DNA of 64,000 bases, taken from positions 366,121 to 430,120 of the forward strand of contig CAWHSF010000003.1 of NCBI GenBank assembly GCA_963832025.1. Direction: 5' to 3'. The number at the start of each line of letters is the position of its first letter. Positions within the stretch are counted from its first letter, which is position 1. Below the pieces are notes generated by a model. The model was not told the DNA's origin. It made no database searches and was given only the letters and a program-made list of their open reading frames with translations. The translations under genes were made by a program, and so were the position numbers. This DNA comes from Candidatus Nomurabacteria bacterium (GTDB lineage Bacteria; Patescibacteriota; Minisyncoccia; Phycocordibacterales; UBA9973). Below, in pieces: positions 1 to 64,000 of the stretch.

Positions 1-500
1 ATAGAAATTTAGCGGAAGATTATTCTTCTGAAAGGTCTTTGCAGTTCCGGGATAAAAAATTTCCACATTTATTGATGTATGGGAAGTTGGACCTTACGGA
101 AAGATTACAGAATGGTGATGTTGTCATTACTGATTTTAAAACCGGTAGCAGTAAAACAAAAAATACGATAGAAAAGCTGGATGAAGAGGGTAGACTTTCC
201 TCGCATTTGCGTCAACTCGCAATGTATTCTTATCTTGTTTTTGGAGCAGAAAAGGGAAAAGAAGTTTTATCTTCCCGACTTTTGTATTTAGAAGCTTCAA
301 AAGATGATAAAAACTATCTTTACTCTACCCATATTTCTGAAGAGCAAATTGACTTACTCATCAAAGACATCGCAGATTACAATCAATTATTAAAATCTGG
401 AAATTGGGTAAATAGACCTTGCAATTACAATTCCTATGGTAAAAATACGATTTGTGAATATTGTAAAATGGCCGAAATTTATAAAGAAAAAGAGTCATAG
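1..500 (+). CDS. C-terminal fragment of a PD-(D/E)XK RecB/AddB/Cas4-type nuclease domain protein. The ORF is open to the left window edge.
   Basis: The frame is open from nt 3. Motifs present: GKLDL...VVITDFKTG (D...DxK), QLAMYSYL (QxxxY) and a terminal Cys cluster CNYNSYGKNTICEYC, as in Fe-S RecB-family nucleases. Confidence 0.6.
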   Translation, partial: RNLAEDYSSERSLQFRDKKFPHLLMYGKLDLTERLQNGDVVITDFKTGSSKTKNTIEKLDEEGRLSSHLRQLAMYSYLVFGAEKGKEVLSSRLLYLEASKDDKNYLYSTHISEEQIDLLIKDIADYNQLLKSGNWVNRPCNYNSYGKNTICEYCKMAEIYKEKES

Positions 501-557
501 TAAAATTCCATATTTTTGCTATAATTCATTAATTATTATTAACCTAACTTAATTTAT

Positions 558-818
558 ATGCCTATAGTAAATATAGCGGGTAAAGAAGTAACAATCCCAG
601 AAGGCAGTGACTCGGCGGAGCATGCGGTGAAGTTTTTAACCGAGCATCCTGACGATGCCAAAGCTTTTCTTGAAGCGGCGCATCACAACCATATTACGGG
701 CGTTACTCATTTTGAAACAAATCGTCCGCCCGGATATCTGGGCAGTACGAACTTCACTCTAATTCACACTGGCGATGGGAAATATGAATTAAGAAAAAAA
801 GAACATCACCTTCTCTAA
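558..818 (+). CDS. Hypothetical 86-aa His-rich protein
   Basis: Clean ORF between two genes on the same strand. Its stop overlaps the pheS start (ATGA). No recognisable motif. Confidence 0.4.
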   Translation: MPIVNIAGKEVTIPEGSDSAEHAVKFLTEHPDDAKAFLEAAHHNHITGVTHFETNRPPGYLGSTNFTLIHTGDGKYELRKKEHHLL

Positions 819-1630
819 TGACTGAAGAAAATAAAAAAAATATATCAGCAGTGGCGGGAACAATACATCCGCTTTCTTTATTAGCAGAAGAAGCTTTGCA
901 AGTGTTTTCTGATATGGGTTTTGAAATTGCGACTGGTCCGGAATTGGAAAGTGAATGGTACAACTTTGATGTCTTAAATGTGCCAAAAGACCATCCAGCG
1001 CGTGATATGCAAGACACCTTTTGGATTAAAGATTCTCCGCAGGAGCAAGAGAATTCTGAAGGCGGAAGGTTCCGCCCGAAGGGTGGAGTAATGCCGAAGA
1101 ATTTTCTTACTCCTGCAGGAGAAAATAGATTCGTCCTTCGTACTCACACCACAAGTGTCACTGCGCGGGCGATTGAGCAGGCGGGCAAAGAAGGCAGAAT
1201 GCCTTGTGCTTTTATTTCCATTGGAAAAGTCTTCCGAAATGAAGCCACGGATGCCACGCACGAAATGCAATTTTATCAGATAGATGGCGCGATGGTGGGA
1301 GTTGATATTTCTGTGGCGGACATGAAAGGTGTACTGACTCAATTTTATAAAAAAATGTTAGGCGAAGATGTGGTCATTGAATTTAGACCTAGTTTTTTTC
1401 CATTTACTGAGCCGTCGCTCGAAGTCTTTGCAAAATTTAAAGGTAAATGGCTTGAGATGGGTGGCTCAGGAATGTTGCATCCGAATGTTTTACGCAATAT
1501 TGGATTGGATCCTAAAAAAGTACAGGGATTCGCTTTTGGTCACGGGCTAGACCGCATTGCGATGATTAAATGGGGCATATCCGACGTGCGCTTCTTTTAT
1601 CAGGGAGATTTGAGACTTAATCAGTTTTAA
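818..1630 (+). CDS. pheS: Phenylalanine--tRNA ligase alpha subunit, short form lacking the N-terminal coiled coil, with an in-frame repeat insertion
   Basis: Class II motifs HPARDMQDTFWI, LRTHTTSV, GKVFRNEATDATHEMQFYQIDG and FPFTEPSLEV...GSGMLHPNVL. Extra segment QEQENSEGGRFRPKGGVMPKNF between DTFWI and LRTHT. Confidence 0.95.
   Translation: MTEENKKNISAVAGTIHPLSLLAEEALQVFSDMGFEIATGPELESEWYNFDVLNVPKDHPARDMQDTFWIKDSPQEQENSEGGRFRPKGGVMPKNFLTPAGENRFVLRTHTTSVTARAIEQAGKEGRMPCAFISIGKVFRNEATDATHEMQFYQIDGAMVGVDISVADMKGVLTQFYKKMLGEDVVIEFRPSFFPFTEPSLEVFAKFKGKWLEMGGSGMLHPNVLRNIGLDPKKVQGFAFGHGLDRIAMIKWGISDVRFFYQGDLRLNQF
1034..1122. repeat. ~89-bp hairpin element inside pheS (family A)
   Basis: Imperfect terminal inverted repeats tctccgcaggagcaagagaattc / gaagaattttcttactcctgcaggaga. 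The core is ~90 percent identical to the reverse complement of 3118-3171. Confidence 0.85.
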
Positions 1631-1633
1631 TTT

Positions 1634-3470
1634 ATGAATATTTCCTACAATTGGCTTAAATGGTACATTCCGGAAGCACCCGAGGCGGAAAAGCTGGTGG
1701 ATATTTTTAATTATCATCTCTGCGAAGTCGAGAGCTTAGAAAAGAAACCTGATGGAGATATTATTTTTGACTTGAAAATTTTACCAAACCGCGCGCATGA
1801 CTTGCTTTCTCATCAGGGCGTCGCTCGCGAGCTTGCTTCACTTTTAGATATAAAATTTGTTGACCCTACGCCAAAATATAAAATACCCGAATCAAAACCG
1901 ACCAGTTTAAAAATAGAAATAGAAAGTGATAAATGCCGTCGGTATATGGGACGGATTATTCGCAATGTAAAAGTCGGTCCGTCTCCGGAGTGGGTGGTGC
2001 AACATTTGGCTTCAATCGGGCAGAGAAGCATCAACAACATGGTGGATGCAGCAAATATTGTCATGTTTGATTGTGGTCAACCAACACATGTTTTTGACTT
2101 AGATAAAGTGAGTGAGAAATTAGTGGCTCGTATGGCGAAAGAAGGTGAAAAAATTACGACCTTAGACAATAAAGATTGTAGTCTGGAAGACTCTAATTTA
2201 GTCATTGCTGACGCTAAAAATGTTTTGGCCATCGCCGGAGTAAAAGGTGGAAAAATTGCCGAAGTAAACAATGACACAAAAAACATTATATTGGAGGTGG
2301 CAAATTTCGACCCAACTTCTGTCAGAAAAACTGCGCAAGCTTTAAACATTGTCACTGATGCGAAAAAACGTTTCGAAAATGACCTATCTCCAGAGTTGGG
2401 TTCTTACGCCATGCTTGAATTGTCCGCGCTAATTTTAGAAATGTGTGGAGAGGCTACTTTTGAAGATGTTGTGGATGCCCACCCGACCGAGTCATTCGGG
2501 CAGGTTTATCCACAAAAACAAGAAATAAAAAAGCTTTCTTTTTCAGCCGATAAAATATCAAAAATTTTAGGCGTTGATATTCCTATAGATAAAATAAAAG
2601 ATATTTTAGAGAGATATAATTTAGAATACGTAGAAGATAAAGGAGTTTTTGAAATTACGGTTCCACCGATGCGGCTAGATTTGGTCATTGAAGAAGACAT
2701 GGCGGAAGAAATCGGGAGGATTTTAGGATACGACAAAGTAGAAGGGAAGGTTCCGAAAATAAATTTTAAACCAAAAGTAAATGAGGCGTATGCAAAAATT
2801 GTTTTTGCCAGACATAAACTATTGAGCGATGGATATTCGGAAGTGATGAATACGAGTTTTAGCAATAAAGGGGAAGTGTCTGTTTTGGCATCTGCTTCCG
2901 ATAAAAATTTTCTAAGAGCAAATTTAACTGATGGGTTAAAAGAAAGTATCAAACTAAATCAAGCGAATGCTCCGCTGTTGGGGACGGAGCAAGTTAAAAT
3001 TTTTGAAATTGGAACGGTGTTTAAAAAAAGTGGGGAAGAGATGCATGTGGCTTATGGAGACAAGAAAGAGGTAAAAGAAATAACACTAGATGAATTTTGC
3101 TCTGGAATGCTGGAGCAGAATTCATTGGCATTACTCCACCCTGCGGGCGGAACCTTCCGCCAGCAGAATTCTGCTCCAGCATTCCAGATGTGGTCACTGT
3201 TTCCATTTATTGCGCGCGATATTGCGGTATGGGTTCCGGAAAATATAAAAAGTCGGAGATGTTGCTTTAGTCATCAAAAATAACATGGGAGATAAAGTTA
3301 TTCGAGGACCGGAACTTTTTGATGAGTTTAAAAAAGACGGAAAAATTTCTTATGCGTTTAGATTGGTATTTCAATCTTATGACAGAACTTTGACCGACCA
3401 AGAAGTGAACAATATTATGACAAAAATCACTGACCAGATAAAAGCAAAAAATGGCTGGCAGGTGAGATAG
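1634..3470 (+). CDS. pheT: Phenylalanine--tRNA ligase beta subunit, with no N-terminal tRNA-binding domain. Annotated as two ORFs because of a frame break.
   Basis: N-terminus NISYNWLKWYIP, PNRAHDLLSHQGVAREL, B3/4 and B5-like sequence, C-terminus ISYAFRLVFQSYDRTLTDQEV. ORFs 1634..3283 and 3285..3470 join across the A5 run at 3247-3251, giving ENIK-VGDVALVIKNNMGDKV. Confidence 0.9.
3102..3187. repeat. 86-bp hairpin element inside pheT (family A, opposite orientation)
   Basis: Perfect 22-bp terminal inverted repeats CTGGAATGCTGGAGCAGAATTC (3102-3123) and GAATTCTGCTCCAGCATTCCAG (3166-3187). Confidence 0.9.
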
Positions 3471-3562
3471 ATTTTTTGTCAGTTATCCCCAATATTTTGC
3501 TGAGTTTTCCTTTTCGGGAAAGGCTTATTTTGGTATAATATATAAAACAAACATAGAAAAAT

Positions 3563-4882
3563 ATGAAGCAAAAAAATAATTTTAAGATTTTCGTAAAAAA
3601 ATCACTAGTTTCTATTTTTTTTGTTCTCTTTTTTATTTTTACTTCCCATGTTTTTGCGACAACCGACCTCACAGCATTATCGCAACCCAATATTGCTAAT
3701 ACTCTAAAAACACAAAGCGAAGAAACATTACTAAATGCATTAAATAATGCGGATGTAATTTCTAAACTCACTGTTCCCACAACAACAACTATTCCTAAAA
3801 ATAATATTGTTCACCCCCTTTTTCAATTTAAGAACACCAATTTTTCTTTACTAGGGGGCAGTATTATTTCTATTTATAATAATTTTGTCCTACAGCCAAC
3901 TTCGGATGTGGAAACAGCAACACTTTTAATGATAGGGGATGGTCTAATCAGTATGGGCAATGTTACCGATTCTATTTACAGTAATTATGTTTCGTTCCCC
4001 AAATTGGCTTTTTCAACTCCAAAAATTAGTTTACTAAAAATAAATCCACCAAACGAAAACATGTTAGCAGCTGTGGTTGGCGCTGATGTAAATTATTATG
4101 TCACTGATTACAACGATTTTATCCTAAGACCTGTTTCTGGCTTGGAGACATCTATCTTACTTAAAATAGGGGAAGGATTAATCAATACCGGACACGCAAC
4201 GAGTTTTGTTTATAATAATGTTAAAAGCATAGATTCTAATTTTTACAACAACTATACTTCCGAACTCGCTGATATTTTATTTGCTCCCAAGATGGTGACA
4301 AAGACAACAGCTACTCCTACACCCGCAGTTGCTTCTGCTCAGAATACAAACACTTTAAATACCGCACCTACTGAGGCAGTTCAAACAGCTGGTATCATTA
4401 AAAATTGTGGAACAAGTATTGCTCCAAAATTTGGCAGTCCGGCTACTTATGAAAATAATTCCACACTGACTTGCTTGGCGCAAGCGGCGCTCACTTGTCA
4501 AAACGCGGAAGGTACTTTGACGAATAATTTTTTCCCGACTATCTTTGAAATCAGTAATACACAAAATTCCTGCGACTTTAAATTGTCTTATTCTACGGAC
4601 AGCACCCTTTCCGATATTACCGGCAAAAAACTAGCCGGAGAGTCTGTGTCATGTCCAGTTAGCATCGTGAAGGAGATAGACAACACTAACCCCACTTCTG
4701 TAAAATTTATTGAAGCCGATACTACAGACTTAAGTAAATATGGCAGTGATATATATTTTTATGGAACACTCGGTTTATTTGTAGAAAACGCCCTGGATCA
4801 AAATAAAATCCAATCTCTTGGTTGTAGCGGAGATTATATAAATACGATTATTTCCAGCTACAAAGTTGCTAAAATTCAATGA
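3563..4882 (+). CDS. Secreted protein with an internal duplication and a Cys-containing C-terminal domain
   Basis: Signal-peptide-like N-terminus (KKSLVSIFFVLFFIFTSHVFA). Duplicated ~90-aa module (ILQPTSDVETATLLMIGDGLISMGNVTDS versus ILRPVSGLETSILLKIGEGLINTGHATS). Eight Cys in the last 170 aa. Sits directly upstream of the giant surface gene. Confidence 0.6.
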   Translation: MKQKNNFKIFVKKSLVSIFFVLFFIFTSHVFATTDLTALSQPNIANTLKTQSEETLLNALNNADVISKLTVPTTTTIPKNNIVHPLFQFKNTNFSLLGGSIISIYNNFVLQPTSDVETATLLMIGDGLISMGNVTDSIYSNYVSFPKLAFSTPKISLLKINPPNENMLAAVVGADVNYYVTDYNDFILRPVSGLETSILLKIGEGLINTGHATSFVYNNVKSIDSNFYNNYTSELADILFAPKMVTKTTATPTPAVASAQNTNTLNTAPTEAVQTAGIIKNCGTSIAPKFGSPATYENNSTLTCLAQAALTCQNAEGTLTNNFFPTIFEISNTQNSCDFKLSYSTDSTLSDITGKKLAGESVSCPVSIVKEIDNTNPTSVKFIEADTTDLSKYGSDIYFYGTLGLFVENALDQNKIQSLGCSGDYINTIISSYKVAKIQ

Positions 4883-4929
4883 AAATTGGTTGAGTCTAAG
4901 TAGGTAATTTTTTACCCTTATTTTATATA

Positions 4930-4957
4930 GCCGAGATTAGCCGAGATTAGCCGAGAT
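4930..4957. repeat. Tandem decamer gccgagatta x2.8
   Basis: gccgagatta gccgagatta gccgagat, in the intergenic region upstream of the giant gene. Confidence 0.8.
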
Positions 4958-5017
4958 GCTTTTAGTTTTCCACATATTTTATACTTTTCGCATTATTAAA
5001 AAGGTATAATTAAACTA

Positions 5018-8000
5018 ATGAATTCTCGCTTATATCTTGGCGATGATAACAAGAAATACATCTCAACTAAAGAGGCTAGTTCTTTGACGGGTTACTCCAG
5101 AGATTATATAGGCCAACTTGTCCGAAGTAATAAGATAGATTCCCAAAAAATTGGCCGTACATGGTATGTCTCGGAGGAAGCAATTTTGAACTATAAAATA
5201 TTCTCAAATCAATTAGGGTTGGTTCCAGATGTGGCGCCAGAAAAGATCCAAAGTGAAAATTTTATTCAAAATCCGGTCGTGATTCCAGTTCCGAGTGTAA
5301 AACTTCCTGCTCCTTCCGTGTCGGGCGAAAAATTAAAAAAGAACCTAAAAAGAAAAAAAATACTTTTATCAACTTTTAGTTTTCTCCTGATAGCCGGGAT
5401 AGTCTCTGCGAGTGGTATCAATTTTAAAGAAGTCTTTAAAAATACTTTCTCCACGCCCAAAAGTTTTTTATCTGCTAGTTCAATCCAATCATTCCCCAAC
5501 AACAAAACACCGACCATAAACATTTCTGACTTGGCGACTTCATATGAAAATTATCTTACTCCACAAGTAGCAACCTCAAGTAAACCTTCTGCTCCTTCGG
5601 TTGAAAAAATTATTGAAATTGAAAAAAGTCCGGTTACGCAAACTGCTGTTCTTTCCATTTTGCAGAACTTGCTCAGCGAACCGGCAATCCAAAATGAACT
5701 TCGTGGTCCGACTGGACCAACCGGCCCAGCCGGAACTTCGGGAAGCTATGCCACCTACACCAGTTATGTGGCTCCGAATCCGGCAATCAATTATGTCGGC
5801 GCCACTTTTTCTTCCGCTTCCAATTTATCTTCCAACCTCTTGAACACCGGCACAGCCAACATAAATAATTTAGCTGTCTCCGCCGGCGCGATAATCGGAA
5901 GTTTGAATGTGACAGGAGATTCTTCTTTTGGCGGACAAGTTGTCGCCTCAACTGTTGTTGATTCCGGTTTAGTAAACCAAACTTGCATCGGCACCGATGC
6001 ATCAGGCGCATTTGAAGCCGGCACTTGTGGCAGTGGTAGTGGCAGTCAGTGGACAACTAGCGGGTCAGATATTTATTACAACACCGGCAACGTCGGCATC
6101 GGCACAACTTCACCGGCAGCAACGCTCGATGTCACCGGCACAGGTAATTTTTCCGGCGCACTGACCGCGGGAACAATTAACGGCATCACTTTCTCCGGTT
6201 CTTCCACGCCGACGCTCAGTGTCTCCGGAACGGCTTCCGTCTCTGGCGCCAACACCGGAGACAATGCAACCAACACACAATATGCAAATGACTATCGAGC
6301 AGCAAATTTTGTCGCCGGCACAGATTACCAAGCCCCCGTCACTCTCACTACCACCGGCAGTAGCGGAGCTTCCACTTTTTCTAGTAACACTTTAAATATT
6401 CCAAACTACACTCTCGCAGGTCTCGGAGGAATTTCTAATATCTCCGGTCAAGATTTAAGCACAGCCAACAATGCAACATCAAAATTTATAACTTTAGGTT
6501 CGCTTTCTGCCGGAACCGGAATTTCTTACGATAATACGACTGGGATAATTACAAATTCTGCTCCAGACCAAACCGTTGCTTTTTCCGGTGGAACAAATGT
6601 AACGATTGGTGGAACTTATCCAAACTTTACAATTACCGACAACTCCATAACTACGGGAGGAGCCAGAAGCGCAATTTCACTGACAACCACCGGAAGTTCC
6701 GGAGCCTCTACTTATAATTCGGGAACGGGTGTTTTAAATATTCCTCAATATCAAGCAGGATTGAGTTTAATTAAGGGAACTTATGTTGATGGGGATGTTT
6801 GTACTTATGCTTCTACCGGCACTCTTTTAAATTGTAATACCGCGGCATATCAAATAGCTTCTTCCGCTCTTTCTTCCATCGCCGGTCTTGCTTGGTCTTC
6901 CGGAACACCTTTCGTTAAAATGACAGCCTCCGGAACCTTTGCGCTAGATACAAATACATATGCGACCGGAAGTGGAACAGCCAGTGGCACCAACACCGGC
7001 GACCAAACACTTACCATCGGGGGCACAACTTCTCCAACTATCGCCTTATCGGGAAGCAATACAGCAACATTCTCCGCAGGAACAGGAATTACTTTAGGGC
7101 AATCGGCTGGAACGATAACAATTACAAATTCTGCACCTTTCACTGGGGGACTTCTTGCTACCGGTGCAACTACCGGTGCAACAAGCCAAGCTCAAGCGTT
7201 TACCAATGGCATAATCTCTCCGACCATTCTGGGCGGTTCAGGAACAACGCAAACACTTAACTTCCAAACTACTTCAGGGGTGGGTGCAACGGGAGCCGAT
7301 ATGCATTTCAATGTCGGCAACAACGGAGCGACGAATGCCATGACGATTTTGAATAGCGGCAACGTCGGCATCGGGACGACGAGTCCGGCACAGAAGTTAA
7401 CTGTCACTGGTGGAAATATACAAATGACTGATGCTGGGGCGAAATTGTATTTAACAGATGGCTCACATTATGTTTCTTACGACGGCACAAATACGCAAAT
7501 ATTTTCTAGTGTTGGTGGCGTCAATTTAGCAGTTAATACGGCATCTCCTATTTCATTTATAACTAATTCAGCGTACCAAATGAGGTTAAGTGCTACTGGA
7601 GGATTGTCACTTGGTTCAACCTATTATTCTACGGACGCTGGGGCAGGGAATATGATAATACAAGGCAAGGTCGGCATCGGGACGACGACGCCTGCTTATG
7701 GTTTAGATGTAGCAAAAGGGACTGGGGCAACGGCACAATTTTTTGACCAAACCGCGACCACGGGTAGCACGCTTGTTACTATTCAAGCAGGTGCGGCACA
7801 AAACGCTGGAGCTTATACAAATGTTTTGAATTTTGCTGGCAATAATGGAACGACCAGAGGGTATATAGCTGTAGACGGATTGAACGGAGTATCAAAACTA
7901 AATATTACTGATGTTGTCGCTTCAAATGGTAATTGGGAGTTAAAAGATTCGGGCTCGTTAAATATGTATGCTGGCAATTCAATCTACTTGCAAAATGCTC

Positions 8001-11000
8001 ACTCCAACTCTAATATACAATTGTATAACACTGGGGCAACGGGGGTATCGAGTCTAGCAATAATGAACGGCAACGTCGGCATCGGGACCACGGGGCCGAG
8101 TGATTTGTTGCAACTTGGCACTGGAAATTTAAGTTGGTCATCTGATGGTGGCGGTGATATTGGGGCGAGTGGAGGAAATAGACCAGGGAATATTTATGCT
8201 AAGATTCAAGTCAGGGCTGGTGCTGGTTATCTAAATGGTAATACGGTTGGAGGGAGTAGCAATTTTGCTTTGTCTGGTGGTGGTAGTGCTACTTTGACAA
8301 TTGGCGGAACAAGCAACACCATTGTTTTCAAAACTACCGCCTCTAATTCAGAGGTAATGAGGATAGAACCAATAAACGGCAACGTCGGCATCGGGACGAC
8401 GACACCGACGGCTTACTTAAACATCAAAGCAGGAACAGCCACAGCTAACACCGAACCTCTACAACTTACCGCTGGAGTATTAAACACCTCCGCCGTCTCC
8501 GGAGCATTAGAAACAGATGCAAGTAACAATTTATATTACACACCGGGTACAGGAACGAGAGGAATTATTCCTTTGGGCACAGCGGCAAATACTTTGCTCT
8601 TTACTACTACTGGTGCGACGAATGTGACTTTACCAACAAGTGGAACGCTGGCAACACTTGGTTCTCCAACTTTCACTGGCACTGTCACCACACCGGCTTT
8701 AACCATTTCCGGTATCACCGGCAGTACCCAATGCTTACAAGTCAACAGCAGTGGTGTGGTCAGTGGCACATCTGCAGCTTGTGGCGGAGGTGGTGGTTCA
8801 ACTGCTTGGAGCAGTATCACCAACCCAAGCGGAAATCTTTCTTTGGCAATGGCTGGTGACACCAGTACTTTCACTTACGGAGCGACAACCGGTTCAGCAA
8901 ACTTGTTCAACTTAACCGACACCTCTTCCAATACCGGCACTGGAGTTTTGTTGAATGTCTCAACTGCCAGTGGTTCTACTTTAAATCCTTTCTCCGTGAC
9001 TACCGCCGGTGCAACAAATCCGAGCTTGTATGTCGGTTCTAATGGTAACGTTTCAATTGGAACCTCAATTACAAATACTGCAGTTCTGCAAGTACAAGCA
9101 CCGGTTCCGGAGAGTAGTCTTTTTGCTTTTGCGAACCATGATTTTTCTCTGGGTAGCGTAGGAACTGCCATGACGATTGATACCGGAGCTACCTCCGGAG
9201 ATACCTATGTGGATATGCAAGCTTACAACGCTGGTGGAGTTAATGGCGGTCCTTTAGTTTTTAATGCTGCTGGTGGTAATGTCGGGATTGATACAAACGA
9301 CCCAACTACCGCTCTCACCGTTAATGGGAGTATGTCCAATCTCCTTAATCCCAGTTCAGCTTTTTTAAATGTTGTAGGTTCGACATCAATTACTTCTGCT
9401 TCCGTGGTCTACGTCTCCGGTAACTATGCCTATGTGGCAGATTATACCGGTAATGAACTTGATATTGTTGACATTACCAATCCGAATGCTCCCTATGTGG
9501 CTGGCACATTAAGCGGAATTAATCATATCTCTTCCATCTACGTTTCCGGTCGTTATGCCTATGTGACGGACAAAAGTATTGGTGACATGACTATCATTGA
9601 TGTTTCCAATCCGATTTCACCGACTGTGGTCGGTACATTAACCGGACTTAATACTCCTACCTCCATCTACGTTTCTGGTCGTTATGCCTATGTAGCGGAT
9701 AGCGGTAGTGGTGATATGTATGTGATTGATGTTTCCACTCCGAGATTACCGATTGTGGTTGCCACCTTAACCGGGCTGAGTAGTCCTTCCTCCATCTATG
9801 TTTCCGGTCATTATGCCTATGTAGCAGATAGTGGTAGTGGTCACATGTCTATCATCGATATTTCCGATCCGGTTTCACCGAATGTGATAGGTACAGCAAC
9901 CGGACTTGGTAGTCCCTCCTCTGTCTATGTCTCCGGTCGTTATGCCTATGTGACGGATACGGGTAGTGGTAACTTGTATTCCATTGACCTTTCCAACCAA
10001 GCTTCTCCGAGTGTGGTTGGTACGCTACCAGGATTTATTACTCCAACTGATGTCTATGTTTCTGGTAATTTTGCATATGTAACAGACAGTGACGGTGAAC
10101 TCGACGTCGTTGATATTTCCGACCCGACTACTCCGATTTATGATACATATGCAGGACTTACTGCTCCCGACTCGGTCTATGTCTCCGGTCAGTATGCCTA
10201 TGTCGCGGATAGTGGTGGCGGCGATATGGCTGTCATTGACCTAACCGGAACACAAACAACTTCCTTGACCGCCGGGAGTGCGAACATCGGCAACTTGCAG
10301 ATTGCTAATGATTCTTTGGTTGGTGGTCAACTGCAAGTAAATGGTGCCCTGACAGCCAACGGTGGAAACTTTAACAGTGGAGTTGCAGTAAATGGAAATA
10401 TTTCCAATACCATTTCATCTTCTTCTCCTCCGACTGTCGTTGCTACTGCCACCGGGCTGACTAATATCTTAACTGACTATGTCTCCGGTAACTATGCGTA
10501 TGTAGGAACTGGTACCGGTGGTACTGGTCATATGTATATCGTTGATATTTCCAATCCGACTGCTCCGAGTGTTGTCGGTACATTATCAGGGGTTGGTAAG
10601 ATTAATTCTATCTATGTTTCCGGTCAGTATGCCTATGTGTTAGATGATAGTAATGGCTACATGGATGTCGTTGATATTTCCAATCCGCATGCCCCAAGTG
10701 TTGTCGGTACAGTGGTAGGGTTTACTGGTCCTGTATCTATCTATGTTTCCGGTCATTATGCCTATGTGACAGATGCCAATTCTCTGACTTTGTCTGTCAT
10801 CGATGTTTCCAACCCGACTGCTCCGAATCTCATCGGAAGTCCATTGTCGCTGACTGCTCCTCTCTTCATCTATGTTTCCGGTCATTATGCCTATGTGACG
10901 GAAAGTGGTGGGAGCATGGATATCATTGATGTTTCCAATCCGTATTCTCTGAGTATTGTCGGTACAGCCACAGGACTTGGTTCTCTTGATGGCAATGTCT

Positions 11001-12514
11001 ATGTCTCCGGTCGTTATGCGTATGTAACAAATACTGCTAGTAGTGGTGATATGTATGTCGTTGATGTTTCCAATCCAGTTTCTCCAAGTACTGTCGGTAC
11101 ATTAGGACTTTCTTGGCCTCTTGGTATCAATGTCTCCGGTCATTATGCCTATGTGACGAGTTATGCTGGTGGTGGCATGTATGTCCTTGATGTTTCCAAT
11201 CCGACTGCTCCAAGTGCTGTTGCTCTTACACTCGGACTGACTACTCCTTCTTTTATCAGGGTTTCCGGTCGTTATGCCTATGTGGTGGAATCTACTGCTA
11301 GTTCCATGGCTGTCATTGACCTCACTGGTACCCAAACAACTTCTCTCACCTCCGGTAGTGCTAACATCGGTAACTTGCAAATTGCTAATGATGCTTTGAT
11401 TGGTGGTCAACTGCAGGTGAATGGTGGTTTGACGGCAAGTGGTGGAAACTTTTCGGGGGATGTGGCGACTGAGGGATCCTTAAACATTGCTGGATATGTA
11501 GGTATCGGGACGACGATGCCGGACAATCCTCTTACTGTTAACGGCGCAGCGGACAATACTACCGGTGTATGGTCTGTATTTTCTGATGAACGCTTGAAAA
11601 ATATTGACGGCAACTTTAATGATGGCTTGTCCACCCTGATGCAGTTTAATCCGGTTACGTTTACCTATAATGGACAAAATGGAATTTCGGACACTACTAC
11701 ACAGCAAATTGGTATCGTTGCTCAAGACGTGCAACAATTTGCTCCATATATGATAAATACAGTGGAAGGGACATTGAACGGACAGCCTACGAGTCTACTT
11801 CAATTCAACCCGCAAGCATTGCCATATATCACCATCAATGCAGTTAAGGAATTGAATCTAGATTTAGATGCGATTTCGGGATTGACGGTGCCGACTCCGA
11901 CTCCGGAATCTACCAGTTTTGCAACTGCGTTCTTTAAAAATATTGAAACTAAACTTATTGCTTGGTTTGCTGATGCTGGGAATGGAATAGGAGATTTGTT
12001 CGCTGGAACAATTCACGCTACAAATGAACTATGTATCAACACCACTTGCGTGACTCAAGCACAACTGCAAGCACTTTTGGCAAATTTAAATTCAAACGGA
12101 AACGCAGGAAACAATACGTCTGCCAATGCAGGCGAAAATAATTCAAATGTTCAAAATCCGCCTTCCAGTATTCCCGTAATCACTTTGATTGGTGATGCCA
12201 CCATTAATTTAAATGTCGGAGATACTTACACTGAACAAGGAGCAACTGCCACCGAAAATGATAATGCAGTCGCGGTTGTTATCAGCGGGACGGTAGACAC
12301 AACCACTGCCGGCACTTACACTGTTGATTATGATGCGACGGATTCTGCCGGGAACAAAGCGGTTGAAGTTACGAGAACAGTGATTGTTGCAAATGCGCCA
12401 GTTTCAACTTTTTCGTCGGACTCAGGATCTACGGCTACGCCTGCGACAACACCAGATTCAACAACAGCTAATTCCACAACCACTCCAGATTCTAGCACTT
12501 CAACTTCAAACTAA
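5018..12514 (+). CDS. Giant (2498 aa) membrane-anchored surface protein. Domain order: N-terminal excisionase-type HTH, one TM helix, short collagen-like GPT run, tail-fibre-like GNVGIGTTSP repeats, two 7-repeat LVIVD blocks, S74-type intramolecular chaperone domain, Ig-like domain, Thr/Ser-rich tail.
   Basis: Single uninterrupted ORF. HTH: YISTKEASSLTGYSRDYIGQLVRSNKIDSQKIGRTWYV. TM: LLSTFSFLLIAGIVSASGI. Collagen-like: GPTGPTGPAGTSG. Seven G(N/K)VGIG(T/D)T motifs. Fourteen YVSGxYAYVxD...(V/I)(V/I)D(V/I)SNP repeats. S74 domain: SDERLKNI...GIVAQDVQQFAPYMI. Ig-like: ITLIGDATINLNVGDTYTEQGATA...AGTYTVDYDATDSAGN. Confidence 0.85.
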   Translation: MNSRLYLGDDNKKYISTKEASSLTGYSRDYIGQLVRSNKIDSQKIGRTWYVSEEAILNYKIFSNQLGLVPDVAPEKIQSENFIQNPVVIPVPSVKLPAPSVSGEKLKKNLKRKKILLSTFSFLLIAGIVSASGINFKEVFKNTFSTPKSFLSASSIQSFPNNKTPTINISDLATSYENYLTPQVATSSKPSAPSVEKIIEIEKSPVTQTAVLSILQNLLSEPAIQNELRGPTGPTGPAGTSGSYATYTSYVAPNPAINYVGATFSSASNLSSNLLNTGTANINNLAVSAGAIIGSLNVTGDSSFGGQVVASTVVDSGLVNQTCIGTDASGAFEAGTCGSGSGSQWTTSGSDIYYNTGNVGIGTTSPAATLDVTGTGNFSGALTAGTINGITFSGSSTPTLSVSGTASVSGANTGDNATNTQYANDYRAANFVAGTDYQAPVTLTTTGSSGASTFSSNTLNIPNYTLAGLGGISNISGQDLSTANNATSKFITLGSLSAGTGISYDNTTGIITNSAPDQTVAFSGGTNVTIGGTYPNFTITDNSITTGGARSAISLTTTGSSGASTYNSGTGVLNIPQYQAGLSLIKGTYVDGDVCTYASTGTLLNCNTAAYQIASSALSSIAGLAWSSGTPFVKMTASGTFALDTNTYATGSGTASGTNTGDQTLTIGGTTSPTIALSGSNTATFSAGTGITLGQSAGTITITNSAPFTGGLLATGATTGATSQAQAFTNGIISPTILGGSGTTQTLNFQTTSGVGATGADMHFNVGNNGATNAMTILNSGNVGIGTTSPAQKLTVTGGNIQMTDAGAKLYLTDGSHYVSYDGTNTQIFSSVGGVNLAVNTASPISFITNSAYQMRLSATGGLSLGSTYYSTDAGAGNMIIQGKVGIGTTTPAYGLDVAKGTGATAQFFDQTATTGSTLVTIQAGAAQNAGAYTNVLNFAGNNGTTRGYIAVDGLNGVSKLNITDVVASNGNWELKDSGSLNMYAGNSIYLQNAHSNSNIQLYNTGATGVSSLAIMNGNVGIGTTGPSDLLQLGTGNLSWSSDGGGDIGASGGNRPGNIYAKIQVRAGAGYLNGNTVGGSSNFALSGGGSATLTIGGTSNTIVFKTTASNSEVMRIEPINGNVGIGTTTPTAYLNIKAGTATANTEPLQLTAGVLNTSAVSGALETDASNNLYYTPGTGTRGIIPLGTAANTLLFTTTGATNVTLPTSGTLATLGSPTFTGTVTTPALTISGITGSTQCLQVNSSGVVSGTSAACGGGGGSTAWSSITNPSGNLSLAMAGDTSTFTYGATTGSANLFNLTDTSSNTGTGVLLNVSTASGSTLNPFSVTTAGATNPSLYVGSNGNVSIGTSITNTAVLQVQAPVPESSLFAFANHDFSLGSVGTAMTIDTGATSGDTYVDMQAYNAGGVNGGPLVFNAAGGNVGIDTNDPTTALTVNGSMSNLLNPSSAFLNVVGSTSITSASVVYVSGNYAYVADYTGNELDIVDITNPNAPYVAGTLSGINHISSIYVSGRYAYVTDKSIGDMTIIDVSNPISPTVVGTLTGLNTPTSIYVSGRYAYVADSGSGDMYVIDVSTPRLPIVVATLTGLSSPSSIYVSGHYAYVADSGSGHMSIIDISDPVSPNVIGTATGLGSPSSVYVSGRYAYVTDTGSGNLYSIDLSNQASPSVVGTLPGFITPTDVYVSGNFAYVTDSDGELDVVDISDPTTPIYDTYAGLTAPDSVYVSGQYAYVADSGGGDMAVIDLTGTQTTSLTAGSANIGNLQIANDSLVGGQLQVNGALTANGGNFNSGVAVNGNISNTISSSSPPTVVATATGLTNILTDYVSGNYAYVGTGTGGTGHMYIVDISNPTAPSVVGTLSGVGKINSIYVSGQYAYVLDDSNGYMDVVDISNPHAPSVVGTVVGFTGPVSIYVSGHYAYVTDANSLTLSVIDVSNPTAPNLIGSPLSLTAPLFIYVSGHYAYVTESGGSMDIIDVSNPYSLSIVGTATGLGSLDGNVYVSGRYAYVTNTASSGDMYVVDVSNPVSPSTVGTLGLSWPLGINVSGHYAYVTSYAGGGMYVLDVSNPTAPSAVALTLGLTTPSFIRVSGRYAYVVESTASSMAVIDLTGTQTTSLTSGSANIGNLQIANDALIGGQLQVNGGLTASGGNFSGDVATEGSLNIAGYVGIGTTMPDNPLTVNGAADNTTGVWSVFSDERLKNIDGNFNDGLSTLMQFNPVTFTYNGQNGISDTTTQQIGIVAQDVQQFAPYMINTVEGTLNGQPTSLLQFNPQALPYITINAVKELNLDLDAISGLTVPTPTPESTSFATAFFKNIETKLIAWFADAGNGIGDLFAGTIHATNELCINTTCVTQAQLQALLANLNSNGNAGNNTSANAGENNSNVQNPPSSIPVITLIGDATINLNVGDTYTEQGATATENDNAVAVVISGTVDTTTAGTYTVDYDATDSAGNKAVEVTRTVIVANAPVSTFSSDSGSTATPATTPDSTTANSTTTPDSSTSTSN

Positions 12515-12515
12515 A

Positions 12516-12563
12516 CCTCACCCCTCTCCAAAAATAATTTTTTGGAGAGGGGAAAGGGGTGAG
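12516..12563 (+). terminator. GC-rich hairpin after the giant gene (family B-like sequence)
   Basis: cccctctccaaaaa-taat-tttttggagagggg, with an alternative outer pairing ctcacccc/ggggtgag. Confidence 0.5.
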
Positions 12564-12593
12564 ATAATTTCGCTTTGAAAATTAGAAAAAAAA

Positions 12594-12640
12594 TGCTATA
12601 ATAACCTTACTTGTCCCGTACTAAAATTTTGATTACGGGG
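12594..12640 (+). promoter_or_regulatory. Extended -10 promoter (TGCTATAAT) and leader hairpin upstream of gyrB
   Basis: tgctataat at 12594-12602. Hairpin gtcccgta...tacggggc at 12613-12640. Confidence 0.5.
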
Positions 12641-12681
12641 CTTGATTGATAGAGTTTATTAATTAAATTTTTAGTACTGGG

Positions 12682-14778
12682 ATGGCAAAAGAGAAAGAAG
12701 ACAAAAAAGGTGGCGACAAAAGCCACCATTATGATGCCTCCGACATCTCGGTTTTGGAGGGTCTGGAGCCGGTTCGACGCCGTCCGGGCATGTATATCGG
12801 TACGACGGGGCCGGAAGGCTTACATCATTTGATTTGGGAAATTTTTGACAACTCTCGTGATGAAGCGATGGGTGGTTTTTGTGACGATATTGAAATTGTG
12901 CTTTTGCCAAACAACCGCATACGCGTCGCCGACAACGGCCGAGGCATGCCGGTAGACATTCATAAAAAAACCAAAGTCTCCGCGTTGGAGACAGTCATGA
13001 CGACACTGCACGCCGGAGGAAAATTCGGCGGTGACCATAGTGGCTACAAAGTTTCCGGAGGTTTGCACGGTGTCGGCGCTTCGGTAGTGAATGCGCTTTC
13101 TATTTTTTGCGAAGCGAGAGTTTGTCGAGACGGTGGTGAATACCGACAAGAATATTCGGAGGGCAAAAGAAAATCCGCGGTTAAAAAAATAGCGTCTTCA
13201 AAATTGCATGGCACGATTATCACTTTTGAACCGGATAAAAAAATTTTTGGTGATATTAAATTTGATTGGAATACCATTGTCGCTCATATTCGCCAACAAG
13301 CTTATTTGGTGAAAAAACTGAAAATTTTAATTATTGATGCGCGTGAATGGGACAATAATAAAGGTATGAATGAATCCGACGTTTTTTATTTTCGGGACTT
13401 GAGGCTGGAACTTCCGTCGGTCTCTTTTTATTTTGAAGGCGGATTGGTTTCTCTCGTAAAATATTTGAACAAATTTCAAAAGCCCGTCCAAAGCAATATT
13501 TTTTATGTTGAAAAAGAATTGGATGGTGTCGGTGTGGAGATAGCTCTGCAATATGTAGATGATATTTCCGAACGCATCATTCCTTTTGCAAACAATATCA
13601 ATACTCCCGAAGGTGGCACCCATGTGACTGGTTTTAAAACAGCACTCACTAGAACTTTGAATACTTACTGCAAGAAAAATGAAATGATGAAAGAGTCCGA
13701 AGGCGGATTTACCGGCGAAGACGTCTTGGAAGGTTTGACGGCGGTCATTTCTGTAAAATTGCGCGAGATACAATTTGAAGGTCAGACTAAAGCAAAACTC
13801 GGTAGTATGGAGGCGCAAGGCGCGGTGGCGACAGTTTTCGGCGAAGCCTTCGCAAATTTCTTGGAAGAAAATCCGGACGAAGCAAAAATAATCATCAACA
13901 AATCCATTCTTGCCTTAAAAGCCCGCAAAGCCGCCAAAGCCGCCAAAGATTCCATCCTCCGCAAGGGTGCTTTGGAAGGGATGACTCTTCCGGGGAAACT
14001 CGCAGACTGCCAGAGCAAGAATGCATCCGAATCCGAACTATTCATCGTGGAGGGAGATTCCGCAGGTGGTAGTGCCAAACAAGGACGCGACCGTCGCACT
14101 CAAGCTATTTTGCCACTTGCGTGGAAAAATTTTGAATGTTGAACGCGCGCGCATTGACAAAATGCTCGCTTCCAAAGAAGTGAAATCGCTTGTCATTGCC
14201 ATGGGTACATCCATAGGAGATACCTTTGATATAGACAAAATGCGTTACCATAAAATAATCATCGCGACCGATGCCGACGTGGACGGTTCCCACATCAGCA
14301 CATTGCTTTTGACTCTTTTCTATCGATATTTTCGCCAAGTGATTGACGCGGGATATATTTACATCGCGCAGCCTCCACTATATAAAATAAAAAAAGGCAA
14401 AGAAATTTTTTATGCTTACACTGATGAAGAAAAAGTAAAAATTATCGGCAAAAATGCGGATGTGAGTGACATTGAGGAGGTGGAAGATGAAGAACCCCTA
14501 CCCGACCTCCCCCTTGTTAAGGGGGAGGAGAAGAGGAGGAGGGTCTAGAGAAAAAATCCACTAAAATTCACATTCAGCGATATAAAGGTCTCGGAGAAAT
14601 GAATCCAGAAGAACTTTGGGAGACGACCATGGATCCTGCACATCGCGTGCTCAAGCAAGTGATGATTAATGACGCCGAAGAAGCCAACAAAATTTTTGAT
14701 ATTCTCATGGGCTCCGAAGTTCCTCCGCGTAAATCTTTCATTCAATCCAATGCGAAACTAGCGGAGATTGATATCTAA
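12682..14778 (+). CDS. gyrB: DNA gyrase subunit B. The reading requires two frame changes.
   Basis: Motifs [70 protein letters not shown] and [19 protein letters not shown]. The frame changes near 14117 (extra base between CTT and CGT) and returns in the G5 run at 14521-14525, inside a palindromic insert. Confidence 0.9.
14506..14528. repeat. Family B palindrome inside gyrB
   Basis: cctccccctt-gtt-aagggggagg. The 10-bp stems are identical to the smc copy. Confidence 0.85.
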
Positions 14779-15459
14779 ATTATGCTTTATTCGCGATTTC
14801 TTTTAGAGACACATTTATTGCCGATGAGTTTTTTTATAGCATTTATGAAAATGATTTTTGAACAAGCACCGAAGAGGTATATTTCATTATTTTTTGCCAT
14901 TTGCTAAGTCAGTTTCTCACGGTTAATAATCTTATATTTAAAAACCGGATTGCATTAATCTAGTTGTTTTCGCTTGGAGATAATTTAACCCCATATTATT
15001 TTTTAATAATATTCCAATTGTTCTTGTTTTAAGAAATGTTTTTCCATGATCAGGCCTTGTATCTTAAATATTTGAATATTAAGATTTCGAAATCATCGAT
15101 AGAAAATATTCAGAATGTGCTGAGGTTTTTTCTTTTATATATTCTGAAAAATGTCATTTGACTTACGTTTACTGGCGAATTACTTCCTAGCCAGGTTTCC
15201 AATACTGCATTCTCCTACTGATATTGGCCAAGACTTTATCCATAGCTCTATCACATTGTTTCGTTTGACCAAGTGCTTCTGCCATATTCAATTAGTTAGA
15301 ATTGTCCAATTAGAATTATATAGTTTACTTAGTTATTTTCTCACACATAGACAAAAATATAGTCTTCTTTGCGCTGAGATTTGAGTTCTAATATTTTCCA
15401 CATCTATTTGTTCTCTGTGGTTGGGTATTTGCGGAGTTGGGTTAAATCGTTCTGGCATA

Positions 15460-17247
15460 TTATTTTTTGTTTTTAATTTCTTCCAAAAGTTTTTCTACAA
15501 GTTCCTCTTTTGAAATTTGTCCGAGTTGGCCAGCATCGCGAGATTCAAGGGTGACTTTGTCTGCTTCGATTTCCTTGTCGCCGACGACAATCCAATAGGG
15601 GAGCTTGTTGTTTTTTGCATCGCGAACTTTGGTGCCCAAATTTAAATCGGCATCATCAAATTCTGCGCGAATATTGTTTTCTTTTAATAACTCAAAAACC
15701 TTCTTTGCATATTCGTTATGATTTTCTCGCACAGGAATTACTTTCACTTGCACCGGAGAAAGCCAGAGAGGGAATGCTCCAGCATAGTTTTCAAGTAATA
15801 TCATGAGCATTCTTTCTGAAGAGCCAAGTATCGCTCTGTGAATCATGACCGGATGTTTTCTCTCTCCATTTTTATCGGTGTACTCTAAATCAAATCTTTC
15901 TGGTTGGACATAATCTATTTGTACGGTAGAAAGTTGCCACTCACGACCTATCGCGTCGGTTGCAATCAAGTCCATTTTTGGAGCATAAAAAGAAGCTTCG
16001 CCGGGTCCATCGAAATATTCTATCTTGTTTCTTTTCATTATTTTTTCTGCCCACTTTTCTGCCTTATCCCATGTTTCTGGGTTTCCCAAATATTTTTCTG
16101 GATGCGCAAGGTCTCTAGTTGAAAGACGATATTTATATTTGAAACCAAAAGTTTGCATGACCTCTTTTGTCATTTGTAGTGCCATGTCGACTTCTTCATC
16201 AATTTGTTCTTCGGTGCAGAATATATGACAATCATCTTGAGAAAAAGAGCGAACTCTTGCTAATCCATTTAATTGTCCCGGTTGCTCATCTCTATAGAGC
16301 ATCGCAAAATCTGTCATGCGTATCGGTAAGTCGCGATAACTTCTTTTTTGGCTTGCATAAATTTGAGTGTGTTGTGGACAATTCATTGGTTTTAAGTAAA
16401 ATTCTTCATCGGAATAATTTGAAACGACTCTGAACATATCATCTTTATATTTATCATAATGCCCAGATGTTTTAAATAGGGAAGCCTTTGCTATTTGGGG
16501 TGTCCATACTTGCATATATCCAGCTTTGGACTGAAGTGATTCAATGTAATCATTTAATAATCTTCTAATAAGAGCTCCACGAGGAGTGTATAAAGGTAAT
16601 CCACTACCGACGTATTCGGAAAATGTGAATAAATCTAATTCCTTACCAAGTTTTCGATGATCTCGTTTTTTAGCTTCTTCTTGTTGTAAAACATATGCGT
16701 CAAGTTCTGCTTTTGTTTCAAATGCGAGTCCATAAATACGAGTCAGCATTTTATTTTTCTCGTCTCCGCGCCAATAAGCTCCGGCTACGCGGTCGAGTTT
16801 GAAAGACCCTGGGTCTATTTCTGTGGCTGGATGTTCCAAGTGGCCGCCCCGGCACAAATCGGTAAATCCACCACAAGTGTAAGTAGTGATTTTTTCCCTG
16901 TCCGCCAAAGCCTTGGCGTCGGCGGATCCGCGTTTCTCTATTTCATTTATAATCTCCATCTTATACTCGTTTTTTCCGAAGAACTTTTCTGCCTCTTCTC
17001 TTGATATTTCTTTATGTTCCCACTCTGTCCACTTTGGCAGAATTTTACGCATTCTCTCTTCAATTTTCTTCAAATCTGTATCGCTAACTTTTTCTTCACC
17101 GAAATCAATGTCATAGTAAAATCCATTATCTATCGCCGGTCCCAAAGTAAGCTTTATTTTATCGAATTTGTAAATTTCCCCGACGGCGGCAGCCAAAAGG
17201 TGGGCCAGTGTATGTCTTTGCCTATTCAATTTATCAGTTTCGTTCAT
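15460..17247 (-). CDS. thrS: Threonine--tRNA ligase without the N-terminal TGS domain
   Basis: Motifs RHTLAHLLAAAV, DLCRGGHL, KPMNCPQHTQIY, FSQDDCHIFC and HRAILGSSERM, plus the anticodon-binding C-terminus. Confidence 0.95.
   Translation of the reverse strand: MNETDKLNRQRHTLAHLLAAAVGEIYKFDKIKLTLGPAIDNGFYYDIDFGEEKVSDTDLKKIEERMRKILPKWTEWEHKEISREEAEKFFGKNEYKMEIINEIEKRGSADAKALADREKITTYTCGGFTDLCRGGHLEHPATEIDPGSFKLDRVAGAYWRGDEKNKMLTRIYGLAFETKAELDAYVLQQEEAKKRDHRKLGKELDLFTFSEYVGSGLPLYTPRGALIRRLLNDYIESLQSKAGYMQVWTPQIAKASLFKTSGHYDKYKDDMFRVVSNYSDEEFYLKPMNCPQHTQIYASQKRSYRDLPIRMTDFAMLYRDEQPGQLNGLARVRSFSQDDCHIFCTEEQIDEEVDMALQMTKEVMQTFGFKYKYRLSTRDLAHPEKYLGNPETWDKAEKWAEKIMKRNKIEYFDGPGEASFYAPKMDLIATDAIGREWQLSTVQIDYVQPERFDLEYTDKNGERKHPVMIHRAILGSSERMLMILLENYAGAFPLWLSPVQVKVIPVRENHNEYAKKVFELLKENNIRAEFDDADLNLGTKVRDAKNNKLPYWIVVGDKEIEADKVTLESRDAGQLGQISKEELVEKLLEEIKNKK
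16901..16926. repeat. Family D palindrome inside thrS
   Basis: tccgccaaagccttggcgtcggcgga, translated (minus strand) as SADAKALAD. Compare the dnaG copy at 37946-37971. Confidence 0.65.
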
Positions 17248-17310
17248 ATTTCTTTATAGTATCACATTTTATTTTGCATTTCATCTTTAATATGCTAGGA
17301 TGTATCCATT

Positions 17311-17535
17311 ATGGTAGTACGAATGAGACATACAAAATCGCATACGAAAAACAGGCGCTCACACCACGCCTTGGAGAGCACTAGTTTTACTAAGTGCGAA
17401 AATTGCCAAGCTTTAAAAAGACGACATACCGTTTGTTCTGTTTGTGGTTTTTACCGCGGAAAAAAGGTTGTGGACATGATAAAGAAAGTAGAAAAGAAAC
17501 AAAAGAAAGCTAAAGCAAAAGTAGCACAGAGTTAG
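17311..17535 (+). CDS. rpmF: 50S ribosomal protein L32
   Basis: RHTKSHTKNRRSHHAL followed by a CxxC...CxxC zinc ribbon (CENCQALKRRHTVCSVCGFY). Confidence 0.85.
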   Translation: MVVRMRHTKSHTKNRRSHHALESTSFTKCENCQALKRRHTVCSVCGFYRGKKVVDMIKKVEKKQKKAKAKVAQS

Positions 17536-17609
17536 TTATGGCATTCCGAACTAGAGCAAAGCTCAGTACGGGATTGCTCATAAATTATATTCGCTACGCT
17601 CATTAATTT

Positions 17610-18521
17610 ATGGCAAATAGGCACCTTTCTAGATCAATAGTTCTTCAGACACTTTTTGAGTTGGATTTTTCCGGTGACAAAAAGCCCGACACTGACGAGG
17701 CATTAAAAAGAAATTTAAAAGAATTTGCTCCTGGGCACGAAGATGATGCTTTTGTTTTTTCTCTTTTAGGTCAAGTTATAAAAAAACAAGTGGTGATTGA
17801 TGAAATCATAGAAAAAGCGGCGCCAGATTGGCCGATTAATAAAATATCTGTGATTGATAGAAATATTTTACGCATTGGGTTGACTGAGCTTCTCTTTGGT
17901 GACCGCAAAGAAGTGCCCCCCAAAGTAGCGATAAACGAAGCGATAGAATTGGCGAAAACTTTCGGTGGCGAAAATTCCGGCAAGTTCGTAAATGGTGTGC
18001 TTGGCGCGGTTTATAAAGAAATCGGCGAACCGGGGAAAGAACAAATAAGTAAAAAAAAGAAAATGGAAGAGCCTGTCGATATAAAGCAACTGCCGGTGGA
18101 AACTCTGGGTGGCGCTTTGGTATATGGGAGAAAAGATGATAAACCGGATGGTGAAATTTTATTTGCCTTGGTCCATGATGTTTTTGGTTATTGGACTTTG
18201 TCCAAGGGCAAAGTGGAAGCAGGAGAAGACGTGAAGGCCGGTACGGTAAAAATTATCAAAAAAGAAATCGGCTTGGATGTCACGATTGAAGAAAGACTCG
18301 GAAACAATGAATACGTCGCCACTCATCCGCAAACCGGAAAAAGTCTTAAAAAAGTGGTTTACTTTTTAGCCCAGAGTGATTACAAAGAACTTGAATTGGA
18401 AAAATCCGGTGGGTTGGATGGCGCTCGCTGGTTTTCACTTTCCGCCATTCACGAATTGCGTATTTACAATGATATTATTCCGCTGATTAGCAAAGCAGTA
18501 GATATTATCACTAAAAAATAA
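17610..18521 (+). CDS. nusB: NusB antitermination factor fused to a C-terminal Nudix-fold domain with a degenerate Nudix box
   Basis: NusB part: RSIVLQTLFELDF...IDRNILRIGLTELLF...PPKVAINEAIELAKTFGGENSGKFVNGVLG. Nudix-like part: GKVEAGEDVKAGTVKIIKKEIGL. The Gx5Ex7 spacing is kept, but REUxEE reads KIIKKE. Confidence 0.8.
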   Translation: MANRHLSRSIVLQTLFELDFSGDKKPDTDEALKRNLKEFAPGHEDDAFVFSLLGQVIKKQVVIDEIIEKAAPDWPINKISVIDRNILRIGLTELLFGDRKEVPPKVAINEAIELAKTFGGENSGKFVNGVLGAVYKEIGEPGKEQISKKKKMEEPVDIKQLPVETLGGALVYGRKDDKPDGEILFALVHDVFGYWTLSKGKVEAGEDVKAGTVKIIKKEIGLDVTIEERLGNNEYVATHPQTGKSLKKVVYFLAQSDYKELELEKSGGLDGARWFSLSAIHELRIYNDIIPLISKAVDIITKK

Positions 18522-18527
18522 ATATTT

Positions 18528-19223
18528 ATGATACAATTTTCCGATTTTGAAAAAAAAATAAAAGTAGTTTTTAAAAATAAAAATTTATTAAAACAAGCCT
18601 TTACGCACCGTTCTTTTATTAATGAAAATCCGGCTACATCTTTGTCACACAATGAACGCCTGGAATTTTTAGGCGATGCAGTTTTGGAACTTATCGTCAC
18701 TGATTTTCTTTACAAAAAATATCCACAATATGCGGAAGGAGAATTGACCGCTCTTCGTTCGGCGCTCGTGAACGCGATTATTATTTCTGAAATTGCTTCG
18801 CAAATCGGAATGAATGATTATCTGCTTTTGTCTAAAGGTGAGGCTAAGGATTTTGGGAAGGCCAGAATGTATATTTTGGCGAATACTTACGAAGCATTGG
18901 TTGGAGCTATGTATATAGACGCTGGCTATGAAGTCACGAATAAATTTATCACCAAAACTCTTTTGCCGAAGACTGAAGAAATTGTGAACAAAAAACTTTG
19001 GCGCGATGCGAAATCTCTAGTGCAAGAAAAAGCGCAGGAATTTGTTTCCGTTACTCCGGCTTATAAAGTGTTACTGCAATCAGGGCCCGACCACGATAAG
19101 CATTTTACGGTCGGTATTTTCTTTGGGGGAGATTTGGTTGCTGAAGGCAAAGGCAAATCAAAACAAGAAGCTGAACAATCAGCCGCTCTATGCGCATTAA
19201 AAAACAAAAACTGGTTAGATTAA
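18528..19223 (+). CDS. rnc: Ribonuclease III
   Basis: Signature NERLEFLGDAVLELIV, plus ANTYEALVGAMYID and a C-terminal dsRBD (GPDHDKHFTV...GKGKSKQEAEQSAA). Confidence 0.9.
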   Translation: MIQFSDFEKKIKVVFKNKNLLKQAFTHRSFINENPATSLSHNERLEFLGDAVLELIVTDFLYKKYPQYAEGELTALRSALVNAIIISEIASQIGMNDYLLLSKGEAKDFGKARMYILANTYEALVGAMYIDAGYEVTNKFITKTLLPKTEEIVNKKLWRDAKSLVQEKAQEFVSVTPAYKVLLQSGPDHDKHFTVGIFFGGDLVAEGKGKSKQEAEQSAALCALKNKNWLD

Positions 19224-19245
19224 AATATGGTACTATAGATGAGTT

Positions 19246-21417
19246 ATGCGTCTCAAGACCCTTCAATTAAATGGTTTTAAATCATTTGCCCAAAAGACAG
19301 TTTTAGAATTCGAAAGCCCTATTGTTTCCATCGTCGGGCCCAATGGATCCGGAAAATCCAATATTGTGGAAGCTTTTCGTTTTGTCTTAGGTGAACAATC
19401 CATGAAATCCATGCGCGGAAAGGGTGGTTCAGACCTTGTGTTTAAGGGTTCAAAAAAACTGTCAGCCGGTTCTAAAGCTTCTGTCTCTATTTATTTTAAT
19501 AACACCGATAAGGTGTTTAAATTATCCAACGACGGAGGAGATGAAATAAATCTAAATTACGACACCATTTCTATTTCTCGCGAAGTTTACTCCGACGGAC
19601 TTAACAAATATATTTTAAATGGTTCGGAGGTTAGACTGAAAGATATTCACAATTTGCTTGCCTCGGTGAACATCGGTTCTTCCGGACACCATATCATCTC
19701 TCAAGGCGAGGCAGACAGAATTTTAAATGCAAACACGAAAGACAGGCGTGAGATGGTTGAGGATGCGCTTGGATTGAAAATCTATCAATATAAAATTAAA
19801 GAATCAGAAAGAAAACTGGAAAAGACAAATGAGAACATGAAAGAAGTTGTTCTTCAGCGTCGAGAAAATGTTCCGCATTTGAATTTTTTGAAAAAACAGG
19901 TAGAGAAATTTGAAAAGACGAAAGAAATGCAATCGGAGCTAGCAGTTCTCTATAAAGAATATTTAAAAAAGGAAAGTGTTTACTTAGAACAAGAAAAAGA
20001 AGCGCTCGGAGCAGAGAGAAAAAAAATTTCAACTGAGTTAAAGAGCGTGGATGAGAAAATTTCTATTATTGAGGACAATGACCCCCTCCGTCATTCTGAC
20101 ACCTCCCCCTTATTAAGGGGGAGGATTGGTGGGAGTTCTTCTTTAGAAGAACTCAGACTGCTCGAGCAGAAAATAAATTCTTTACGAGCAAGTAGAGGAG
20201 AACTTGAACGTAAACTCGGACGCATTGAAGGAATCTTGGAATCTAGAGCAAATAAAGTTCAAATTTCTGGTAGGTGTCCGCTTTGTGGTAGTGAAATTAA
20301 AGAAAATGCCGAGCAGATAGAAAAAAAACATAATGAAGAAAAAGAACTTGAAGAATTAAAAGTCTCACAAGCAAATGCGTTATCGGAAATAAAAAAGATT
20401 GAAGCGGAAGAAAAAGAGGGAATCAGTTCGGCGGAAAAATTGAAACAGGACATAAACAAGGAGATGGAAGCTTTGCGTGATTTGGAACGCGAGAAATTTG
20501 CTTTCAAAGTGCGTCACCAGGAGCTAACGTCTGCCTTAGAACTCGTAGTTATTAAGGAAGGGAATTTACATAGTCGCACAGAGGCTTTTGAACAAGAAAT
20601 AAAAGAAGGCGCAGTCTTGATCGGACAAGAAATTTATTCTTATAAAACTTATGAAGTCACAGAAGATGTTTTGGGTCATATTCAAGAAGAGCAGAGAAAA
20701 AAAATTGAACGTATCAAGATAAAATTGGAAGATACCGGTTTGGGGAATGGAGCCGAGCTTATGAAAGAATTTCAAGAAGTCTCCGAACGAGATCAGTTTT
20801 TGGCAAAAGAGATGGAAGATTTGGAGAAAAGCATCGAATCATTGAAAAAATTGATTGCAGACTTGAAAGAAAAAATTGACATAGAATTTAAAGAAGGCGT
20901 GAAAAAAATAAATGTGGAGTTCCAGGAATTTTTCTCGCTGATGTTTGGCGGAGGGCACGGTTCTCTTTCTATTATTGAAATTAAAAAGAGAAAAGTGAAT
21001 GAAGTGGATGAGGATGGGGAGGAGATAACTGAGATGGAAGATGAAGAAGACGAAATGCCGGAAAAAGGAATAGAAATAAATGTTTCTTTGCCGCATAAAA
21101 AAGTGAAAGAACTGAATGCTTTTTCGGGCGGAGAACGCTCGCTCACATCTATCGCGCTTCTGTTCGCCATGTCGCAAGTGAATCCGCCACCGTTTCTGGT
21201 GCTGGATGAGACAGATGCCGCGCTCGATGAATCAAATTCCCGTAAATACGGCGATATGCTTGAAAAACTTTCCGAACATTCTCAGCTTGTCGTTGTTACC
21301 CACAATCGCGAGACGATGTCTCGCGCCGGGATACTTTACGGCATCACTATCGGTTCCGACGAAGCTTCCAAACTTCTTTCTGTAAAATTCGAAGAAGCCA
21401 CGCAGATTGCAAAATAG
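19246..21417 (+). CDS. smc: SMC-family ATPase, short (723 aa) and hingeless, with a central CPLC motif
   Basis: N-terminal head: GFKSFAQKTVLEFESPIVSIVGPNGSGKSNIVEAFRFVLGEQS. C-terminal head: FSGGERSLTSIALLFAM...FLVLDETDAALD...VVTHNRETM. About 375 aa of Lys/Glu-rich coiled-coil-like sequence with GRCPLCGSE at aa 342-350 and no hinge-like Gly-rich domain. Confidence 0.8.
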   Translation: MRLKTLQLNGFKSFAQKTVLEFESPIVSIVGPNGSGKSNIVEAFRFVLGEQSMKSMRGKGGSDLVFKGSKKLSAGSKASVSIYFNNTDKVFKLSNDGGDEINLNYDTISISREVYSDGLNKYILNGSEVRLKDIHNLLASVNIGSSGHHIISQGEADRILNANTKDRREMVEDALGLKIYQYKIKESERKLEKTNENMKEVVLQRRENVPHLNFLKKQVEKFEKTKEMQSELAVLYKEYLKKESVYLEQEKEALGAERKKISTELKSVDEKISIIEDNDPLRHSDTSPLLRGRIGGSSSLEELRLLEQKINSLRASRGELERKLGRIEGILESRANKVQISGRCPLCGSEIKENAEQIEKKHNEEKELEELKVSQANALSEIKKIEAEEKEGISSAEKLKQDINKEMEALRDLEREKFAFKVRHQELTSALELVVIKEGNLHSRTEAFEQEIKEGAVLIGQEIYSYKTYEVTEDVLGHIQEEQRKKIERIKIKLEDTGLGNGAELMKEFQEVSERDQFLAKEMEDLEKSIESLKKLIADLKEKIDIEFKEGVKKINVEFQEFFSLMFGGGHGSLSIIEIKKRKVNEVDEDGEEITEMEDEEDEMPEKGIEINVSLPHKKVKELNAFSGGERSLTSIALLFAMSQVNPPPFLVLDETDAALDESNSRKYGDMLEKLSEHSQLVVVTHNRETMSRAGILYGITIGSDEASKLLSVKFEEATQIAK
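20102..20124. repeat. Family B palindrome inside smc
   Basis: cctccccctt-att-aagggggagg, with GC-rich flanks. Translated as [11 protein letters not shown]. Confidence 0.85.
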
Positions 21418-21423
21418 TTTTTC

Positions 21424-22059
21424 ATGAATAAAGAAATAAAAAATTTAATAGATTTTCATAAAAAAGCAGAGAAACTTAAAATTACAACTCGCCATTCTTG
21501 GCTCAGTAATCCGAAAAGACAAGAAAGCGTGGCAGAACATTCTTGGATGCTATGTCTCTTGGCGATTATCCTTTCGGATAAATTGACTAAAAAAATAGAT
21601 TTACTCAAAGTCTTGAAGATGCTTACGATTCACGACCTAGCGGAATCGGTTACTGGTGATATACCGTCTTGGGAGATATCTACTCGTCAAAAAAATAAAT
21701 ATAAATACGAAAAAAAAGCTTTTAAAAAAATCGTAGCTGACTTGCCAAAAAATAAAGCAAAAGAGATAATTTCTCTCTGGGAGGAGTTTGAAGAAAATAA
21801 AACAAAGGAGGCAAAATTTGCTAATTCTCTAGACAAAATTGAAGTTGTTATGCAACATAACATTGCAGATATTTCTACTTGGGACCACGGCGATTACGAT
21901 GCAAGCCCTTATTATAAGGATGAATATTTTGATTTTGATCCGTTCATGCGAGCTTTGAGAGATGTGGTGAGTATTCAGGGAATGCAAAAAGTAATTAAAG
22001 CCAAAACGGAAAATAGATTGGATAAAAAACACTTAGAAAGATATAAAAGGAAAACTTAA
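21424..22059 (+). CDS. HD-domain phosphohydrolase (YfbR-like 5-prime-nucleotidase family)
   Basis: Motifs ESVAEHSWMLCLLA and IHDLAESVTGDIP (H...HD...D metal ligands). Confidence 0.7.
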   Translation: MNKEIKNLIDFHKKAEKLKITTRHSWLSNPKRQESVAEHSWMLCLLAIILSDKLTKKIDLLKVLKMLTIHDLAESVTGDIPSWEISTRQKNKYKYEKKAFKKIVADLPKNKAKEIISLWEEFEENKTKEAKFANSLDKIEVVMQHNIADISTWDHGDYDASPYYKDEYFDFDPFMRALRDVVSIQGMQKVIKAKTENRLDKKHLERYKRKT

Positions 22060-24002
22060 TTTTTCGTCATTTGAAAAACCACTTTTTGTTCTTTGCCAGG
22101 AATTAATTTTTCCAATTGAAAGGCGGAGTTTAGTTGAGTCGTATCTTTTTGCACAGTCATTGATCCGTCTTTATATAATTTCATTTGCAGAATCATACCT
22201 TGCATGGTGTTTGCGCTGAAGGATTGGTCAAAAACCAGGTTGCCGAGCGAGTAAGCGATGTATCCATTTTTGTAGACTTCTGTGTCTTGCACTACGTGCG
22301 GATGAGAACCGATGACTATTTTTGCTCCGTCATCAATGGCTTCATGCGCAAGCTCTTCTTGTCTCGCATTATGCTCCGTTTGATATTCATCACCAAAATG
22401 AAATGAAACGACAAGGTCATCCACTTGTTTTGAAGCATTTTTTATTATCTCGTCAAAATTAGGATCGCTAGCAAGCAAAATTCCCGGTGTGCCTTGTCCT
22501 GAGCCAGCCGAAGGATTATCTCCCACAGCCATATCATTTGGTCCGACATCCGAGAAAGCCAGAAAGCCGATCTTCATTCCATATTTATTTATAATTGTGG
22601 GCGTTTCAGCTGCTGCTTGATTCAACCCTCCTCCGATATAAGCAATTTCATTTTCGGTTAAACGCGACAAGGTGTCTGTGAAAGCGGGAATTCCCCAGTC
22701 TCCGATATGATTATTGGCGACGGATAAAATATTAAAACCAGCGCCTGCCAGGGCTGGCGCCACCGCTGGATCCATTCTAAAAGAATATAAATTATGTTTA
22801 TCAACTCCTTGGTCTGAGATGGTTCCTTCTAAGTTTGCAAAAGAAATATCTGAATTTTTAAACACATTCAAATTTTCAAAAATTGCCGAGTAGTCGTCAT
22901 TGAAATTTTTTAAGACAGAGTTTTTCACTCCGCGGTCAAGCATGATGTCGCCCCCAAAAGCCATGGTCACAAAATCCGGTTCGGTAATATCCGGAGAGCC
23001 GACTTTTTCTTGCACCCAATTTGTGTTTGCGTCCGCCAGTCCGCCGTAATATATATTTTTGTTTAAATATTTTAAAATAGTTTCCACGTCTTTTTTTCGG
23101 TCGGTGCTTTGCAGTAAGGTGATAGCGATGGGTCGATAACCAGTTTGTCCTAAAGGTAAATCAAAAATAGCCACGACGGTTTGTAGGGCTGCGTCGGTGT
23201 AGCCTTCTTTTCCTCCAGCATAGCCTTCTTGGCCCACAAACTGGCTGATGTTTGACCAGCTTTGTTTTTTGTCCGAGTAACTTCGAAGAGTTGTGATGTG
23301 AAATAAATTCGGATAATTTTGGATGATATATCCGGTAAGTTTAAATAAATCGGAAGTGGTCGACTGGTTGTTTTCCGAAAGGCCACTCGGGTCTTCAAAA
23401 GAAGTAGAATCCATTTTTAGATTCTCGGCTTCTTCGTTCATTTTTGCGATAAAATTTTGTTTCCCAAAATATTCTGCCAAGACTTCGGCGGCGCTGTTGC
23501 TGGACTCCAAAAGCAGGGGATAAATCAGATTTGAAATTGTCAGTTTTTGTCCAGACTTGAGTTCGCCATTTTTCCCTTCGTTTTTGCCTTCAATGGTCAG
23601 AGCTGTTTTGGTTACTTGCGCAGTGTCGGTCGGACTCATTATTTCGGTAGTGACCAGCGCAGTCATCAGTTTTGAAACGGAAGCCATCGGATATTTTGTG
23701 TCTTGGTTTTTTGACAAGATGACTTCTCCGGTATTTAAATCTCCGACCAAAAAAGCTTTAGCCGAAACCTTTGGTTGCCCGCTCGTGTCCTTATTTACAT
23801 AAAAATATTGAGTGCTTGCGACATCCGGAGTTGTTACCGGAGTGGGCTCGACTGTTGTCGCAACATTCGCCTGTGCAGACAAGTTTTCTTTTTGTCCTGT
23901 AATTCCTATGTGTGGAATATTTGTAAAAAATAACGATGCTACGAAAACACCAAGAATAACAGGAGGAATTGTCCAAAATATTGCTTTTATTTTCTTTGAC
24001 AT
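22056..24002 (-). CDS. Fusion of an S11 D-alanyl-D-alanine carboxypeptidase domain and a CapA/PGA-type metallophosphoesterase domain, with an N-terminal TM anchor
   Basis: N-terminal TM helix. SxxK (ASVSKLMTA) and SxN (ESSNSAAE) motifs. Then CapA-like MAFGGDIMLDRGV, FANLEGTIS, SVANNHIGDWG, VSFHFGDEY and GSHPHVVQ. Confidence 0.75.
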   Translation of the reverse strand: MSKKIKAIFWTIPPVILGVFVASLFFTNIPHIGITGQKENLSAQANVATTVEPTPVTTPDVASTQYFYVNKDTSGQPKVSAKAFLVGDLNTGEVILSKNQDTKYPMASVSKLMTALVTTEIMSPTDTAQVTKTALTIEGKNEGKNGELKSGQKLTISNLIYPLLLESSNSAAEVLAEYFGKQNFIAKMNEEAENLKMDSTSFEDPSGLSENNQSTTSDLFKLTGYIIQNYPNLFHITTLRSYSDKKQSWSNISQFVGQEGYAGGKEGYTDAALQTVVAIFDLPLGQTGYRPIAITLLQSTDRKKDVETILKYLNKNIYYGGLADANTNWVQEKVGSPDITEPDFVTMAFGGDIMLDRGVKNSVLKNFNDDYSAIFENLNVFKNSDISFANLEGTISDQGVDKHNLYSFRMDPAVAPALAGAGFNILSVANNHIGDWGIPAFTDTLSRLTENEIAYIGGGLNQAAAETPTIINKYGMKIGFLAFSDVGPNDMAVGDNPSAGSGQGTPGILLASDPNFDEIIKNASKQVDDLVVSFHFGDEYQTEHNARQEELAHEAIDDGAKIVIGSHPHVVQDTEVYKNGYIAYSLGNLVFDQSFSANTMQGMILQMKLYKDGSMTVQKDTTQLNSAFQLEKLIPGKEQKVVFQMTKN

Positions 24003-24003
24003 C

Positions 24004-25998
24004 TTATACTAAAATATAATCTATTGTTTTTCTTTCTAAATCAACTGCCTTCACTTTTATTTTTATTTTATCTCCCAAGCGATAGTGTTTTTTCTTTTTC
24101 TGCCCGATTAGTTCCAATTTTTTTTCATTGAAAACATAAAAATCGTCTTGCAGATCTCGCATTCGCACCAACCCTTCGCATTTTGTGTCTATTTCTTCCA
24201 CATACATGCCCCACTCTGTCATTCCGCTAATTACTCCTTCAAAAATTTTTCCTAAACGCTTACTCATGTATTCCACTTGTTTATATTTTATGGAAGCGCG
24301 TTCCGCATCCGAAGCGCGTTTTTCTTGCTCGGAAGCTATTCTACTCATCTTTTCAAATTCAATTAACTTTCCGACACTATTTTTTTTCTTAGCTAAATGA
24401 TCGGCCAACAACCTATGAATCATAATGTCCGGATATCGGCGAATCGGAGAAGTGAAATGCGTGTAGTGTTTAAATGCGAGTCCGTAATGTCCGATATTTT
24501 TCGTGGAATAAATGGCTTTGGCCATAGACCTTATCACTGCACGTTGCACAGTGTCTCTGACTGTCTCATTTGCACTTTTTCCTTCCAAACTTTCCAAGAG
24601 TTTATTTATTTCATGCGTTGGGATAATTCCATTTTGCAAAGAAATTTTATATCCCAAACTTTTCAGGAAAAATGCCAAGTCAGCCATTTTTTCTTTAGAG
24701 GGCAAGTCATGTACTCTATATATTGAGACGTTGTCATTTTCCGCCTCTCCGGCGGATCGCCGATGAGGCGATTTGGGAGACAAAACTTCGGCTACTTTTT
24801 TATTCGCCAAAAGCATGAATTCTTCAATTAGTTTATTTGAATCGCCGCGTTCTTTTTTAATTACTTTTATCGGCACACCTTTTTCATCTAAGACAAATTT
24901 TACTTCTTCTTGGTCGAGCGATATCGCGCCGGAGGCAAACCTTTGCTTGGTTAATTTTTTTGCCAAATTATTTAAAATGGAAAGTTCTTTATGGAGAGGA
25001 GAGCCTACTTTATGAATGGAAATTTCTGCTTCTTCGTAAGTAAATCTTTTTTGTGAATGAATTATCGTGCGTCCAAACCATTCGCTTTGCACTTGCGCAT
25101 TCTTATCAATTACAAAAACCGCGCTCATCGTCAGCCGGTCTTTATGGGGAACCAAACTACATAAATCATTGGAAAGAATTTCCGGCAACATCGGTATCGT
25201 TCTGTCCACCAAATAAACCGAAGTTCCTCTTTCACGTGCTTCTATATCTAGCGCACTGCCCACTTTGACATAATGTGACACATCGGCAATATGAACTCCG
25301 ATTTCATAGACCTCACCCCCTAGCCCCCTCTCCTTGTCAAGGAGAGGGGGAAGAATTTTGAAAGAAATTGCATCATCAAAATCTTTCGCGTCCGAGGGGT
25401 CAATCGTGAAAGTCAAAATTTTTCTAAAATCACGGCGTCCCGCATAATCACTTTCTTTGATTCCGGCTTGTTTTATTTTTCTCGCTTCTTCTTCCACTTT
25501 ATGCGGTAGCTCCGAATCAAAACCTTTTTCCATGGCGATGGAATGCATTTCCGTGTTATTATCGCCGGGACGTCCTAAAATTTTTACCACTTTTCCGAGC
25601 GGAGCCTTTTTGGCGTCCAACCACGAAATTATTTCCACAAATACTTTTTGCCCAAGCTTGGCACCATTTAATGATTCTTTTGGAATTAAAATATCGGTAT
25701 AAATTTTCGTATCATCGGGTCGCAAAAAAGTCATTCCATTTTCTGTCTCTAAAACTCCGGAAAAACCGATTTTTGCGCGAGAAATTATTTTTGTGACTTC
25801 ACCATTTGTGCGATTTTTATTTTTTGGATGAAGAATTATCTCCACCGTGTCTCCATGCAGGGCAGTATTTAAATGCCTCCCATCAATTTCTATATCTTCT
25901 CCATTTTTAGCGATTTTGTCGTCCAAAAGCTTTACGTAGCCTGTGCCCTTTGAGGAGATGGAAATGGTGCCGTGTAACTTATTTGTAAATCCTTTCAT
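24004..25998 (-). CDS. rnr: Ribonuclease R. The ATG at 25998 is preferred over the upstream TTG at 26034.
   Basis: Cold-shock-like N-terminus, RNB motifs (TIDPSDAKDFDDAIS, VHIADVSHYV, RGTSVYLVDRTIPMLP, HFTSPIRRYPD) and a C-terminal S1 domain (FEGVISGMTEWGMYVE). Confidence 0.9.
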   Translation of the reverse strand: MKGFTNKLHGTISISSKGTGYVKLLDDKIAKNGEDIEIDGRHLNTALHGDTVEIILHPKNKNRTNGEVTKIISRAKIGFSGVLETENGMTFLRPDDTKIYTDILIPKESLNGAKLGQKVFVEIISWLDAKKAPLGKVVKILGRPGDNNTEMHSIAMEKGFDSELPHKVEEEARKIKQAGIKESDYAGRRDFRKILTFTIDPSDAKDFDDAISFKILPPLLDKERGLGGEVYEIGVHIADVSHYVKVGSALDIEARERGTSVYLVDRTIPMLPEILSNDLCSLVPHKDRLTMSAVFVIDKNAQVQSEWFGRTIIHSQKRFTYEEAEISIHKVGSPLHKELSILNNLAKKLTKQRFASGAISLDQEEVKFVLDEKGVPIKVIKKERGDSNKLIEEFMLLANKKVAEVLSPKSPHRRSAGEAENDNVSIYRVHDLPSKEKMADLAFFLKSLGYKISLQNGIIPTHEINKLLESLEGKSANETVRDTVQRAVIRSMAKAIYSTKNIGHYGLAFKHYTHFTSPIRRYPDIMIHRLLADHLAKKKNSVGKLIEFEKMSRIASEQEKRASDAERASIKYKQVEYMSKRLGKIFEGVISGMTEWGMYVEEIDTKCEGLVRMRDLQDDFYVFNEKKLELIGQKKKKHYRLGDKIKIKVKAVDLERKTIDYILV
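25324..25350. repeat. Family B-like palindrome inside rnr
   Basis: ccccctctcctt-gtc-aaggagaggggg (12-bp stems). Translated on the minus strand as PPLLDKERGLGG, between the DDAIS and VHIADVSHY motifs. Confidence 0.8.
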
Positions 25999-26041
25999 AT
26001 TTATAAGCATACTATATAAGGCTAAATTACCCAAACTGAGC

Positions 26042-26070
26042 TTGACATTTTAGGCTGGATATGCTATACT
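26042..26070 (+). promoter_or_regulatory. Consensus sigma70-type promoter for the GC-rich gene
   Basis: TTGACA (26042-26047), a 17-nt spacer, then TATACT (26065-26070). RBS gaggaggt at ~26102-26109. Confidence 0.7.
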
Positions 26071-26115
26071 TATCGAGAATAAATTTCTGCGCCCAGAGGG
26101 CGAGGAGGTAGCACC

Positions 26116-27075
26116 TTGAAACGGTATTTCACACTGGTAGTACTCGCCCTGGCAATGGCTTTGGCGACTGGCGTGCCAGCAATGGCACAAGCAGTGGTGG
26201 ATCACTTCAAAACCCCCGGGGAATGCTTGACGGCGAGGGTGCCTTACACGCCGTCTATTACGAGGCCAAAGCCACTGGTTGATGGGGAATCATTGATCCC
26301 CAACAGAAACGGCGGTTGCGCTGACATGACTCTTCCTGATCGTCTCGGCGGTCGTGGTTGGGTCTTCGTAACAGGCGACATTATCGACGGCAAAAAGGGT
26401 ATGCGCTACCAACCATGCGGGAATACAGTGTTTGCGTTCATTCCTGTGGAGCCGACACCGACACCGACGCCCAGTACTCAACAGGCCGACAACGACGAGG
26501 ACAATGCTCCGCCTCAACGGCAACCACAGATTATTTTGGTGCAGTCACCTCCTGTTAATGTGACTGCGATAAGCGGTGGTAGCGGCGGGAATTATACTCC
26601 TGCTGCGTACGACGGCCAAGAAGGGAATTACTCCTGCAATCCGGCAGGGCTCCTTGCAAGTTGCGACAGCTATGGTAGTTGTCGCACTATGTATCCCGTT
26701 CAGCAATGTGGTTCGGGACAAGGTGGCTACGGCTACAACGATGGCAACGGCTACGGCGGGGGCGGTGTGATGATCAACGGGGTGTTGGTCATCGGCGGCA
26801 ACGGCTATGGTGGCGGTTATGGCGGTGGCTACGGCGGTCGTGGCGGCTATGGCGGTCGTGGCGGTGGCTACGGCGGAGGTCGTGGTTATCGTGGCGGCGG
26901 CGGTTATCGTGGCGGCGGCGGTTATCGTGGCGGCAATGGCGGCGGCAACCCACGTCCGAAGGGGGGGCCAGTACGGCCAGTTGGTGGCGGCGGCGGTGGA
27001 AGGTCAGGCGGCGGATCGCTTCCGCCCTCTAACGGAAGCCGCTCCTTCAGTCGCGGAGGAGGTGGACGCCGGTAA
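26116..27075 (+). CDS. Secreted Cys-containing protein with a Gly/Tyr/Arg-rich (GGYGGRGG / GYRGGG) C-terminal tail. Encoded on a GC-rich compositional island. TTG start.
   Basis: RBS gaggaggt lies 6 nt before the TTG. Signal peptide: MKRYFTLVVLALAMALATGVPAMAQA. The reading frame is kept over 960 nt of sequence far more GC-rich than its neighbours. Consensus promoter directly upstream. Confidence 0.7.
   Translation: MKRYFTLVVLALAMALATGVPAMAQAVVDHFKTPGECLTARVPYTPSITRPKPLVDGESLIPNRNGGCADMTLPDRLGGRGWVFVTGDIIDGKKGMRYQPCGNTVFAFIPVEPTPTPTPSTQQADNDEDNAPPQRQPQIILVQSPPVNVTAISGGSGGNYTPAAYDGQEGNYSCNPAGLLASCDSYGSCRTMYPVQQCGSGQGGYGYNDGNGYGGGGVMINGVLVIGGNGYGGGYGGGYGGRGGYGGRGGGYGGGRGYRGGGGYRGGGGYRGGNGGGNPRPKGGPVRPVGGGGGGRSGGGSLPPSNGSRSFSRGGGGRR
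26884..26937 (+). repeat. Perfect 18-bp tandem repeat (GGTTATCGTGGCGGCGGC) x3, encoding GYRGGG
   Basis: Read directly at 26884-26901 and 26902-26919. The third unit ends in aat. Confidence 0.85.
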
Positions 27076-27152
27076 AAACTAAAAAGAGAATCAGAACTTC
27101 TTTGAAAAATCTGATGGAGAGTCGGCAAGCCAATAAATTGCCGAAAAAATTG

Positions 27153-27201
27153 ACAGCGTGTTCTGAGATCTACGGATCTAGAACGCGCTGTTTTGCTTTT
27201 T
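27153..27201 (+). terminator. Hairpin plus T-rich tract after the GC-rich gene
   Basis: acagcgtgttctgagatc-tacg-gatctagaacgcgctgt, followed by tttgcttttt. Confidence 0.6.
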
Positions 27202-27249
27202 GTATAATTTCTCCTTGTCCGACAACGGGGAATTTTGTTGTCGGACAAG
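27201..27249 (+). promoter_or_regulatory. Extended -10 promoter (TGTATAAT) and 5-prime-terminal 13-bp stem-loop of the rpsP leader
   Basis: tgtataat at 27201-27208. Perfect hairpin cttgtccgacaac-ggggaatttt-gttgtcggacaag at 27214-27249. Confidence 0.55.
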
Positions 27250-27306
27250 AAACGCTAAAATTTTTCAAGGTATTGTATTTTTAAAAAATTATGTTAGACT
27301 TGGTGA

Positions 27307-27615
27307 ATGTTAAAAATAAGACTTCAGAGAATAGGTAGAAAAAATGACCCGTCGTTTCGGGCAGTTTTGACCGATTCAAAAAACAGCACCAAGAGCGGAA
27401 AGTTTTTGGAAATTTTAGGAACTTACAATCCCAAAGCCGGAGAGAAAAATTTAAATAATGACCGAATAAAATATTGGATGTCTCAAGGCGCAAAATGTTC
27501 GGATACGATGCATAACTTTTTAGTACACGATAAAGTGATTGTCGGCAAAAAAGTAAATGTTTTACCAAAGAAAAAACCTACACAAAAAAGAAAAGAGTTG
27601 AAAGCGAAAAAATAA
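27307..27615 (+). CDS. rpsP: 30S ribosomal protein S16
   Basis: MLKIRLQRIGRKNDPSFRAV...LGTYNP...RIKYWMSQGA. Confidence 0.95.
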   Translation: MLKIRLQRIGRKNDPSFRAVLTDSKNSTKSGKFLEILGTYNPKAGEKNLNNDRIKYWMSQGAKCSDTMHNFLVHDKVIVGKKVNVLPKKKPTQKRKELKAKK

Positions 27616-27719
27616 ACTTGCCCTGCCATGGTAGGGTGAAGTATAATTACCGACAAGCAGCCTGTCTGGTCGTAACACTGCAAGAAAGTTTTAAATTAAA
27701 AATATAAATTCTGAAAAAT

Positions 27720-28064
27720 ATGGAAGAACATGACAAGATATTTCTGGAGTATGTGGTCAAAGCTCTCGTTGACAATCCGAACGATGTAAAAATCGAACGC
27801 ACTGTCGACGAAATGGGCGTGCTTATAACTTTGACGGTCAATCCTGCCGACATGGGCAAGATTATCGGTCGAATGGGCAACACCGCCAAAGCTATCCGCA
27901 CATTGCTTCGCATCATCGGCATGAAAAACAATGCCCGCGTTAATCTGAAAATTAACGAACCGGCAGGAAGCATGAAACCTGAAGGACACAGTTCGGCAGG
28001 ACACATGAATGCCCCGACCTTGAAGACGGTTGATCAAGCAATGGAAGACTTGAAAGGAATATAA
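27720..28064 (+). CDS. KH-domain RNA-binding protein (YlqC-like), in the position usually found beside rpsP
   Basis: Motifs LEYVVKALVDNPNDVKI and the KH GxxG loop GKIIGRMGNTAKAIRTLL. Confidence 0.8.
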   Translation: MEEHDKIFLEYVVKALVDNPNDVKIERTVDEMGVLITLTVNPADMGKIIGRMGNTAKAIRTLLRIIGMKNNARVNLKINEPAGSMKPEGHSSAGHMNAPTLKTVDQAMEDLKGI

Positions 28065-28072
28065 ATGAAATT

Positions 28073-28108
28073 AAAAAAGACCGGGGCTTTTTAGCCCCGG
28101 TCTTTTTT
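28073..28108 (+). terminator. Intrinsic terminator after the KH-domain gene
   Basis: aaaaaagaccggggc-tttttag-ccccggtctttttt. Confidence 0.85.
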
Positions 28109-28157
28109 GTTGATGTAAAGAATGAAATGTGATAATAATATAGATGGAGACTAAAAA

Positions 28158-28322
28158 ATGAAACCTTCCACTCTGTGCATGAAAATTGCGCTTGGACTAG
28201 TTCTCACCCTGGGAGGTATTGAGACACTGCTTGTAGTTTCGGGTGTCGCTGTGTTTCTTGGGGTGGTGGTGCTCGCTTGGCGCTCGGGGAGCGAAGATAT
28301 CAAAAACGGAGGAGCTGTATAG
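28158..28322 (+). CDS. Possible 54-aa small membrane protein (below the ORF-track size cutoff)
   Basis: The ATG follows ggagactaaaaa. The product is MKPSTLCMKIALGLVLTLGGIETLLVVSGVAVFLGVVVLAWRSGSEDIKNGGAV, with two hydrophobic helices. A hairpin at 28340-28373 follows. Confidence 0.35.
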   Translation: MKPSTLCMKIALGLVLTLGGIETLLVVSGVAVFLGVVVLAWRSGSEDIKNGGAV

Positions 28323-28412
28323 TTTTCCTCACAAAACACGGCCAACGCTTCCTTGCAAAGAAGCGTTGGCCACCTCTATTTTATGGGGATTTTTTGTGCT
28401 ATAAATACCAAC

Positions 28413-29167
28413 ATGCGCTTTCACGTCATTACAATTTTTCCAGAAATTTTCGACTCATATTTAAATGAGTCTATAATTGGGCGGGCGATTAGAGATAAAA
28501 AAATTTCTGTAAAATTTTACAATCCACGAGATTTTATTAAAGCACCTAAAAATAATTACCGGCCGGTAGATGACAAGCCGTACGGTGGCGGTCCGGGTAT
28601 GGTGATGCGGGCCGAGCCGATACTGAAAGCAGTAGAATCTGTATTAAAAAAAATAAAAAATAAAAAAGTTTTAATTATCAATTTTATTCCCAGTGCGGAA
28701 AAATTTACGACCGCTGCCGCGAAAAAATTTCCAAAAAATATACGGAAATTATTTTAATCTGCGGAAGATACGAAGGGATTGATGCCAGAATCGATAAAAT
28801 TTTAAAAACAAAAAAATTTTCAATCGGCGACTATGTTCTGACGGGCGGGGAATTGCCGGCCTTGGTTTTAATTGATTCTGTCTCTCGCCAAGTTCCCGGA
28901 GTTTTGGGCAAATATGAATCTTTGGAAGAAGAAAGAATTTCTAGTAGCGAGGTTTACACTCGTCCAGAAATCTTGAGATATAAACCTTCTAAGGCTATAA
29001 AAAATTTATATAAAAGTTACAAAGCATGTCCCGTAGGAAGTACTCTTTCCTTCGGGGTTCCAAAAATTCTACTTTCAGGGAATCACAAACAGATAGAAGA
29101 ATGGAAGAAATCCCAGGCCTTAGAAAAGTTTATATATATATCATGCTATGCAAAGAGAAATTTTTAA
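28413..29167 (+). CDS. trmD: tRNA (guanine37-N1)-methyltransferase, with a frame break in an A6 run
   Basis: Motifs MRFHVITIFPEIF, VDDKPYGGGPGMVM, ICGRYEGIDARI, SIGDYVLTGGELPALVLIDSV and LLSGNHKQIEEW. The two pieces join at the A6 run 28733-28738. Confidence 0.85.
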
Positions 29168-30273
29168 CGCCGAAGAATCAAAATCCCCCAAAAAATCGCG
29201 CAGGAAAGTTAAGTATGATTGCTGTGCTCTTGGCATGGGTGCAGCTGGTGTCACTTTTCCATCTACGCGTGATGCCTTCGAGGAAACATTTGAATCCAAA
29301 GAAAACTTAAAAGAAGAAATAAAGAAAAAAATTAAACTCTATAGAATATTAAAGATAATATTCCGGTAATTGGAACTTTTTTAAATTCACAAACTTTAAA
29401 AAATTTAACCAAAGCAGTTAATGAATCCATGGATGCTCGGTACGACGAAGCATCCATGGCAAAGATCAAGAACTTTAGATTATTTAATCCAAGAAATTTT
29501 AAAATATCCAGATTTCTTTATTAAGGGAAATTTACACATACCACTATAAATATTGTAGATAGCTTAGTTTAGGAAGATAATGATACAGCTGAAGGTGTTA
29601 CACTAATAAAAACTCCGGTTTAAAAATTTTATAGATGTTAGAAATATCCAAGGGGTTATTAGATAAGGGTAAAAAATTTGGTTGGTCTGAAAAGGAGCCA
29701 TTTAAAGAGACTCTCCACCACGAACTTTTCCATGGGATTTTTAATGTTGTTGACGAATCATCAGGGCATCAATTTTCTGATGCATGGGTTTCTCTTAGCG
29801 GTGAAGCTGATTTCCATACTAATCCAAAAGAAGATAAACCTGGCTTTATTAGTGAATATGAACAATTAGATTCAAATGAAGATTTCTCGGAAACAGCATC
29901 TGCGATGATGAATAATGCAGAAAACATTTTTGATAAAATTGAAAAAGATGCGGAGCTTAAGAAAAAGGTAGAATTTTTAAAAAATTTAATGTTTCAAAGA
30001 TCTTTTGGCTTATGCAATGAAGAGTATTGGAATTCATTAAGGAAAGGCAATCCACCATCAGATTTTTTTACTAAAAGAAAAGCCTATTTATTATCTTTAA
30101 ATCTAGAACAATTCAAAAAAGAACTTGAATTAAACAACTGGGAAGAATCTGATTATTTTACTTTTGGGCAAGAAGGATTACTTGAAAAAGAATTTCCAGG
30201 AACTAATTTTGAAGATATGAAGGAAGGAATGTTTCAGTTGTTTAGGAAAAACTTGACAGAAGCTGAAATCTGA
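29148..30273 (+). pseudogene. Decayed gene for an HExxH (zinc-metallopeptidase-like) protein. Only the last 212 codons form an intact ORF.
   Basis: ORF 29635..30273 contains HHELFHG. Upstream, from 29148 to 29634, protein-like reading hops between all three frames and crosses several stops. Confidence 0.4.
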
Positions 30274-30455
30274 GTATACTATCTTTGATTCATTGATTGA
30301 GTATCGGATGCAATCTTATGTGCTTATTATAAGGTTTAACTTAATCATTTCTAAATAAATCAAAAAAGATTCAAGAGAAGCTAGAGAAAAGCATTTTTCG
30401 TCTGTTTTTCCCTGTAGTCTCTTTTTGTTTTTTGTTTATTTGGGCTAAATAAAAT

Positions 30456-33400
30456 ATGGCAAAAGAAACAATTGAGACAAAGCGTCCGAAGAAGTATTTT
30501 AGTAGATATAAAAAGCCTCTTGCTCCGTTTCCAAACTTGATTGAGGCACAAGTAAAAAGTTTTAAGTGGTTGGTAGAAACCGGTATCGGGGAAGTCTTTA
30601 AAGAATTTTCTCCAATCATTGATTACTCGGGAAAAAAATTCCAATTGGAGTTTACTTCTTTTTCTTTGAGTGAATCTAAAACCGATGAAAATAATTCCAA
30701 AGTAAACAAGCTCTCTTATCAGGGCTTGTTGAAGGCGCGTGTAAAATTGACGAACAAAATTTTAGGGACGGTGAAAGAACAGGAAATTTTTATGTCGGAC
30801 TTGCCGCTCATGACTTCGCACGGCACATTTATCATCAACGGAGTGGAGAGGGTGATTGTTCCTCAACTCGCCCGCAGTTTCGGTGTTTTCTTTACCGAAT
30901 CGGAAAGTAAGGGCAATAAATATTTCGGCGCAAAAATAATTCCGGCCCGCGGAGTATGGATTGAAATAGAATCCGAATCGGATGGCGGAATTTATATCCG
31001 AATAGACAAAAAGAGAAAATTTCCGGCAACGGCACTTTTGCGCGCTCTCGGTTACGAGACCAACGAACAAATCCTAAAAGCTTTTTCCAAAGATGCAAAA
31101 GCAGAAGAAACCATCAAGGCGACATTTCCAAAAGAAGGAATCAAAAGCTTGAATGATGCATATATTGAAATTTATAAACGCTTGCGTGACGGTGACATGG
31201 CGACTGCCGATAATGCGAAGGAATTCATTCATTCGTTGTTTACGGCGGAGCGCTACGATCTCTCTCCGGTCGGCAGATTCAGATTTAATCAGCGTTTCGG
31301 AAAAGATATGGGTGAAGCGGAAATGGCTCGCCGAACTATTTCTAAAGAGGATTTAGTTACGGTAATTTCTCATATTATAACTTTAAACAATACGGCAGGA
31401 GCAAAAGCGGACGATATTGACCACTTGGGTCAAAGACGCGTTCGTTTTGTCGGAGAAATACTTCAACAAAAAGTTCGCACCGGTATGATGCAAATCAAAA
31501 GAAATATTCAAGACCGAATGTCCATTATTGATGTCGATACCGCCATGCCAATCGCCATCATCAACCAACGACCACTCCAAGCTCGCATCAAAGAATTTTT
31601 CACCACCAACCAACTTTCGCAATTTATGAATCAGGAAAATGTTTTGGCGGAGACCGAACACATTCGTCTGCTTTCGGCTCTCGGGCCGGGAGGACTCACT
31701 CGTGAACGAGCTGGGCTGGAAGTTCGCGACGTGCATCCTTCGCACTATGGTAGAGTATGTCCGATTCACACCCCAGAAGGTCCGAACATCGGACTCATCT
31801 TGCACCTTTCTACTTATGCAAAAATAAACGATTTTGGAATTATTGAAACTCCTTATGTCAAAGTAAAAAATGGAAAAATTACCAGCGAGATAGTTTACTT
31901 AAATGCGCTAGAAGAAGAAAAATACAATATTGCGCATGCCGGAATTCCTTACGATGAAAATGGAAACATTACCGAAGACAAAGTAGAAGCCAGAATTAAA
32001 ACCGAACCGGGTAGAGTTCCTAAAGGAGAGGTTGATTATATCGATGTTGCTCCAAACCAAGCTTTTTCTATTGCCACTTCAATGGTTCCTTTTTTGGAGC
32101 ACAACAACGCAAACCGAGCACTCATGGGCAGTAACATGCAGAAACAAGCAGTGCCTTGTATTCTTCCGGAAATGCCGCTCGTTGCAACCGGAATTGAAGA
32201 ATCAGCTTCGAGGGACGGAGGTAGATTGGTGATTGCGGAAGAAGATGGCGTGGTTTCTTATTTAGATGCTAAAAAAATAATTGTTAAGGGAAAAAACGAT
32301 AAAACTTATGAGCTCGTTAATTTTCTTCGAAATAACAACTTTGCGGTTTTTCATCAACGTCCGCTCGTCAATGTCGGCGATAAGATAAAGAAAGGAGATG
32401 TGTTGGCTGATACATCCAGTACTGTAAATGGACAAATTTCTCTAGGGCAAAATATTTTTGTCGCCTTCTTGTCTTGGTCCGGAAACACTTACGAAGATGC
32501 GATTATTATTTCTGAACGTCTTGTGAAAAAGAGCAAATTTACTTCTGTTTATGTTGAAGAATTTACTTGTGTGGTGCGTGATACCAAGCTTGGACCGGAA
32601 ATCACCACTCGCGATATTCCAAATGTCGGGGAACTTAAATTAAAAGATTTGGATGAAGACGGCGTGGTGCGTATCGGAGCCGAAGTCAGGGAAAATGATA
32701 TTTTAGTCGGTAAGATTACACCTAAAGGTGAAACAGAACTTACGCCGGAAGAAAGACTGCTTCGTTCCATCTTTGCCGAAAAAGCGCGCGATGTGAAAGA
32801 TACGAGTTTGCGCATGGAACACGGCAAACGCGGACGCATTATCGGAGTAAAAATTTTCTCTCGCGACTTGGGACATACACTGGAAGCTGGAATTATCAAG
32901 AAAATTGTGATTGAAGTCGCGCAAATCAGAAACATTTCCGTTGGTGACAAACTTTCCGGCCGACATGGGAACAAAGGAGTCATCTCCATGATTCTTCCGG
33001 AAGAAGACATGCCTTATACTGCAGACGGAACGCCAATTGATATTATTCTTTCTCCGCTCGGAGTACCTTCCAGAATGAACTTGGGACAAATCCTAGAATT
33101 GCATTTGGGTATGGCGGCAAACAGTTTGGGTTATCAGGCGATTGTTCCTCCATTTTTGGGAGCGAAACACGAAGAAATCAGAGAAGAGTTGAAAAAAGCC
33201 GGACTGCCGGAAAATGGTAAATTAAAACTTTTTGACGGACGAACCGGAGAGCCTTTCCAGCAAGATGTGGCGGTGGGTTATATGTATATGCTCAAACTGC
33301 ATCACATGGTGGAAGACAAAATTCACATGCGTTCAATCGGTCCTTACTCGCTTATCACTCAGCAACCTCTCGGCGGAAAAGCTCAAGGTGGCGGACAGAG

Positions 33401-33635
33401 ATTCGGAGAAATGGAAGTCTGGGCACTGGAAGGATACGGCGCAGCTTATACTTTGCGAGAAATGTTAACAATTAAATCCGACGACATACTCGGTCGATCT
33501 GCCACCTTTGATTCCATTATCAAGAATGAAATCATTCGAGCACCAAACGCCCCCGCATCTTTTAACGTCTTGTTAAATTATTTGCGAGGACTTGCGCTTG
33601 ATGTCGATTTGAAAAAATCTGGAGACAAAGAATAA
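30456..33635 (+). CDS. rpoB: DNA-directed RNA polymerase subunit beta
   Basis: Motifs GTFIINGVERVIV, RALMGSNMQKQAVP, GRHGNKGVIS and GGQRFGEMEVWALEGYGAAY. Confidence 0.97.
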   Translation: MAKETIETKRPKKYFSRYKKPLAPFPNLIEAQVKSFKWLVETGIGEVFKEFSPIIDYSGKKFQLEFTSFSLSESKTDENNSKVNKLSYQGLLKARVKLTNKILGTVKEQEIFMSDLPLMTSHGTFIINGVERVIVPQLARSFGVFFTESESKGNKYFGAKIIPARGVWIEIESESDGGIYIRIDKKRKFPATALLRALGYETNEQILKAFSKDAKAEETIKATFPKEGIKSLNDAYIEIYKRLRDGDMATADNAKEFIHSLFTAERYDLSPVGRFRFNQRFGKDMGEAEMARRTISKEDLVTVISHIITLNNTAGAKADDIDHLGQRRVRFVGEILQQKVRTGMMQIKRNIQDRMSIIDVDTAMPIAIINQRPLQARIKEFFTTNQLSQFMNQENVLAETEHIRLLSALGPGGLTRERAGLEVRDVHPSHYGRVCPIHTPEGPNIGLILHLSTYAKINDFGIIETPYVKVKNGKITSEIVYLNALEEEKYNIAHAGIPYDENGNITEDKVEARIKTEPGRVPKGEVDYIDVAPNQAFSIATSMVPFLEHNNANRALMGSNMQKQAVPCILPEMPLVATGIEESASRDGGRLVIAEEDGVVSYLDAKKIIVKGKNDKTYELVNFLRNNNFAVFHQRPLVNVGDKIKKGDVLADTSSTVNGQISLGQNIFVAFLSWSGNTYEDAIIISERLVKKSKFTSVYVEEFTCVVRDTKLGPEITTRDIPNVGELKLKDLDEDGVVRIGAEVRENDILVGKITPKGETELTPEERLLRSIFAEKARDVKDTSLRMEHGKRGRIIGVKIFSRDLGHTLEAGIIKKIVIEVAQIRNISVGDKLSGRHGNKGVISMILPEEDMPYTADGTPIDIILSPLGVPSRMNLGQILELHLGMAANSLGYQAIVPPFLGAKHEEIREELKKAGLPENGKLKLFDGRTGEPFQQDVAVGYMYMLKLHHMVEDKIHMRSIGPYSLITQQPLGGKAQGGGQRFGEMEVWALEGYGAAYTLREMLTIKSDDILGRSATFDSIIKNEIIRAPNAPASFNVLLNYLRGLALDVDLKKSGDKE

Positions 33636-33653
33636 TATAAAATAAAAAAATAT

Positions 33654-36600
33654 ATGAAAACTTTAAACACAACTGAATTTGATCGCATCGCTCTCAGGCT
33701 CGCGTCTCCGGAGCAAATAAAAGAATGGTCCTATGGTGAAGTCACCAAGCCAGAAACCATAAATTATCGCACCGGCAGATCTGAGCGTGGAGGTCTTTTT
33801 GATGAAAAGATTTTTGGTCCGGAAAAAGATTATGAATGTTATTGCGGAAAATATCGCCGAATTCGTTACAAAGATATTATCTGTGAAAAATGTGGAGTGG
33901 AAGTGACTCGTTCCATCGTTCGTCGTGAACGCATGGGACATATTGAGCTTTCTACACCCGTCTCCCATATTTGGTTTTTGCGCGGAGTGCCTTCTCGTAT
34001 GAGTATTTTGCTTAATATTTCCGTTTCCGATTTGGAAAAAGTTATTTATTTCGCCGGATATATCATCACCAAAGTCTTTGAAGAAGAAAAAGAAACTATC
34101 CTCTCTGGACTGGACAAGGAATACAAGAGTAAATTAAAAAATTCAGCTGATGATGACACTCGTGAAAAATTGAAAAATTTGCTTTCCATTACTAAAAAAG
34201 AAATCGGCGAAATATATGAAGGAAAAGTTTTGAATGAAATTTCTTTTCATCATTATTCTTTAAAATATGGAACTTGTTTTGAGGCCAATATCGGAGCAGA
34301 AGCGATTTATTCTATTTTCAAAAACCTTGATTTGAATAAATTAAAACACCTTACCGAAAAAATGTTGGAAAAGGCAAGCATGGCCGAAAAAGAAAAGTTG
34401 CAAAAAAGACTTTCTCTTATTCGCGCGATGACTTATGCCGGAATTCGTCCTGAATGGATGTTCTTGACCGTTATCCCAGTGATTCCGCCGGTGCTTCGTC
34501 CGATGGTAGCGCTCGATGGTGGACGTCATGCGACTTCAGATTTGAACGACCTTTATCGTCGGGTGATAAACCGAAACAATCGTCTCAAAAAGTTGAAAGA
34601 AATAAATGCTCCGGATGTTATTTTAAGAAATGAAAAAAGAATCATTCAGGAAGCAGTGGATGCGCTGATTGATAACTCTATTGCCAAACAAAATGATTCT
34701 GCCGCGATGAGTCAGTCTCAAAAACGTCCGCTTAAATCACTTTCTGATAACTTAAAATCAAAACAAGGTTTGTTTAGACAAAATTTACTCGGTAAACGTG
34801 TGGATTATTCCGGACGTTCTGTTATCGTTGTCGGTCCGGAATTGAAGCTCAATCAATGTGGTTTGCCAAAACACATGGCACTTGAACTTTTCCGACCTTT
34901 CGTCATTTCTAAAATTTTACAAGCCGAACTGGCATTCAATATTCGTGGAGCCAACAAACTCATTGAAGAACGCACGAGTGAGGTTTGGGCAATGTTGGAA
35001 GAAGTGATTGAAGGAAAATATGTTCTCTTAAACCGTGCGCCGACTTTGCACCGTTTGGGCATTCAAGCTTTCAACCCTATCTTGATAGAAGGAAATGCTA
35101 TCCAAGTGCATCCACTCGTATGTCAGGCTTTCAACGCAGACTTTGACGGAGACCAGATGGCCGTTTACGTTCCTCTTCTTGAAGAAGCTCAGTCCGAAGC
35201 AAAAGAATTGATGGCGGCAAATAAAAATCTGCTCAAGCCACAAAATGGTGAGCCAATCGTAAACCCTAGAATGGATATGGTGCTCGGCGCTTATTGGATG
35301 ACTAAGGGAGTGGATGGAGAGCCTGGGGAAGGGAAATATTTTTCTAGTCCAAACACGGCTATCACTGCTTCCGATTACGGAGTCGTTTCTTTGCGGGCAA
35401 AAATAAAAGTTTTGGCTACCGATTCACATAAATACAGAAAATTCGAAGGAGGAATTTTTGAAACTTCTGTTGGTAAACTTTTATTCAACAGTATCTTGCC
35501 GGATGATTTTGCTTATATCGGAGATGAGATGACCTCAGACCGATTAATTGCTTTATTGGATGAAATTATCGTGCATAGTGGAGTGGATTATACTCCGGTT
35601 GTATTGGATAAAATTAAATCATTTGGTTTCAAATATTCAACTACTTCCGGTACAACTTGGGGTATTGATAACGTTTCTTTGTCGGGAGAAAAACCAAAAA
35701 TTATTGCAGACAGTAGAAAAGTAGAAGAACAAATTATTTCACAATGGAGTGAAGGTCTCTTGTCCGAAGAGGAAAAGTATCAAAAAATTATTGAACTTTG
35801 GACAACCACCAAGAAAGATTTAGAAAAAGTCTTACCAAACACTCTCGACAAAAATGGTTCAGCTTTTGATTTGTTCACTTCCAAAGCTCGAGGAAATATG
35901 AGCACTTTGTCACAAATGATTGGAATGATTGGCCTTATTCAAAACAACCAAGGTAAAATTTTGGAATTTCCAATTATCCCTTCTTATTACGAAGGACTTT
36001 CTCCGATTGAATATTTCGTCATTACACACGGTGCGCGTAAAGGTGCATCAGATACCGCTCTAAACACTGCAAAAGCAGGCTATTTGACACGTAGATTGGT
36101 AGATGTGGCGCAAGATGTGGTCATAACCGAAGAAGACTGTGGCACAAAAGAAGGAAAAATAGTCGCACGCGAAAATATTTCCGGAATTGAAATTCCGCTT
36201 TCTAAAAATATACGCGGACGTGTTTTGGCCGGTGATTTGAAAGACAAGGATGGTAAAGTTCTTTACAAGAAAGGATTTTTAGTTACCAAGGAAGAAGCTT
36301 ACAATATTGAAGGAGCCGGCTTTACGGAAGTGTTTGTTCGCTCTCCACTTACTTGTAAAACAGTTCATGGTCTTTGTGTGCAGTGTTATGGATTAGACTT
36401 GGGTAGAAATCGTTTAGTTGAACAAGGTGAAGCTGTGGGCATCATTGCCGCTCAAGCTATCGGTGAGCCAGGTACTCAGTTGACACTTCGTACATTTCAC
36501 GCTGGTGGTGTGGCAGGCACAGATATCACTACAGGTTTGCCTCGCGTTGAAGAAATTTTTGAAAGACGCATTCCAAAAAATCCGGCAATTATTTCCGAGA

Positions 36601-37265
36601 CCGACGGAGAGGTCATTTCTATTACCGCCAAAGACAGTAAAGAAAAAATAATTAAAGTTTTATCAGATAGCCTTGAAGACGGAAAGAAAAATGAAATGGA
36701 ATATCTCGTGGCTTTCCGCCGAACACCGATCGTCAAAGCAGGGGACCAAGTTAAGAAAGGTCAGCTTTTGACAGACGGTTCCGCAGATATCGCCGAAATG
36801 TTCCGTTTGGGCTCCAAAGAATTGGTTGAAGAATATATCATCAATGAAATCAACAAAGTTTACGAATTGCAAAGCGCTTCAATTTCCAGAAAACACACCG
36901 AAATAATTATTCGTCAGATGTTTTCTCGTCGCAAAATCAAAGAAGCGGGAGAAACTAATTTCTCTACTGGAGATATTGTGGAAAATACCGCTTTCATTGA
37001 AGAAAATATGCGAGTTGCTAAAATAGATGGCAAAGAAGCTAAAGCAGAAATCGTGGTTCTCGGTATCACCGAAGTATCTCTTCGCACCAAATCTTGGCTC
37101 TCTGCTGCATCATTCCAAAACACAAATCGTGTATTGATTGAAAATGCTATCAAAGGTGGAGTAGATAGTCTACGAGGTCTCAAAGAAAATGTTATCATCG
37201 GCCGGCTGATTCCAGTTGGAACTGGATTCAAAAATAAGTTTACCCCGGTTGCTGAAGAGGAATAA
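33654..37265 (+). CDS. rpoC: DNA-directed RNA polymerase subunit beta-prime
   Basis: Zinc motif CYCGKY...CEKCGVEV, catalytic NADFDGDQMAV, plus NRAPTLHRLGIQAF and GLPRVEEIFE. Confidence 0.97.
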   Translation: MKTLNTTEFDRIALRLASPEQIKEWSYGEVTKPETINYRTGRSERGGLFDEKIFGPEKDYECYCGKYRRIRYKDIICEKCGVEVTRSIVRRERMGHIELSTPVSHIWFLRGVPSRMSILLNISVSDLEKVIYFAGYIITKVFEEEKETILSGLDKEYKSKLKNSADDDTREKLKNLLSITKKEIGEIYEGKVLNEISFHHYSLKYGTCFEANIGAEAIYSIFKNLDLNKLKHLTEKMLEKASMAEKEKLQKRLSLIRAMTYAGIRPEWMFLTVIPVIPPVLRPMVALDGGRHATSDLNDLYRRVINRNNRLKKLKEINAPDVILRNEKRIIQEAVDALIDNSIAKQNDSAAMSQSQKRPLKSLSDNLKSKQGLFRQNLLGKRVDYSGRSVIVVGPELKLNQCGLPKHMALELFRPFVISKILQAELAFNIRGANKLIEERTSEVWAMLEEVIEGKYVLLNRAPTLHRLGIQAFNPILIEGNAIQVHPLVCQAFNADFDGDQMAVYVPLLEEAQSEAKELMAANKNLLKPQNGEPIVNPRMDMVLGAYWMTKGVDGEPGEGKYFSSPNTAITASDYGVVSLRAKIKVLATDSHKYRKFEGGIFETSVGKLLFNSILPDDFAYIGDEMTSDRLIALLDEIIVHSGVDYTPVVLDKIKSFGFKYSTTSGTTWGIDNVSLSGEKPKIIADSRKVEEQIISQWSEGLLSEEEKYQKIIELWTTTKKDLEKVLPNTLDKNGSAFDLFTSKARGNMSTLSQMIGMIGLIQNNQGKILEFPIIPSYYEGLSPIEYFVITHGARKGASDTALNTAKAGYLTRRLVDVAQDVVITEEDCGTKEGKIVARENISGIEIPLSKNIRGRVLAGDLKDKDGKVLYKKGFLVTKEEAYNIEGAGFTEVFVRSPLTCKTVHGLCVQCYGLDLGRNRLVEQGEAVGIIAAQAIGEPGTQLTLRTFHAGGVAGTDITTGLPRVEEIFERRIPKNPAIISETDGEVISITAKDSKEKIIKVLSDSLEDGKKNEMEYLVAFRRTPIVKAGDQVKKGQLLTDGSADIAEMFRLGSKELVEEYIINEINKVYELQSASISRKHTEIIIRQMFSRRKIKEAGETNFSTGDIVENTAFIEENMRVAKIDGKEAKAEIVVLGITEVSLRTKSWLSAASFQNTNRVLIENAIKGGVDSLRGLKENVIIGRLIPVGTGFKNKFTPVAEEE

Positions 37266-37273
37266 AATAATTT

Positions 37274-39016
37274 ATGAACTCTCCCGTTCAAAAAATTAAG
37301 GAGAGACTGACAATTGAAGAATTAGTCTCTTCTTATATAAAGCTCGACAGAGCGGGCGCAAATCTAAAAGCTCGATGTCCTTTTCATAATGAAAAAACAC
37401 CTTCCTTTTTTATTTCGCCTGACCGGGGAACTTATTATTGTTTTGGTTGCGGAGCGTCCGGAGACATATTTACTTTTGTCGAAGAGTTTGAAGGGCTTGA
37501 TTTTAAAGGAGCCTTAAAAATGTTGGCGGATAGAGCCGGAGTACAACTAGAACATTTTAACCCAAAAGACAAGGAGAATAAGAGTGAAAAAGAAAAGCTT
37601 TATGAGGTAATGGAAGAAGCGACTTTATTTTTTGAAAAAAATTTAAATGTAAACAAAGAAGCTTTGGAATATATTAAATCTCGTGGGGTAAATGAGAAAA
37701 GCATTGCTGATTTTAGAGTCGGATACATCGCACCAGACTGGCGATTGCTTTATACTCATTTGAAAAACAAAGGTTTTTCTGATGGAGAAATAGAAAAAGC
37801 TGGACTCGCTAAAAGAGTGGATAAAGGCCTGCCTGCCGGCAGGCAGGGAATGTATGACAGATTTCGCGGAAGAATCATGTTTCCAATTGCAGACTCTAGT
37901 GGGCGCATAATTGCTTTTTCAGGCCGGCTTCTTGAAGCCGGCCTGTCCGCCGAAGCTTTAGCGAAGGCGGGCGCTAAGTATCTTAATAGTCCGGAAACAC
38001 CAATTTTCAGTAAAAATGCCGTACTTTATGGCATAGACAAAGCCAAAGATTCCATTCGCAAAAACAATTTTTCTATTTTAGTGGAAGGACAAATGGATTT
38101 GATTATGTCCCACCAAGCAGGCTATAAAAACACCGTTGCGACATCCGGCACCGCTTTGTCGGATTCAACCGTATCTAAAGAACGGGTTGTTTCTAATTTG
38201 GGATTGATTCGCAGACTGTCTCCAAATATTGTTCTGGCTTTTGACGCCGATAAAGCAGGAGCCAATGCGACAATCAGGGCAGGCAACATAGCTTTGTCTT
38301 TAGGTATGGATGTAAAGGTTGCAAAGATGGGGGATGGAGTTGACCCAGCGGATTTAATATCGAAAGAAGGAGTAGACGCATGGAAGCAAGTCGTTCGTGA
38401 AGCTAAACATATTATAGAATTTCTCCTAAATAAAGTTTTAAATACTTCTCGGAATGATACTCGCAAAACAGGCAGGGAAATAAAAGAAAAAATATTGCCG
38501 TTTGTAAACGCCCTGGAGAGTTCAATCGAGAAAACATATTTCATAAAAAAAATCAGTGATTTGTCAGGAATTCCGGAACCTGCGCTCCAAGACGATTTGC
38601 GAAAAATTGAACAGGAATTAAAATACGAAAAAGAAGAAATAAAAGAAGCAGATAATGCTCAAAATAAATTATACAGAAAAGATTATATAGAACGTAAACT
38701 TTTAGGCATTGCTTTTTGGAAAAAAGATTCTGAGATTTTGGAAAAATTGGCTCCCATTGTAAAAAAATATGAAAATATAAAAGAAGATTTAATTTTTGAA
38801 GCGGAAGTTTTTTACGCAAATGATGAAAATTTGGAAAAAAGCGTTAATGAAATGTTTATAAACTTGGAAGAAGAAGATATTAATGCAGAATTGAATAAAA
38901 AAATGACAGAGTTGAAGCAAAATACAGAGGAGGAAAAAGGGAAGTCGATTCTGAAAGAGATAAATGAATTAAATAAAAAGAAAGAAGAAATTAAAAACGG
39001 TCGCTTTAAAAAATAA
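37274..39016 (+). CDS. dnaG: DNA primase, with three short palindromic in-frame insertions and a Lys/Glu-rich tail
   Basis: Zinc finger [30 protein letters not shown], plus [25 protein letters not shown] and TOPRIM motifs EGQMDLI and [10 protein letters not shown]. Confidence 0.9.
37828..37847. repeat. Family C 20-bp perfect palindrome inside dnaG
   Basis: CCTGCCTGCCGGCAGGCAGG, translated as LPAGRQG. Identical to 60124-60143. Confidence 0.9.
37922..37971. repeat. Two adjacent GC-rich hairpins inside dnaG
   Basis: ggccggctt-cttg-aagccggcc, then tccgccgaagctttagcgaaggcggg (family D). Translated as [17 protein letters not shown], just before the conserved KYLNSPET. Confidence 0.7.
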
Positions 39017-39020
39017 AAAT

Positions 39021-40244
39021 ATGAAGACAAAAAATAAAAAAAATAAAAAAGTCAGTAAGAAAAAAGTAATTAAAAAAATTAAAGCAAAAAAGATTGCTAA
39101 GAAAAAAACCGTCAAAAAACACAAAAAAATTACTAAAAAAATCGTTAAAAAAGCTAAAAAAATGACTTCTGCTCAAAAAAAGGCAGATAATTTAGACCAT
39201 TTAGCTAATATGATTATAGAAAAAGGCAGAAAGCGTGGTTTTATAACTTATGATGAGATTTTAAAAACTTTTCCAGACATAGAAAACAATATTTTATTCT
39301 TAGATGAGCTTTATGAAAAATTTTCAGTAGCAGGTATTGATGTGCTGGAGGGTGGAAACCTGCTCAATTTAGATTTGGATATCAACGATAAAGACTTAAA
39401 CAAAGGGTCTATGCATGACTCTATCCAGATGTATTTGAAAGAAATCGGACAATATCCGCTCATTCGTGCTGGTGACGAAAAAGATTTAGCGAAACGCATT
39501 GAGCATGGAGACGAGGAAGCAAAAAATTTATTGGCGCGTGCAAACCTGCGTCTGGTGGTTTCTATCGCCAAAAAATACGTCGGCAGATCTGCCAACCTTA
39601 CACTTCTTGATTTGATTCAAGAGGGAAATCTAGGCTTATTTAAAGCGGTAGAAAAATTTGATTGGACAAAGGGATATAAGTTTTCTACTTATGCCACTTG
39701 GTGGATTCGCCAATCTATCACCCGTGCTTTAGCCGACCAATCCAGAACCATCCGTATTCCGGTGCACATGGTTGAAACAATTTCCAAATATAAACAAACC
39801 CATCGTCGACTTTCTCAAGATTTAGGCCGAGAACCGCTGGCGGAAGAGATAGCTACCGAGATGGGAATTCCAGTTGACAAGGTTCATGTAATTGAAAATA
39901 TTTCTCAAGAGACGGTGTCGCTCGAACAACCAGTCGGAGATGATGATGATAAATCAACTTTGGAAAATTTTATTCCAGATGATAAAATCTTGCGTCCAGA
40001 CCAAGAATCTTCTCGTCGCATTCTTTCCGATCAGATTCGCGAAGTTTTAGATGAGCTCAATCCGAAAGAAAGAAAAATTTTAGAAATGCGTTATGGATTA
40101 CTAGATGGTATTCAGCACACTTTGGAAAGAGTAGGGGAAGAATTCGGAGTGACTCGTGAACGTATCCGTCAGATTGAAGCCAAAGTACACGAAAAACTCC
40201 GCCAGCACGAAAAGATTTCTAGATTGAAAAATTATTTTGATTAA
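39021..40244 (+). CDS. rpoD: Primary sigma-70 factor with a ~50-aa poly-Lys N-terminal extension
   Basis: Motifs [61 protein letters not shown] and [20 protein letters not shown]. Confidence 0.92.
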
Positions 40245-40245
40245 A

Positions 40246-41043
40246 CTAGTCCTTCAACGCAGCGTCAATTTTTGCGGTTACAGAGGCAAGTGGCAAGTAG
40301 CCATCAATTGTATCTACAACTTTTCCATTTACCAAAATAAACCCTTTTGGCGTGCCGGTGACTCCGGCATTTGTGCCTTCATCTTTGGAATCGGCAACTG
40401 CCTGTGCGTATTTGTTGCTGGTTAAACACTGGTTAAATGTGGTGGTATTTAGTCCGAGCGTACTAGCAAAAGATTCTAGATTAGTTACAGAAAATGCTCC
40501 CTCGTTTTCTCCGCTTTGGTGAGCAAAGAGATAATCGTGATATTGCCAGAATTGTCCTTGGTCTCCGGCGCATCTGGCTGCCATGGCTGCATTTAGAGAT
40601 TCATCTTTGGCTACGACGTAAGGTTGAACAAAACTGCCCAGGAAAGGAAAGTCCCTGAACACAAGTTCTACTTGCCCATTTTTTACATAAGTGTTTCGGA
40701 TGCTTGTCTCAGATTCTGCGACAAATTTTCCACACCAAGGACATTGAAAATCTTCATACATCACAAGAGTCACTTTTGCATTTGGATTTCCAAGTGTTCT
40801 GTCGCTTGGTCCCACTGGAGCCAATGTGGTAGTGGTGACAGGGATTCCGGTATTGGTACCTGTGCCACCGGTGCTAGTAGGCTTACTACCTCTTAGTAAA
40901 ACTGCGCCGGCTATAATGACAGCTGCAATAATAATAGCACTGACGATTGGTCCTTGATTGCTTTTTGAGCCTTTGTTTTCAATGTTAATTTCCTTTATTT
41001 GAACAGTCTCATTGACTGCTGGTTCTACTTTTTTTTCTTCCAT
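40246..41043 (-). CDS. Membrane-anchored DsbA-family thiol:disulfide oxidoreductase
   Basis: N-terminal TM helix (IVSAIIIAAVIIAGAVLL). Thioredoxin-fold active site FQCPWCGKF. DsbA-like C-terminus GVTGTPKGFILVNGK. Confidence 0.8.
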   Translation of the reverse strand: MEEKKVEPAVNETVQIKEINIENKGSKSNQGPIVSAIIIAAVIIAGAVLLRGSKPTSTGGTGTNTGIPVTTTTLAPVGPSDRTLGNPNAKVTLVMYEDFQCPWCGKFVAESETSIRNTYVKNGQVELVFRDFPFLGSFVQPYVVAKDESLNAAMAARCAGDQGQFWQYHDYLFAHQSGENEGAFSVTNLESFASTLGLNTTTFNQCLTSNKYAQAVADSKDEGTNAGVTGTPKGFILVNGKVVDTIDGYLPLASVTAKIDAALKD

Positions 41044-41175
41044 TTGATTTTTATGATTACTTGTTAATAAGCCATTGTAGCATATTTTGTAATTATGGTA
41101 TAATAGGGATGTTTACAAATTAGGTTATTTTATTAATTAACTTATCTCAAACATTTGTTTGGGACAAAAAATAAT

Positions 41176-41466
41176 ATGTGTAACGGAAAATGCGGAGGTT
41201 GCGCTGTAAAAAAGACTGCAAAAGTCTTGTTGATTATTGGAGGTTTGAATTGGGGTTTGGTAGGTTTGCAAATGTTGTTCGCTCAAGGTAGTGATTGGAA
41301 CGTTGTGCACCTCCTTCTCGGTTCTTGGCCAGTAGTTGAAGGTATCGTTTATCTCTTAGTTGGTATTGCAGCTCTCGTGAAGATTTTTGGTTGCCGATGT
41401 AAGAAATGTAAAGCTGCTTGTGCAGCCTGTGCCGCAGATGAAAAGATGGAACAAAAACCCATGTAA
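41176..41466 (+). CDS. DUF378-like small membrane protein with Cys-rich termini
   Basis: GGLNWGLVGL core and two TM helices. Flanked by MCNGKCGGC and GCRCKKCKAACAACA. A hairpin terminator follows. Confidence 0.65.
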   Translation: MCNGKCGGCAVKKTAKVLLIIGGLNWGLVGLQMLFAQGSDWNVVHLLLGSWPVVEGIVYLLVGIAALVKIFGCRCKKCKAACAACAADEKMEQKPM

Positions 41467-41484
41467 ATTTGTTGTTTTTTCTGT

Positions 41485-41525
41485 AAAAAATTCCTCACCA
41501 ATTGTTAAATTGGTGAGGAATTTTT
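41485..41525 (+). terminator. Intrinsic terminator after the DUF378 gene
   Basis: aaaaaattcctcaccaatt-gtta-aattggtgaggaattttt. Confidence 0.85.
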
Positions 41526-41569
41526 AATTTACTTTTCATCTTTTAAATGTTATATTTAGTACAAGAAAA

Positions 41570-42814
41570 ATGAATTTAATTGCCACCACAATATTGTATA
41601 TATTCCTCTTTTTATCTGTCTATGTGCAGGTGTTTTTTTTCATTACTTTCCTGGAAAACAGAAAAAAAATAATTATCAGAAAAGGAGATACTAAACTTTC
41701 TCATTATCCAAAAGTGACGGTTACTGTGCCTTGCTGGAATGAAGAAAAAACTGTTTACAAGACGGTTCGTTCTCTGCTTGATCTGAATTATCCCAAAGAT
41801 AAATTGCAAATTTTTCTCATAGATGATGGGTCCACTGATAAGACCTTCGATGTCATCAGTAGGTTTGAAAAATATTCCAACGTTAAGGTTTTTAAAAAAG
41901 AAAATGGAGGTAAATACACAGCTTTAAATTTTGGCTTAGCGAATTCTGATACTGAATTTTTTGGTTGCTTAGACGCCGATTCTTTTGCCGATAGAGAATC
42001 TCTGGTTCGCATTATGAGTTACTTTGAAAAAGATTCCACCGTCATGGCAGTGGCACCTTCAGTGGTTGTTTATAACAATAATAATTTTCTACAAAGCGCC
42101 CAGCGAGCCGAGTATTATATGGGTGTTTATTTTAAGAAGATGCTAGATTTTCTGGGTGCGATTGATGTAACTCCGGGACCACTGACAATTTTCCGCCGAA
42201 AAGTTTTTAATGATTTAGGAGTTTATACCCATGGTCACAGTACGGAAGATATGGAAATTGCTTATCGTATGCAAAAAAATCATTACAAAATAGAACATTG
42301 CAATGACGCATTCGTTTACACCAATACTCCCGAAACAATCAAAAAGCTTTACCGTCAAAGGGTGCGTTGGATTTTTGGTTTTATGAACAATACTTTGGAC
42401 TACAAGGGCGTTTTTTTCAAAGAAGAGTATGGAAATTTCTCTCTCTTTACTCTACCGACACGTGTGTTTGCGGTGGTGGCTGTCGGCTACCTATCCTCGC
42501 GCGTTCTTTATAATATTGGTAATTTTATTTATTCAAAATTTTTAGTAATAAAAACTCTTGGTTTAAACTTGCGCGCAGGTGGTATAGTTTTTGATCCGTT
42601 TTTTATTAATATTCAAGCCTTTTTAGTTTTCACAATTATTACTTATCTTTTAATATTTTTCTCAATGCTTTTCGGCCGAAGGATGGCGGAAGGGAAGTGG
42701 GCCTTATCTCCAGGTATGATTTATTATTTTGCCGTTTTCGGTATTATTTCTCCATTTTGGCTATTGAAAGCGGCATATAACACTATATTAAAAAGAAAGC
42801 CTTCTTGGAGATGA
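41570..42814 (+). CDS. Processive family-2 beta-glycosyltransferase (PgaC/IcaA/NodC/cellulose-synthase-like polysaccharide synthase)
   Basis: N-terminal TM helix. Motifs DDGSTD, LDADSF, TEDMEIAYR (TED) and RQRVRWIFG (QxxRW). Several C-terminal TM helices. Confidence 0.85.
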   Translation: MNLIATTILYIFLFLSVYVQVFFFITFLENRKKIIIRKGDTKLSHYPKVTVTVPCWNEEKTVYKTVRSLLDLNYPKDKLQIFLIDDGSTDKTFDVISRFEKYSNVKVFKKENGGKYTALNFGLANSDTEFFGCLDADSFADRESLVRIMSYFEKDSTVMAVAPSVVVYNNNNFLQSAQRAEYYMGVYFKKMLDFLGAIDVTPGPLTIFRRKVFNDLGVYTHGHSTEDMEIAYRMQKNHYKIEHCNDAFVYTNTPETIKKLYRQRVRWIFGFMNNTLDYKGVFFKEEYGNFSLFTLPTRVFAVVAVGYLSSRVLYNIGNFIYSKFLVIKTLGLNLRAGGIVFDPFFINIQAFLVFTIITYLLIFFSMLFGRRMAEGKWALSPGMIYYFAVFGIISPFWLLKAAYNTILKRKPSWR

Positions 42815-42889
42815 GAGTTACTTGTCCCGTTAAAAAATCAGCGAGACATGCATAAAGATATAAAATTATTAGCTTAAATTTTTAATGGG

Positions 42890-43597
42890 ATGAACTCAAA
42901 CCAGATTGATTGGAAAAAATATGTAATTGTCTTGCTGATTACCGCTGGTCTTTTTGTGACCGCTATATATTTAAGTAATTATTTTGGTAATCAAAAAATC
43001 AAACAGCTTCAAACAATTCAGGATCAAATTTCCATTGATGTTCTTTCTTCGGAAACTCAATTTTCATTACTTTCCGAACTTTCCTGTAAAAATATTTCCG
43101 ACTCTGTTTTCTCCGATGAGTTGTCGGAGCTTGGTAGCAAGCTAGAGTGGAGTCAAGACAACCTTGGCAATACGGCTGAAGTGTCTTATCTGCAAAAATA
43201 TTACTCACTCCTCGAAATTAAAGATTATCTTTTAAATAAACAAATTGCCACACGCTGTGGAGTAAAATCTGCATTTATTCTTTATTTTTATACCACGGCG
43301 GCAAATTGCAGTGTGTGTGAGCAAGAAAGTTTGGTGCTTTCACAATTGCGTGCGGAATATCCAGAACTTCGAGTATATTCTTTTGATTACAGTATTGATC
43401 TTTCTGCGGTCACTTCCATGTTGCAAATTTATAAAATAAAAGACACAGAGCTTCCGGCTTTGGTCATAGATGACAATGTCTTAACCGGTTTTCATGGTGT
43501 AGATGAATTAAATACCATCATCAAGAATTCTTTTAAACTGGAAAGTCCTACTACGGCTACCCCAGTCACTACTTCGACAACTTCTCTAGTAAAATAA
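42890..43597 (+). CDS. Membrane-anchored protein with a CxxC motif, possibly thioredoxin-like
   Basis: N-terminal TM helix (VIVLLITAGLFVTAIYL). CSVCEQES sits after a beta-strand-like YFYTTAAN, as in Trx-fold active sites. Thr-rich tail. Confidence 0.45.
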   Translation: MNSNQIDWKKYVIVLLITAGLFVTAIYLSNYFGNQKIKQLQTIQDQISIDVLSSETQFSLLSELSCKNISDSVFSDELSELGSKLEWSQDNLGNTAEVSYLQKYYSLLEIKDYLLNKQIATRCGVKSAFILYFYTTAANCSVCEQESLVLSQLRAEYPELRVYSFDYSIDLSAVTSMLQIYKIKDTELPALVIDDNVLTGFHGVDELNTIIKNSFKLESPTTATPVTTSTTSLVK

Positions 43598-43697
43598 TAG
43601 GCAAGTCCGTTTTGGGGAAGATAGAAAAGATAAGGAAATAGAAACTTGCTTTTTTCTTAATAAAGTGGTATAATGTAAGCGTTAGGGTAAAGATCAT

Positions 43698-44600
43698 ATG
43701 ATCCCAGAATTTCCACAATTTAAACCTTTAGAGCTTTCGGACAAGAAAGATATAGAGAAAATAACCCAAAAATATCCGCCTTACTCGGATTTTAATTTTG
43801 TTTCGATGTGGATCTGGAATGTTTTTGGGGACATGAAAATTTCCCTTTTGAACCAAAACTTAGTTGTTGTTTTTAACGACTATCTATCTAGTAAGCCTTT
43901 TATTTCATTTATTGGAAAAAATAAAATTTCTGAAACAACTAGTGAATTAATTAGGTTCTCTCAAAAATTTTATAAAAGTTCTTCTTTAAAATTAATTTTT
44001 GAAGAAGCGGCAAAGGAATTAACAAAATCAGGATTTACAGTAACTTCCGACAGAGATTCTCACGATTATGTTTATTCTATTTCTCATCTAGCAAGCATGG
44101 ATTCCTGGACACAAAGTACAATAAGTAAAGGAATTAGAAGATTTATAAAAAAATATCCTGACTATGTCATTAAACAAGATTCGATTCAAGAAAAGTCGAA
44201 AGATGAATATTTGAAGATGTTTGGAAGGTGGTCGGATAATAAAAATATAACGAATCACTTCGAGTTGAATGAATATAAAGCATTTGAAAGATTATTTCAA
44301 ATTAAAGATAAAAATATACAACTAATTTCACTATATGTGAAGGATGTTTTGGTTGGATTTACTGTTTACGAAATACTGCCCGATAATTATGCTATATCTC
44401 ATTTTGCAAAAGCTGACTCAGAATATCATTCTTCAGTTTATGATATATTGAATTGGGAAGAGGCAAAAATATTAAAAAAAATTGGTATAAAATATTATAA
44501 TTGGGAGCAGGATTTGGGGATACTAGGATTGCGAAATTCGAAATTAAAATATAAGCCTAGTTTTTTATTGAAACAATTTATTATTAGTAATCCTATTTAA
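43698..44600 (+). CDS. DUF2156-like protein (the family of the MprF C-terminal lysyl/alanyl-phosphatidylglycerol synthase domain)
   Basis: Size (~300 aa) and N-terminal pattern (YPPYSDFNFVSMWIWN) recalled from DUF2156 proteins. Not verified by search. Confidence 0.45.
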   Translation: MIPEFPQFKPLELSDKKDIEKITQKYPPYSDFNFVSMWIWNVFGDMKISLLNQNLVVVFNDYLSSKPFISFIGKNKISETTSELIRFSQKFYKSSSLKLIFEEAAKELTKSGFTVTSDRDSHDYVYSISHLASMDSWTQSTISKGIRRFIKKYPDYVIKQDSIQEKSKDEYLKMFGRWSDNKNITNHFELNEYKAFERLFQIKDKNIQLISLYVKDVLVGFTVYEILPDNYAISHFAKADSEYHSSVYDILNWEEAKILKKIGIKYYNWEQDLGILGLRNSKLKYKPSFLLKQFIISNPI

Positions 44601-44641
44601 TAAATTTCTCTTTATAATAAATTGAGTATATACTTAACAAT

Positions 44642-45559
44642 ATGGCATGGTTTTTTATTGCGCTGATTGGTCCGTTTTTGTACGCAACGACGAACTATAT
44701 AGATAAGATTCTCTTGAGTAAATATTTCAAAGAGGGTGGCGTTGGCACCATTCTTATTTTTTCATCGTTTCTTTCAGCAATCGCATTACCTTTTTTATTT
44801 TTGGCAGACAGAACAGTTCTTGATGTCGGTTTCCTCCAAATAATTGCCTTATGTATCGTAGGTATTCTAAACACAATGGTATTACTGTGCTATCTTCTAG
44901 CCATAAAAGAGGAAGAAGCATCTGTCGCCGTGGTGTTTTATCAGCTTATACCCGTTTTTGGATGTATATTGGGCTACTTTGTCCTTGGTGAGATTTTAAC
45001 GGAACTCCAGTTTATTGCGATAACAATTATTATACTAGGTACGACCATTATCTCTTTTGAAATTGATTCCGAAAATAAATTTAAACTTCGTCGTAACACA
45101 ATAATTTACATGGTTTCAGCTGCATTTTTTTGGGCGTTAGGGTCAGTCATTTTTAAATCAGTTGCCCTAGAAGAGAATCTCTGGCGATCACTTTTTTGGG
45201 AACACCTAATGCTTATGTTGATAGGTATTGGGATTTTTACATTCATGCGTCCTCTTCGCAATAATTTTTTACATGCACTGCGAAGCAATTCAAAAAAAGT
45301 TTTATCCCTAAATGTCTTAAACGAATTTCTCTTTATTTCTGGAAATATCGCTGTCGCTTTTGCTTATATGCTTGCTCCACTCGGGCTCGTTCTTCTCACA
45401 GAATCATTCCAACCAATCTTTGTATTAGCTATCGGCATATTCCTAACCATTTTTTTTCCGAGAATATCAACCGAAAAAATACAAGCAAAACATCTTTGGC
45501 CAAAAATTATTGCTATTTGCATCACTGGCATCGGTACATATATGCTTTTCATTAAATAA
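44642..45559 (+). CDS. EamA/DMT-family transporter (10 TM helices)
   Basis: Two-fold repeat of 5-TM units, about 300 aa, with typical EamA hydrophobic periodicity. Confidence 0.7.
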   Translation: MAWFFIALIGPFLYATTNYIDKILLSKYFKEGGVGTILIFSSFLSAIALPFLFLADRTVLDVGFLQIIALCIVGILNTMVLLCYLLAIKEEEASVAVVFYQLIPVFGCILGYFVLGEILTELQFIAITIIILGTTIISFEIDSENKFKLRRNTIIYMVSAAFFWALGSVIFKSVALEENLWRSLFWEHLMLMLIGIGIFTFMRPLRNNFLHALRSNSKKVLSLNVLNEFLFISGNIAVAFAYMLAPLGLVLLTESFQPIFVLAIGIFLTIFFPRISTEKIQAKHLWPKIIAICITGIGTYMLFIK

Positions 45560-45624
45560 GTGCATCAAAGAAAAAAATGCATCTTCTATTTTACATAGAC
45601 AATTAAAAAACATATAATATAAAA

Positions 45625-45984
45625 ATGGGAAAAATACTAAAAATATTGCTTTGGTTATTGCTCATCGCAGGAATCCTGTATTCCATTATTGCTACATATA
45701 CACGCATTATTGAAAAAGGAGACTATGTTATTAGATACAACATTCCTTGTGATCCTTCCACAGAAACATGTTTTAGTGAACAAAATTGTGATGACTCAGG
45801 TAATAATTGTGCAACTACCTATTACGCTTCAATGCAACGGATGGAGTCAAATTTAGCACGCGTCTGTGGTTCTGATATATCAAATTGTGCACTTTCAGAA
45901 AAATGTATGGTAGGCGAAACCGATTGTTTTATAAAATTTTGTAATCCGAATAAAGAGACCTGTGCAAATACCCCCAGCCAATAA
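45625..45984 (+). CDS. Membrane-anchored Cys-rich extracytoplasmic protein
   Basis: N-terminal TM helix (ILLWLLLIAGILYSIIA) followed by 10 Cys in 90 aa. Confidence 0.45.
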   Translation: MGKILKILLWLLLIAGILYSIIATYTRIIEKGDYVIRYNIPCDPSTETCFSEQNCDDSGNNCATTYYASMQRMESNLARVCGSDISNCALSEKCMVGETDCFIKFCNPNKETCANTPSQ

Positions 45985-46014
45985 TGAATAATATTCTTAT
46001 AATTAATAATTGAT

Positions 46015-47046
46015 ATGAATAAAGAAGGGGATATTAGGGCGGTTTACATAGGGCTTCATCCAGATACGCTTATTTACATTGATAAAGCGCCACTCACTGT
46101 CAAAGCGGTGTCTTTTCTTGATTTTCTAGCTACACCAACACTTAATCCAGTGGATGTATTGTTTACTCTTACGTATATCCTTACTGCTCAAAGATACCCC
46201 AAAATAATAGTATGCGCTATTTTTTTTCTATGGACATGTATCAAAATCTTGTCTTCAGATTTACAAATTCGTTACAGTGCATACCTCGCACATATTATCA
46301 AAAATAACATATCAATTATAAATGCGACAAACATAGATATACTCGAAAAAACGATTCACACAGAGGAAATAGATATTATAGTTGTAAATAGTTGGAGTCT
46401 CTTGCCTCAAAAAATTATTGAAATGCCACGATTCGGAGCTATTAATATACATCCGTCCAAATTGCCACAATATATTGGTGCATTGCCGACACTCTGGGCA
46501 CTCAAAAATAAAGATTCTTCTTCTGCTGTTTCGCTTATGAAACTTTTGCCCGGTGTTGACGATGGCCCATTGCTTTCCCAGAGAGAATTTCCTATAACAA
46601 AAAATGACAATGCCATAGACATAGAACATAAAATAGACGAGATTCTTAAAAAATATTTATGGAATGATTTAATTGAATATATACAAAAAATAAAAATTCC
46701 AGTACAACAATCAGGTGTTTCCAGCACAACCGACAAATATATGGCTTACAGACAAATAAAATTGGAACATGAAACAGCCGAAGATATAGTAAATAAGATT
46801 TTACTTTATCCTTATATTGAACCTAAATTATATGCATACACTTACATACTAGGCCGCCCTATTAATTTTAAAAATGCCAAATTAGAAAAAATTACAGCAG
46901 CACACCCTTTAGGAAAATTTACTCTTAAGGGTTGCTTTCTTTTCATCAAGACTGTATCAGAATCGATAAGAGTGCGCCTCTTTAAAGATATATCTATTTC
47001 AGATAGTTTTTTTATACTCAGAAATATTAGAAGAATTAATAATTAA
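46015..47046 (+). CDS. Formyltransferase-family protein (Fmt/ArnA N-domain-like) with an atypical hydrophobic N-terminal ~100 aa
   Basis: IIVVNSWSLLPQKIIEMPRFGAINIHPSKLPQYIGALPTLWALKN...LLPGVDDGPLL matches the HPSLLPxYRG...D core of formyltransferases. R is replaced by I. Confidence 0.55.
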   Translation: MNKEGDIRAVYIGLHPDTLIYIDKAPLTVKAVSFLDFLATPTLNPVDVLFTLTYILTAQRYPKIIVCAIFFLWTCIKILSSDLQIRYSAYLAHIIKNNISIINATNIDILEKTIHTEEIDIIVVNSWSLLPQKIIEMPRFGAINIHPSKLPQYIGALPTLWALKNKDSSSAVSLMKLLPGVDDGPLLSQREFPITKNDNAIDIEHKIDEILKKYLWNDLIEYIQKIKIPVQQSGVSSTTDKYMAYRQIKLEHETAEDIVNKILLYPYIEPKLYAYTYILGRPINFKNAKLEKITAAHPLGKFTLKGCFLFIKTVSESIRVRLFKDISISDSFFILRNIRRINN

Positions 47047-47065
47047 TATGTGTTAATATGACATT

Positions 47066-48741
47066 ATGATCTGTCCATCGTTTCCACAACCTATATATCT
47101 TATTTTCTCAACGCTTGTACCACCGTTGTTATACTACTCTTATTTGCCAGCACTTTTAATTTCATTTCCCTTTGGTATTTTTATTTTTTTTAAAAATCCA
47201 GCTCTGCTTTTAAATAAATTAATATTTGCAATAACAACGTTTTTCGCAATGTGGGCATTTTTTGTTCTTATCCTTTGGACAAATATTAATAGCGACACTA
47301 TCGTATTCTTTTGGTCATTTTTGGGAATTATATCCTCACTTATAGCAGTAAGTACCGTATATTTTGTTTCAGTTTTTTTGAGAAAAGGTAATGATGTAAA
47401 ACTTATAGAAAAAATAATATATTTACTTGTACTCATTCCGGCTATTGTTCTGACACCAACGGCAATAAATCTATCTGGATTTGATTTAAATATTTGCGGT
47501 AGCGCTGGGTATGTAGGTTTTGCATTCGTTTCTTATTATCGTCTTCTCGGATTATTCTCAGTTCTGTGGATTATTGGCCTATTGATTTATTACTATAAAA
47601 AATCAGACCCAATTTTTAGAAAGGAAATAATTTTAATGGGTGTTGGAGTAGTTGCTTTCCTTTCTTTGTTCTCCGGTATTGGATATTACGTCGACTATAT
47701 AACTGCAGCTGGCATAACAGATTCCTATTCCATCGAGTTATATGGTATGTTCGGTATGGTTATATTTATAATTTTTATCGGGATTTTAATCGTCAAGTTT
47801 AAAGCTTTCAATATAAAACTGATTGCTACTCAAGCACTGGTTTGGGCATTAGTGGCTCTGATTGGTTCGGAACTTTTCTTTGCACAGAACAATTTAAATA
47901 GAATACTCATCGCAATTACTTTGGTAGTATCCGCATGGCTTGGACTTGCTATTGTTAGAAGCGTCAAGAAAGAAATTGCGCAGAGGGAGGAATTGGCAAA
48001 ATTAAATATAGATTTGCAAGGTCTGTTGAAACAAAGGGAAAGTTTGATGCATCTTATCAATCACAAAGTTAAAGGATCTTTCACTCGCACCAAGCTTTTG
48101 TTTGATGGTATGTTGACCGGAACATTCGGTGAAATTTCTCCGGAAATAAAGAAAAGAGCTCAGCAAGGCTTGGATTTTGATAATGGGGGATTAGAAACGG
48201 TAGACATAATGCTCAATGTTGCCAGTATGCAAAATGGTCTTATAAAATACGAAATGAAACCGGTTGATTTAAAGGAGATAGTTGAGAAAGTAATTACTGA
48301 AAAGAAAATATCTGTCACAAACAAAGGATTGACAATGGAATCAGACATCAAGCAGGGTAAGTACAATGTCATGGGTGATGCCATTTGGCTCAAAGAAGCA
48401 ATCAATAATTTGGTTGAAAATTCAATCAGATATACGAAAGAAGGAAAATTACAGTTGGGTTGGAAAACAAGCCTGCAGGGGCGCAAGGTGGGGATAATAA
48501 AATTTTATTCTCAGTAAAAGATACAGGGGTAGGTATCACCGACGAAGACAAGAAGAATTTGTTTACTGAAGGCGGACGCGGACAGGACTCCATTAAAGTC
48601 AATGTGGACAGCACTGGGTATGGTCTTTATACCGTGAAAATGGTCGTAGAAGCTCACAAAGGCCGTGTCTGGGGTGAATCCGAAGGTACCGGCAAAGGCT
48701 CTCAATTCTACATCGAATTGCCGGTGGCTCTAGATAAATAA
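47066..48741 (+). CDS. Sensor histidine kinase with a ~9-TM N-terminal domain. One frame break. No adjacent response regulator.
   Basis: H-box SLMHLINHKVKGSF, N-box AINNLVENSIRYT, G-boxes VKDTGVGI and GYGLYTV. ORFs 47066..48517 and 48460..48741 join at the A4 run 48445-48448. Confidence 0.8.
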
Positions 48742-48745
48742 TTTC

Positions 48746-48821
48746 TGGAGCCGCCTCTCGGATTCGAACCGAGGACCTTCACTTTACAAAAGTGTTGCTC
48801 TACCAGCTGAGCTAAGGCGGC
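48746..48821 (-). tRNA. tRNA-Thr (anticodon UGU), CCA encoded
   Basis: The reverse complement gccgccttagctcagctggtagagcaacacttttgtaaagtgaaggtcctcggttcgaatccgagaggcggctcca folds as a cloverleaf. Anticodon loop is ttTGTaa. Confidence 0.9.
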
Positions 48822-48826
48822 ATTCA

Positions 48827-49222
48827 CTATAAATTTTCTTCCTCTTTTATCTGGTGTTTTATTTTCTTAACTTTATGTTTATACTCCGAAATCATTTTTA
48901 AAAATTTGTTTGTTTCTGCTTTTCCTTCACTTTTTTTTGACCTCTTGTTGATGCTATCTTTTACTTTTATTTTTATCAATCCATATTGTTTTTTTACAAA
49001 ATTTACAAAATGGATATAAAATCTAATAGTCGCTACAAGGCCTAGGTAACTGTATTTTTTGATATTTTTTACAGTTGAATGTCGCCATTCTTCATATGAA
49101 TCTTTCATAATATTTTCATTATGGTGAACTAAGACTCCTTCTTGGAGTGCCATCAGCTTTCTACCTATCATGAAAATGATTCCAACAAGTGACCCAAAAA
49201 ATAAAATTAAAAGAAAATACAT
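48827..49222 (-). CDS. Hypothetical membrane protein (131 aa)
   Basis: N-terminal TM helix and Lys-rich C-terminus. Tightly packed between tsf and tRNA-Thr. Confidence 0.45.
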   Translation of the reverse strand: MYFLLILFFGSLVGIIFMIGRKLMALQEGVLVHHNENIMKDSYEEWRHSTVKNIKKYSYLGLVATIRFYIHFVNFVKKQYGLIKIKVKDSINKRSKKSEGKAETNKFLKMISEYKHKVKKIKHQIKEEENL

Positions 49223-49226
49223 ATTT

Positions 49227-50003
49227 TTATATTGAATAACGCTTCATTTCTTTGATTTTTGCCTTCGCTTTTTGGAGAAGTGTTCCTACTGTTTCACTCC
49301 CTTCGCTTTTTATGAATACCTGGTCCAATAAAGTTTTCTCTTTGAAATATGTGGTCATTTTTCCGTCCAACATTTTTTTCTTTATATCCTCAGGCTTGTT
49401 CACATTGGAGATTTCCTTTTCAAAAACTTCCTTCATGGTTTTTTTCACGTCTTCCGTAATTTCATCTTCAGAAATATATTCTGGTTTCATTGCAGCCACG
49501 TGCATGGCGACGTCTTTTGCAAGTTCGGCGTTGCCACCTTCCAAGCTTACGATAATACCAATTTTATTATTATGTAAATAACTACCCAAAACATCTCCCG
49601 TTACTTCATATGCATCTCCGAGTTGAATATTTTCTCCAGTTTTTTGGATGACTCCATCAATCATGTCTTTCGCATCTTTTTTCATTTTTTCTACTCCTTC
49701 TTTCAGAGCTTTGTCCGTCAGTTTGTCCAACAGAGTAGTGAAGTCTTCGTTTTTCGCCACGAAATCGGTCTCGCAGTGAAGAGAAACCAAAACAGCTTTC
49801 CCCTCGGCTGTTTTTATGGATACTCGTCCGTCTTTAACTTCACGACTCATTTTTTTGAGCGCAATATCTGAGCTAGTTTTTTTCAAAATTGCGAGAGCTT
49901 TTTTCATGTCGCCTTCGGCTTCTTCCAAAGCGCGCTTACACTGCATTACCGAGATGCCCGTGGCATCACGAAGTTCTTTCACTTGTTCTGTGGTTATTTG
50001 CAT
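49227..50003 (-). CDS. tsf: Elongation factor Ts
   Basis: UBA-like N-terminus ITTEQVKELRDATGISVMQCKRALEEAEGDMKKAL. Sits downstream of rpsB. Confidence 0.93.
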   Translation of the reverse strand: MQITTEQVKELRDATGISVMQCKRALEEAEGDMKKALAILKKTSSDIALKKMSREVKDGRVSIKTAEGKAVLVSLHCETDFVAKNEDFTTLLDKLTDKALKEGVEKMKKDAKDMIDGVIQKTGENIQLGDAYEVTGDVLGSYLHNNKIGIIVSLEGGNAELAKDVAMHVAAMKPEYISEDEITEDVKKTMKEVFEKEISNVNKPEDIKKKMLDGKMTTYFKEKTLLDQVFIKSEGSETVGTLLQKAKAKIKEMKRYSI

Positions 50004-50020
50004 AGGTTTATTATATTAAT

Positions 50021-50776
50021 TTATTCTTGCCCCGTACCGAGCTTGCTCTGGTGCGGGGTTTTTTCAGGAACGGACATAATTCCTGCTTTATAAGCACCGC
50101 CGATAGCTAACGCAAAAAACTTTATTGAAGGTATTCCTGAATCATTGGCGACAATTGGGTAATCGATTCCTTTAATGTTTGAATCGGAATTTACCAAGGC
50201 AATTACCGGAATGCCGGATTTTCTCCCTTCTGTGACTGCGATACTTTCACTCCTAGCATCTACCACAAACAGTGCATCTGGAGATTTTTTCAAACCGATC
50301 AATCCGGAGTAGTATCTAGAAAGTTTCTCCATTTTTTTAGACATAACTACTCTTTCTTTTTTGGTGTATTTATCAAGACCACCTCCTGCACTATCTTTAT
50401 GATAGTTTTCTAACTCAATGATTCTTTTTTTAATTTCTGAAAAGTTAGAAAGGGTTCCACCAATCCATCTTTCTACTACATAAGGCATATTCAATGATTC
50501 TGCAACTTCTTTTACGGCAACTTTTGCTTCAGGTTTGGTGCCGACAAAAAGTACAGTTTTTCCCTTGGCTCCTAAATTTTTTAGAAACTCGGTAGCCAAA
50601 TCTAGCATTAAGCTTGTTTTTTCAAGGTCAATTATGTCTTCTTTGTTTTTGGTGGCGTAGATATACTTAGAAACAGAAGGGTGTCTTCTGGTTTTACTAT
50701 AGCCGTAATGCGCACCGGCCTTGAACATTTTCTCAATAATTGTATCTGTCTCTTTCTCAAATTCTCTTTTTTGCAT
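50021..50776 (-). CDS. rpsB: 30S ribosomal protein S2 (the internal ATG at 50776 is preferred)
   Basis: Motifs MFKAGAHYGYSKTRRHPS, FVGTKPEAK, ERWIGGTLSNF and FVVDARSESIAVTEGRKSGIPVIALVNSD. Confidence 0.93.
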   Translation of the reverse strand: MQKREFEKETDTIIEKMFKAGAHYGYSKTRRHPSVSKYIYATKNKEDIIDLEKTSLMLDLATEFLKNLGAKGKTVLFVGTKPEAKVAVKEVAESLNMPYVVERWIGGTLSNFSEIKKRIIELENYHKDSAGGGLDKYTKKERVVMSKKMEKLSRYYSGLIGLKKSPDALFVVDARSESIAVTEGRKSGIPVIALVNSDSNIKGIDYPIVANDSGIPSIKFFALAIGGAYKAGIMSVPEKTPHQSKLGTGQE

Positions 50777-50860
50777 AAAAACAATATAGCAGAAAAGTGT
50801 ATGTTTTGCAAACTTTTTACCCTTTGACCAAAAGCTTTTTTTCGAGTAAGATGTCCCTAT

Positions 50861-52108
50861 ATGAGACAATCTAAACTTTTTACAAAAACCAGAAAAGAAA
50901 GCCCGGCGGACGAAGTTTCCAAGAATGCGGAATTTTTAATCCGTGGAGGCTTTGTGCACAAAGAGATGGCGGGGGTGTATAGTTATTTGCCGTTGGGTTT
51001 GCGAGTATTGCGAAAAATCGAGAATATCATCAGGGAAGAAATGAACAAGGTTGGTGGACAAGAAGTCTTGATGTCCACGATGCAACCGAAAGATAATTGG
51101 GAGAAAACCGGTAGATGGACCGCGATGGATGATTTGTATAAAGTCGGAGATTCTTCCGGCAGAGAAGTTGCACTCGGTCCCACTCACGAGGAAATTGTAG
51201 TTCCTATTTTGAAAAACTATGTCACATCCTATAAAGATTTTCCGGTGGCTGTTTACCAGATTCAAAATAAATTTCGTATGGAACTTCGCGCAAAATCCGG
51301 AATGTTGCGAGGCCGCGAATTTATCATGAAAGATATGTATTCCTTTCATACCTCCCAGGAAGATTTTGAACAATTTTACGAAAAAATGAAAGATGTTTAT
51401 AAAACAGTTTTTAATCGAGTCGGTATTGGGCATCTGACCTATCTTACTTTTGCTTCCGGTGGAACTTTCTCAAAATATTCTCACGAATTTCAGACAATTA
51501 CAGGAGCTGGTGAAGATACTATCTATATAGATGAAGGAAGTGGGCAAGCAATTAATCAAGAAATTTCCGGCGATGATGAAGTTTTAACCGCTCTGAATTT
51601 AAGCGCAGAAAAACTAGTTGAACATAAGTCCATCGAAGTCGGAAACATTTTTGATTTAAAGACTAAATATTCAAAACCATTCGATTTATCTTTCACCGAC
51701 GAAAAAGGCGAAAAACATATTGTTTTGATGGGTTGTTATGGAATTGGACTCGGTAGGCTTATGGGTACGGTGGTAGAAGCTCTTTCCGATGACAAAGGGA
51801 TTATTTGGCCGGAAGCTGTGGCACCTTTCATGGTACATTTTCTGGCTCTCGGAGGGGACGAAGCAGTTTCCAAAGAAGCGGAGAAAGTTTATGAAAGCTT
51901 GGAAAAGGCCGGTGTGGAAGTTTTATTTGATGACCGTAAAGATATTTCTGCGGGGGAAAAATTTTCCGATGCGGATTTACTCGGTATTCCTTATCGTGCC
52001 GTTGTCTCCGCTCGCAGTTTAAAAGAGAATGGAATTGAATTAAAAAAACGTTCAGAAGAAAAAGGGAAAATCGTAACTCTAGAAGAATTATTGAAAGTTT
52101 TAAAAATA
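50861..52108 (+). CDS. proS: Proline--tRNA ligase, short form without the INS editing domain. There is no stop codon before mreB in this assembly.
   Basis: Motifs MRQSKLFTKTRKESP...AEFLIRGGF, YQIQNKFRMELRAKSGMLRGREFIMKDMYSF and GCYGIGLGRLMG, plus the anticodon-binding C-terminus. Confidence 0.9.
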
Positions 52109-53156
52109 ATGTTTGAAAAAATTTACAAATTAATCAGTAACGACATCGGCATAGACCTCGGGACTTCAAATACCTTGGTGTATTTGAAAGGGCAGGGTAT
52201 CGTCATAAACGAACCTTCGGTGGTGGCGGTGAATATAAAGACCAATCAAATTTTGGCTGTTGGTACGCAAGCGAAAGAAATGCTTGGACGCACTCCAGGA
52301 CACATCAAGGCGATTCGTCCGCTCGTGGATGGTGTCATTTCTGATTTTGAAGTGACCGAAGAAATGCTTTCTTATCTCATAAACAAAGCGGATAAAATGT
52401 CCAAAAAATTAGCTCGACCGAGAGTGCTCGTCGGTGTGCCTTCCGGCACTACCAACGTAGAGACTCGCGCGGTGTATGATGCGGCACGCAGCGCCGGTGC
52501 GCGAGAAGTTTTTTTAGTTGAAGAACCAATGGCGGCAGCTATCGGCATACGACTTCCCATCAAAGACCCAGTCGGTTCGATGATTATAGATATTGGTGGC
52601 GGTACGACGGACATTGCAGTCATTTCTTTGGGTGGAATTGTAAAATCTAAAAATTTAAAAATAGCTGGCGATAGATTGAACAATGACATCATCAGTTATA
52701 TGCGTGATGAATTTAAAATATTAATTGGCGAGAGAACGGCTGAAATGGTAAAAATCGCTATCGGTTCTGTCATCTCAAGGCGAATATATGGAAACAGAAA
52801 TTCATGGGCGGGACCTCTTGACTGGCTTACCGAGAGAAGTGGTGGTGACTGATTCTGATATTCGTGAAGCACTTGCTGTCTCAATCAAAGGTCTAGTTGA
52901 AGGCGTAAAAGACATGTTGGAAACAACCCCACCGGAAATTTTATCGGACATAATGCACCGAGGTATTACTCTCTCTGGTGGTGGAGCTTTGCTTCCGGGG
53001 CTTGATCAAATGTTGCAAAAAGTTCTTAAAATTCCGGTTTATGTAGTGGAAGACCCACTTTCGGCTGTGGCTCGTGGCACCGGAGTTATTTTAGACGATA
53101 TTGCTCTTTATAAAGAAGTTTTGATTGGTAATCAAGATGAGTTACCTCCTAGATAA
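52109..53156 (+). CDS. mreB: Rod-shape protein MreB, with one frame break near 52770
   Basis: Motifs IGIDLGTSNTLVY, NEPSVVA, RPLVDGVISDF, IDIGGGTTDIAVISLGG, then (other frame) GRDLLTGLPRE and TLSGGGALLPGLD. Confidence 0.88.
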
Positions 53157-53975
53157 AAAAATACAAAGAAAAAAATTTTTTAAAATTGCACTCGGTGTGG
53201 TTGTTTTAATTATTTTATTTTTTTTTCGAACGGGTGTTTGGAACGGATTTTCGGATGTCAGTGAAATAATTTTTCATCCAGTTTTAGTTTTAGGAAAAGG
53301 AATTGAAGAAAAGTTCAAAGATATCGGTTCATATTTTGTTTCCAAAAGTTATCTTTATAATCAAAATCAAAAATTACAAGCAGAGGTTTCTTTTGATGAT
53401 GCACGAATGGCAAACTATAATTCTTTGGTTGCGGATGATGCCAGCTTGAAAGAAATTTTAAGCAGAAAGACCCGAAAGTAAATATGACTTTGGCCGCTAT
53501 TTTATCTAAGCCAAACCAAAGTCCTTATGATACCTTATTGATTGATGCGGGAACTAGCCAAGGTGTCGTAACAGGAAATACGGTTTTTGCTTTAGGCGAT
53601 GTGCCAATTGGTCGTATTTCAGATGTTTATCTAAATTCTGCCAAAGTAGTTTTATTTTCTAATCCGGGAGAAACAACACAAGCAATGATTTCATATCAAA
53701 ATCTCACGCCATCAGCAACTAATTCAACTGCCTCTTCTCCCAACAGTAATGTCTTTGTAAATTTAGTCGGAAGAGGTGGTGGAAATTTTGAAATTGTCAT
53801 ACCAAAAGGTGTGGTTTTGGAAGAGGGAGAGCAAGCGGTATTGCCGGGTATCAATGATTATGTTTTGGGTATTGTGCAAAAAGTAATTTCCGACCCGCGC
53901 AATGCTTTTACCAAAGTATTATTAACTAGTCCGATAAATATTGAGGAGCAAAAATTTGTGGAAATAGAGCAATAG
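53137..53975 (+). CDS. mreC: Rod-shape protein MreC, with one frame break near 53466-53475
   Basis: N-terminal TM helix, a coiled segment (NQNQKLQAEV), then SPYDTLLIDAGTSQGVVTGNTVFALGDVPIGRISDV, typical of the MreC beta-barrel core. Position is directly after mreB. Confidence 0.75.
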
Positions 53976-54010
53976 ACATCGGACATCTTCTAAAGCAGGT
54001 GTCCGATGTC
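53975..54010 (+). repeat. 36-nt hairpin upstream of tgt (copy 1)
   Basis: gacatcggaca-tcttctaaagcagg-tgtccgatgtc: 11-bp stem and 14-nt loop. Confidence 0.8.
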
Positions 54011-54032
54011 TCATAACGCAGAGAAATCCATT

Positions 54033-55344
54033 ATGGAATTTAAAATTGAGAAAAAATTAAAAGGAAGTCTTGGGCGTGCGGGGGTTTTAAAAACAGCACA
54101 TGGAGAAATACACACTCCGGCTTTTGTGGCTGTGGGCACGAAAGCAACAATCAAATCTTTGAATCCGGAACAAGTTCGTGAGGCTGGCGTGGAAGTGGTA
54201 CTTGGCAATACTTATCATTTATATTTACAACCGGGGGATGAAATCGTGCGTGATGCGGGGGGAATAGGGAAGTTTATGAATTGGAAGGGTCCGACCATGA
54301 CCGATTCCGGCGGTTTCCAAGTTTTTTCTTTGGGCGTGGCTTATGGAAAAGATATTTCGAAAATTACCAAAGCCGTGACTGACCCATCGCTTTTAATTCC
54401 GGAACGTTTTGACGATAGTGATGCTCCGCGTTTGGCAAAAATTGGGCAAGACGGAGTTTCTTTTAAATCACATCTAGATGGCTCGGTTCATTACATTACT
54501 CCCGAAAAATCAATTCAAATACAGCACAATCTTGGTGCAGATATAATTTTTGCATTTGATGAATGCACAAGCCCGACAGAAGATTTGAAATATCAAGAAG
54601 AAGCGCTGGAACGCACCCATCGCTGGGCGGAGAGAAGTTTAAGAGAGCATTCTAGGCTTGTCGCCTCGGCTGATACTTTTGCTCAGTCGCTCGGTCCCTC
54701 GCCAAGCTCAGCCACTCCTTTGCAAAAGCATGCATCCTCGGCTCCAGAAAAACTTGAAAGAAGTTTCGCACCAGCTCTTTTTGGCATCGTGCAAGGAGGC
54801 AGAGATGAGCGACTCCGAAAAGAAAGCGCGAAAGCAATCAGCGCTATGGACTTTTGATGGTTTCGGTATTGGTGGAAGTTTTGCCAAAGAAGATATGTCT
54901 ACCGCCGTGCGTTGGGTGAATGAAATTTTGCCGGAAGAAAAACCTAGGCATTTGCTCGGTATCGGCGAACCGGAAGATTTATTTATGGGAGTAGAAAATG
55001 GTGTAGATTTATTTGATTGTGTTTTGCCGACACGGCTCGGTAGAAATGGGACGATTTACACCCAGAATGGAAAAATAATAATAATGAACACAAAATTCAG
55101 AAATGATTTTTCTCCAATTGAAAAAGATTGCGAATGTTACACTTGTAAAAATTATACCAAGGCTTATGTTGCGCATCTCTTTCATGGCAAGGAAATGTTG
55201 GCAGGAACACTAGCATCTATTCACAATTTGCATTTTATAGTCAATTTAGTGAAAAATATTCGGCAATCAATTTTAAATGATAATTTTTTTGAATTTAAAG
55301 AAGATTTTCTTAAAGGGTACTCTGAGACGTTGGACATCTGCTAA
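54033..55344 (+). CDS. tgt: Queuine tRNA-ribosyltransferase, with a GC-rich internal insertion and a frame break in a T4 run
   Basis: Motifs HTPAFVAVGTKATIK, LGNTYHLYLQPG, TDSGGFQVFSL, FDECTSP, LFGIVQGG, GFGIGG, PRHLLGIGEPEDL and zinc site CECYTCKNYTKAY...H. Pieces join at the T4 run 54852-54855. Confidence 0.88.
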
Positions 55345-55361
55345 AGCAGGTGTCCAACGTC
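55326..55361 (+). repeat. 36-nt hairpin at the tgt stop codon (copy 2)
   Basis: gacgttggaca-tctgctaaagcagg-tgtccaacgtc. The loop matches copy 1 apart from one base, and the stem differences are compensatory. Confidence 0.8.
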
Positions 55362-55390
55362 TGGAACCTTTACACTTTTAGGACACTTGC

Positions 55391-55437
55391 TATACCCCCA
55401 CACTTATTTTTTGACTTTAAATAAGTGTGGGGGTATA
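55391..55437 (+). terminator. 19-bp perfect stem hairpin after tgt
   Basis: tatacccccacacttattt-tttgacttt-aaataagtgtgggggtata. Confidence 0.6.
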
Positions 55438-55468
55438 CTAATTTTAATTTAATGCGAGTGAAAAAAAA

Positions 55469-56866
55469 GTGAAAAAAACAAAAAAATCAAGAAGACCGCA
55501 GAAAAATTGGAAAAAGTTTTGGAAACTCGGGACAGAAGAATTCAATACTCAATTTTTAGATGTAAGTAAGGATGGGGAATTGTTGGCGAACGAGGGACAT
55601 CATGTTTACAATCTGCATGATATAGCTCATAAGTATGGCACGCCGCTACAGGTGATTTTCCCTTTCGTATTGGAAGACCGACTCAAAGATTTGATCGGTT
55701 ATTTTCAGGCCTATATGAAAATTTATAACTACAAGGGCAAATTCTTTTATCATTATCCGATGAAAGTAAATCAAAACAAAGAATTTGTTCTGCCGATTTT
55801 ATCCGAAGGAGCTAATCTGGAAGTGACTTCTGCTAACGAACTCTGGATTGTAAAAAAACTTTGGGAAGGGGAAAGATTCAACAGTAAAATTCGCGTGTTG
55901 TGTAATGGTCCAAAGACCGATCAATATCTGGATTTGATAGAAGAATTGCGTGGAAAACAAATGAACATCGTGCCGATTATTGAAGGTCCGGAAGAAGTGG
56001 AAAGACTTTCCAAATATAAAGGCGACATTGGTATTCGTGTGGATTTGTCTATCAAGGCGGATACGCACTGGGACAAGAAATTTGACCGCTTCGGCTTGTC
56101 GGAAAAAGATGCGCTCGATTTATCCAGAATCAAAAATCTTAAAATAATGCATTATCACATGGGTTCGCAAATCAAAACACAGAAAAGTATTTTGGAAGCA
56201 GTCAAACATGGATTTTCTGTTTATACGCAATTGCAAAAAATACATCCTTCTCTAGACACATTGGATATCGGAGGAGGTTTTGGCATTTCTCATGAGAAGA
56301 AAAAATTTTATACGGCCAAATCTGTTTCCAGTAAAATCGTAAAATTACTAAAAAATCTCTCAGATAAGGCAGGAGTTAGACATCCAAACTTAATCGTGGA
56401 GTGGGGATGGTACATCGTAGACCCGGCTCAAATTACAATCTATAAAGTGATTTCCAAGAAACTTATTCCAAAAGCCAATGCTAAAGCTTGGTATGTCATT
56501 GATGGAAGTTTTGTGAACGATTTGAAAGACACTTGGACCATTCACCAGAGGTGGCATACTATTCCGGTAAATAACATGCAAGAACCACTCCGGACTACCT
56601 GGCTTGCGGGTAGCACCTGTGATTCGGACGACAAATACACCGCCGGAGGCAATTACATTCTTTTGCCAAAACTTCACGAAGGCCAAGACCAATTTGTGGC
56701 ATTACTTGATACGGGAGCATATCAAGACGGCTTGGCTTCCCACCATTGTTTGCTTTCTGCTCCCATGAAAATTGTGGTGCAAGATGGCGATGTGAAGGTT
56801 GTTCGCAAAAGAGAAAACGCAGAATCTATCGGAAAACTTTTTGGTTGGAACGGTGACCATAAATAA
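55469..56866 (+). CDS. PLP-dependent group IV decarboxylase, SpeA (arginine decarboxylase)-like, short form. GTG start.
   Basis: PLP-lysine motif YPMKVNQN (SpeA-type), plus DIGGGFGI and a C-terminal beta-barrel with CDSDD. Confidence 0.65.
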   Translation: MKKTKKSRRPQKNWKKFWKLGTEEFNTQFLDVSKDGELLANEGHHVYNLHDIAHKYGTPLQVIFPFVLEDRLKDLIGYFQAYMKIYNYKGKFFYHYPMKVNQNKEFVLPILSEGANLEVTSANELWIVKKLWEGERFNSKIRVLCNGPKTDQYLDLIEELRGKQMNIVPIIEGPEEVERLSKYKGDIGIRVDLSIKADTHWDKKFDRFGLSEKDALDLSRIKNLKIMHYHMGSQIKTQKSILEAVKHGFSVYTQLQKIHPSLDTLDIGGGFGISHEKKKFYTAKSVSSKIVKLLKNLSDKAGVRHPNLIVEWGWYIVDPAQITIYKVISKKLIPKANAKAWYVIDGSFVNDLKDTWTIHQRWHTIPVNNMQEPLRTTWLAGSTCDSDDKYTAGGNYILLPKLHEGQDQFVALLDTGAYQDGLASHHCLLSAPMKIVVQDGDVKVVRKRENAESIGKLFGWNGDHK

Positions 56867-56868
56867 AG

Positions 56869-57366
56869 ATGAATAAAAAAAATATCTTTGCTTTTGTTGT
56901 AGTTATTATTTTTTTTCTAGTGGGGTTTCTTTGGGTGCAACGTTTAAATAAGCAACCTGTCGTAACTCAAATTCCCATAGCCCAAATTCCCGAGAATATT
57001 ACATCTGTAGAAATCGGTGGACAAAAAGTAAAAGTTGACTTGGCCCTAACCGAAGCGGAGCAAGAACAAGGACTTTCCGGAAGGCCAAGTCTTTTACCGA
57101 ATACGGGGATGCTTTTTGTTTTTCCGTCACCCCTCAAACCCCTGTTTTGGATGAAAGACATGAACTTTCCTATTGATATGATTTGGATTACGGAAGATAT
57201 GAAAGTGGATTATATAGAAAATGATGCGACTCCAGAATCATATCCTGCAACTTTTGGTCCTGGAGTAAACGATGGGAATGCGGAATATGTGTTGGAAGTT
57301 CCGAATGGGTTTGCCGCGCAAAATAATCTAAAAGTAGGGGACAGCATACAATTTATTTATCAATAA
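56869..57366 (+). CDS. DUF192-family secreted protein
   Basis: N-terminal TM/signal sequence. Motifs GLSGRPSLLPNTGMLFVF...FWMKDMNFPIDMIWI and YVLEVPNG. Confidence 0.7.
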   Translation: MNKKNIFAFVVVIIFFLVGFLWVQRLNKQPVVTQIPIAQIPENITSVEIGGQKVKVDLALTEAEQEQGLSGRPSLLPNTGMLFVFPSPLKPLFWMKDMNFPIDMIWITEDMKVDYIENDATPESYPATFGPGVNDGNAEYVLEVPNGFAAQNNLKVGDSIQFIYQ

Positions 57367-57370
57367 AGAG

Positions 57371-57398
57371 AAAACTCCGCCTTTTGAGGCGGAGTTTT
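57371..57398. terminator. Bidirectional terminator between the DUF192 gene and rnpB
   Basis: aaaactccgcc-ttttga-ggcggagtttt, with A and T runs on both sides. Confidence 0.8.
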
Positions 57399-57406
57399 CA
57401 TTTTTG

Positions 57407-57768
57407 TTGCAGGTATCTATAAGCCGAATTTCGTAGTCTGACCGAAGTCGGACGATAGTAATTTATCTAGGCCTCAAATTACTCTGAGGCTCAAGCGATT
57501 CTCCCCCACACCTTTCGGAGCGATGCGCAGTTGCGCGTTGTATTTCACAACCTCGTTCTGAAAGGTGTGGGGGCACGATCTTGCACACACGTAAGTATTT
57601 TGCCGTTTCACTCCCGCCGATGGCGGGATTCGTCACTGTTCGCAACTCTATCCTTACGGATGATGGGTATTACCCACTACGCTTGCCTAGACGCAAGGTC
57701 AGGGCTGTGTGTTCGGACTTTCCTCCCGCCTTATAAAAGACGAGTAACTATCCAATACCTGCACCCTT
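57407..57768 (-). ncRNA. rnpB: RNase P RNA (bacterial type)
   Basis: The reverse complement contains CR-I ggcGGGAGGAAAGTCCGAACacacag (57710-57735) and CR-V-like cagactACGAAATTCGGCTTATag (57417-57440). The ends pair as P1 (gcaggtat / atacctgc). ORF-track ORFs here are spurious. Confidence 0.85.
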
Positions 57769-58065
57769 ACTCTATACCACTTGCATTTTTATTTCAAGTA
57801 TGATATACTAGGGACGTGAGTGTAAGGAGGTGATTCTTACATTTATCGTAAACAATATATGTGCCGCAAAACCCCGCCGCAAGGCGGGGTTTTGTTTTCC
57901 CGGTAGTAGATTTTGGTGAAGTCTTTCAGACGCGCTTTGCGCATCACCAAAATTCACTACCCGGGTTTTGGTTCTTCACTAGCTTTTCATATTAATATAT
58001 TATATATTAATACTAAATTAGTATATTTTTATATTAATTTATTATTAATTTAATTTAAAAAGTAT

Positions 58066-59502
58066 ATGGATAAAAATAAGCCACTAAAGAACTTTTTAGA
58101 AATACCTTACGACGAGCTGGAAGTAATGAATTTGCGTGCAAAAGAACAAGCAGAAAAGTTGAGTGCAGTGGAAGTAGAGAAGCAACATTGTTTATATTTA
58201 CAAAAAGAAAAGAGAATAAAGGCTATCACTGTTTGTTTTACCGACATTGAGGGTCGTTTTCATATGCTGGATTATGATAAGAAATTTTTGCTTGATTCGG
58301 TTAACAATTTAACTTTTGATGGTTCTTCAATTCGTGGTTTTAGCCAGCAACATGAATCGGACTTGCGTTTAAATGTCGATTGGAAAAGTATTCGTTTTCT
58401 TCCATCCGATGTCTTTGGTCCCGGAAAAGTGATTGTTTTTGCGGATGTTTTAGACCGCGATCGTATGCCTTACATCTCGGATTTTCGTGGCCAATTAAAA
58501 CTTTACACAGAGCAATTAAAGAAACAGAATGGCATTATTGCAAATGCTTCGGCCGAAGTGGAAGGGTTTTTGGTTGATGGAATAAATGCAGAACACCAAT
58601 ATAAAGACAAAGGTTCCTTTAATTTTATTTCCACTGGTGGTTATTATCATTCATTACCTTTAGACCGCTTGCGTCAGTTTATTGATAGGACAGCAGAGGC
58701 GCAGCGCGCTTTGGGATTCAAAAATGAAAAAGACCATCCGGAAGTCGCGCCATCACAATTTGAAATGAACTTTTCCTATTCCGATGTATTGCGTGCAGCT
58801 GATAATATCCAACTCTACAAACTTGTTTGTCGCCAAGTTGCAAATAATCTCGGTATGACTGCGACTTTCTTACCGAAACCATTTGTGGGGATAAACGGCT
58901 CTGGAATGCACACCAATGTTTCTTTGGCCAAAGCGGGTAAAAACATTTTTTATGAAAAAAAAGGAAAAGACGGTTTATCAAAAATAGCCTGGGATTTTAT
59001 TTCCCGTATCTTGAATCATGCTTCAGAAATTTGTTTAGTTTTTAATTCCAGTGTAAATTCTTATCGTCGACTTGACCCGCATTTCGAAGCACCAAACCAA
59101 ATTAAAGTTTCTGCGATTGATCGAGGTTCCATGATTCGTATTCCCGTGGGCAATGAACGCTCCACTCGTATTGAAGTTCGTTCAGTCGCGCCGGATGCCA
59201 ATCCATATCTGGTTTTGTTGACTATATTAAAAACCGGACTGGAAGGAACCCTGCTTATCAAAGATAAAGACAAGAGAGATCGGGTGCGTGTTTTGCCGGA
59301 TAATATTTATGACGCAATTAAATTATTTAAGGCCAGTGATTTTGTCGGGAAGATTCTTCACCCGGTAAATCAAGAAAAATACACGGAATACAAACAAAGT
59401 GCAGCCGACCGCAGCCCCAAAGCTTTGGGTACGATTATAAAATCTTCCGAAATTATTTATCACCACGAAGTGACCAACCAGGTCCTTTGGCATAGATTTT
59501 AA
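58066..59502 (+). CDS. glnA: Glutamine synthetase
   Basis: Motifs FTDIEGRFHMLDY, HPEVAPSQFEMNF, KPFVGINGSGMHTNVSL, NSYRRL and RIEVRSVAPDANPYL. Confidence 0.92.
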   Translation: MDKNKPLKNFLEIPYDELEVMNLRAKEQAEKLSAVEVEKQHCLYLQKEKRIKAITVCFTDIEGRFHMLDYDKKFLLDSVNNLTFDGSSIRGFSQQHESDLRLNVDWKSIRFLPSDVFGPGKVIVFADVLDRDRMPYISDFRGQLKLYTEQLKKQNGIIANASAEVEGFLVDGINAEHQYKDKGSFNFISTGGYYHSLPLDRLRQFIDRTAEAQRALGFKNEKDHPEVAPSQFEMNFSYSDVLRAADNIQLYKLVCRQVANNLGMTATFLPKPFVGINGSGMHTNVSLAKAGKNIFYEKKGKDGLSKIAWDFISRILNHASEICLVFNSSVNSYRRLDPHFEAPNQIKVSAIDRGSMIRIPVGNERSTRIEVRSVAPDANPYLVLLTILKTGLEGTLLIKDKDKRDRVRVLPDNIYDAIKLFKASDFVGKILHPVNQEKYTEYKQSAADRSPKALGTIIKSSEIIYHHEVTNQVLWHRF

Positions 59503-59529
59503 ATTTTTTCGATATAAATGATTTCAGTG

Positions 59530-59600
59530 TGGACCTAGCGAGAATCGAACTCGCGCTTCGTCAATGCGAATGACGCGTAATACCACTTTACTATAGGCCC
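59530..59600 (-). tRNA. tRNA-Ala (anticodon CGC)
   Basis: The reverse complement gggcctatagtaaagtggtattacgcgtcattCGCattgacg... has the G3:U70 pair, A73, a perfect 5-bp anticodon stem and a TTCGATT T-loop. Confidence 0.75.
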
Positions 59601-59615
59601 GTGTATGCGGGTATG

Positions 59616-59687
59616 TGCGTCTTGTTGGAATCGGACCAACGGCCTTTCCGATGTGAACGGAACGCTCTACCCCTGAGCTAAAGACGC
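59616..59687 (-). tRNA. tRNA-Val (anticodon CAC)
   Basis: The reverse complement gcgtctttagctcaggggtagagcgttccgttCACatcggaa... folds as a cloverleaf with acceptor gcgtctt/aagacgc. Confidence 0.85.
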
Positions 59688-59702
59688 AAGCAGAATTCCC
59701 AG

Positions 59703-59773
59703 TGGACCTACGGAGAGTCGGACTCCGACCTCGTCCATGCCATGGACGCGTTCTACCGCTGAACTATAGGCCC
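59703..59773 (-). tRNA. tRNA-Ala (anticodon GGC)
   Basis: The reverse complement gggcctatagttcagcggtagaacgcgtccatGGCatggacg... has the G3:U70 pair and A73. Confidence 0.85.
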
Positions 59774-59858
59774 GTCTGTAGAATAATAGCCGAAATATAT
59801 AAAAATACAACGGCAATTTACATTTTAATCAAAATAATATAAAATGCCTTTGTTGTCT

Positions 59859-59931
59859 GGGCCTTTAGCTCATCTGGTAGAGCGCCTCATTTGCAATGAG
59901 GAGGTAAGGAGTTCGAGTCTCCTAAGGTCCA
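59859..59931 (+). tRNA. tRNA-Ala (anticodon UGC)
   Basis: gggcctttagctcatctggtagagcgcctcattTGCaatgagg...aggagttcgagtctcctaaggtcca, with the G3:U70 pair and A73. Confidence 0.9.
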
Positions 59932-60103
59932 CAATGATCCGCGAGAACAGCTGGGAGCTGCTTGAGCGAATCATCATTGTGTGACATGAGAGACGAGAAA
60001 GGCGGAGGCCGACGGGCCGAGCCGGGGTAGCGAAATTTTTCAGTAGAAAAATATTTGTGACCGAGTCTCCTAATGTCCACAGTTGTTCTTTGGAAAATTA
60101 AAT

Positions 60104-60157
60104 TCGGGAGTAGCTCAGCGGTACCTGCCTGCCGGCAGGCAGGGGGCGGTCGCCTGT
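60104..60157 (+). pseudogene. Orphan 5-prime half of tRNA-Asn (acceptor to anticodon positions 34-35) carrying a 20-bp palindrome in the D arm
   Basis: tcgggagtagctcagcggta[cctgcctgccggcaggcagg]gggcggtcgcctgt matches the intact tRNA-Asn 5-prime half at 60415-60448, apart from the insert and one substitution. Confidence 0.75.
60124..60143. repeat. Family C 20-bp perfect palindrome inside the tRNA-Asn 5-prime fragment
   Basis: CCTGCCTGCCGGCAGGCAGG, inserted relative to the intact tRNA-Asn D arm. Confidence 0.9.
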
Positions 60158-60171
60158 GATATGATTTAGAA

Positions 60172-60435
60172 ATGGAGGAAAATTTCGTTTACGCCATAAA
60201 AAGCATAAAGGATGGCAGAATTTATGTTGGAATGAGTCGTAACCCGTAAAAGAGATTGTTGGAACACAACAGCGGAAAAGTTTTTTCTACGAAAGGTTTT
60301 CGTCCTTGGATTCTGATATTTTTTGAAAATACTGGCGCAAGTAGAATTTATGCCAGAATTAGGGAAAAATATTGGAAATCAGGGTGTGGTAAGGAAAAAT
60401 TGAAAAAAGAATATTCGGGAGTAGCTCAGCGGTAG
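60172..60435 (+). pseudogene. Small GIY-YIG (COG2827/YhbQ-like) nuclease gene with an in-frame TAA at 60247-60249. Its 3-prime end runs into tRNA-Asn.
   Basis: Translation: MEENFVYAIKSIKDGRIYVGMSRNP*KRLLEHNSGK...GFRPWILIFFE...ARIREKYWKSG. This is the GIY...YVG...R...EHN pattern of the GIY-YIG fold. Confidence 0.7.
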
Positions 60436-60486
60436 AGCGGTCGCCTGTTAAGCGATTGGTCGTAGGTTCGATCCCTACCTCCCGAG
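60415..60486 (+). tRNA. tRNA-Asn (anticodon GUU)
   Basis: tcgggagtagctcagcggtagagcggtcgcctGTTaagcgattggtcgtaggttcgatccctacctcccgag folds as a canonical cloverleaf. Confidence 0.9.
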
Positions 60487-60676
60487 CATTACGTGGACTT
60501 TCAGCGTAGAGTTCTTCTATTTGTCCTCGTATTTTTACCTATTTTGAGAGGTTCTAACCGTTTATTTTCAATCACTACATCTTTTAAGGGAATTAGCGTT
60601 TTTTCCATATCAATCACTACGATTTTGTCTTTTAACGACGAGGTGCGAACCTAATTGGATGAATACCTCTTTTTTC

Positions 60677-62037
60677 TCAAAGGTTCGCCTTTTTCAAACT
60701 TGGCTCTTGCATCTCTGGCAAAGTCAGCAAACCTCGTCTGCTTTTTTCATAAAGCAGGTCAACATCCTTGCCCGTCTTGTTAAAGATATTTTCCCAGCGT
60801 TGTTTTTCTGCTGTTAGTGGTTCTTTACGCATTTTAAATTCCTCCTCGGTTAATTCTTGATTGGCTCGCATATCAATCAAGCCCGACAATTTTTTCAAGC
60901 ATTCTTTATATGCCTTATTTTGCGTATCAAGGATGGATTCGGTTGTTTGAGCTTGTTTGGCGTTTTCTTTTCTAAACCACTTCAAAGCAAAATCGTGCAA
61001 ATCTGGCGGGAATGGTTAGTGAATCAATTTCTGTTTTAATTTGTTTTTCCAATTCTTTTTGCTCAATACATTTCTGGGTGCAGTTTGGATTTATGCGTTT
61101 CGTGCAATGGTAATAAATATATCTGTGTATGTTGCCGTTCTTGTTGCCTTTTGATTTTTTCTTCTGCTGTAATGCTTGCTCCGCACTCTCCGCACTCCAT
61201 AAGCCCCGTAAAGGCGAAAATATGCGTCTTGGGGCGAGGTTTGCCTTTCTGCCGAGATATTACTTGTATCTTGTCGTATTCTTCTGCAGTCATTAAAGGT
61301 TTATATGTCCCTTTATACCAAATACCACTTCCTTTCGGATATTCGAAAATCCCGTAATAAGCGGTATTAGTGAAAATATAGTAAATCGTATTTCTGCTCA
61401 TCTTTTTGCCATTGGGCATTTTAAAGCCCCATTCTTCGTTGGCTATATTTCTCTGATTTTTAACGGAGTATAAAGACCCGTAAGCATCATATCAACCATT
61501 TTACGAACCAAATCAAATCTTTCTGGGTCTGGGTAAATTTGCTTTTTACCTCGTTCGTCATATTTATTATTTTTATATCCAGTCGGGGCGGGTGCAGGAT
61601 ACATTCCTTTTTCAGCTTTTGTTTTTAATCCTCGTTTTACATCTTCGCCCTTGTTATCATTTTCCAGTTTCGCTTGATTACAAAACAGAGCAAGCATAAA
61701 TTTATCGTTGGGGATATTGCGCTATAAATTTGGCTTGGAGTTCTGACTTCAACCAGTTTCCCTAAATCCATTAAATACACAATCTTGCCTGTATCTATTG
61801 GATTTCGTGAAATTCTGCTTGGCGCTCCAAACCAAAAGCCCATTGGCATAGCCATTGTCAATTTTTTCAACCAGTTCGGCAAATTTAGGTCTGTTGAGTT
61901 TTTTTGCCGAGTGTGATTCTTCAATAATTTCAATACTATTCATGCTTTTCTCGTTTCGCAACAACTTAAAGTTCTTTTCTTGCGATTCAATAGATCAAAA
62001 CTTGCCTATCTTCTTGTTCGGAAGTATTTACGACAGT
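60677..62037 (-). pseudogene. Large serine recombinase split over at least five frame-shifted pieces
   Basis: Pieces read, in order: TVVNTSEQEDRQ...SIESQEKEL; SAKKLNRPKFAELVEKIDNGYANGLLVW; RISRNPIDTGKIVYLMD; recombinase domain GYKNNKY...RFDLVRKMVDMML...YYIFTNTAYYGIFEY; Zn ribbon GLMECGECGASITAEE; coiled-coil tail. Confidence 0.75.
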
Positions 62038-62059
62038 AAATAATATATTTGGTTGGCTG

Positions 62060-62251
62060 TTAATTTTGTTTTCCATTGGTTTTTGCTTTATTCAAAAAAC
62101 TATCAAACTCTTTTTTATCAATTCTAAATTCCTTACCTATCTTATAGGATTTTAATTTTCCACACCAATATAGCGATAAATAGTCATTATATTTACCCTT
62201 AATTTTTCTGCTAATTCTTTGGCTGTGTAAAAATCTTGTTTCTTTTTTCAT
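62060..62251 (-). CDS. Excisionase-type HTH (HTH_17-like) DNA-binding protein
   Basis: C-terminus LKSYKIGKEFRIDKKEFDSFL. The best HTH reading of the middle part (FYTAKELAEKLRVNIMTIYRYIGVEN) lies in a neighbouring frame, which implies two compensating indels near A runs. Confidence 0.6.
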   Translation of the reverse strand: MKKETRFLHSQRISRKIKGKYNDYLSLYWCGKLKSYKIGKEFRIDKKEFDSFLNKAKTNGKQN

Positions 62252-62258
62252 AATTTTT

Positions 62259-62420
62259 TTATTCTTTATTTAAGCTCTTTCTTATTTCTTGTAAAATCAA
62301 CATTGTCTCTGTATCTTCTGGAATATCTATCTCGCCACATTTTGGACATCTAGTTTCACAGCAGGGACAATAATTAAAATTACACTTCTTACAATCTACT
62401 GGTTTTATTTCTATGGGCAT
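62259..62420 (-). CDS. 53-aa zinc-ribbon protein (below the ORF-track cutoff)
   Basis: Translation: MPIEIKPVDCKKCNFNYCPCCETRCPKCGEIDIPEDTETMLILQEIRKSLNKE. Tightly packed between the rep and HTH genes. Confidence 0.4.
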   Translation of the reverse strand: MPIEIKPVDCKKCNFNYCPCCETRCPKCGEIDIPEDTETMLILQEIRKSLNKE

Positions 62421-62437
62421 AAGTCTATTATACTTTA

Positions 62438-63673
62438 CTATTCTTTACATAGCAAAGAATCAAAGTGTATAACTTTTTCCAAAGAAGTTAAGCTAATAAA
62501 CTCAAATCTATCAAGCTGTTGGGTTATGTAAGAAATACCTTGAGGCACTGGAATATCCTTTACTAATTCGGTGGCAATATCCAACTTCTCAAGCAATCTG
62601 TTGTCTTTATTTGCCCATATCTTATTTAGTTCATTTTTTACAGTTTTTGCTCCGTGCTCTTTTATAACTTGGACTAGACCATAAATCCATAGAGCTTTAT
62701 TTTGGCTATGGGCACTAGGATTTTCCAGTTTAGCGTTTCTTAAAATGTGTAGCAGTAAATCCAAAGAGCTTGTATAGCTTAAAAGGGCTAACTGATTTTC
62801 TGGGCGTTGCAATATATTTTTCCATCCTCTCGCTAATACAGTTTTCCAAAGTCCATCTGTGAAAAGGTCTGCAACTGTGATTTTATCTTGATATGTTTTT
62901 CCCAACAATGCGTGAAGTTCGCTTTTTATTGTTTGATGCTTATTCAAGCGGTATTCATATCTAAAAACTTCAAGATTTTCAAAAGCTGGAGAAGATAGTA
63001 ATTCTTTTTCGTAAGTAGTTCTTGTTTTATCCGCTCTTTTACTCTTCGGTTGTCTAGCATCGTCTGCCTTATCGTAAAAACACCATTCACGAGAACCACA
63101 AAATAAATGCACTACCTTGCCAGCATTTTTATTTCTTTGTCTGCGAACATCTTCGGTTGTGTCGTATGCCTTTCCCATATCCGTGCGAGAAAGGTCAGAA
63201 AGTATGCTTCGTATGGCAATTTCTCTGGGTAAGATTATATTTTTACAGAAATGAACCACTGAAACAGGGGCTTGCTTTATTGCTTCTACTGAAATTAGGA
63301 TGCCAGCTTCCGCCAACCTTTGTGTTGTTAAAACTAATATTCTATCTTTATCCAAAACCTTAATTTCTTCAAAATTATTTCCCAAAAGGAGTTTTGGTAT
63401 TGAATGGATTGTGATAACTATTTCATATATGACTCTGCCTATTGTGGCATCCGCTTTTTCATACACTTCAACACTGGGATAGTATGTGTCCTCGTCATCT
63501 TTTACTGGATGGAGGATAAATTTACGCAAATATTCATTACCTCTCAATCCTTTACTTCTAATTCTTTCTTTTTGAGAAAGGTCTGAAAAATTTCTAACAG
63601 AAAATTCTGTATTGAAATTTGCTCTCTCTGTTATTCTGAAATTTTCTTTAATGCGAAATGATATTGTGTCCAT
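62438..63673 (-). CDS. Replication initiation protein (Rep_trans / phage CRI-like, rolling-circle type)
   Basis: VVHLFCGSREWCFYDKADD and EVFRYEYRLNKHQT resemble the G-S-R...YDK and R-x-E-x-R/L blocks recalled for Rep_trans/G2P initiators. N-terminus DTISFRI. Confidence 0.55.
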   Translation of the reverse strand: MDTISFRIKENFRITERANFNTEFSVRNFSDLSQKERIRSKGLRGNEYLRKFILHPVKDDEDTYYPSVEVYEKADATIGRVIYEIVITIHSIPKLLLGNNFEEIKVLDKDRILVLTTQRLAEAGILISVEAIKQAPVSVVHFCKNIILPREIAIRSILSDLSRTDMGKAYDTTEDVRRQRNKNAGKVVHLFCGSREWCFYDKADDARQPKSKRADKTRTTYEKELLSSPAFENLEVFRYEYRLNKHQTIKSELHALLGKTYQDKITVADLFTDGLWKTVLARGWKNILQRPENQLALLSYTSSLDLLLHILRNAKLENPSAHSQNKALWIYGLVQVIKEHGAKTVKNELNKIWANKDNRLLEKLDIATELVKDIPVPQGISYITQQLDRFEFISLTSLEKVIHFDSLLCKE

Positions 63674-63724
63674 AATGATTTAAAAATGTTGGCTATAAAT
63701 TTCTTGGAATCCTATTTATATTCT

Positions 63725-63886
63725 TTAATGATAATTTTCATCAAAACCTGAAGTATTGAAATAAACAGCACTATAAAGAGCCACGAGATTATTTGCTCGG
63801 CGAGTTGCTTCTTCGTCCGAAAGTTCAACACCATAATTTTTGGCGTAAAGTTTCTTGTATTCTTCTATGGCTTCTTTTGGCAACAT
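63725..63886 (-). CDS. 53-aa hypothetical protein of the element
   Basis: Translation: MLPKEAIEEYKKLYAKNYGVELSDEEATRRANNLVALYSAVYFNTSGFDENYH. Same strand as the element genes. Confidence 0.3.
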   Translation of the reverse strand: MLPKEAIEEYKKLYAKNYGVELSDEEATRRANNLVALYSAVYFNTSGFDENYH

Positions 63887-64000
63887 AGCTAACCCCGAAG
63901 GGTTAACTATAAAATAACAAAAGAGTCGCTACGCTTAACATACGCCTTTGCTATTTTCTCCAATAAAAATAAGCCCATAATCTAGGCAATTATAAAAACT

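Follow-up and report, generated by a model that had tools for sequence, protein, structure and literature searches.

Results

The window, by which we mean the whole 64,000-nucleotide stretch of DNA analysed here, contains the gene tgt (tRNA-guanine transglycosylase; 54033..55344, forward strand), which lies within the conserved gene order proS-mreB-mreC-tgt-decarboxylase-DUF192. Two palindromic repeats, both on the forward strand, lie at its borders: copy 1 at 53974..54011 reads AGACATCGGACATCTTC-TAAA-GCAGGTGTCCGATGTCT, and copy 2 at 55325..55362 reads AGACGTTGGACATCTGC-TAAA-GCAGGTGTCCAACGTCT. Both have the general form AGAC-RTYG-GACATCTNC-UAAA-GNAGGTGTC-CRAY-GTCT and are near-perfect palindromes of 38 nt, with a start-to-start spacing of 1351 nt and a conserved housekeeping gene between them. 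A preliminary description of this DNA had reported two 36-nt hairpins around tgt; both are present where it located them, but each extends one base further on either side. Copy 1 opens with the last two bases, AG, of the mreC stop codon TAG (53973-53975), and 21 nt separate the end of the repeat from the tgt ATG (54033). Alignment of six family members, described below, adds a 3′ CA tail after the GTCT of copy 1 (54012..54013, forward strand).

As assembled, tgt of the window shows a +1 frameshift at ~54852 and, close to its 3′ end, a deletion of 1 nt. As a result of this deletion, which is evident by comparison with relatives, the frame runs to a TAA (55342-55344) in the loop of copy 2, whereas tgt of MAG_BO118 ends at a TGA that abuts the hairpin and whose position corresponds to the start of copy 2. 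The stop codon in the loop, which had been remarked upon previously, is incidental. Indels are also present in mreB, mreC, and gyrB; these and the two in tgt may be assembly errors, in which case tgt would end at the TGA abutting the hairpin. ATG 54033 is most likely the start of tgt, and an ATG within the 3′ arm of copy 1 is not a likely start. An additional ~96 nt within tgt (54650-54770) was considered as a palindromic insertion and rejected, as it does not fold (z = +0.9) and represents a variable protein insert common to the closest homologs.

Each copy is predicted to fold into a 17-bp stem capped by a UAAA tetraloop, in which stem position 13 is a U·G wobble. The folding energies are -24.8 and -34.8 kcal/mol for copies 1 and 2, respectively, with z-scores of -6.7 and -8.0 against shuffled sequence. 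What had been taken for a 14-nt loop is therefore mostly paired in this fold, the true loop being the tetraloop. The compensation noted between the two arms holds, but it was overstated as a four-base difference: ATCG and GTTG differ at only two of four bases, giving two compensated base pairs (A-T to G-C and C-G to T-A). A fifth difference between the copies, T or G at position 16, leaves copy 1 with a T·C mismatch. Even when up to three mismatches are tolerated, the 64-kb window has exactly two occurrences of the core GGACATCTNCTAAAGCAGGTGTCC, and none of 100 dinucleotide-preserving shuffles contained a match. A separate short-read assembly (L026) carries the same copy 2 in the same orientation from copy-2 position 8 on.

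Strong hairpins at gene ends invite an explanation in terms of ordinary intrinsic terminators or chance similarity. A terminator scan called neither copy, and the downstream sequences, CATAACGC and GGAACCTT, contain no U-tract; unlike the true terminators of the window, neither copy is followed by a T-run, which agrees with the earlier view that these are not ordinary terminators. Together with the absence of core matches in shuffled sequence and with the nature of the chance-like matches found elsewhere (below), these results make the terminator or chance explanation highly improbable.

We searched for further copies with a 20-base pattern in 241 million metagenome records, which yielded two further true copies, and in 185,579 genomes, in which true copies were confined to one species. 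The genome-contig scan returned three matches, two of them true and both from MAG_BO118; the third, from Ruminococcus (L001), is a chance terminator. Two of the five matches in metagenome contigs were true, and viral contigs gave none. The rejected matches (L001, L004, L006, and L008) lack the family core, each being a terminator hairpin with a T-run after it. The covariance model R1 detected no further family copy in the fetched loci that were scanned; its other detections were a hairpin of different sequence in MAG_BO118 and a diverged hairpin in L023. Rfam yielded no match to either copy, whether at the gathering threshold or with E values of up to 1, BLAST against plasmids and phages gave no match to the element, and the four open translations of the hairpin produced no candidate among 5.8 billion proteins.

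The pattern scans of genome and metagenome contigs thus add four copies to the two of the window, in other Paceibacterota DNA and at unrelated gene junctions. Two belong to MAG_BO118, one ahead of an msrB-like gene (L002) and one after tgt (L003); a third separates an H+-PPase-like ORF from a tig-like ORF (L005), and the fourth occupies another unrelated gene junction on one further contig (L007). The preliminary emphasis on the bracketing of tgt as the key feature is consequently not sustained, with copies at msrB-like, tig-like, and one further junction. The six copies represent five independent loci, at a density of two in the 64-kb window and two in ~33 kb of MAG_BO118. In all six cases, the neighboring ORFs are co-directional and the copy lies 0-28 nt past the upstream stop codon; the terminus of the element can supply or overlap a stop codon (TAG-AC, TGA-GAC).

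Across the six copies, 29 of 38 positions are invariant, and we define the family unit as 38 nt plus the CA tail, with the foot AGAC(G)...(C)GTCT. The tail is common to five of the six copies, and copy 2 has CA on the opposite strand. That the stem structure is maintained, as had been proposed, is borne out by these homologous copies: 97% of pair cells are paired, three pairs are altered on both sides, and the covariation score of the alignment was reached by only 1 of 500 shuffles. All stem changes are transitions via G·U on the CTAAAG strand, and wobbles are confined to one strand; the L002 copy has three, and five of the six copies retain the U·G at position 13. The element is in sense orientation at four of the five loci, while at the fifth, the site after tgt, the window copy is flipped to sense. 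The resemblance of the foot to CGTCTG suggested a DNA-uptake sequence; however, foot words are not enriched in the window, and TCGGACA is mildly enriched at sites that are unrelated. A TIGR or CRISPR-like array was dismissed on spacing and copy number, as there are only two copies, 1351 nt apart, whereas such an array has at least three repeats at short, regular intervals.

Copy 2 is orthologous to the repeats at 5878-5915 of L003 and 7073-7110 of L019. It is identical to its MAG_BO118 ortholog at 38 of 38 positions, but only as the reverse complement, whereas the flanking coding DNA is 80-83% (~82%) identical; the chance of 38 unchanged nucleotides at 82% identity is 0.82^38, or ~5e-4. As aligned, the inner 14 nt of the copy-2 site is flipped between the window organism and MAG_BO118. 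The MAG_BO118 copy is antisense in four of four assemblies, and no mixture of orientations was seen across these four, which share one orientation, or across two assemblies of the window organism, which share the other. A diverged copy-2 ortholog in L023 contains a compensated box, GTCG/CGAC, and the hairpin upstream of tgt in MAG_BO118 is of different sequence. Overall, two genomes have some hairpin between mreC and tgt, and three have one downstream of tgt.

An inverted inner segment between orthologs could be the product of a recombinase, in which case the palindromes would be DNA-level protein sites, either an operator or a recombination site of the Xer/dif or invertase type. Their near-perfect dyads (GGACA...TGTCC and AGACG...CGTCT) and a serine-recombinase fragment in the window at 61063-61419 are compatible with this interpretation. 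However, the copies lie inside operons just past stop codons rather than in promoters, relatives do not share their positions, and neither palindromy through the center nor G·U compensation is expected of a duplex site. The single orientation within each organism also speaks against active inversion, and small hairpin-loop inversions occur in plastid DNA without a recombinase. The minute plastid inversions are similar in that a segment between short inverted arms is found in either orientation while the arms are unchanged, but here the flipped piece includes 5 bp of upper stem and the wobble, and the setting is a bacterial operon. We regard a DNA-level site as very unlikely.

Presence of the hairpins varies among relatives. 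Nine of the 12 other tgt lineages examined are hairpin-free on both sides of the gene (L009, L010, L012, L014, L016, L018, L024, L025, and, bar an unconfirmed remnant, L017), and these include the closest relative, L016 (~90% amino-acid identity). The mreC stop abuts the tgt ATG in relatives showing both genes, and the junction is empty (TAAnATG) in L009, L010, L012, L014, L016, L018, L023, and L025. Hence both copies are lineage-specific insertions. As judged from these sequence comparisons, copies of the element have spread to several intergenic junctions that are not homologous, with gains or losses between close relatives.

The same comparison bears on the suggestion in the preliminary description that the hairpins bound a cassette; here we considered a mobile one carrying tgt and resembling an integron attC cassette or a pdif module. 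One gene bracketed by two related imperfect palindromes has the appearance of such a cassette, and GTTGGAC...GTCCAAC of copy 2, read alone, fits the attC core consensus. We applied the attributes of attC sites, namely R''-L''...L'-R' order, extrahelical bases, a length of 57-141 nt, a cassette gene of variable location, and an integrase nearby. Each site is instead a 38-nt hairpin, the core motifs are in the wrong order, copy 1 has no attC core, the stems lack extrahelical bases, Pfam scans found no integrase near the copies, and the remaining copies flank no cassette. Moreover, in the relatives whose flanks are visible, tgt occupies the same syntenic position with or without hairpins and is therefore not a cassette, an origin that we consider extremely improbable.

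Neither tblastn with a Y1 transposase as query nor Pfam scans covering 30 ORFs detected any transposase in the 64-kb window. A single Y1 gene was encountered, a RAYT-like gene in L012 that scored 48 bits (cut-off, 80 bits), and the inverted repeats around it are unrelated to the hairpins. No target-site duplication was evident for the family. Other palindromic insertions occur in this genome: a different 38-nt palindrome at 55396-55433 has TATAC direct repeats at its flanks and is absent from MAG_BO118 and L016, and another repeated hairpin is located inside the gyrB and smc reading frames. The window also encodes RNase III (18528-19223) and RNase R.

Discussion

We favor the interpretation that both hairpins belong to a small, rare REP-like family of palindromic repeats in a narrow clade of ultra-small Candidatus Paceibacterota, which insert at gene junctions and likely act on mRNA; on balance this is probably correct. 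The two copies around tgt are a by-product of two separate insertions and not a functional unit.

REPs are defined by an unpaired terminal tag, GTAG or CGTC, beside a 6-13-bp stem (Di Nocera et al. 2013, PMC3733652), and they occupy intergenic DNA between unidirectional or convergent ORFs, near the 3′ end of the upstream ORF. Those of the CGTC type lie between unidirectional ORFs, have a terminus that can supply or overlap the stop codon, and have been reported without a dedicated transposase (PMC3733652). In E. coli, REPs serve as 3′UTR stabilisers and partial terminators (bioRxiv 10.64898/2026.03.23.713779). The hairpins described here are likewise small (20-40 bp) dispersed intergenic palindromes that are found between unidirectional genes near the upstream stop codon, form sub-families whose stems show complementary changes and G·T pairs, carry a CGTC end motif that varies to TGTC, and differ in location between strains. 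By analogy, they too are plausible mRNA stabilisers or partial terminators. In size (38 nt overall, the stem being 17 bp and the loop 4 nt) and in placement, in all six cases between co-directional ORFs, they agree with a REP.

The correspondence is incomplete. The stem of 17 bp compares with 8-9 bp in REPs, CGTC/TGTC is paired with GACG/GACA at the stem foot rather than forming an unpaired tag, and the CA tail is adjacent to this motif, whereas the CCA of REPs is at the far end. A link to a RAYT was not found in the window. Classical REPs usually number more than 100 per genome, and the apparently low copy number here (2 per 64 kb, with few public matches) counts against the REP reading. A literature search found no paper reporting a REP family in Paceibacterota. 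The hairpins do not constitute a new class of system, and they are best read as a new, low-copy, REP-like family.

Presence or absence between close relatives and insertion beside or in genes are also traits of MITE-like and Rickettsia palindromic elements, and the same genome has other palindromic insertions, one of them with 5-bp direct repeats. In contrast to typical MITEs, however, the present element is far shorter, lacks terminal inverted repeats apart from the hairpin itself, and shows no clear target duplication. By analogy with known systems, a REP-like element of this kind may be copied by a trans-acting single-strand DNA transposase of the Y1/RAYT type that recognizes hairpins; alternatively, template switching together with gene conversion might account for its spread.

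If the element is co-transcribed with its flanking genes, as is probable, the hairpin would fold on the mRNA with its 17-bp stem and UAAA tetraloop. At the mreC/tgt junction, it would interrupt the tight translational coupling (TAAnATG) of relatives. In the manner of REPs, it may then form a barrier to 3′-to-5′ decay of the upstream cistron, or else a partial transcription block or a site for the double-strand RNase, RNase III; any of these would uncouple the expression of neighboring cistrons. By analogy, the hairpins probably modulate mRNA processing or stability within operons.

An alternative proposal is that the hairpins are dedicated RNA processing or stability sites, recognized by RNase III or a hairpin-binding protein and selected at the tgt borders to give tgt its own transcript and expression level, apart from those of mreBC and the decarboxylase gene. 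Full identity between orthologous copies, set against ~82% in the flanks, could reflect a specific function instead of selfish DNA. The restriction of wobbles to one strand, the retention of the position-13 U·G, the prevalence of the sense orientation together with the flip to sense in the window copy, and the recurrence of some hairpin at both tgt borders point in the same direction, and the window has an RNase III gene alongside the predicted stem of 17-19 bp. Stable hairpins between cistrons have precedent in phage T7 early mRNA and in bacterial operons, where they are processed by RNase III, and cleavage would, by analogy, leave a protective 3′ stem. Yet those hairpins are gene-specific and contain internal loops, whereas here we find a dispersed repeat with a stem of less than two helical turns; a 17-bp stem is at the short end of the RNase III substrate range. 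Against selection at tgt in particular, nine of the 12 other tgt lineages dispense with hairpins at both borders in what is, where visible, the same operon. In addition, the MAG_BO118 copy after tgt is antisense in all four assemblies, its upstream hairpin differs in sequence, and the same element accompanies unrelated genes. We therefore judge dedicated sites at tgt to be unlikely.

A broader version, which we hold to be decidedly unlikely, is that the hairpins form an RNA signal that RNase III or a dedicated hairpin-binding protein recognizes by its sequence, and that streamlined Paceibacterota have copied to operon junctions, re-partitioning the expression of packed, formerly coupled genes, with a hairpin kept or recruited at the two tgt borders in several lineages. 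If so, the identity of the orthologs and the flip to sense would reflect selection on the RNA.

The REP-like family that we favor also has practical consequences for the study of these genomes. Hairpins of this kind make gene callers extend ORFs, as illustrated by P0001, which was called 24 residues too long, and they break short-read assemblies, contig L026 ending inside the hairpin. Bacteria of the Candidate Phyla Radiation have very compact genomes whose non-coding DNA is poorly understood. Our findings indicate that compact genomes, too, carry small palindromic repeats that enter operon junctions, where they provide stop codons, probably interrupt translational coupling, and, in a neighboring case, create a promoter. 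Through such repeats, regulation could change at little cost between closely related organisms.

Results

Two related hairpins flank tgt

The pair of hairpins reported on either side of tgt was recovered from the window, although each palindrome is one base longer per side than first reported: copy 1 spans 53974-54011 (AGACATCGGACATCTTCTAAAGCAGGTGTCCGATGTCT) and copy 2 spans 55325-55362 (AGACGTTGGACATCTGCTAAAGCAGGTGTCCAACGTCT). With up to three mismatches permitted, the 64-kb window contains exactly two instances of their core, GGACATCTNCTAAAGCAGGTGTCC, and 100 dinucleotide-preserving shuffles yielded none. Compared with shuffled sequences, RNA folding gave -24.8 kcal/mol for copy 1 (z = -6.7) and -34.8 kcal/mol for copy 2 (z = -8.0). 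The 14 nt that the preliminary description took for a loop are mostly paired, and the fold instead has 17 bp of stem capped by a UAAA tetraloop, stem position 13 being a U·G wobble. Compensation holds for two base pairs (A-T to G-C and C-G to T-A) rather than the four claimed; ATCG and GTTG differ at only 2 of their 4 bases, and a fifth difference between the copies produces a T·C mismatch within copy 1. The tgt start is most likely ATG 54033, in agreement with homologs, placing it 21 nt past copy 1 and not inside it.

That these are not random terminators was upheld: no T-run follows either copy and a terminator scan calls neither, while genuine terminators elsewhere in the window have T-runs. 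Searches of Rfam returned no family match with either the gathering score or E up to 1 as the cut-off, and plasmids, phages and viral contigs contained no match to the hairpins. A role as DNA uptake sequences is unlikely, as the motif at the foot of the stem (AGAC(G)...(C)GTCT) is not enriched in the window. No transposase was found in the 64-kb window.

The hairpins belong to a family with compensated stems

Scanning one genome per species with the pattern identified two more copies, both on contig JARLIG010000012.1 of Candidatus Paceibacterota MAG_BO118, and a looser pattern applied to metagenome contigs added two others (loci L005 and L007); everything else matched in the two scans was a terminator-like hairpin with a T-run and without the family core. 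The six copies align without gaps, with 29 of 38 positions invariant. The variable box of the stem reads ATCG/CGAT, GTTG/CAAC, GTCG/CGAC, or GTTG/CAAT with a G·U pair, at the foot C-G alternates with U·G, and next to the loop-closing pair there is G-C, A-U or a mismatch. Standard pairs fill 97% of pair cells, three pairs have changed on both sides, and the observed covariation score was attained by just one of 500 shuffles; with partners displaced by 1-3 columns, pairing falls to 29-40%. Further copies thus exist and covary, bearing out the proposal of a selected structure. All wobbles lie on the strand reading CTAAAG, and CA follows 5 of the 6 copies on that strand, but these strand-bias and tail statistics are weak because only six copies at five independent loci are known.

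Every copy (6/6) has co-directional genes on both sides. With gene names at the following loci read from sequence motifs, the copy at L002 (MAG_BO118) has the stop codon of a 611-aa ORF 15 nt upstream and the ATG of an msrB-like ORF 8 nt downstream; at L005, an H+-pyrophosphatase-like ORF ends 6 nt before the copy and a trigger-factor-like ORF begins 7 nt after it; and the copy at L007 lies 28 nt past a stop codon.

Hairpins vary at tgt junctions while tgt stays in place

The gene order proS-mreB-mreC-tgt-Orn/Arg decarboxylase-DUF192 is kept in relatives with visible neighbours, L014 and L015 having the same order minus the decarboxylase gene. In L009, L010, L012, L014, L016, L018, L023 and L025, mreC ends right at the tgt ATG (TAATG or TAAnATG), with no hairpin at the junction; in the window, a 58-nt insertion bearing copy 1 stands in place of this overlapping stop/start. 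A different hairpin, with a perfect 18-bp stem, occupies the mreC/tgt junction of MAG_BO118 (CCAGACGCTCCACGTCTG-ttagctta-CAGACGTGGAGCGTCTGG; L003 7125-7168, equivalent to L019 5820-5863); the CCAGACG/CGTCTGG foot is all that it has in common with the family. In MAG_BO118 the called tgt runs on through this hairpin, giving a protein (P0001) of 421 aa instead of 397 aa. Upstream of tgt in L017 (~390-430), AGAGGTTGGACATCCGGTTTCTGTGGGTATACAACGCC agrees with the family 5' arm at 14 of its own first 15 bases; its fold is lost, the covariance model does not detect it, and it may be a decayed copy.

Downstream of tgt, the closest relative (L016; ~90% amino-acid and 83% nucleotide identity) reads TAA|AACCTTTACA, whereas at that position both the window and MAG_BO118 have TGA-[hairpin]-TGGAACCTTTACA. 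L017, L018 and L024 have neither the hairpin nor the adjacent GGAACC after tgt, an absence that fits deletion between TTTA repeats. In a third lineage, L023, the position directly 3' of tgt is taken by a diverged copy 2 ortholog (1647-1687; ttCCAGACGTCGG-tattctgccctgcagaagc-CCGACGTCTGGaa), with a compensated box, a different interior, a 3-nt loop and a longer foot (TTCCAGACGTCGG/CCGACGTCTGGAA). Judged from these junctions, copy 1 and copy 2 are both insertions, and hairpins with the CCAGACG/CGTCTGG foot come and go around a tgt gene of constant position. Such synteny regardless of hairpins refutes the suggestion that they are cassette ends; the proposed check for loss of tgt in sister genomes, made where neighbours are visible, found that the gene stays put while hairpins vary.

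Copy 2 is conserved with an inverted interior

The genes flanking copy 2 are 80-83% identical between the window and MAG_BO118, while copy 2 and its ortholog are identical at 38 of 38 positions, only as reverse complements. In collinear alignment all four differences fall within the inner 14 nt, and the segment TCTGCTAAAGCAGG is inverted relative to identical flanks. Loop inversion between short inverted arms is a recognised mutational behaviour of hairpins in plastids. Because zero substitutions over 38 nt at 82% identity have a probability of ~5e-4, the element is either constrained or homogenised. Orientation is stable inside each population: the MAG_BO118 copy is antisense to tgt in 4/4 assemblies, and L026, assembled independently from short reads of the window organism, agrees with the window. 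The L026 contig begins (position 1) inside copy 2, which suggests that the palindrome breaks short-read assembly.

Four conserved genes, mreB (~52775), mreC (~53470), tgt (~54852 and ~55320) and gyrB (~14100 and ~14540), are each broken into two or three ORFs by single-base indels. On inspection, the sites in mreB, mreC and tgt lie outside homopolymer runs, and a tgt indel is an extra C (GGACTTTTGA versus GGATTTTGA in L016). Since gyrB is essential, we suspect assembly errors rather than gene decay, and the indels are probably such errors. In that case tgt would be intact, ending at the TGA that adjoins copy 2; the TAA stop previously placed in the copy 2 loop is present in the sequence as assembled and would be an artefact of a 1-nt deletion.

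Other repeats and elements

A third hairpin (55396-55433, within 55387-55441), a 38-nt palindrome CCCCACACTTATTT...AAATAAGTGTGGGG, lies 30 nt past copy 2 between 5-bp direct TATAC repeats that look like a target-site duplication. Present in L017 and L026 and missing in MAG_BO118, L016 and L018, it splits a former extended -10 (TGcTATACT) and yields a near-consensus predicted promoter, TTGACT-17-TATACT, before the decarboxylase gene. At 54650-54770, tgt encodes ~32 extra amino acids (ADTF.QSLGPS...SATP), which MAG_BO118 lacks and the closest homologs (P0020 and P0003) also have; this variable insert gives homologs of 384 to 470 aa in the clade, and its DNA is not palindromic.

A second repeated hairpin of 40 nt (GAAGAACyCCyACC..CCTCCCCCTTnTTAAGGGGGAGG, 83% match) lies at 14489-14528 (+) and 20102-20141 (reverse) within the gyrB and smc reading frames, resembling intragenic REP/RPE insertions reported in replication and repair genes. 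A 54-nt inverted repeat, 91% complementary, has arms within the pheS ORF (1050-1103) and near the pheT ORF end (3119-3172), the latter accompanied by a perfect 23-nt inverted pair (3101-3123/3166-3188). A 2498-aa ORF (5018-12514) contains ~15 tandem 129-nt (43-aa) repeats at 9339-11452 and further internal repeats at 6080-8430. Adjoining a tRNA cluster (59530-60486), a 118-aa ORF (61063-61419, minus strand) matches only the Recombinase domain of serine recombinases and may be the remnant of an integrated element. The Nomurabacteria relative L012 has a RAYT-like Y1 transposase gene next to proS (6139-6798, minus strand) with a match to Pfam Y1_Tnp and an NCBIfam REP_Tyr_transpos score of 48 bits, under the 80-bit cut-off; its flanking inverted repeats, GCTAGGTCTTGCC/GGCAAGACCTAGC, are unrelated to the hairpin family.

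Discussion

The family resembles the REP elements surveyed by Di Nocera et al. (PMC3733652): it is a small dispersed palindrome, found at non-homologous junctions and gained or lost among close relatives, placed directly past the upstream gene's stop codon in co-directional pairs, with a terminus that overlaps or supplies that stop (TAG-AC for mreC; TGA-GAC for MAG_BO118 tgt), sub-families with complementary stem changes and G·T pairs, and a CGTC end motif varying to TGTC. It departs from the formal CGTC REP definition in three ways, in that its tag is paired, its stem is twice as long and its copy number is apparently low, and we therefore call it REP-like rather than a member. The finding is real: the kind of element is known, and the family is new and narrow.

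Because all copies lie inside apparent operons, the hairpins should be transcribed and fold on the mRNA, and an RNA role is plausible. E. coli REPs so placed make the upstream mRNA more stable and act as a partial block to transcription of the gene that follows (bioRxiv 10.64898/2026.03.23.713779). As the window encodes RNase III and RNase R, the stem might plausibly be cut or might shield the upstream message from 3' exonucleases. At the mreC-tgt junction, the copy 1 insertion would also have displaced the translational coupling via TAAnATG that is present in relatives.

Follow-up and report, generated by a model that had tools for sequence, protein, structure and literature searches.

[quoted passage not shown] These questions are raised by a small locus in a Candidatus Nomurabacteria contig, of which we analysed a stretch of 64,000 nucleotides (64 kb), called here the window; all positions are counted from its first letter. 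The following parts matter for the argument, PAL designating the palindrome.

37828..37847, + strand: second exact copy of PAL, in frame inside dnaG (primase), where it encodes LPAGRQG
59817..59845, + strand: promoter-like site TTTACA-17-TAAAAT, located 5' of tRNA-Ala(TGC); a consensus match only
59859..59932, + strand: tRNA-Ala(TGC), the same-strand neighbour upstream of the module
60104..60123, + strand: partial tRNA-Asn(GTT) copy, nt 1-20, identical to the real tRNA, with homology from +1
60124..60143, + strand: PAL, a perfect 20-bp palindrome CCTGCCTGCCGGCAGGCAGG, sitting after the D-loop GGTA
60144..60157, + strand: continuation of the partial tRNA-Asn copy, nt 21-34, GGGCGGTCGCCTGT, with one mismatch; its last bases are the anticodon GT
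60157..60165, + strand: extended -10-like box TGaTATGAT, with 6 nt between the end of the box and the start codon
60172..60435, + strand: GIY-YIG nuclease pseudogene of 87 codons, with an in-frame TAA at 60247-60249 and a terminal TAG at 60433-60435
60415..60486, + strand: intact tRNA-Asn(GTT), called by ARAGORN and scoring 70.6 bits in Rfam (gathering score 29)
60677..61964, - strand: fragmented large serine recombinase gene, with Resolvase, Recombinase and Zn-ribbon pieces in several frames

The tRNA 5' direct repeat described in the original prediction is borne out by these coordinates: positions 60104-60157 repeat the tRNA-Asn up to the anticodon GT, the palindrome interrupting the copy, and a complete, functional tRNA is retained downstream of a small GIY-YIG gene. 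The double use of the tRNA 5' end is equally confirmed, as nt 1-21 of the intact gene encode the 3' end of the ORF (...SGVAQR*) and its nt 19-21 form the terminal TAG. The two 5' copies lie ~290 bp apart and only the 264-bp ORF is found between them. A transcript running through the module probably begins at the promoter-like site at 59817..59845, and a search for terminator-like sites from 59700 to 60700 found none; the box at 60157..60165 is possibly the ORF's own promoter. Rfam families other than tRNAs were not encountered near the locus.

The PF01541 search proposed in the original prediction returned a match of the window ORF at E = 3.2e-12 once the TAA was masked (47 bits, cut-off 22.6). 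The ORF is inactivated, since this single in-frame TAA occupies a position that codes for an ordinary residue (E, G, N or D) in its nearest homologues, and the cassette had rightly been said to look dead. Intact copies, which were to be sought in related genomes, amount to 82 of the 84 related ORFs, and nearly all of the intact 87-aa homologues (76-89% identical) end with the same SGVAQR terminus. The alignment of related proteins contains 26 invariant columns, including R16, I17, Y18, V19, G20, R28, H32, N33 and E65, and most related ORFs measure 77-102 aa, that is, single-domain GIY-YIG proteins of less than 150 aa. The best solved relatives by sequence are UPF0213 (1YWL, E = 2.6e-6) and SLX1 (7CQ2, E = 9e-5). 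An AlphaFold2 model (pLDDT 87) predicts a beta-beta-alpha-beta-alpha-alpha arrangement, for which the top Foldseek matches are 1ZG2 and Slx1 (6SEH/7CQ2/4XLG), with probability 1.00 and a TM of about 0.65. Sequence and model both point to a minimal stand-alone Slx1/UPF0213-like GIY-YIG domain devoid of auxiliary domain, and the label of homing-type nuclease does not suit a protein with this single domain of 79-87 aa and no DNA-binding domain. A scan of NCBIfam gave no family above cut-off, TIGR01453 being matched below threshold over 31 residues (22 bits vs 56); tblastn recovered no match in plasmids and, in phages, nothing but weak generic GIY-YIG matches.

The arrangement is by no means restricted to the window. 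We fetched 80 related loci from Bacteroidota, Patescibacteria, WOR-3, Stahlbacteria and other bins. Among species-representative genomes, 492 module loci were confirmed and ~2,000 clusters (50% identity) match the family at E<=1e-10, figures that contradict the initial impression that such nucleases are uncommon. Carriers include isolate RefSeq genomes of Sphingobacterium, Pedobacter, Echinicola, Litoribacter and Mangrovibacterium. The shared layout consists of nt 1-21 of the local tRNA, PAL after the D-loop GGTA/GGATA, the tRNA from nt 22 to a variable end, an ATG ~25 nt past PAL (median 25 nt, IQR 22-28), an ORF of 79-87 codons and, finally, a complete tRNA. PAL lies at most 130 nt upstream of 68 of the 84 related ORFs, and 59 of the 84 combine an upstream PAL with an intact tRNA that follows on the same strand no more than 140 nt further on; the ORF has PAL on both sides only where modules are arrayed in tandem and at a few further loci. 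The stop codon falls within the downstream tRNA at 49 of 65 loci, 32 of which use the tRNA's own T8-A9-G10. The module was found on at least 12 tRNA species, targets including Arg-CCT/ACG/CCG/TCG/TCT, Asn, Phe, Lys-TTT/CTT, Leu and Met, and both PAL flanks match the neighbouring tRNA whatever its species. At L035, L043 and L006, ATA^GAA occurs twice in the tRNA and PAL can occupy the second site.

Because the same layout recurs across related loci, PAL is a conserved component and not a product of decay. The opinion that the orphan tRNA half had simply picked it up must be given up, given that PAL occupies an identical place in the D-loop of Asn, Arg, Phe, Lys, Leu and other tRNAs. The proposed insertion in the anticodon loop had a sound basis in the window, where homology does end at GT, but it cannot be generalised, as the upstream tRNA copy reaches position 47-58 in other members. 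In the Patescibacteria-type subfamily, tRNA homology ends at ~33-36, where a TATAAT-like box appears; such a box stands 4-12 nt before the ATG at 14 of 31 Patescibacteria-type loci, compared to 2 of 54 Bacteroidota-type loci. The anticodon-loop breakpoint is peculiar to the subfamily to which the locus belongs. At the other end, homology of the upstream copy starts effectively at tRNA +1, the excess of duplication into the tRNA leader being marginal (4.4 vs 3.7 of 10) and due to tandem arrays. No description of this tRNA-embedded architecture was found in the non-paywalled literature, searches with the exact PAL string included, and this widespread module is apparently undescribed.

PAL itself is strikingly constant. 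The exact 20-mer is present twice in the 64-kb window, compared to 0.00 copies expected in window shuffles, and, of the 58 upstream copies that have the full 20 nt, 39 are exact. Variants exist, some of them specific to lineages (a 19-nt form, GGTAGG forms), and G.T wobble variants, which number 9 on the sense and 5 on the antisense strand, are not clearly biased to either. That PAL is mostly exact and that no compensatory changes were seen among its variants fits a recognition of sequence, beyond structure alone. The copy in dnaG is an insertion peculiar to the window's genome: it falls where solved primases show a gap and is absent from 13 homologues (57-77% identity). Unbiased scans for PAL retrieved 35 stretches of viral and at least 120 of metagenome origin, most of them not near a tRNA, and GIY-YIG is the only protein family recurring near these dispersed copies. 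Some of the high-GC matches may be unrelated terminator hairpins. About 7 extra copies lie near related genes in 436 kb. Around solo copies, direct repeats of at least 7 nt are more frequent than in the control (6% vs 0.3%), yet most solo copies have none, and this does not establish a signature of staggered-cut transposition.

We regard the locus as one inactivated instance of a widespread module, made of a nuclease and PAL and built into tRNA transcription units, and give this reading a probability of roughly 55%. In the window, the nuclease gene was killed by one stop codon, whereas PAL and the tRNA are intact. The module would associate a minimal GIY-YIG nuclease of the Slx1/UPF0213 lineage with PAL as its putative cognate hairpin-forming site, PAL marking one end of the DNA that would travel with the nuclease gene. 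The unit would enter the tRNA at the D-loop site TA^GA through recombination or repair, with no classical transposase; the tRNA segment beside the ORF would rebuild a full tRNA, so that the essential host gene would be kept, and the displaced 5' part, carrying PAL, would be left as a non-functional copy. The ORF and the tRNA would be transcribed together, starting either at the tRNA promoter or at a short -10 box belonging to the ORF. Judging from Ssn nucleases, the protein would be expected to bind the single-stranded PAL hairpin and to cut beside it, a reaction that might drive the spread both of the module and of solo PAL copies, for instance that in dnaG.

Several features of the related loci bear on these steps. 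In favour of PAL as a boundary, its ORF-distal side reproduces the local tRNA perfectly, with 21/21 matches at most canonical loci; at mirror-image loci that side matches over 43/43 to 53/53, and several of them have the terminator duplicated as well. The ORF-side copy is decayed or foreign, as at L073, which has ggaagtagctcagctggata where the local tRNA has ggtcccatagctcaacaggata. This decay next to PAL could equally be an adaptation providing a promoter, start or stop codon. Three features are signs of mobility: modules form tandem arrays at L005, L010 and L032, full-length tRNAs bear a solo PAL at L048, L034, L006 and L062, and PAL is nested inside PAL at L023 and L071. On the other side, ~95% of sampled PAL copies have no nearby nuclease gene, which counts against the module, and a simple homing model does not sit easily with the TA^GA site that persists in the regenerated tRNA. 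As GIY-YIG enzymes act by DNA hydrolysis and are incapable of strand transfer, host repair must be invoked for the module to move. Since pairwise comparison of related loci recovered no empty/filled pair of the same tRNA locus, the ends of the element and its present-day mobility are matters that we can only infer, as is the way in which the module moves. The same comparison brought to light only, in one Sunxiuqinia genome, a 3.3-kb duplication with an end at the tRNA 3' end, and the window's glutamine synthetase, used to look for an uninterrupted site in a sister strain, led to nothing but a 4-kb contig that stops short of the tRNAs.

A rather unlikely alternative is that the ORF is a domesticated host gene inherited vertically and long co-transcribed with certain tRNAs. 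PAL would then be an operator, an mRNA 5' hairpin or an autoregulatory recognition site, the partial tRNA copy would be the fossil of one ancient rearrangement per lineage, and nothing would be mobile today. Such a history agrees with the fixed PAL-to-ATG spacing, with an ORF that is highly conserved and intact almost throughout, with the correlation between host phylum and target tRNA and with the P0071 upstream context, which is constant in ~10 strains, only the DNA past the tRNA varying; domestication was also proposed for Ssn by its authors (PMC11893778). It sits poorly with the variety of tRNA species occupied, since in 27 of 80 cases an ORF and its nearest neighbour occupy different tRNAs, and tandem arrays, mirror-image loci, the chimeric L073 and solo PAL-bearing tRNAs indicate ongoing rearrangement. 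Moreover, the distal 21 nt are still perfect, unlike a fossil, and PAL is near-identical across phyla over which the protein is only ~60-70% identical. An assembly or sequencing artefact, through collapse or expansion of a repeat or through a palindrome resembling an adapter, has a negligible probability in our view. An identical 20-mer in very different taxa and in seemingly random contexts might raise that suspicion, but lineage-specific variants exist, the position of PAL is fixed relative to tRNA and ORF, and its dnaG copy is in frame. Collapse or expansion of the assembly had been named as what would undo the original prediction; as the layout recurs in dozens of independent assemblies from many laboratories, isolate RefSeq genomes included, the duplication is not an artefact.

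Two further explanations remain. According to the original prediction, a single homing-type GIY-YIG cassette entered the anticodon loop of tRNA-Asn with a replacement 5' half and is now decaying, the stop codon and the palindrome being secondary. Homology indeed stops after the anticodon GT in the window, L001 and L002, the window ORF has its stop codon, and the downstream tRNA of L001 has a group I intron exactly there, separate from the ORF. This scenario nevertheless seems improbable to us: its account of the palindrome is largely refuted by the D-loop site kept in 68 of 84 relatives, tRNA homology extends further in other members, what follows position 34 is a -10-like box common to Patescibacteria-type loci, the protein has no DNA-binding domain of the kind found in classic homing endonucleases, and no group I intron was detected in the window (Intron_gpI, 58000-64000, E<=1). 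An intron-encoded endonuclease was likewise rejected as a candidate, the ORF not being inside an intron. Still less probable, in our opinion, is that a serine-recombinase element carrying the GIY-YIG gene as cargo left the partial tRNA copy behind as an att repeat. Partial tRNA copies are a common leftover of mobile-element integration, the fragmented recombinase gene is just downstream, and Roizmanbacteria contigs have an intact 501-aa recombinase at the matching position. However, the recombinase is on the other side of the tRNA, outside the repeat-bounded DNA, and most loci carrying the module have none. The repeat is the 5' part of the tRNA and lies immediately upstream, no tRNA-Asn 3' repeat was found elsewhere in the window, and in P0071 strains the downstream islands vary while the GIY-YIG side is constant. 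The recombinase fragments are the remnant of a separate element integrated beside tRNA-Asn. An integrase-mediated tRNA-targeting island was also discarded, there being no integrase or recombinase within the repeat-bounded DNA.

Among known systems, the closest to the nuclease and PAL module is that of the Ssn nucleases and their hairpin repeats (SsnA, CDD cd10448; NTS/SRM). Ssn nucleases bind hairpin repeats flanking their own genes and cut adjacent single-stranded DNA (Chenal et al. 2025, PMC11893778). In both systems a small GIY-YIG protein, with one domain and about 80-94 aa, is encoded next to a hairpin-forming repeat of 20-50 nt that is also dispersed in the genome and conserved in sequence, beyond structure; an IS-like architecture was also remarked for Ssn by its authors (Chenal et al., Nat Commun 2025, PMC11893778). 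By contrast, PAL is a perfect palindrome without the HGTC tag, and the module repeat is usually one-sided, within the duplicated tRNA 5' segment. The module ORF is fused to the tRNA, whereas PMC11893778 makes no mention of tRNA, and hosts of the module are mainly Bacteroidota and Patescibacteria while those of Ssn are Pseudomonadati. PAL was also tried as an SRM and rejected: the pattern HGTCWYN(0-2)YYVSBRHN(0-5)WNVSBRGN(0-2)RNCYNB has 0 matches in PAL contexts, 0 in the whole window and only 2 over the 436 kb of related loci (n=80), and it does recognise the NTS positive control.

The best sequence and fold match is given by the stand-alone UPF0213/Slx1-like proteins (EF2693, 1YWL; BH0048, 1ZG2; Dunin-Horkawicz et al. 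2006, PMC1564403), which share a minimal GIY-YIG domain without auxiliary domain but have no described link to hairpin repeats or tRNAs and are of unknown function. REP/RAYT systems (REPtrons) and IS200/IS605 resemble the module in having a short dispersed palindrome with one copy beside the gene of the presumed enzyme, and insertion at a hairpin apex, as in the nesting of PAL in PAL, recalls palindrome-targeting elements. The module enzyme, however, is a hydrolytic GIY-YIG nuclease and not an HUH/Y1 transposase, and, compared to REP/RAYT, PAL in the module is flanked by TA/GA with no GTAG tag and its master copy lies within a tRNA gene. Free-standing GIY-YIG homing endonucleases such as T4 SegB (PMC2330249) also present a selfish nuclease gene among tRNA genes, although the module protein has a single domain and lacks the DNA-binding domain of the I-TevI/Seg type. 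Integrative elements that regenerate their tRNA similarly have a partial tRNA duplicate flanking the insert and preserve a functional tRNA, whereas the module duplicates the 5' end, over 21-58 nt only, and has no integrase of its own. The module also differs from SegB-type genes and from these elements in the conserved palindrome at its junction. A bolder and more tentative proposal, for which our confidence is low, is that PAL and its nuclease might form an unrecognised class of autonomous hairpin-based mobile elements, combining homing at the D-loop TA^GA with tRNA rebuilding, the borrowing of tRNA transcription and of the T8-A9-G10 stop, and a cross-phylum seeding of solo hairpins, including in frame within essential genes such as dnaG. 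If true, this would be a GIY-YIG counterpart of REP/RAYT, needing no transposase of a known type.

Small hairpin-reading GIY-YIG nucleases, a recently discovered class, would here be tied to tRNA genes through a precise architecture found across phyla, which annotation pipelines currently break up, labelling one part "GIY-YIG family protein" and leaving stray pieces of tRNA. The module accounts for a class of tRNA pseudogenes and for odd 93-nt "tRNAs" in Bacteroidota and Patescibacteria, and indicates a source for the GC-rich hairpin micro-insertions seen in coding genes of AT-rich, streamlined genomes. PAL and the nuclease constitute a defined enzyme/site pair to test and may be of use as a tool acting on single-stranded DNA. 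If mobility is confirmed, the module would represent a new route by which a selfish gene can enter an essential gene without an intron.

The 5' half of tRNA-Asn is duplicated upstream of a small GIY-YIG open reading frame (ORF) and a complete tRNA-Asn is kept downstream of it, as the original prediction had it. The relevant features of the window are the following.

Features of the tRNA-Asn locus, its neighbourhood and the second palindrome copy (window positions)
59817-59845, + strand: promoter-like site 5' of tRNA-Ala(TGC)
60104-60123, + strand: upstream copy of tRNA-Asn nt 1-20, exact by comparison with the downstream tRNA
60124-60143, + strand: PAL, a perfect 20-bp palindrome, CCTGCCTGCCGGCAGGCAGG
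60144-60157, + strand: upstream copy of tRNA-Asn nt 21-34, one mismatch to the downstream tRNA, the last bases being the first two of the anticodon
60157-60165, + strand: -10-like (TATAAT-like) box, TGaTATGAT
60172-60435, + strand: GIY-YIG ORF with a single in-frame TAA at 60247-60249
60415-60486, + strand: intact tRNA-Asn(GTT), called by ARAGORN and Rfam (70.6 bits)
60677-61964, - strand: large serine recombinase in at least four ORF pieces (Resolvase, Recombinase, Zn-ribbon), directly after tRNA-Asn
37828-37847, + strand: second exact copy of PAL, in frame within dnaG (primase)

The in-frame TAA agrees with the proposal that the ORF is dead; with this codon masked, the ORF matches PF01541 (E = 3.2e-12). 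Its predicted overlap with the tRNA was also confirmed, as nt 1-21 of tRNA-Asn form its final seven codons (SGVAQR and the stop). Intact copies of the gene do exist: among 418 relatives from a protein search, the nearest are intact proteins of 86-87 aa (76-89% identical), nearly all of which terminate in ...SGVAQR, and the overlap with the tRNA 5' end is therefore conserved. The arrangement had been thought uncommon. However, 492 loci were confirmed by scanning species-representative genomes, and 80 of them were fetched (loci and contigs are designated L below); among 1.84 billion cluster representatives the family profile matched 9,588 at E ≤ 1e-3, 1,999 of them at E ≤ 1e-10. The hosts of these loci are Bacteroidota, many Patescibacteria lineages, WOR-3, Stahlbacteria and some bins labelled Gammaproteobacteria. 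An intact tRNA follows on the same strand within 140 nt for 65/84 ORFs, in most cases Arg(CCT) for Bacteroidota and Asn for Patescibacteria, the others being Phe, Lys(TTT/CTT), Arg(ACG/CCG/TCG/TCT), Leu and Met.

Alignment of each downstream tRNA to the DNA 5' of its ORF established the architecture of the module. In almost all loci the order is tRNA nt 1-21, PAL, tRNA nt 22-X, ORF and full tRNA, where both upstream segments are copies of the local tRNA, X ranges from about 33 to 58 and PAL stands immediately 3' of the D-loop GGTA or GGATA; the full canonical arrangement is present in 59/84. Homology of the upstream copy starts at tRNA position +1, and duplication of the tRNA leader did not exceed chance. 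The spacing between PAL and the start codon is tight (median 25 nt, IQR 22-28). At the other end, the ORF stop codon falls within the tRNA in 49/65 loci, and in 32 of these it is T8-A9-G10, which is universally conserved in tRNA. Three tRNAs with two ATA^GAA sites (L035, L043, L006) carry PAL at the second, and a short DNA motif, RTA^GAR, thus seems to be the insertion site. PAL had been ascribed to decay of the orphan tRNA half. Yet it occurs at the same D-loop site no more than 130 nt upstream of the ORF in 68/84 cases and is exact in 39 of 58 full-length (20-nt) upstream copies, the remainder differing by a single transition or having a 19-nt form; compensatory changes are absent. PAL is therefore not decay; no other non-coding part of the module is as conserved.

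Insertion of a cassette in the anticodon loop is likewise not sustained. The break after the first two anticodon bases is specific to the Patescibacteria-type subfamily, and upstream copies in other members reach nt 47-58. A TATAAT-like box precedes the ATG by 4-12 nt in 14/31 Patescibacteria-type loci as against 2/54 of Bacteroidota type; the break at position 34 is thus the point at which a -10-like element takes the place of tRNA sequence, and no general insertion point. In the closest relative (L001), whose GIY-YIG gene is intact and about 90% identical, a group I intron of about 246 nt (L001:3270-3515; RF00028, 55.8 bits) splits the downstream tRNA-Asn after the anticodon bases GT, at the point where upstream partial copies lose their tRNA match; we regard it as occupying this tRNA separately. 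Independently of the module, tRNA-Asn also serves as an ordinary integration hotspot, because contigs encoding an identical Roizmanbacteria homologue share a constant upstream side and differ in the islands 3' of tRNA-Asn. An intact 501-aa serine recombinase lies at the equivalent position in Roizmanbacteria L237, L239, L240, L242 and L244. A LOOT RNA (RF03000, 83 bits) was found about 150 nt 3' of tRNA-Asn in a Nomurabacteria relative (L002:3464-3585). In the window, the stretch from the promoter-like site of tRNA-Ala to 60700 has no terminator-like site, so that the module may be co-transcribed with the tRNAs. A 19/20 repeat of the final 20 nt of tRNA-Ala (59914-59933) stands at 60062-60081, 148 nt downstream; the insert 59934-60061 with this repeat has two predicted hairpins (z = -2.7) and might represent either an att remnant or a miniature insertion at the 3' end of tRNA-Ala.

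PAL also occurs away from the module. The dnaG copy encodes LPAGRQG, in a loop directly after VDKG; solved primases have a gap precisely there, and the insert is absent from all 13 close homologues compared (57-77% identity). Unbiased exact-match scans retrieved about 160 distinct sites, spread over 35 viral and at least 120 metagenome stretches; some 95% of the sites are distant from tRNA and GIY-YIG genes. Other tRNA loops account for a few, and some stand at the apex of longer hairpins. GIY-YIG is the only protein family recurring within 2 kb (8/155 loci), and flanking direct repeats are enriched yet uncommon. PAL stands in the variable-loop region of tRNA-Met(CAT) in phage-like viral contigs (L082:8616, L105:2284), and six times, preceded by GTAG as in classical REP, in one 29.5-kb viral contig (L101, L108, L109). 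Other hairpins were also observed. The window (39% GC) holds seven perfect GC-rich hairpins in total versus about 0.2 in shuffles, among them those inside long ORFs at 14506-14528, 20102-20124, 25324-25350 and 21307-21325 (CCTCCCCCTT[G/A]TTAAGGGGGAGG twice, CCCCCTCTCCTTGTCAAGGAGAGGGGG once). A second GC-rich hairpin stretch of dnaG (37920-37975; GGCCGGCTTCTTGAAGCCGGCC then CCGCCGAAGCTTTAGCGAAGGCGG) is protein-coding, close homologues being about 7 residues shorter in this segment. CCTCCC...GGGAGG hairpins similar to those within the long ORFs break up pseudo-tRNAs in L011, L028 and L038.

The best solved relatives of the family profile are UPF0213 (1YWL, E = 2.6e-6; 1ZG2) and the SLX1 nuclease domain, which are also the top Foldseek matches (probability 1.00) of an AlphaFold2 model (pLDDT 87). 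In the terms of Dunin-Horkawicz et al. [quoted passage not shown] A prokaryotic Slx1-like domain is fused to a TrmH-type methyltransferase (Dunin-Horkawicz et al., PMC1564403). Such methyltransferases modify G18 of the tRNA D-loop and PAL lies two to three nt after G18-G19, which may be a coincidence or hint at a tRNA/D-loop connection. Among described systems the Ssn family comes closest. Its members, single-domain GIY-YIG proteins of about 94 aa (cd10448), bind the hairpin repeats NTS/SRM, which flank their own genes and number hundreds of copies, and they cleave single-stranded DNA immediately upstream of the hairpin (Chenal et al., 2025; PMC11893778). The module would similarly pair a small nuclease with a cognate hairpin. 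However, PAL does not satisfy the published SRM pattern, the repeat is embedded in the duplicated 5' part of a tRNA, the ORF and a tRNA are fused, and the hosts are others. The Ssn paper makes no mention of tRNA (Chenal et al., 2025; PMC11893778), and no published description of the module architecture came up in literature searches, the exact PAL string among them.

Seven to nine loci show a mirror arrangement, with an intact tRNA and terminator, then the ORF, then a PAL-bearing tRNA copy; the terminator is duplicated too in several of them. In canonical and mirror loci alike, the ORF-distal side of PAL matches the local tRNA perfectly (21/21 in most canonical loci, 43/43 to 53/53 in mirror ones), and the ORF-side tRNA segment is decayed or foreign, the 21 nt adjoining the ORF in L073 coming from another tRNA. 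These facts fit PAL as the edge of DNA that would travel with the ORF, and they would fit equally an ORF-proximal sequence shaped by local adaptation. Both the mobility mechanism, with PAL as the putative travelling edge, and a nuclease-PAL interaction are what we infer. A segment of more than 3.3 kb occurs twice, 99.3% identical, in Sunxiuqinia contigs 1 and 2 (L040, L041), each copy holding the module and tRNA-Arg(ACG) and diverging exactly at the tRNA 3' end. ARAGORN labels the PAL-bearing full-length tRNAs (L048:3461-3552 and 3629-3720; L034:3243-3336; L006:379-471; L062:3352-3473) as 93-95-nt "tRNA-???" with PAL in the D-loop, and that of L062 has an additional PAL-stem hairpin in its T-loop. 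Tandem arrays of the module (L005, L010, L032), these solo PAL-bearing tRNAs, PAL nested inside PAL (L023, L071) and different hairpins occupying the same D-loop site (L048, L028, L009) show that the system is dynamic.

Follow-up and report, generated by a model that had tools for sequence, protein, structure and literature searches.

An integrative element with an intact gpII-like rep gene and a decayed serine recombinase gene probably occupies a tRNA-Asn site in a Patescibacteria chromosome

Patescibacteria (CPR bacteria) have tiny genomes with few recognised plasmids, and their mobile elements are poorly charted; we know of no obvious conjugation machinery in these organisms. A tRNA-Asn gene near the end of a 64,000-nt stretch (the window) of a Paceibacteria/Nomurabacteria-like chromosome raises the question of what kind of element has been inserted behind it, how such an element would replicate and whether it can still move. 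A small integrative element, whose integrase-proximal end would be positions 60488-64000 (Table 1), has probably been inserted at the 3' end of the tRNA gene. In it, the genes for a large serine recombinase (LSR) and an HTH_17 protein are decayed and a replication gene (rep) and a conserved site next to it are intact.

Table 1. Features at the tRNA-Asn end of the element (positions in the window).
Feature	Position	Strand	Basis
tRNA-Asn(GTT)	60415..60487	+	ARAGORN; Rfam tRNA, 70.6 bits
LSR pseudogene (resolvase, recombinase, Zn ribbon, putative coiled-coil tail)	~60475..62076	-	Pfam/PHROG matches of fragments; nucleotide alignment to L001
Small HTH_17 gene (excisionase/MerR-type), frameshifted	62060..62262	-	Pfam HTH_17; alignment to L001
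53-aa ORF with three CxxC motifs (Zn-ribbon-like)	62259..62420	-	ORF list; uninterrupted
Putative Rep, 411 aa, intact	62438..63673	-	Family profile; gpII alignment; AF2 model
Conserved non-coding site AGGATTCCAAGAAATTTATAGCCAACA	63687..63713	-	13 nt upstream of rep ATG; once in window
Small ORF c3, 53 aa	63725..63886	-	ORF list; uninterrupted; directly upstream of rep

The tRNA-Asn gene is the probable integration target and would mark the attL side. Its 3' part also forms, in antisense, the 3' end of the LSR reading frame, and every family-supported ORF downstream of it in the ORF list lies on the minus strand, in line with the strand switch described in the original prediction. The GC content is 34.9% in the element versus 39.5% in the host part. 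Two genomes of other genera (L053 and L054) show the same synteny upstream, with glnA 82-83% identical. There, the tRNA-Asn gene is followed by unrelated genes, and tblastn detected neither Rep nor LSR; these sister-genus sites thus present the glnA/tRNA neighbourhood without the element, and the region is not shared by synteny. The adjacency to the tRNA gene, the degraded LSR and this absence from the sister-genus sites together bear out that an integrated mobile element abuts tRNA-Asn. Since no repeat of the tRNA-Asn 3' end occurs within 60488-64000, its second end lies outside the window, as had been anticipated.

By comparison of sequences, the element is placed in a widespread, hitherto unannotated family of tRNA-targeting elements in Patescibacteria. 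About 40 related loci were found in Sungbacteria, Giovannonibacteria, Kaiserbacteria, Nomurabacteria, Adlerbacteria and others, all with one gene order: cargo, DUF5659, a small ORF, Rep, sometimes HTH_17, LSR and tRNA. The small ORF, Rep, the occasional HTH_17 gene and the LSR are the core of the family. In the loci where LSR and tRNA could be paired (25 of 25), the LSR ORF, coding for 530-580 aa in the related elements, extends 10-62 nt into an oppositely oriented tRNA gene before it terminates; this tRNA (Asp, Gln, His, Glu or Asn) is situated ~1.75 kb after rep. Direct repeats of 18-20 nt, matching the 3' end of tRNA-Asp, are found 9.3 and 10.6 kb upstream in two loci (L021 and L014), where they bound elements of these sizes, and relatives with both ends visible measure about 7-11 kb. 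The cargo of the related loci consists of type I or type III restriction-modification systems or a reverse transcriptase, with restriction-modification in most. No circular contig was found.

The 411-aa protein appears to belong, as a divergent member, to the non-HUH rolling-circle initiator nickases of the Phage_CRI (gpII)/Rep_trans superfamily, an assignment supported by its distant relatives. The window protein itself has no direct match in Pfam (E <= 1), PHROG or the PDB sequences, and its family, which comprises 1020 clusters at 50% identity, is highly divergent and gpII-like and lacks a dedicated model in Pfam or PHROG. Of 54 family members, 10 match Phage_CRI (PF05144; best E 1.8e-10) and three, weakly, Rep_trans (PF02486; best E 1.2e-3), in keeping with the blocks of both types claimed originally. 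One of these members, the distant relative P0151 (family profile E 2.3e-53), exceeds the curated Phage_CRI cutoff (30.1 versus 21.7 bits). Comparison of the family HMM with M13 gpII yielded an E-value of 9e-4 as a single comparison (p ~1e-3), and hhalign gave E 0.016 at a probability of 2.8%. The motifs GSREWCFYDK and FRYEYRL, already singled out in the original prediction, fall in the alignments on two catalytic strands of M13 gpII and Rep_trans, Tyr-x-Lys and Arg-x-Glu. Y200 and K202 are placed opposite Tyr-197 and Lys-199 of M13 gpII, and R238 and E240 opposite R243 and E245; Tyr-197 is the residue of gpII that forms the covalent link (PMC5405960). All four residues are invariant across 50 homologues, and Y200, K202 and E240 still are in the distant set of 54, with Tyr200 as the putative catalytic residue.

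Both superfamily branches share further traits with Rep. gpII of the Ff phages has nearly the same length (410 aa), and in both proteins the Arg-x-Glu strand follows the Tyr-x-Lys strand. The Ff origin is located upstream of gene II, as is the conserved non-coding site upstream of rep; the putative origin of the element is, however, unrelated in sequence except for short AT-rich words, and pairwise similarity between gpII and the window Rep is undetectable. Rep_trans proteins, such as RepC/RepD of pT181-type plasmids, RstA of CTXphi, NicK of ICEBs1 and Orf20 of Tn916, have the order of conserved strands in common with Rep, i.e. (T/H)-x-Y-x-G, x-Y-x-K, an acidic residue five positions on, and R-x-E (PMC4797284). 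Pattern and order agree with RepD (Y191/K193/E196/R212/E214) and with strands 9-11 of Rep_trans (PMC4797284). The AF2 model of the window Rep (pLDDT 87.7; 86.5 for a second model) likewise predicts an N-terminal catalytic domain rich in beta strands and a helical domain after it, and NicK and Orf20 are also associated with integrative elements. Unlike in Rep_trans, the metal-binding strand R-x-D-x-A-x-D is missing: the predicted strand 136-147 reads VSVVHFCKNI, with H141, K144 and N145 conserved (H141-x-C-K144-N145), where gpII has SRIDATF. Foldseek searches of the PDB with the two models gave no match at E <= 0.001 (best E 3e-3, unrelated folds), and no Rep structure (RepDE, RepSTK1) was among the top 50.

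A 26-nt site, nearly invariant, precedes the rep ATG by ~34 nt in 39 of 40 related loci. It is family-specific, its position is fixed relative to rep, and a scan of 680 kb on both strands revealed it at no other position. It is a candidate for the site that Rep binds and nicks (double-strand origin), for an operator of rep, or for both.

On the integrase side, the LSR has no uninterrupted frame, the longest ORF fragments comprising 98-118 aa. The domains expected of an LSR split over at least five frames at 60677-62037, as originally described, are matched fragment by fragment. The fragment 61749-61964 matches Resolvase (PF00239; E 3.9e-4, 21 bits, just below the cutoff of 23.3) as well as PHROG 125/95, and 61443-61697 matches the PHROG 95 integrase; for PHROG 95, the E-value is 5.6e-17. 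The fragment 61063-61419 matches Recombinase (PF07508; 27.7 bits, cutoff 21.1) and, below cutoff, Zn_ribbon_recom (PF13408; 20.6 bits), and 60677-61000 holds the putative coiled-coil tail. The closest relative, L001, encodes an intact homologue of 528 aa containing PF00239, with 84% nucleotide identity to the pseudogene; the nucleotide alignment reveals 22 indels of 1-2 nt in the window LSR. The neighbouring 63-aa ORF (62060-62251), predicted to be an excisionase-type HTH, is a frame chimera. An HTH_17 match does exist, but it is weak and partial (residues 31-56, E 0.003), with homology in the C-terminal half only; a 1-nt deletion relative to the intact 60-aa gene of L001 has shifted the N-terminal half into another frame, a break that the original prediction had overlooked. 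The gene possibly encodes a recombination directionality factor or a regulator.

The indel density of the LSR, ~14 per kb, exceeds that of host genes, ~0.3 per kb, about 40-fold, which agrees with the earlier remark that the recombinase has more breaks than housekeeping genes. In an alignment to L001, rep (1.24 kb) shows no frameshift or indel, and 74% of its substitutions fall on codon position 3. Since the LSR is hit at this density and rep not at all, the element is probably immobilised; with the LSR and the HTH_17 gene both decayed, it can most likely no longer leave the chromosome. This part of the original prediction is nevertheless weakened by frameshifts in essential genes of the same assembly, so that immobilisation is likely, short of proof. 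Conserved host genes amounting to ~9 kb contain one frameshift each in MreB (96% identical in amino acids to the MreB of a sister genome), MreC and TGT, and another part of the window holds a split trmD. Because, moreover, LSR indels are mainly insertions (16 versus 6 deletions) outside homopolymers and the substitutions in the LSR are still strongly biased to the third codon position (62%), the fragmentation could partly be an assembly artefact. That it is entirely so, the LSR being intact in the organism and broken, for example, by collapsed divergent copies or an unpolished long-read consensus, is unlikely, if not negligibly so: the ~40-fold excess over host genes, the fall to zero indels in the adjacent rep, the two indels in the HTH_17 gene next door and a raised non-synonymous share in the LSR (39% versus 27% for an intact LSR pair) all speak against it.

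The nature of the element itself allows two other readings. One is an integrative mobilizable element, whose 411-aa protein would mainly be a MOB_T-type relaxase comparable to NicK, Orf20 and RelSt3, nicking an oriT for helper-driven transfer and not serving as a vegetative initiator. The conserved site upstream of rep could equally be an oriT, and to the weak Rep_trans matches in the family can be added that the relaxases of Tn916 and ICEBs1 belong to this superfamily (PMC4797284) and that the combination of a serine recombinase with such a relaxase is reported to be common among integrative mobilizable elements (PMC5704250). The family is nevertheless nearer to Phage_CRI than to Rep_trans, in number of matching members as in best E-value, and related elements have no conserved coupling protein, FtsK/TraB-like or T4SS gene. 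Conjugative systems are also, to our knowledge, scarce in Patescibacteria. A function mainly as relaxase is thus quite unlikely, although the two roles are not exclusive and NicK fulfils both. The prediction of an integrated plasmid or small inovirus-like phage stands as to an integrated mobile element; its inovirus part, with morphogenesis genes beyond 64000, is highly improbable. Across 39 related loci, the shared module contains neither a conserved Walker-A/Zot-like ATPase nor conserved small transmembrane (coat) proteins, and Pfam/PHROG scans of their conserved unknown proteins gave no Zot match. Since no such conserved genes were found in some 40 relatives, two of them with both ends defined, an inovirus is unlikely, and the restriction-modification or reverse transcriptase cargo of the relatives likewise argues against it. 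No tblastn match was obtained among 50,697 phage records, and IMG/VR contained neither a relative of the family nor a copy of the 26-nt motif. Against this stand the relatedness of Rep to gpII of filamentous phages, structure matches in BFVD to three unnamed viral proteins (E ~1e-6) and, weakly, to 'GST REP [Inoviridae sp.]' (E 0.011), and inoviruses predicted in CPR genomes (PMC6813254).

The preferred interpretation remains a small integrative element with a gpII-like Rep, and known systems resemble it in part. pSAM2-type ICEs of actinomycetes and streptococcal integrative mobilizable elements are likewise small, carry an int/xis/rep module, integrate at tRNA 3' ends and have a rolling-circle Rep that presumably works once the element has been excised. 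They differ in the Rep superfamily, as RepSA of pSAM2 is of the HUH type, and the window family has no FtsK/TraB-like transfer gene, resides in Patescibacteria, has an LSR gene that always ends in a tRNA and bears mainly restriction-modification or other defence cargo. Serine recombinases occur in a minority of these actinomycete and streptococcal elements, and serine-recombinase integration into tRNA genes is described as rare (PMC3218068). [quoted passage not shown] In phiRSM, the replication system of a filamentous phage thus occurs together with a serine recombinase directed to a tRNA 3' end, but this enzyme is small and resolvase-like and phiRSM is a virion-forming inovirus, whereas the window family encodes full-length LSRs and no morphogenesis genes. 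Compared with the Ff phages, relatives of the window element lack pI, pIV and coat genes and integrate by means of an LSR.

In an intact copy, the LSR would recombine the 3' part of the tRNA gene with an attP that overlaps the 3' end of the LSR gene itself, and the element would restore the tRNA. Once excised by the LSR, the circular form may be amplified through rolling-circle replication, started by the gpII-like Rep nicking the origin via Tyr200; the best candidate for this origin is the 26-nt site that closely precedes rep. The cargo upstream would usually be a restriction-modification or other defence module. That rep and the site have outlived the integration machinery here may point to selection on Rep itself. 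Tentatively, and with less than even confidence, the family may be seen as an undescribed class of small integrative replicons in Patescibacteria, defined by the divergent gpII-like Rep, the origin-like site and the LSR gene ending in a tRNA; if so, these elements would be a main vehicle of restriction-modification and other defence genes in CPR bacteria. With at least 1000 Rep clusters (50% identity), a diagnostic 26-nt motif and a fixed Rep-LSR-tRNA layout, the family is recognisable and offers a handle for finding elements and delimiting genomic islands in CPR metagenome-assembled genomes. It is also a possible basis for the first replicating/integrating vectors in uncultured CPR organisms, and adds dozens of natural LSRs with defined tRNA attB sites, which are sought as genome-engineering tools. 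The message of the window element itself, a decaying copy, is more modest.

The two remaining small ORFs named in the original prediction are both present and uninterrupted. c3, beyond rep, matches nothing in Pfam or PHROG and has homologues at the equivalent position in 17 related loci; it is possibly a regulator. The CxxC ORF, predicted as a zinc-ribbon peptide, has no homologue in any related locus and no Pfam or PHROG match; it sits on a 150-bp insertion specific to the window element and missing from L001.

The stretch behind the tRNA-Asn(GTT) gene is judged to hold a real but decaying member of an element family of Patescibacteria. This tRNA gene is the last member of a tRNA cluster following glnA and the RNase P RNA, and its 3' end reads …GGTTCGATCCCTACCTCCCGAGC. 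From position 60488 to the end of the window, all homology-supported ORFs lie on the minus strand, and the GC content is 34.9% in the element stretch vs. 39.5% across the remainder of the window. The tRNA call, the strands, the family matches, and the GC content bear out the original prediction of a minus-strand element with a fragmented large serine recombinase (LSR) after tRNA-Asn. No second copy of the LSR or of the 411-aa protein (Rep) was detected within the window. A GC-rich short hairpin (AACCC-TTCG-GGGTT, 63890-63905, minus strand), which may act as a terminator or mark the edge of a module, is located directly upstream of the first 53-aa ORF; homology to L001, the closest relative found, starts inside it, at 63897.

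Features of the window and their comparison with L001 or sister genomes
Feature	Position	Strand	Basis	Remark
2498-aa ORF	5018-12514	+		largest gene of the window
trmD	28353-29167			one frameshift vs. sister genomes
663-aa ORF	50861-52852			aaRS and MreB ORFs run together
mreB	52109-53153			one frameshift vs. sister genomes
mreC	53269-53969			one frameshift vs. sister genomes
tgt	54033-55320			one frameshift vs. sister genomes
tRNA-Asn(GTT)	60415-60487	+	ARAGORN, Rfam	
LSR, all fragments		-	Pfam, PHROG	four or five ORF fragments
LSR fragment, charged helical tail	61000-60677	-		
LSR fragment, Recombinase and Zn ribbon	61419-61063	-	Pfam/PHROG family matches	
LSR fragment, PHROG 95 integrase	61697-61443	-	Pfam/PHROG family matches	
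LSR fragment, Resolvase	61964-61749	-	Pfam/PHROG family matches	
LSR region vs. L001	62076 to ~60475		alignment	84% identity; 22 indels of 1-2 nt (16 insertions, 6 deletions)
63-aa ORF, partial HTH_17 match	62251-62060	-	Pfam	vs. L001: 1-nt deletion mid-gene, 4-nt insertion after start codon
53-aa ORF, three CxxC motifs	62420-62259	-	ORF listing	
411-aa ORF (Rep)	63673-62438	-	ORF listing	1236 nt; vs. L001: 89% identity, no indels
Candidate cis site	63687-63713	-	pattern scan	single match in the window
53-aa ORF	63886-63725	-	ORF listing	first in minus-strand order

The 411-aa protein itself has no match in sequence or profile searches of Pfam, PHROG, NCBIfam, and PDB, or by tblastn against phage and plasmid collections. 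Its family comprises 185 clusters at 90% identity in a word-seeded search and 1020 representatives at 50% identity in an exhaustive profile search; nearly all members have ~360-410 aa, and the named ones are "hypothetical" proteins of Patescibacteria metagenome-assembled genomes. Upon one-by-one scanning of 54 diverse members, ten matched PF05144 (Phage_CRI), the N-terminal domain of the filamentous-phage replication initiator gpII (best E 1.8e-10), and three matched PF02486 (Rep_trans). The bridging member P0151 scores 30.1 bits vs. a curated Pfam cutoff of 21.7 and also fits the profile built from close homologues of the window Rep (E 2.3e-53). The family HMM matches M13 gpII with E 9e-4 (one comparison only), and hhalign yields the identical register with E 0.016 and low probability. 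In this alignment, the invariant Y200-D-K202 of the window Rep is found opposite gpII Y197-L-K199, and R238-x-E240 opposite R243-x-E245; Tyr-197 of gpII is the residue covalently joined to the nicked strand (PMC5405960). The active-site pattern of Rep_trans proteins is known from the structures of RepDE and RepSTK1, and similar motifs in Phage_CRI were noted by the authors (PMC4797284). The Rep motifs occur in the Rep_trans order, namely (H/T)-x-Y-x-G, x-Y-x-K, an acidic residue five positions on (D205), and R-x-E; however, at the Rep_trans strand R-x-D-x-A-x-D the window Rep shows a misfit, H-x-C-K-N.

A confident AF2 model of Rep (pLDDT 87.7) displays a beta-rich N-terminal domain, whose strands carry the candidate active-site residues, and a helical C-terminal domain. 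Foldseek searches of the PDB with the full-length and N-terminal domain models retrieved no solved Rep_trans structure, only unrelated curved-sheet folds, which is a second misfit. The BFVD search yielded three viral proteins without a name (E about 1e-6) and "GST REP [Inoviridae sp.]" (E 0.011). The 411-aa protein is concluded to be a putative nickase or initiator of rolling-circle replication and a divergent member of the Phage_CRI/Rep_trans superfamily. The Pfam matches of the family, the Tyr and Arg-x-Glu alignment with gpII, and the motif order show that the initial motif-based guess of a Rep protein was right.

Alignment of the DNA upstream of rep shows a block whose conservation exceeds that of the coding sequence on its flanks. 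It reads AGGATTCCAAGAAATTTATAGCCAACA in the window and close relatives and GG(N)TTCCTTGAAA(N4)CCGACAACA in most other loci, always starting ~34 nt before the rep ATG. This two-form pattern is present at that position in 39 of 40 loci and nowhere else on either strand of 680 kb, with the Reps behind it being as little as ~37% identical. In rolling-circle origins, which are commonly located just upstream of rep, it is typically the nick region that is conserved. Since the block shares conservation and position with such origins, it is proposed, by analogy, as a candidate site for nicking or binding by Rep (origin or oriT), which may overlap the promoter or operator of rep. A sigma-70 promoter as the sole cause of conservation was rejected, as it leaves the conserved CCGACAACA part unexplained. 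A likeness to the M13 origin (TTCCAA...CAACA) has the wrong spacing and is treated as chance, and a hairpin or covariation around the 26-nt site was rejected, as no consistent stem was seen upon inspection of the alignment. The site is duplicated in two loci, in tandem in L010 (9940-9990) and at a distance of 70 nt in L022 (9896 and 9966).

When one genome was scanned for each species, 35 loci of the element family emerged, and exact-protein matches added further contigs. Of these loci, 34 are titled Patescibacteria or unclassified bacteria (Sungbacteria, Giovannonibacteria, Kaiserbacteria, Nomurabacteria, Adlerbacteria, Paceibacteria, and bins labelled Saccharibacteria); the remaining locus, from a bin with the label Patiriisocius, matches less strongly and only in part. 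ORF clustering revealed a fixed core order consisting of a large protein of 250-650 aa with no assigned family, a DUF5659 protein of ~90 aa, a 53-76-aa ORF homologous to window 63725-63886, Rep, in some loci HTH_17, an LSR of 535-583 aa, and the tRNA gene on the opposite strand. The usual upstream cargo of the relatives is a type III restriction-modification pair, in some a reverse transcriptase; L001 harbors a type I M+S pair. An inovirus-like phage, the other option of the original prediction, is unlikely, since neither a Walker-A/Zot-like ATPase nor small membrane proteins are conserved in the element core of the relatives and both the Rep family and its DNA motif are absent from IMG/VR. 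In one Rep of 450 aa, P0234, an HTH_17 domain is fused to the C-terminus (E 4.7e-11).

In every one of the 25 loci scored, the LSR ORF runs 10-62 nt into the tRNA gene before it ends; this gene encodes tRNA-Asp (13), tRNA-Gln (4), tRNA-His (3), tRNA-Glu (3), or tRNA-Asn (2). A repeat of the tRNA-Asp 3' end, 18-20 nt long and extending to the T loop, is situated 10.6 kb upstream in L014 and 9.3 kb upstream in L021, which gives the complete sizes of these elements and points to a crossover close to the T loop in them. One Rep/LSR element (L005, GCA_041643075.1 JBGGHH010000168.1, 11382-13710) adjoins no tRNA but a truncated Mg-chelatase gene, a 207-aa Mg_chelatase/Mg_chelatase_C fragment resembling the 3' part of comM, suggesting that some family members target comM. 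The loci L045 and L046 were rejected as one element at two sites, as they diverge only after tRNA-Asp and tRNA-Met, within host DNA.

Homology between the window and L001 breaks off in the tRNA anticodon loop, at 60449. Past this break, L001 and two further loci, L027 and L048, have the motif 'GTGGACTATATC' in common, which was rejected as attP or circular junction (the crossover point), being the 3' part of a group I intron. The intron (RF00028) was identified by Rfam in L027 at 12838-13161 on the minus strand (84.7 bits, E 1e-21), with a weak, truncated match in L003. As the common stretch belongs to an intron within the relatives' tRNA genes, the break at 60449 is uninformative on the crossover. 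The intron sits in the anticodon loop of the element-adjoining tRNA (tRNA-Asn in L027), likewise in the tails of L001-L004 and L048, and ARAGORN misses tRNAs interrupted in this way. Such introns in the tRNA-Asn or tRNA-Asp genes of Patescibacteria perhaps deserve a separate study.

It is supposed that the LSR would integrate the circular element through recombination between an attP, overlapping the 3' end of the LSR gene, and the 3' part of the tRNA gene, whereby the tRNA would be restored. Excision would require the LSR and perhaps also the HTH_17 protein; the excised circle might then be amplified, or transferred, once Rep nicks the conserved site via Tyr200. Elements with int, xis, and rep at tRNA genes are well known, e.g. 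actinomycete integrative and conjugative elements and streptococcal integrative mobilizable elements (PMC3218068, PMC5704250), and Rep_trans-type proteins are also employed by integrative and conjugative elements (PMC4797284), while the use of serine recombinases on tRNA genes is called rare (PMC3218068). The Rep family, for which no Pfam or PHROGs model exists, its spread throughout the Patescibacteria, the systematic targeting of tRNA genes by LSRs, and the invariant site upstream of rep appear to be new; no published description of these elements was found in the literature searched, the coverage of which is incomplete.

L001, a groundwater contig of 10.95 kb, encodes a Rep of 411 aa with 94% identity to that of the window; the HTH_17 gene (60 aa) and the LSR gene (528 aa) that follow it are both intact. 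The left part of the window element is located past 64000, on a source contig of 430,556 bp. A motif scan for this continuation yielded only more distant relatives, and a 31-nt pattern from 63950-63980 had no match in metagenome contigs. Exact-protein matching gave no hit for Rep, the 53-aa ORF, and the cluster member P0387, and for glnA only a contig of 4.3 kb. Most of the LSR indels relative to L001 lie outside homopolymers. Because of its 1-nt deletion, the 63-aa ORF is a frame chimera, and the Pfam match is therefore limited to its C-terminal half. With ~14 indels per kb, the recombinase shows more breaks than the housekeeping genes, as predicted, some 40-fold above a background of ~0.3 per kb, and the indels stop sharply at rep.

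Single frameshifts also affect MreB, MreC, TGT, and TrmD in the same assembly, and MreB, with 96% amino-acid identity to one sister genome, is 92-96% identical on both sides of its frameshift, which suggests an indel-noisy assembly rather than gene loss. Fragmentation of the LSR might likewise be an assembly artefact, in line with the excess of insertions over deletions and the retained third-position bias (codon position 3 takes 62% of the LSR and 74% of the rep substitutions). Yet such noise would have to spare the adjoining rep completely, and the non-synonymous share of the LSR is raised (39% vs. 27% in an intact LSR pair). Owing to the ~40-fold higher density and its abrupt end at rep, the decay of LSR and the excisionase-like HTH_17 gene is regarded as real and an artefact as improbable. 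Since both genes are broken, the element has most likely lost its mobility in this genome; the suspected immobilisation holds to this extent, with a small chance left to assembly error. No circular form of the element was seen. The rep gene is intact, with purifying selection along the window-L001 lineage, which may simply reflect a recent inactivation of the integration genes or could indicate ongoing selection on Rep.

Two sister-genus contigs share the synteny of S2, aaRS, mreB, mreC, tgt, odc, DUF192, RNase P, and glnA (glnA 82-83% identical). After tRNA-Asn, both carry unrelated genes, and tblastn detected neither Rep nor LSR in them; the element region is thus not syntenically shared, in agreement with an insertion as originally proposed. 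In a sister species (L052, GCA_001785625.1 MFUF01000012.1), a different, intact 536-aa LSR (9542-11152, minus strand) ends within the neighbouring tRNA-Ala(TGC), followed by an HTH_36 protein and genes of no assigned family, while the near-identical contig L053 lacks this LSR. LSR elements, also those with other replication modules, thus insert repeatedly into the tRNA cluster close to glnA. L052 was rejected as a partner of the window element in an occupied/empty comparison, since it harbors a different LSR element in tRNA-Ala. The spacer between tRNA-Ala(TGC) and tRNA-Asn spans ~480 bp in the window (59933-60414) vs. 23 bp in L053; it contains short ORFs only, e.g. one of 59 aa at 60256-60435, and might be the leftover of an earlier insertion.
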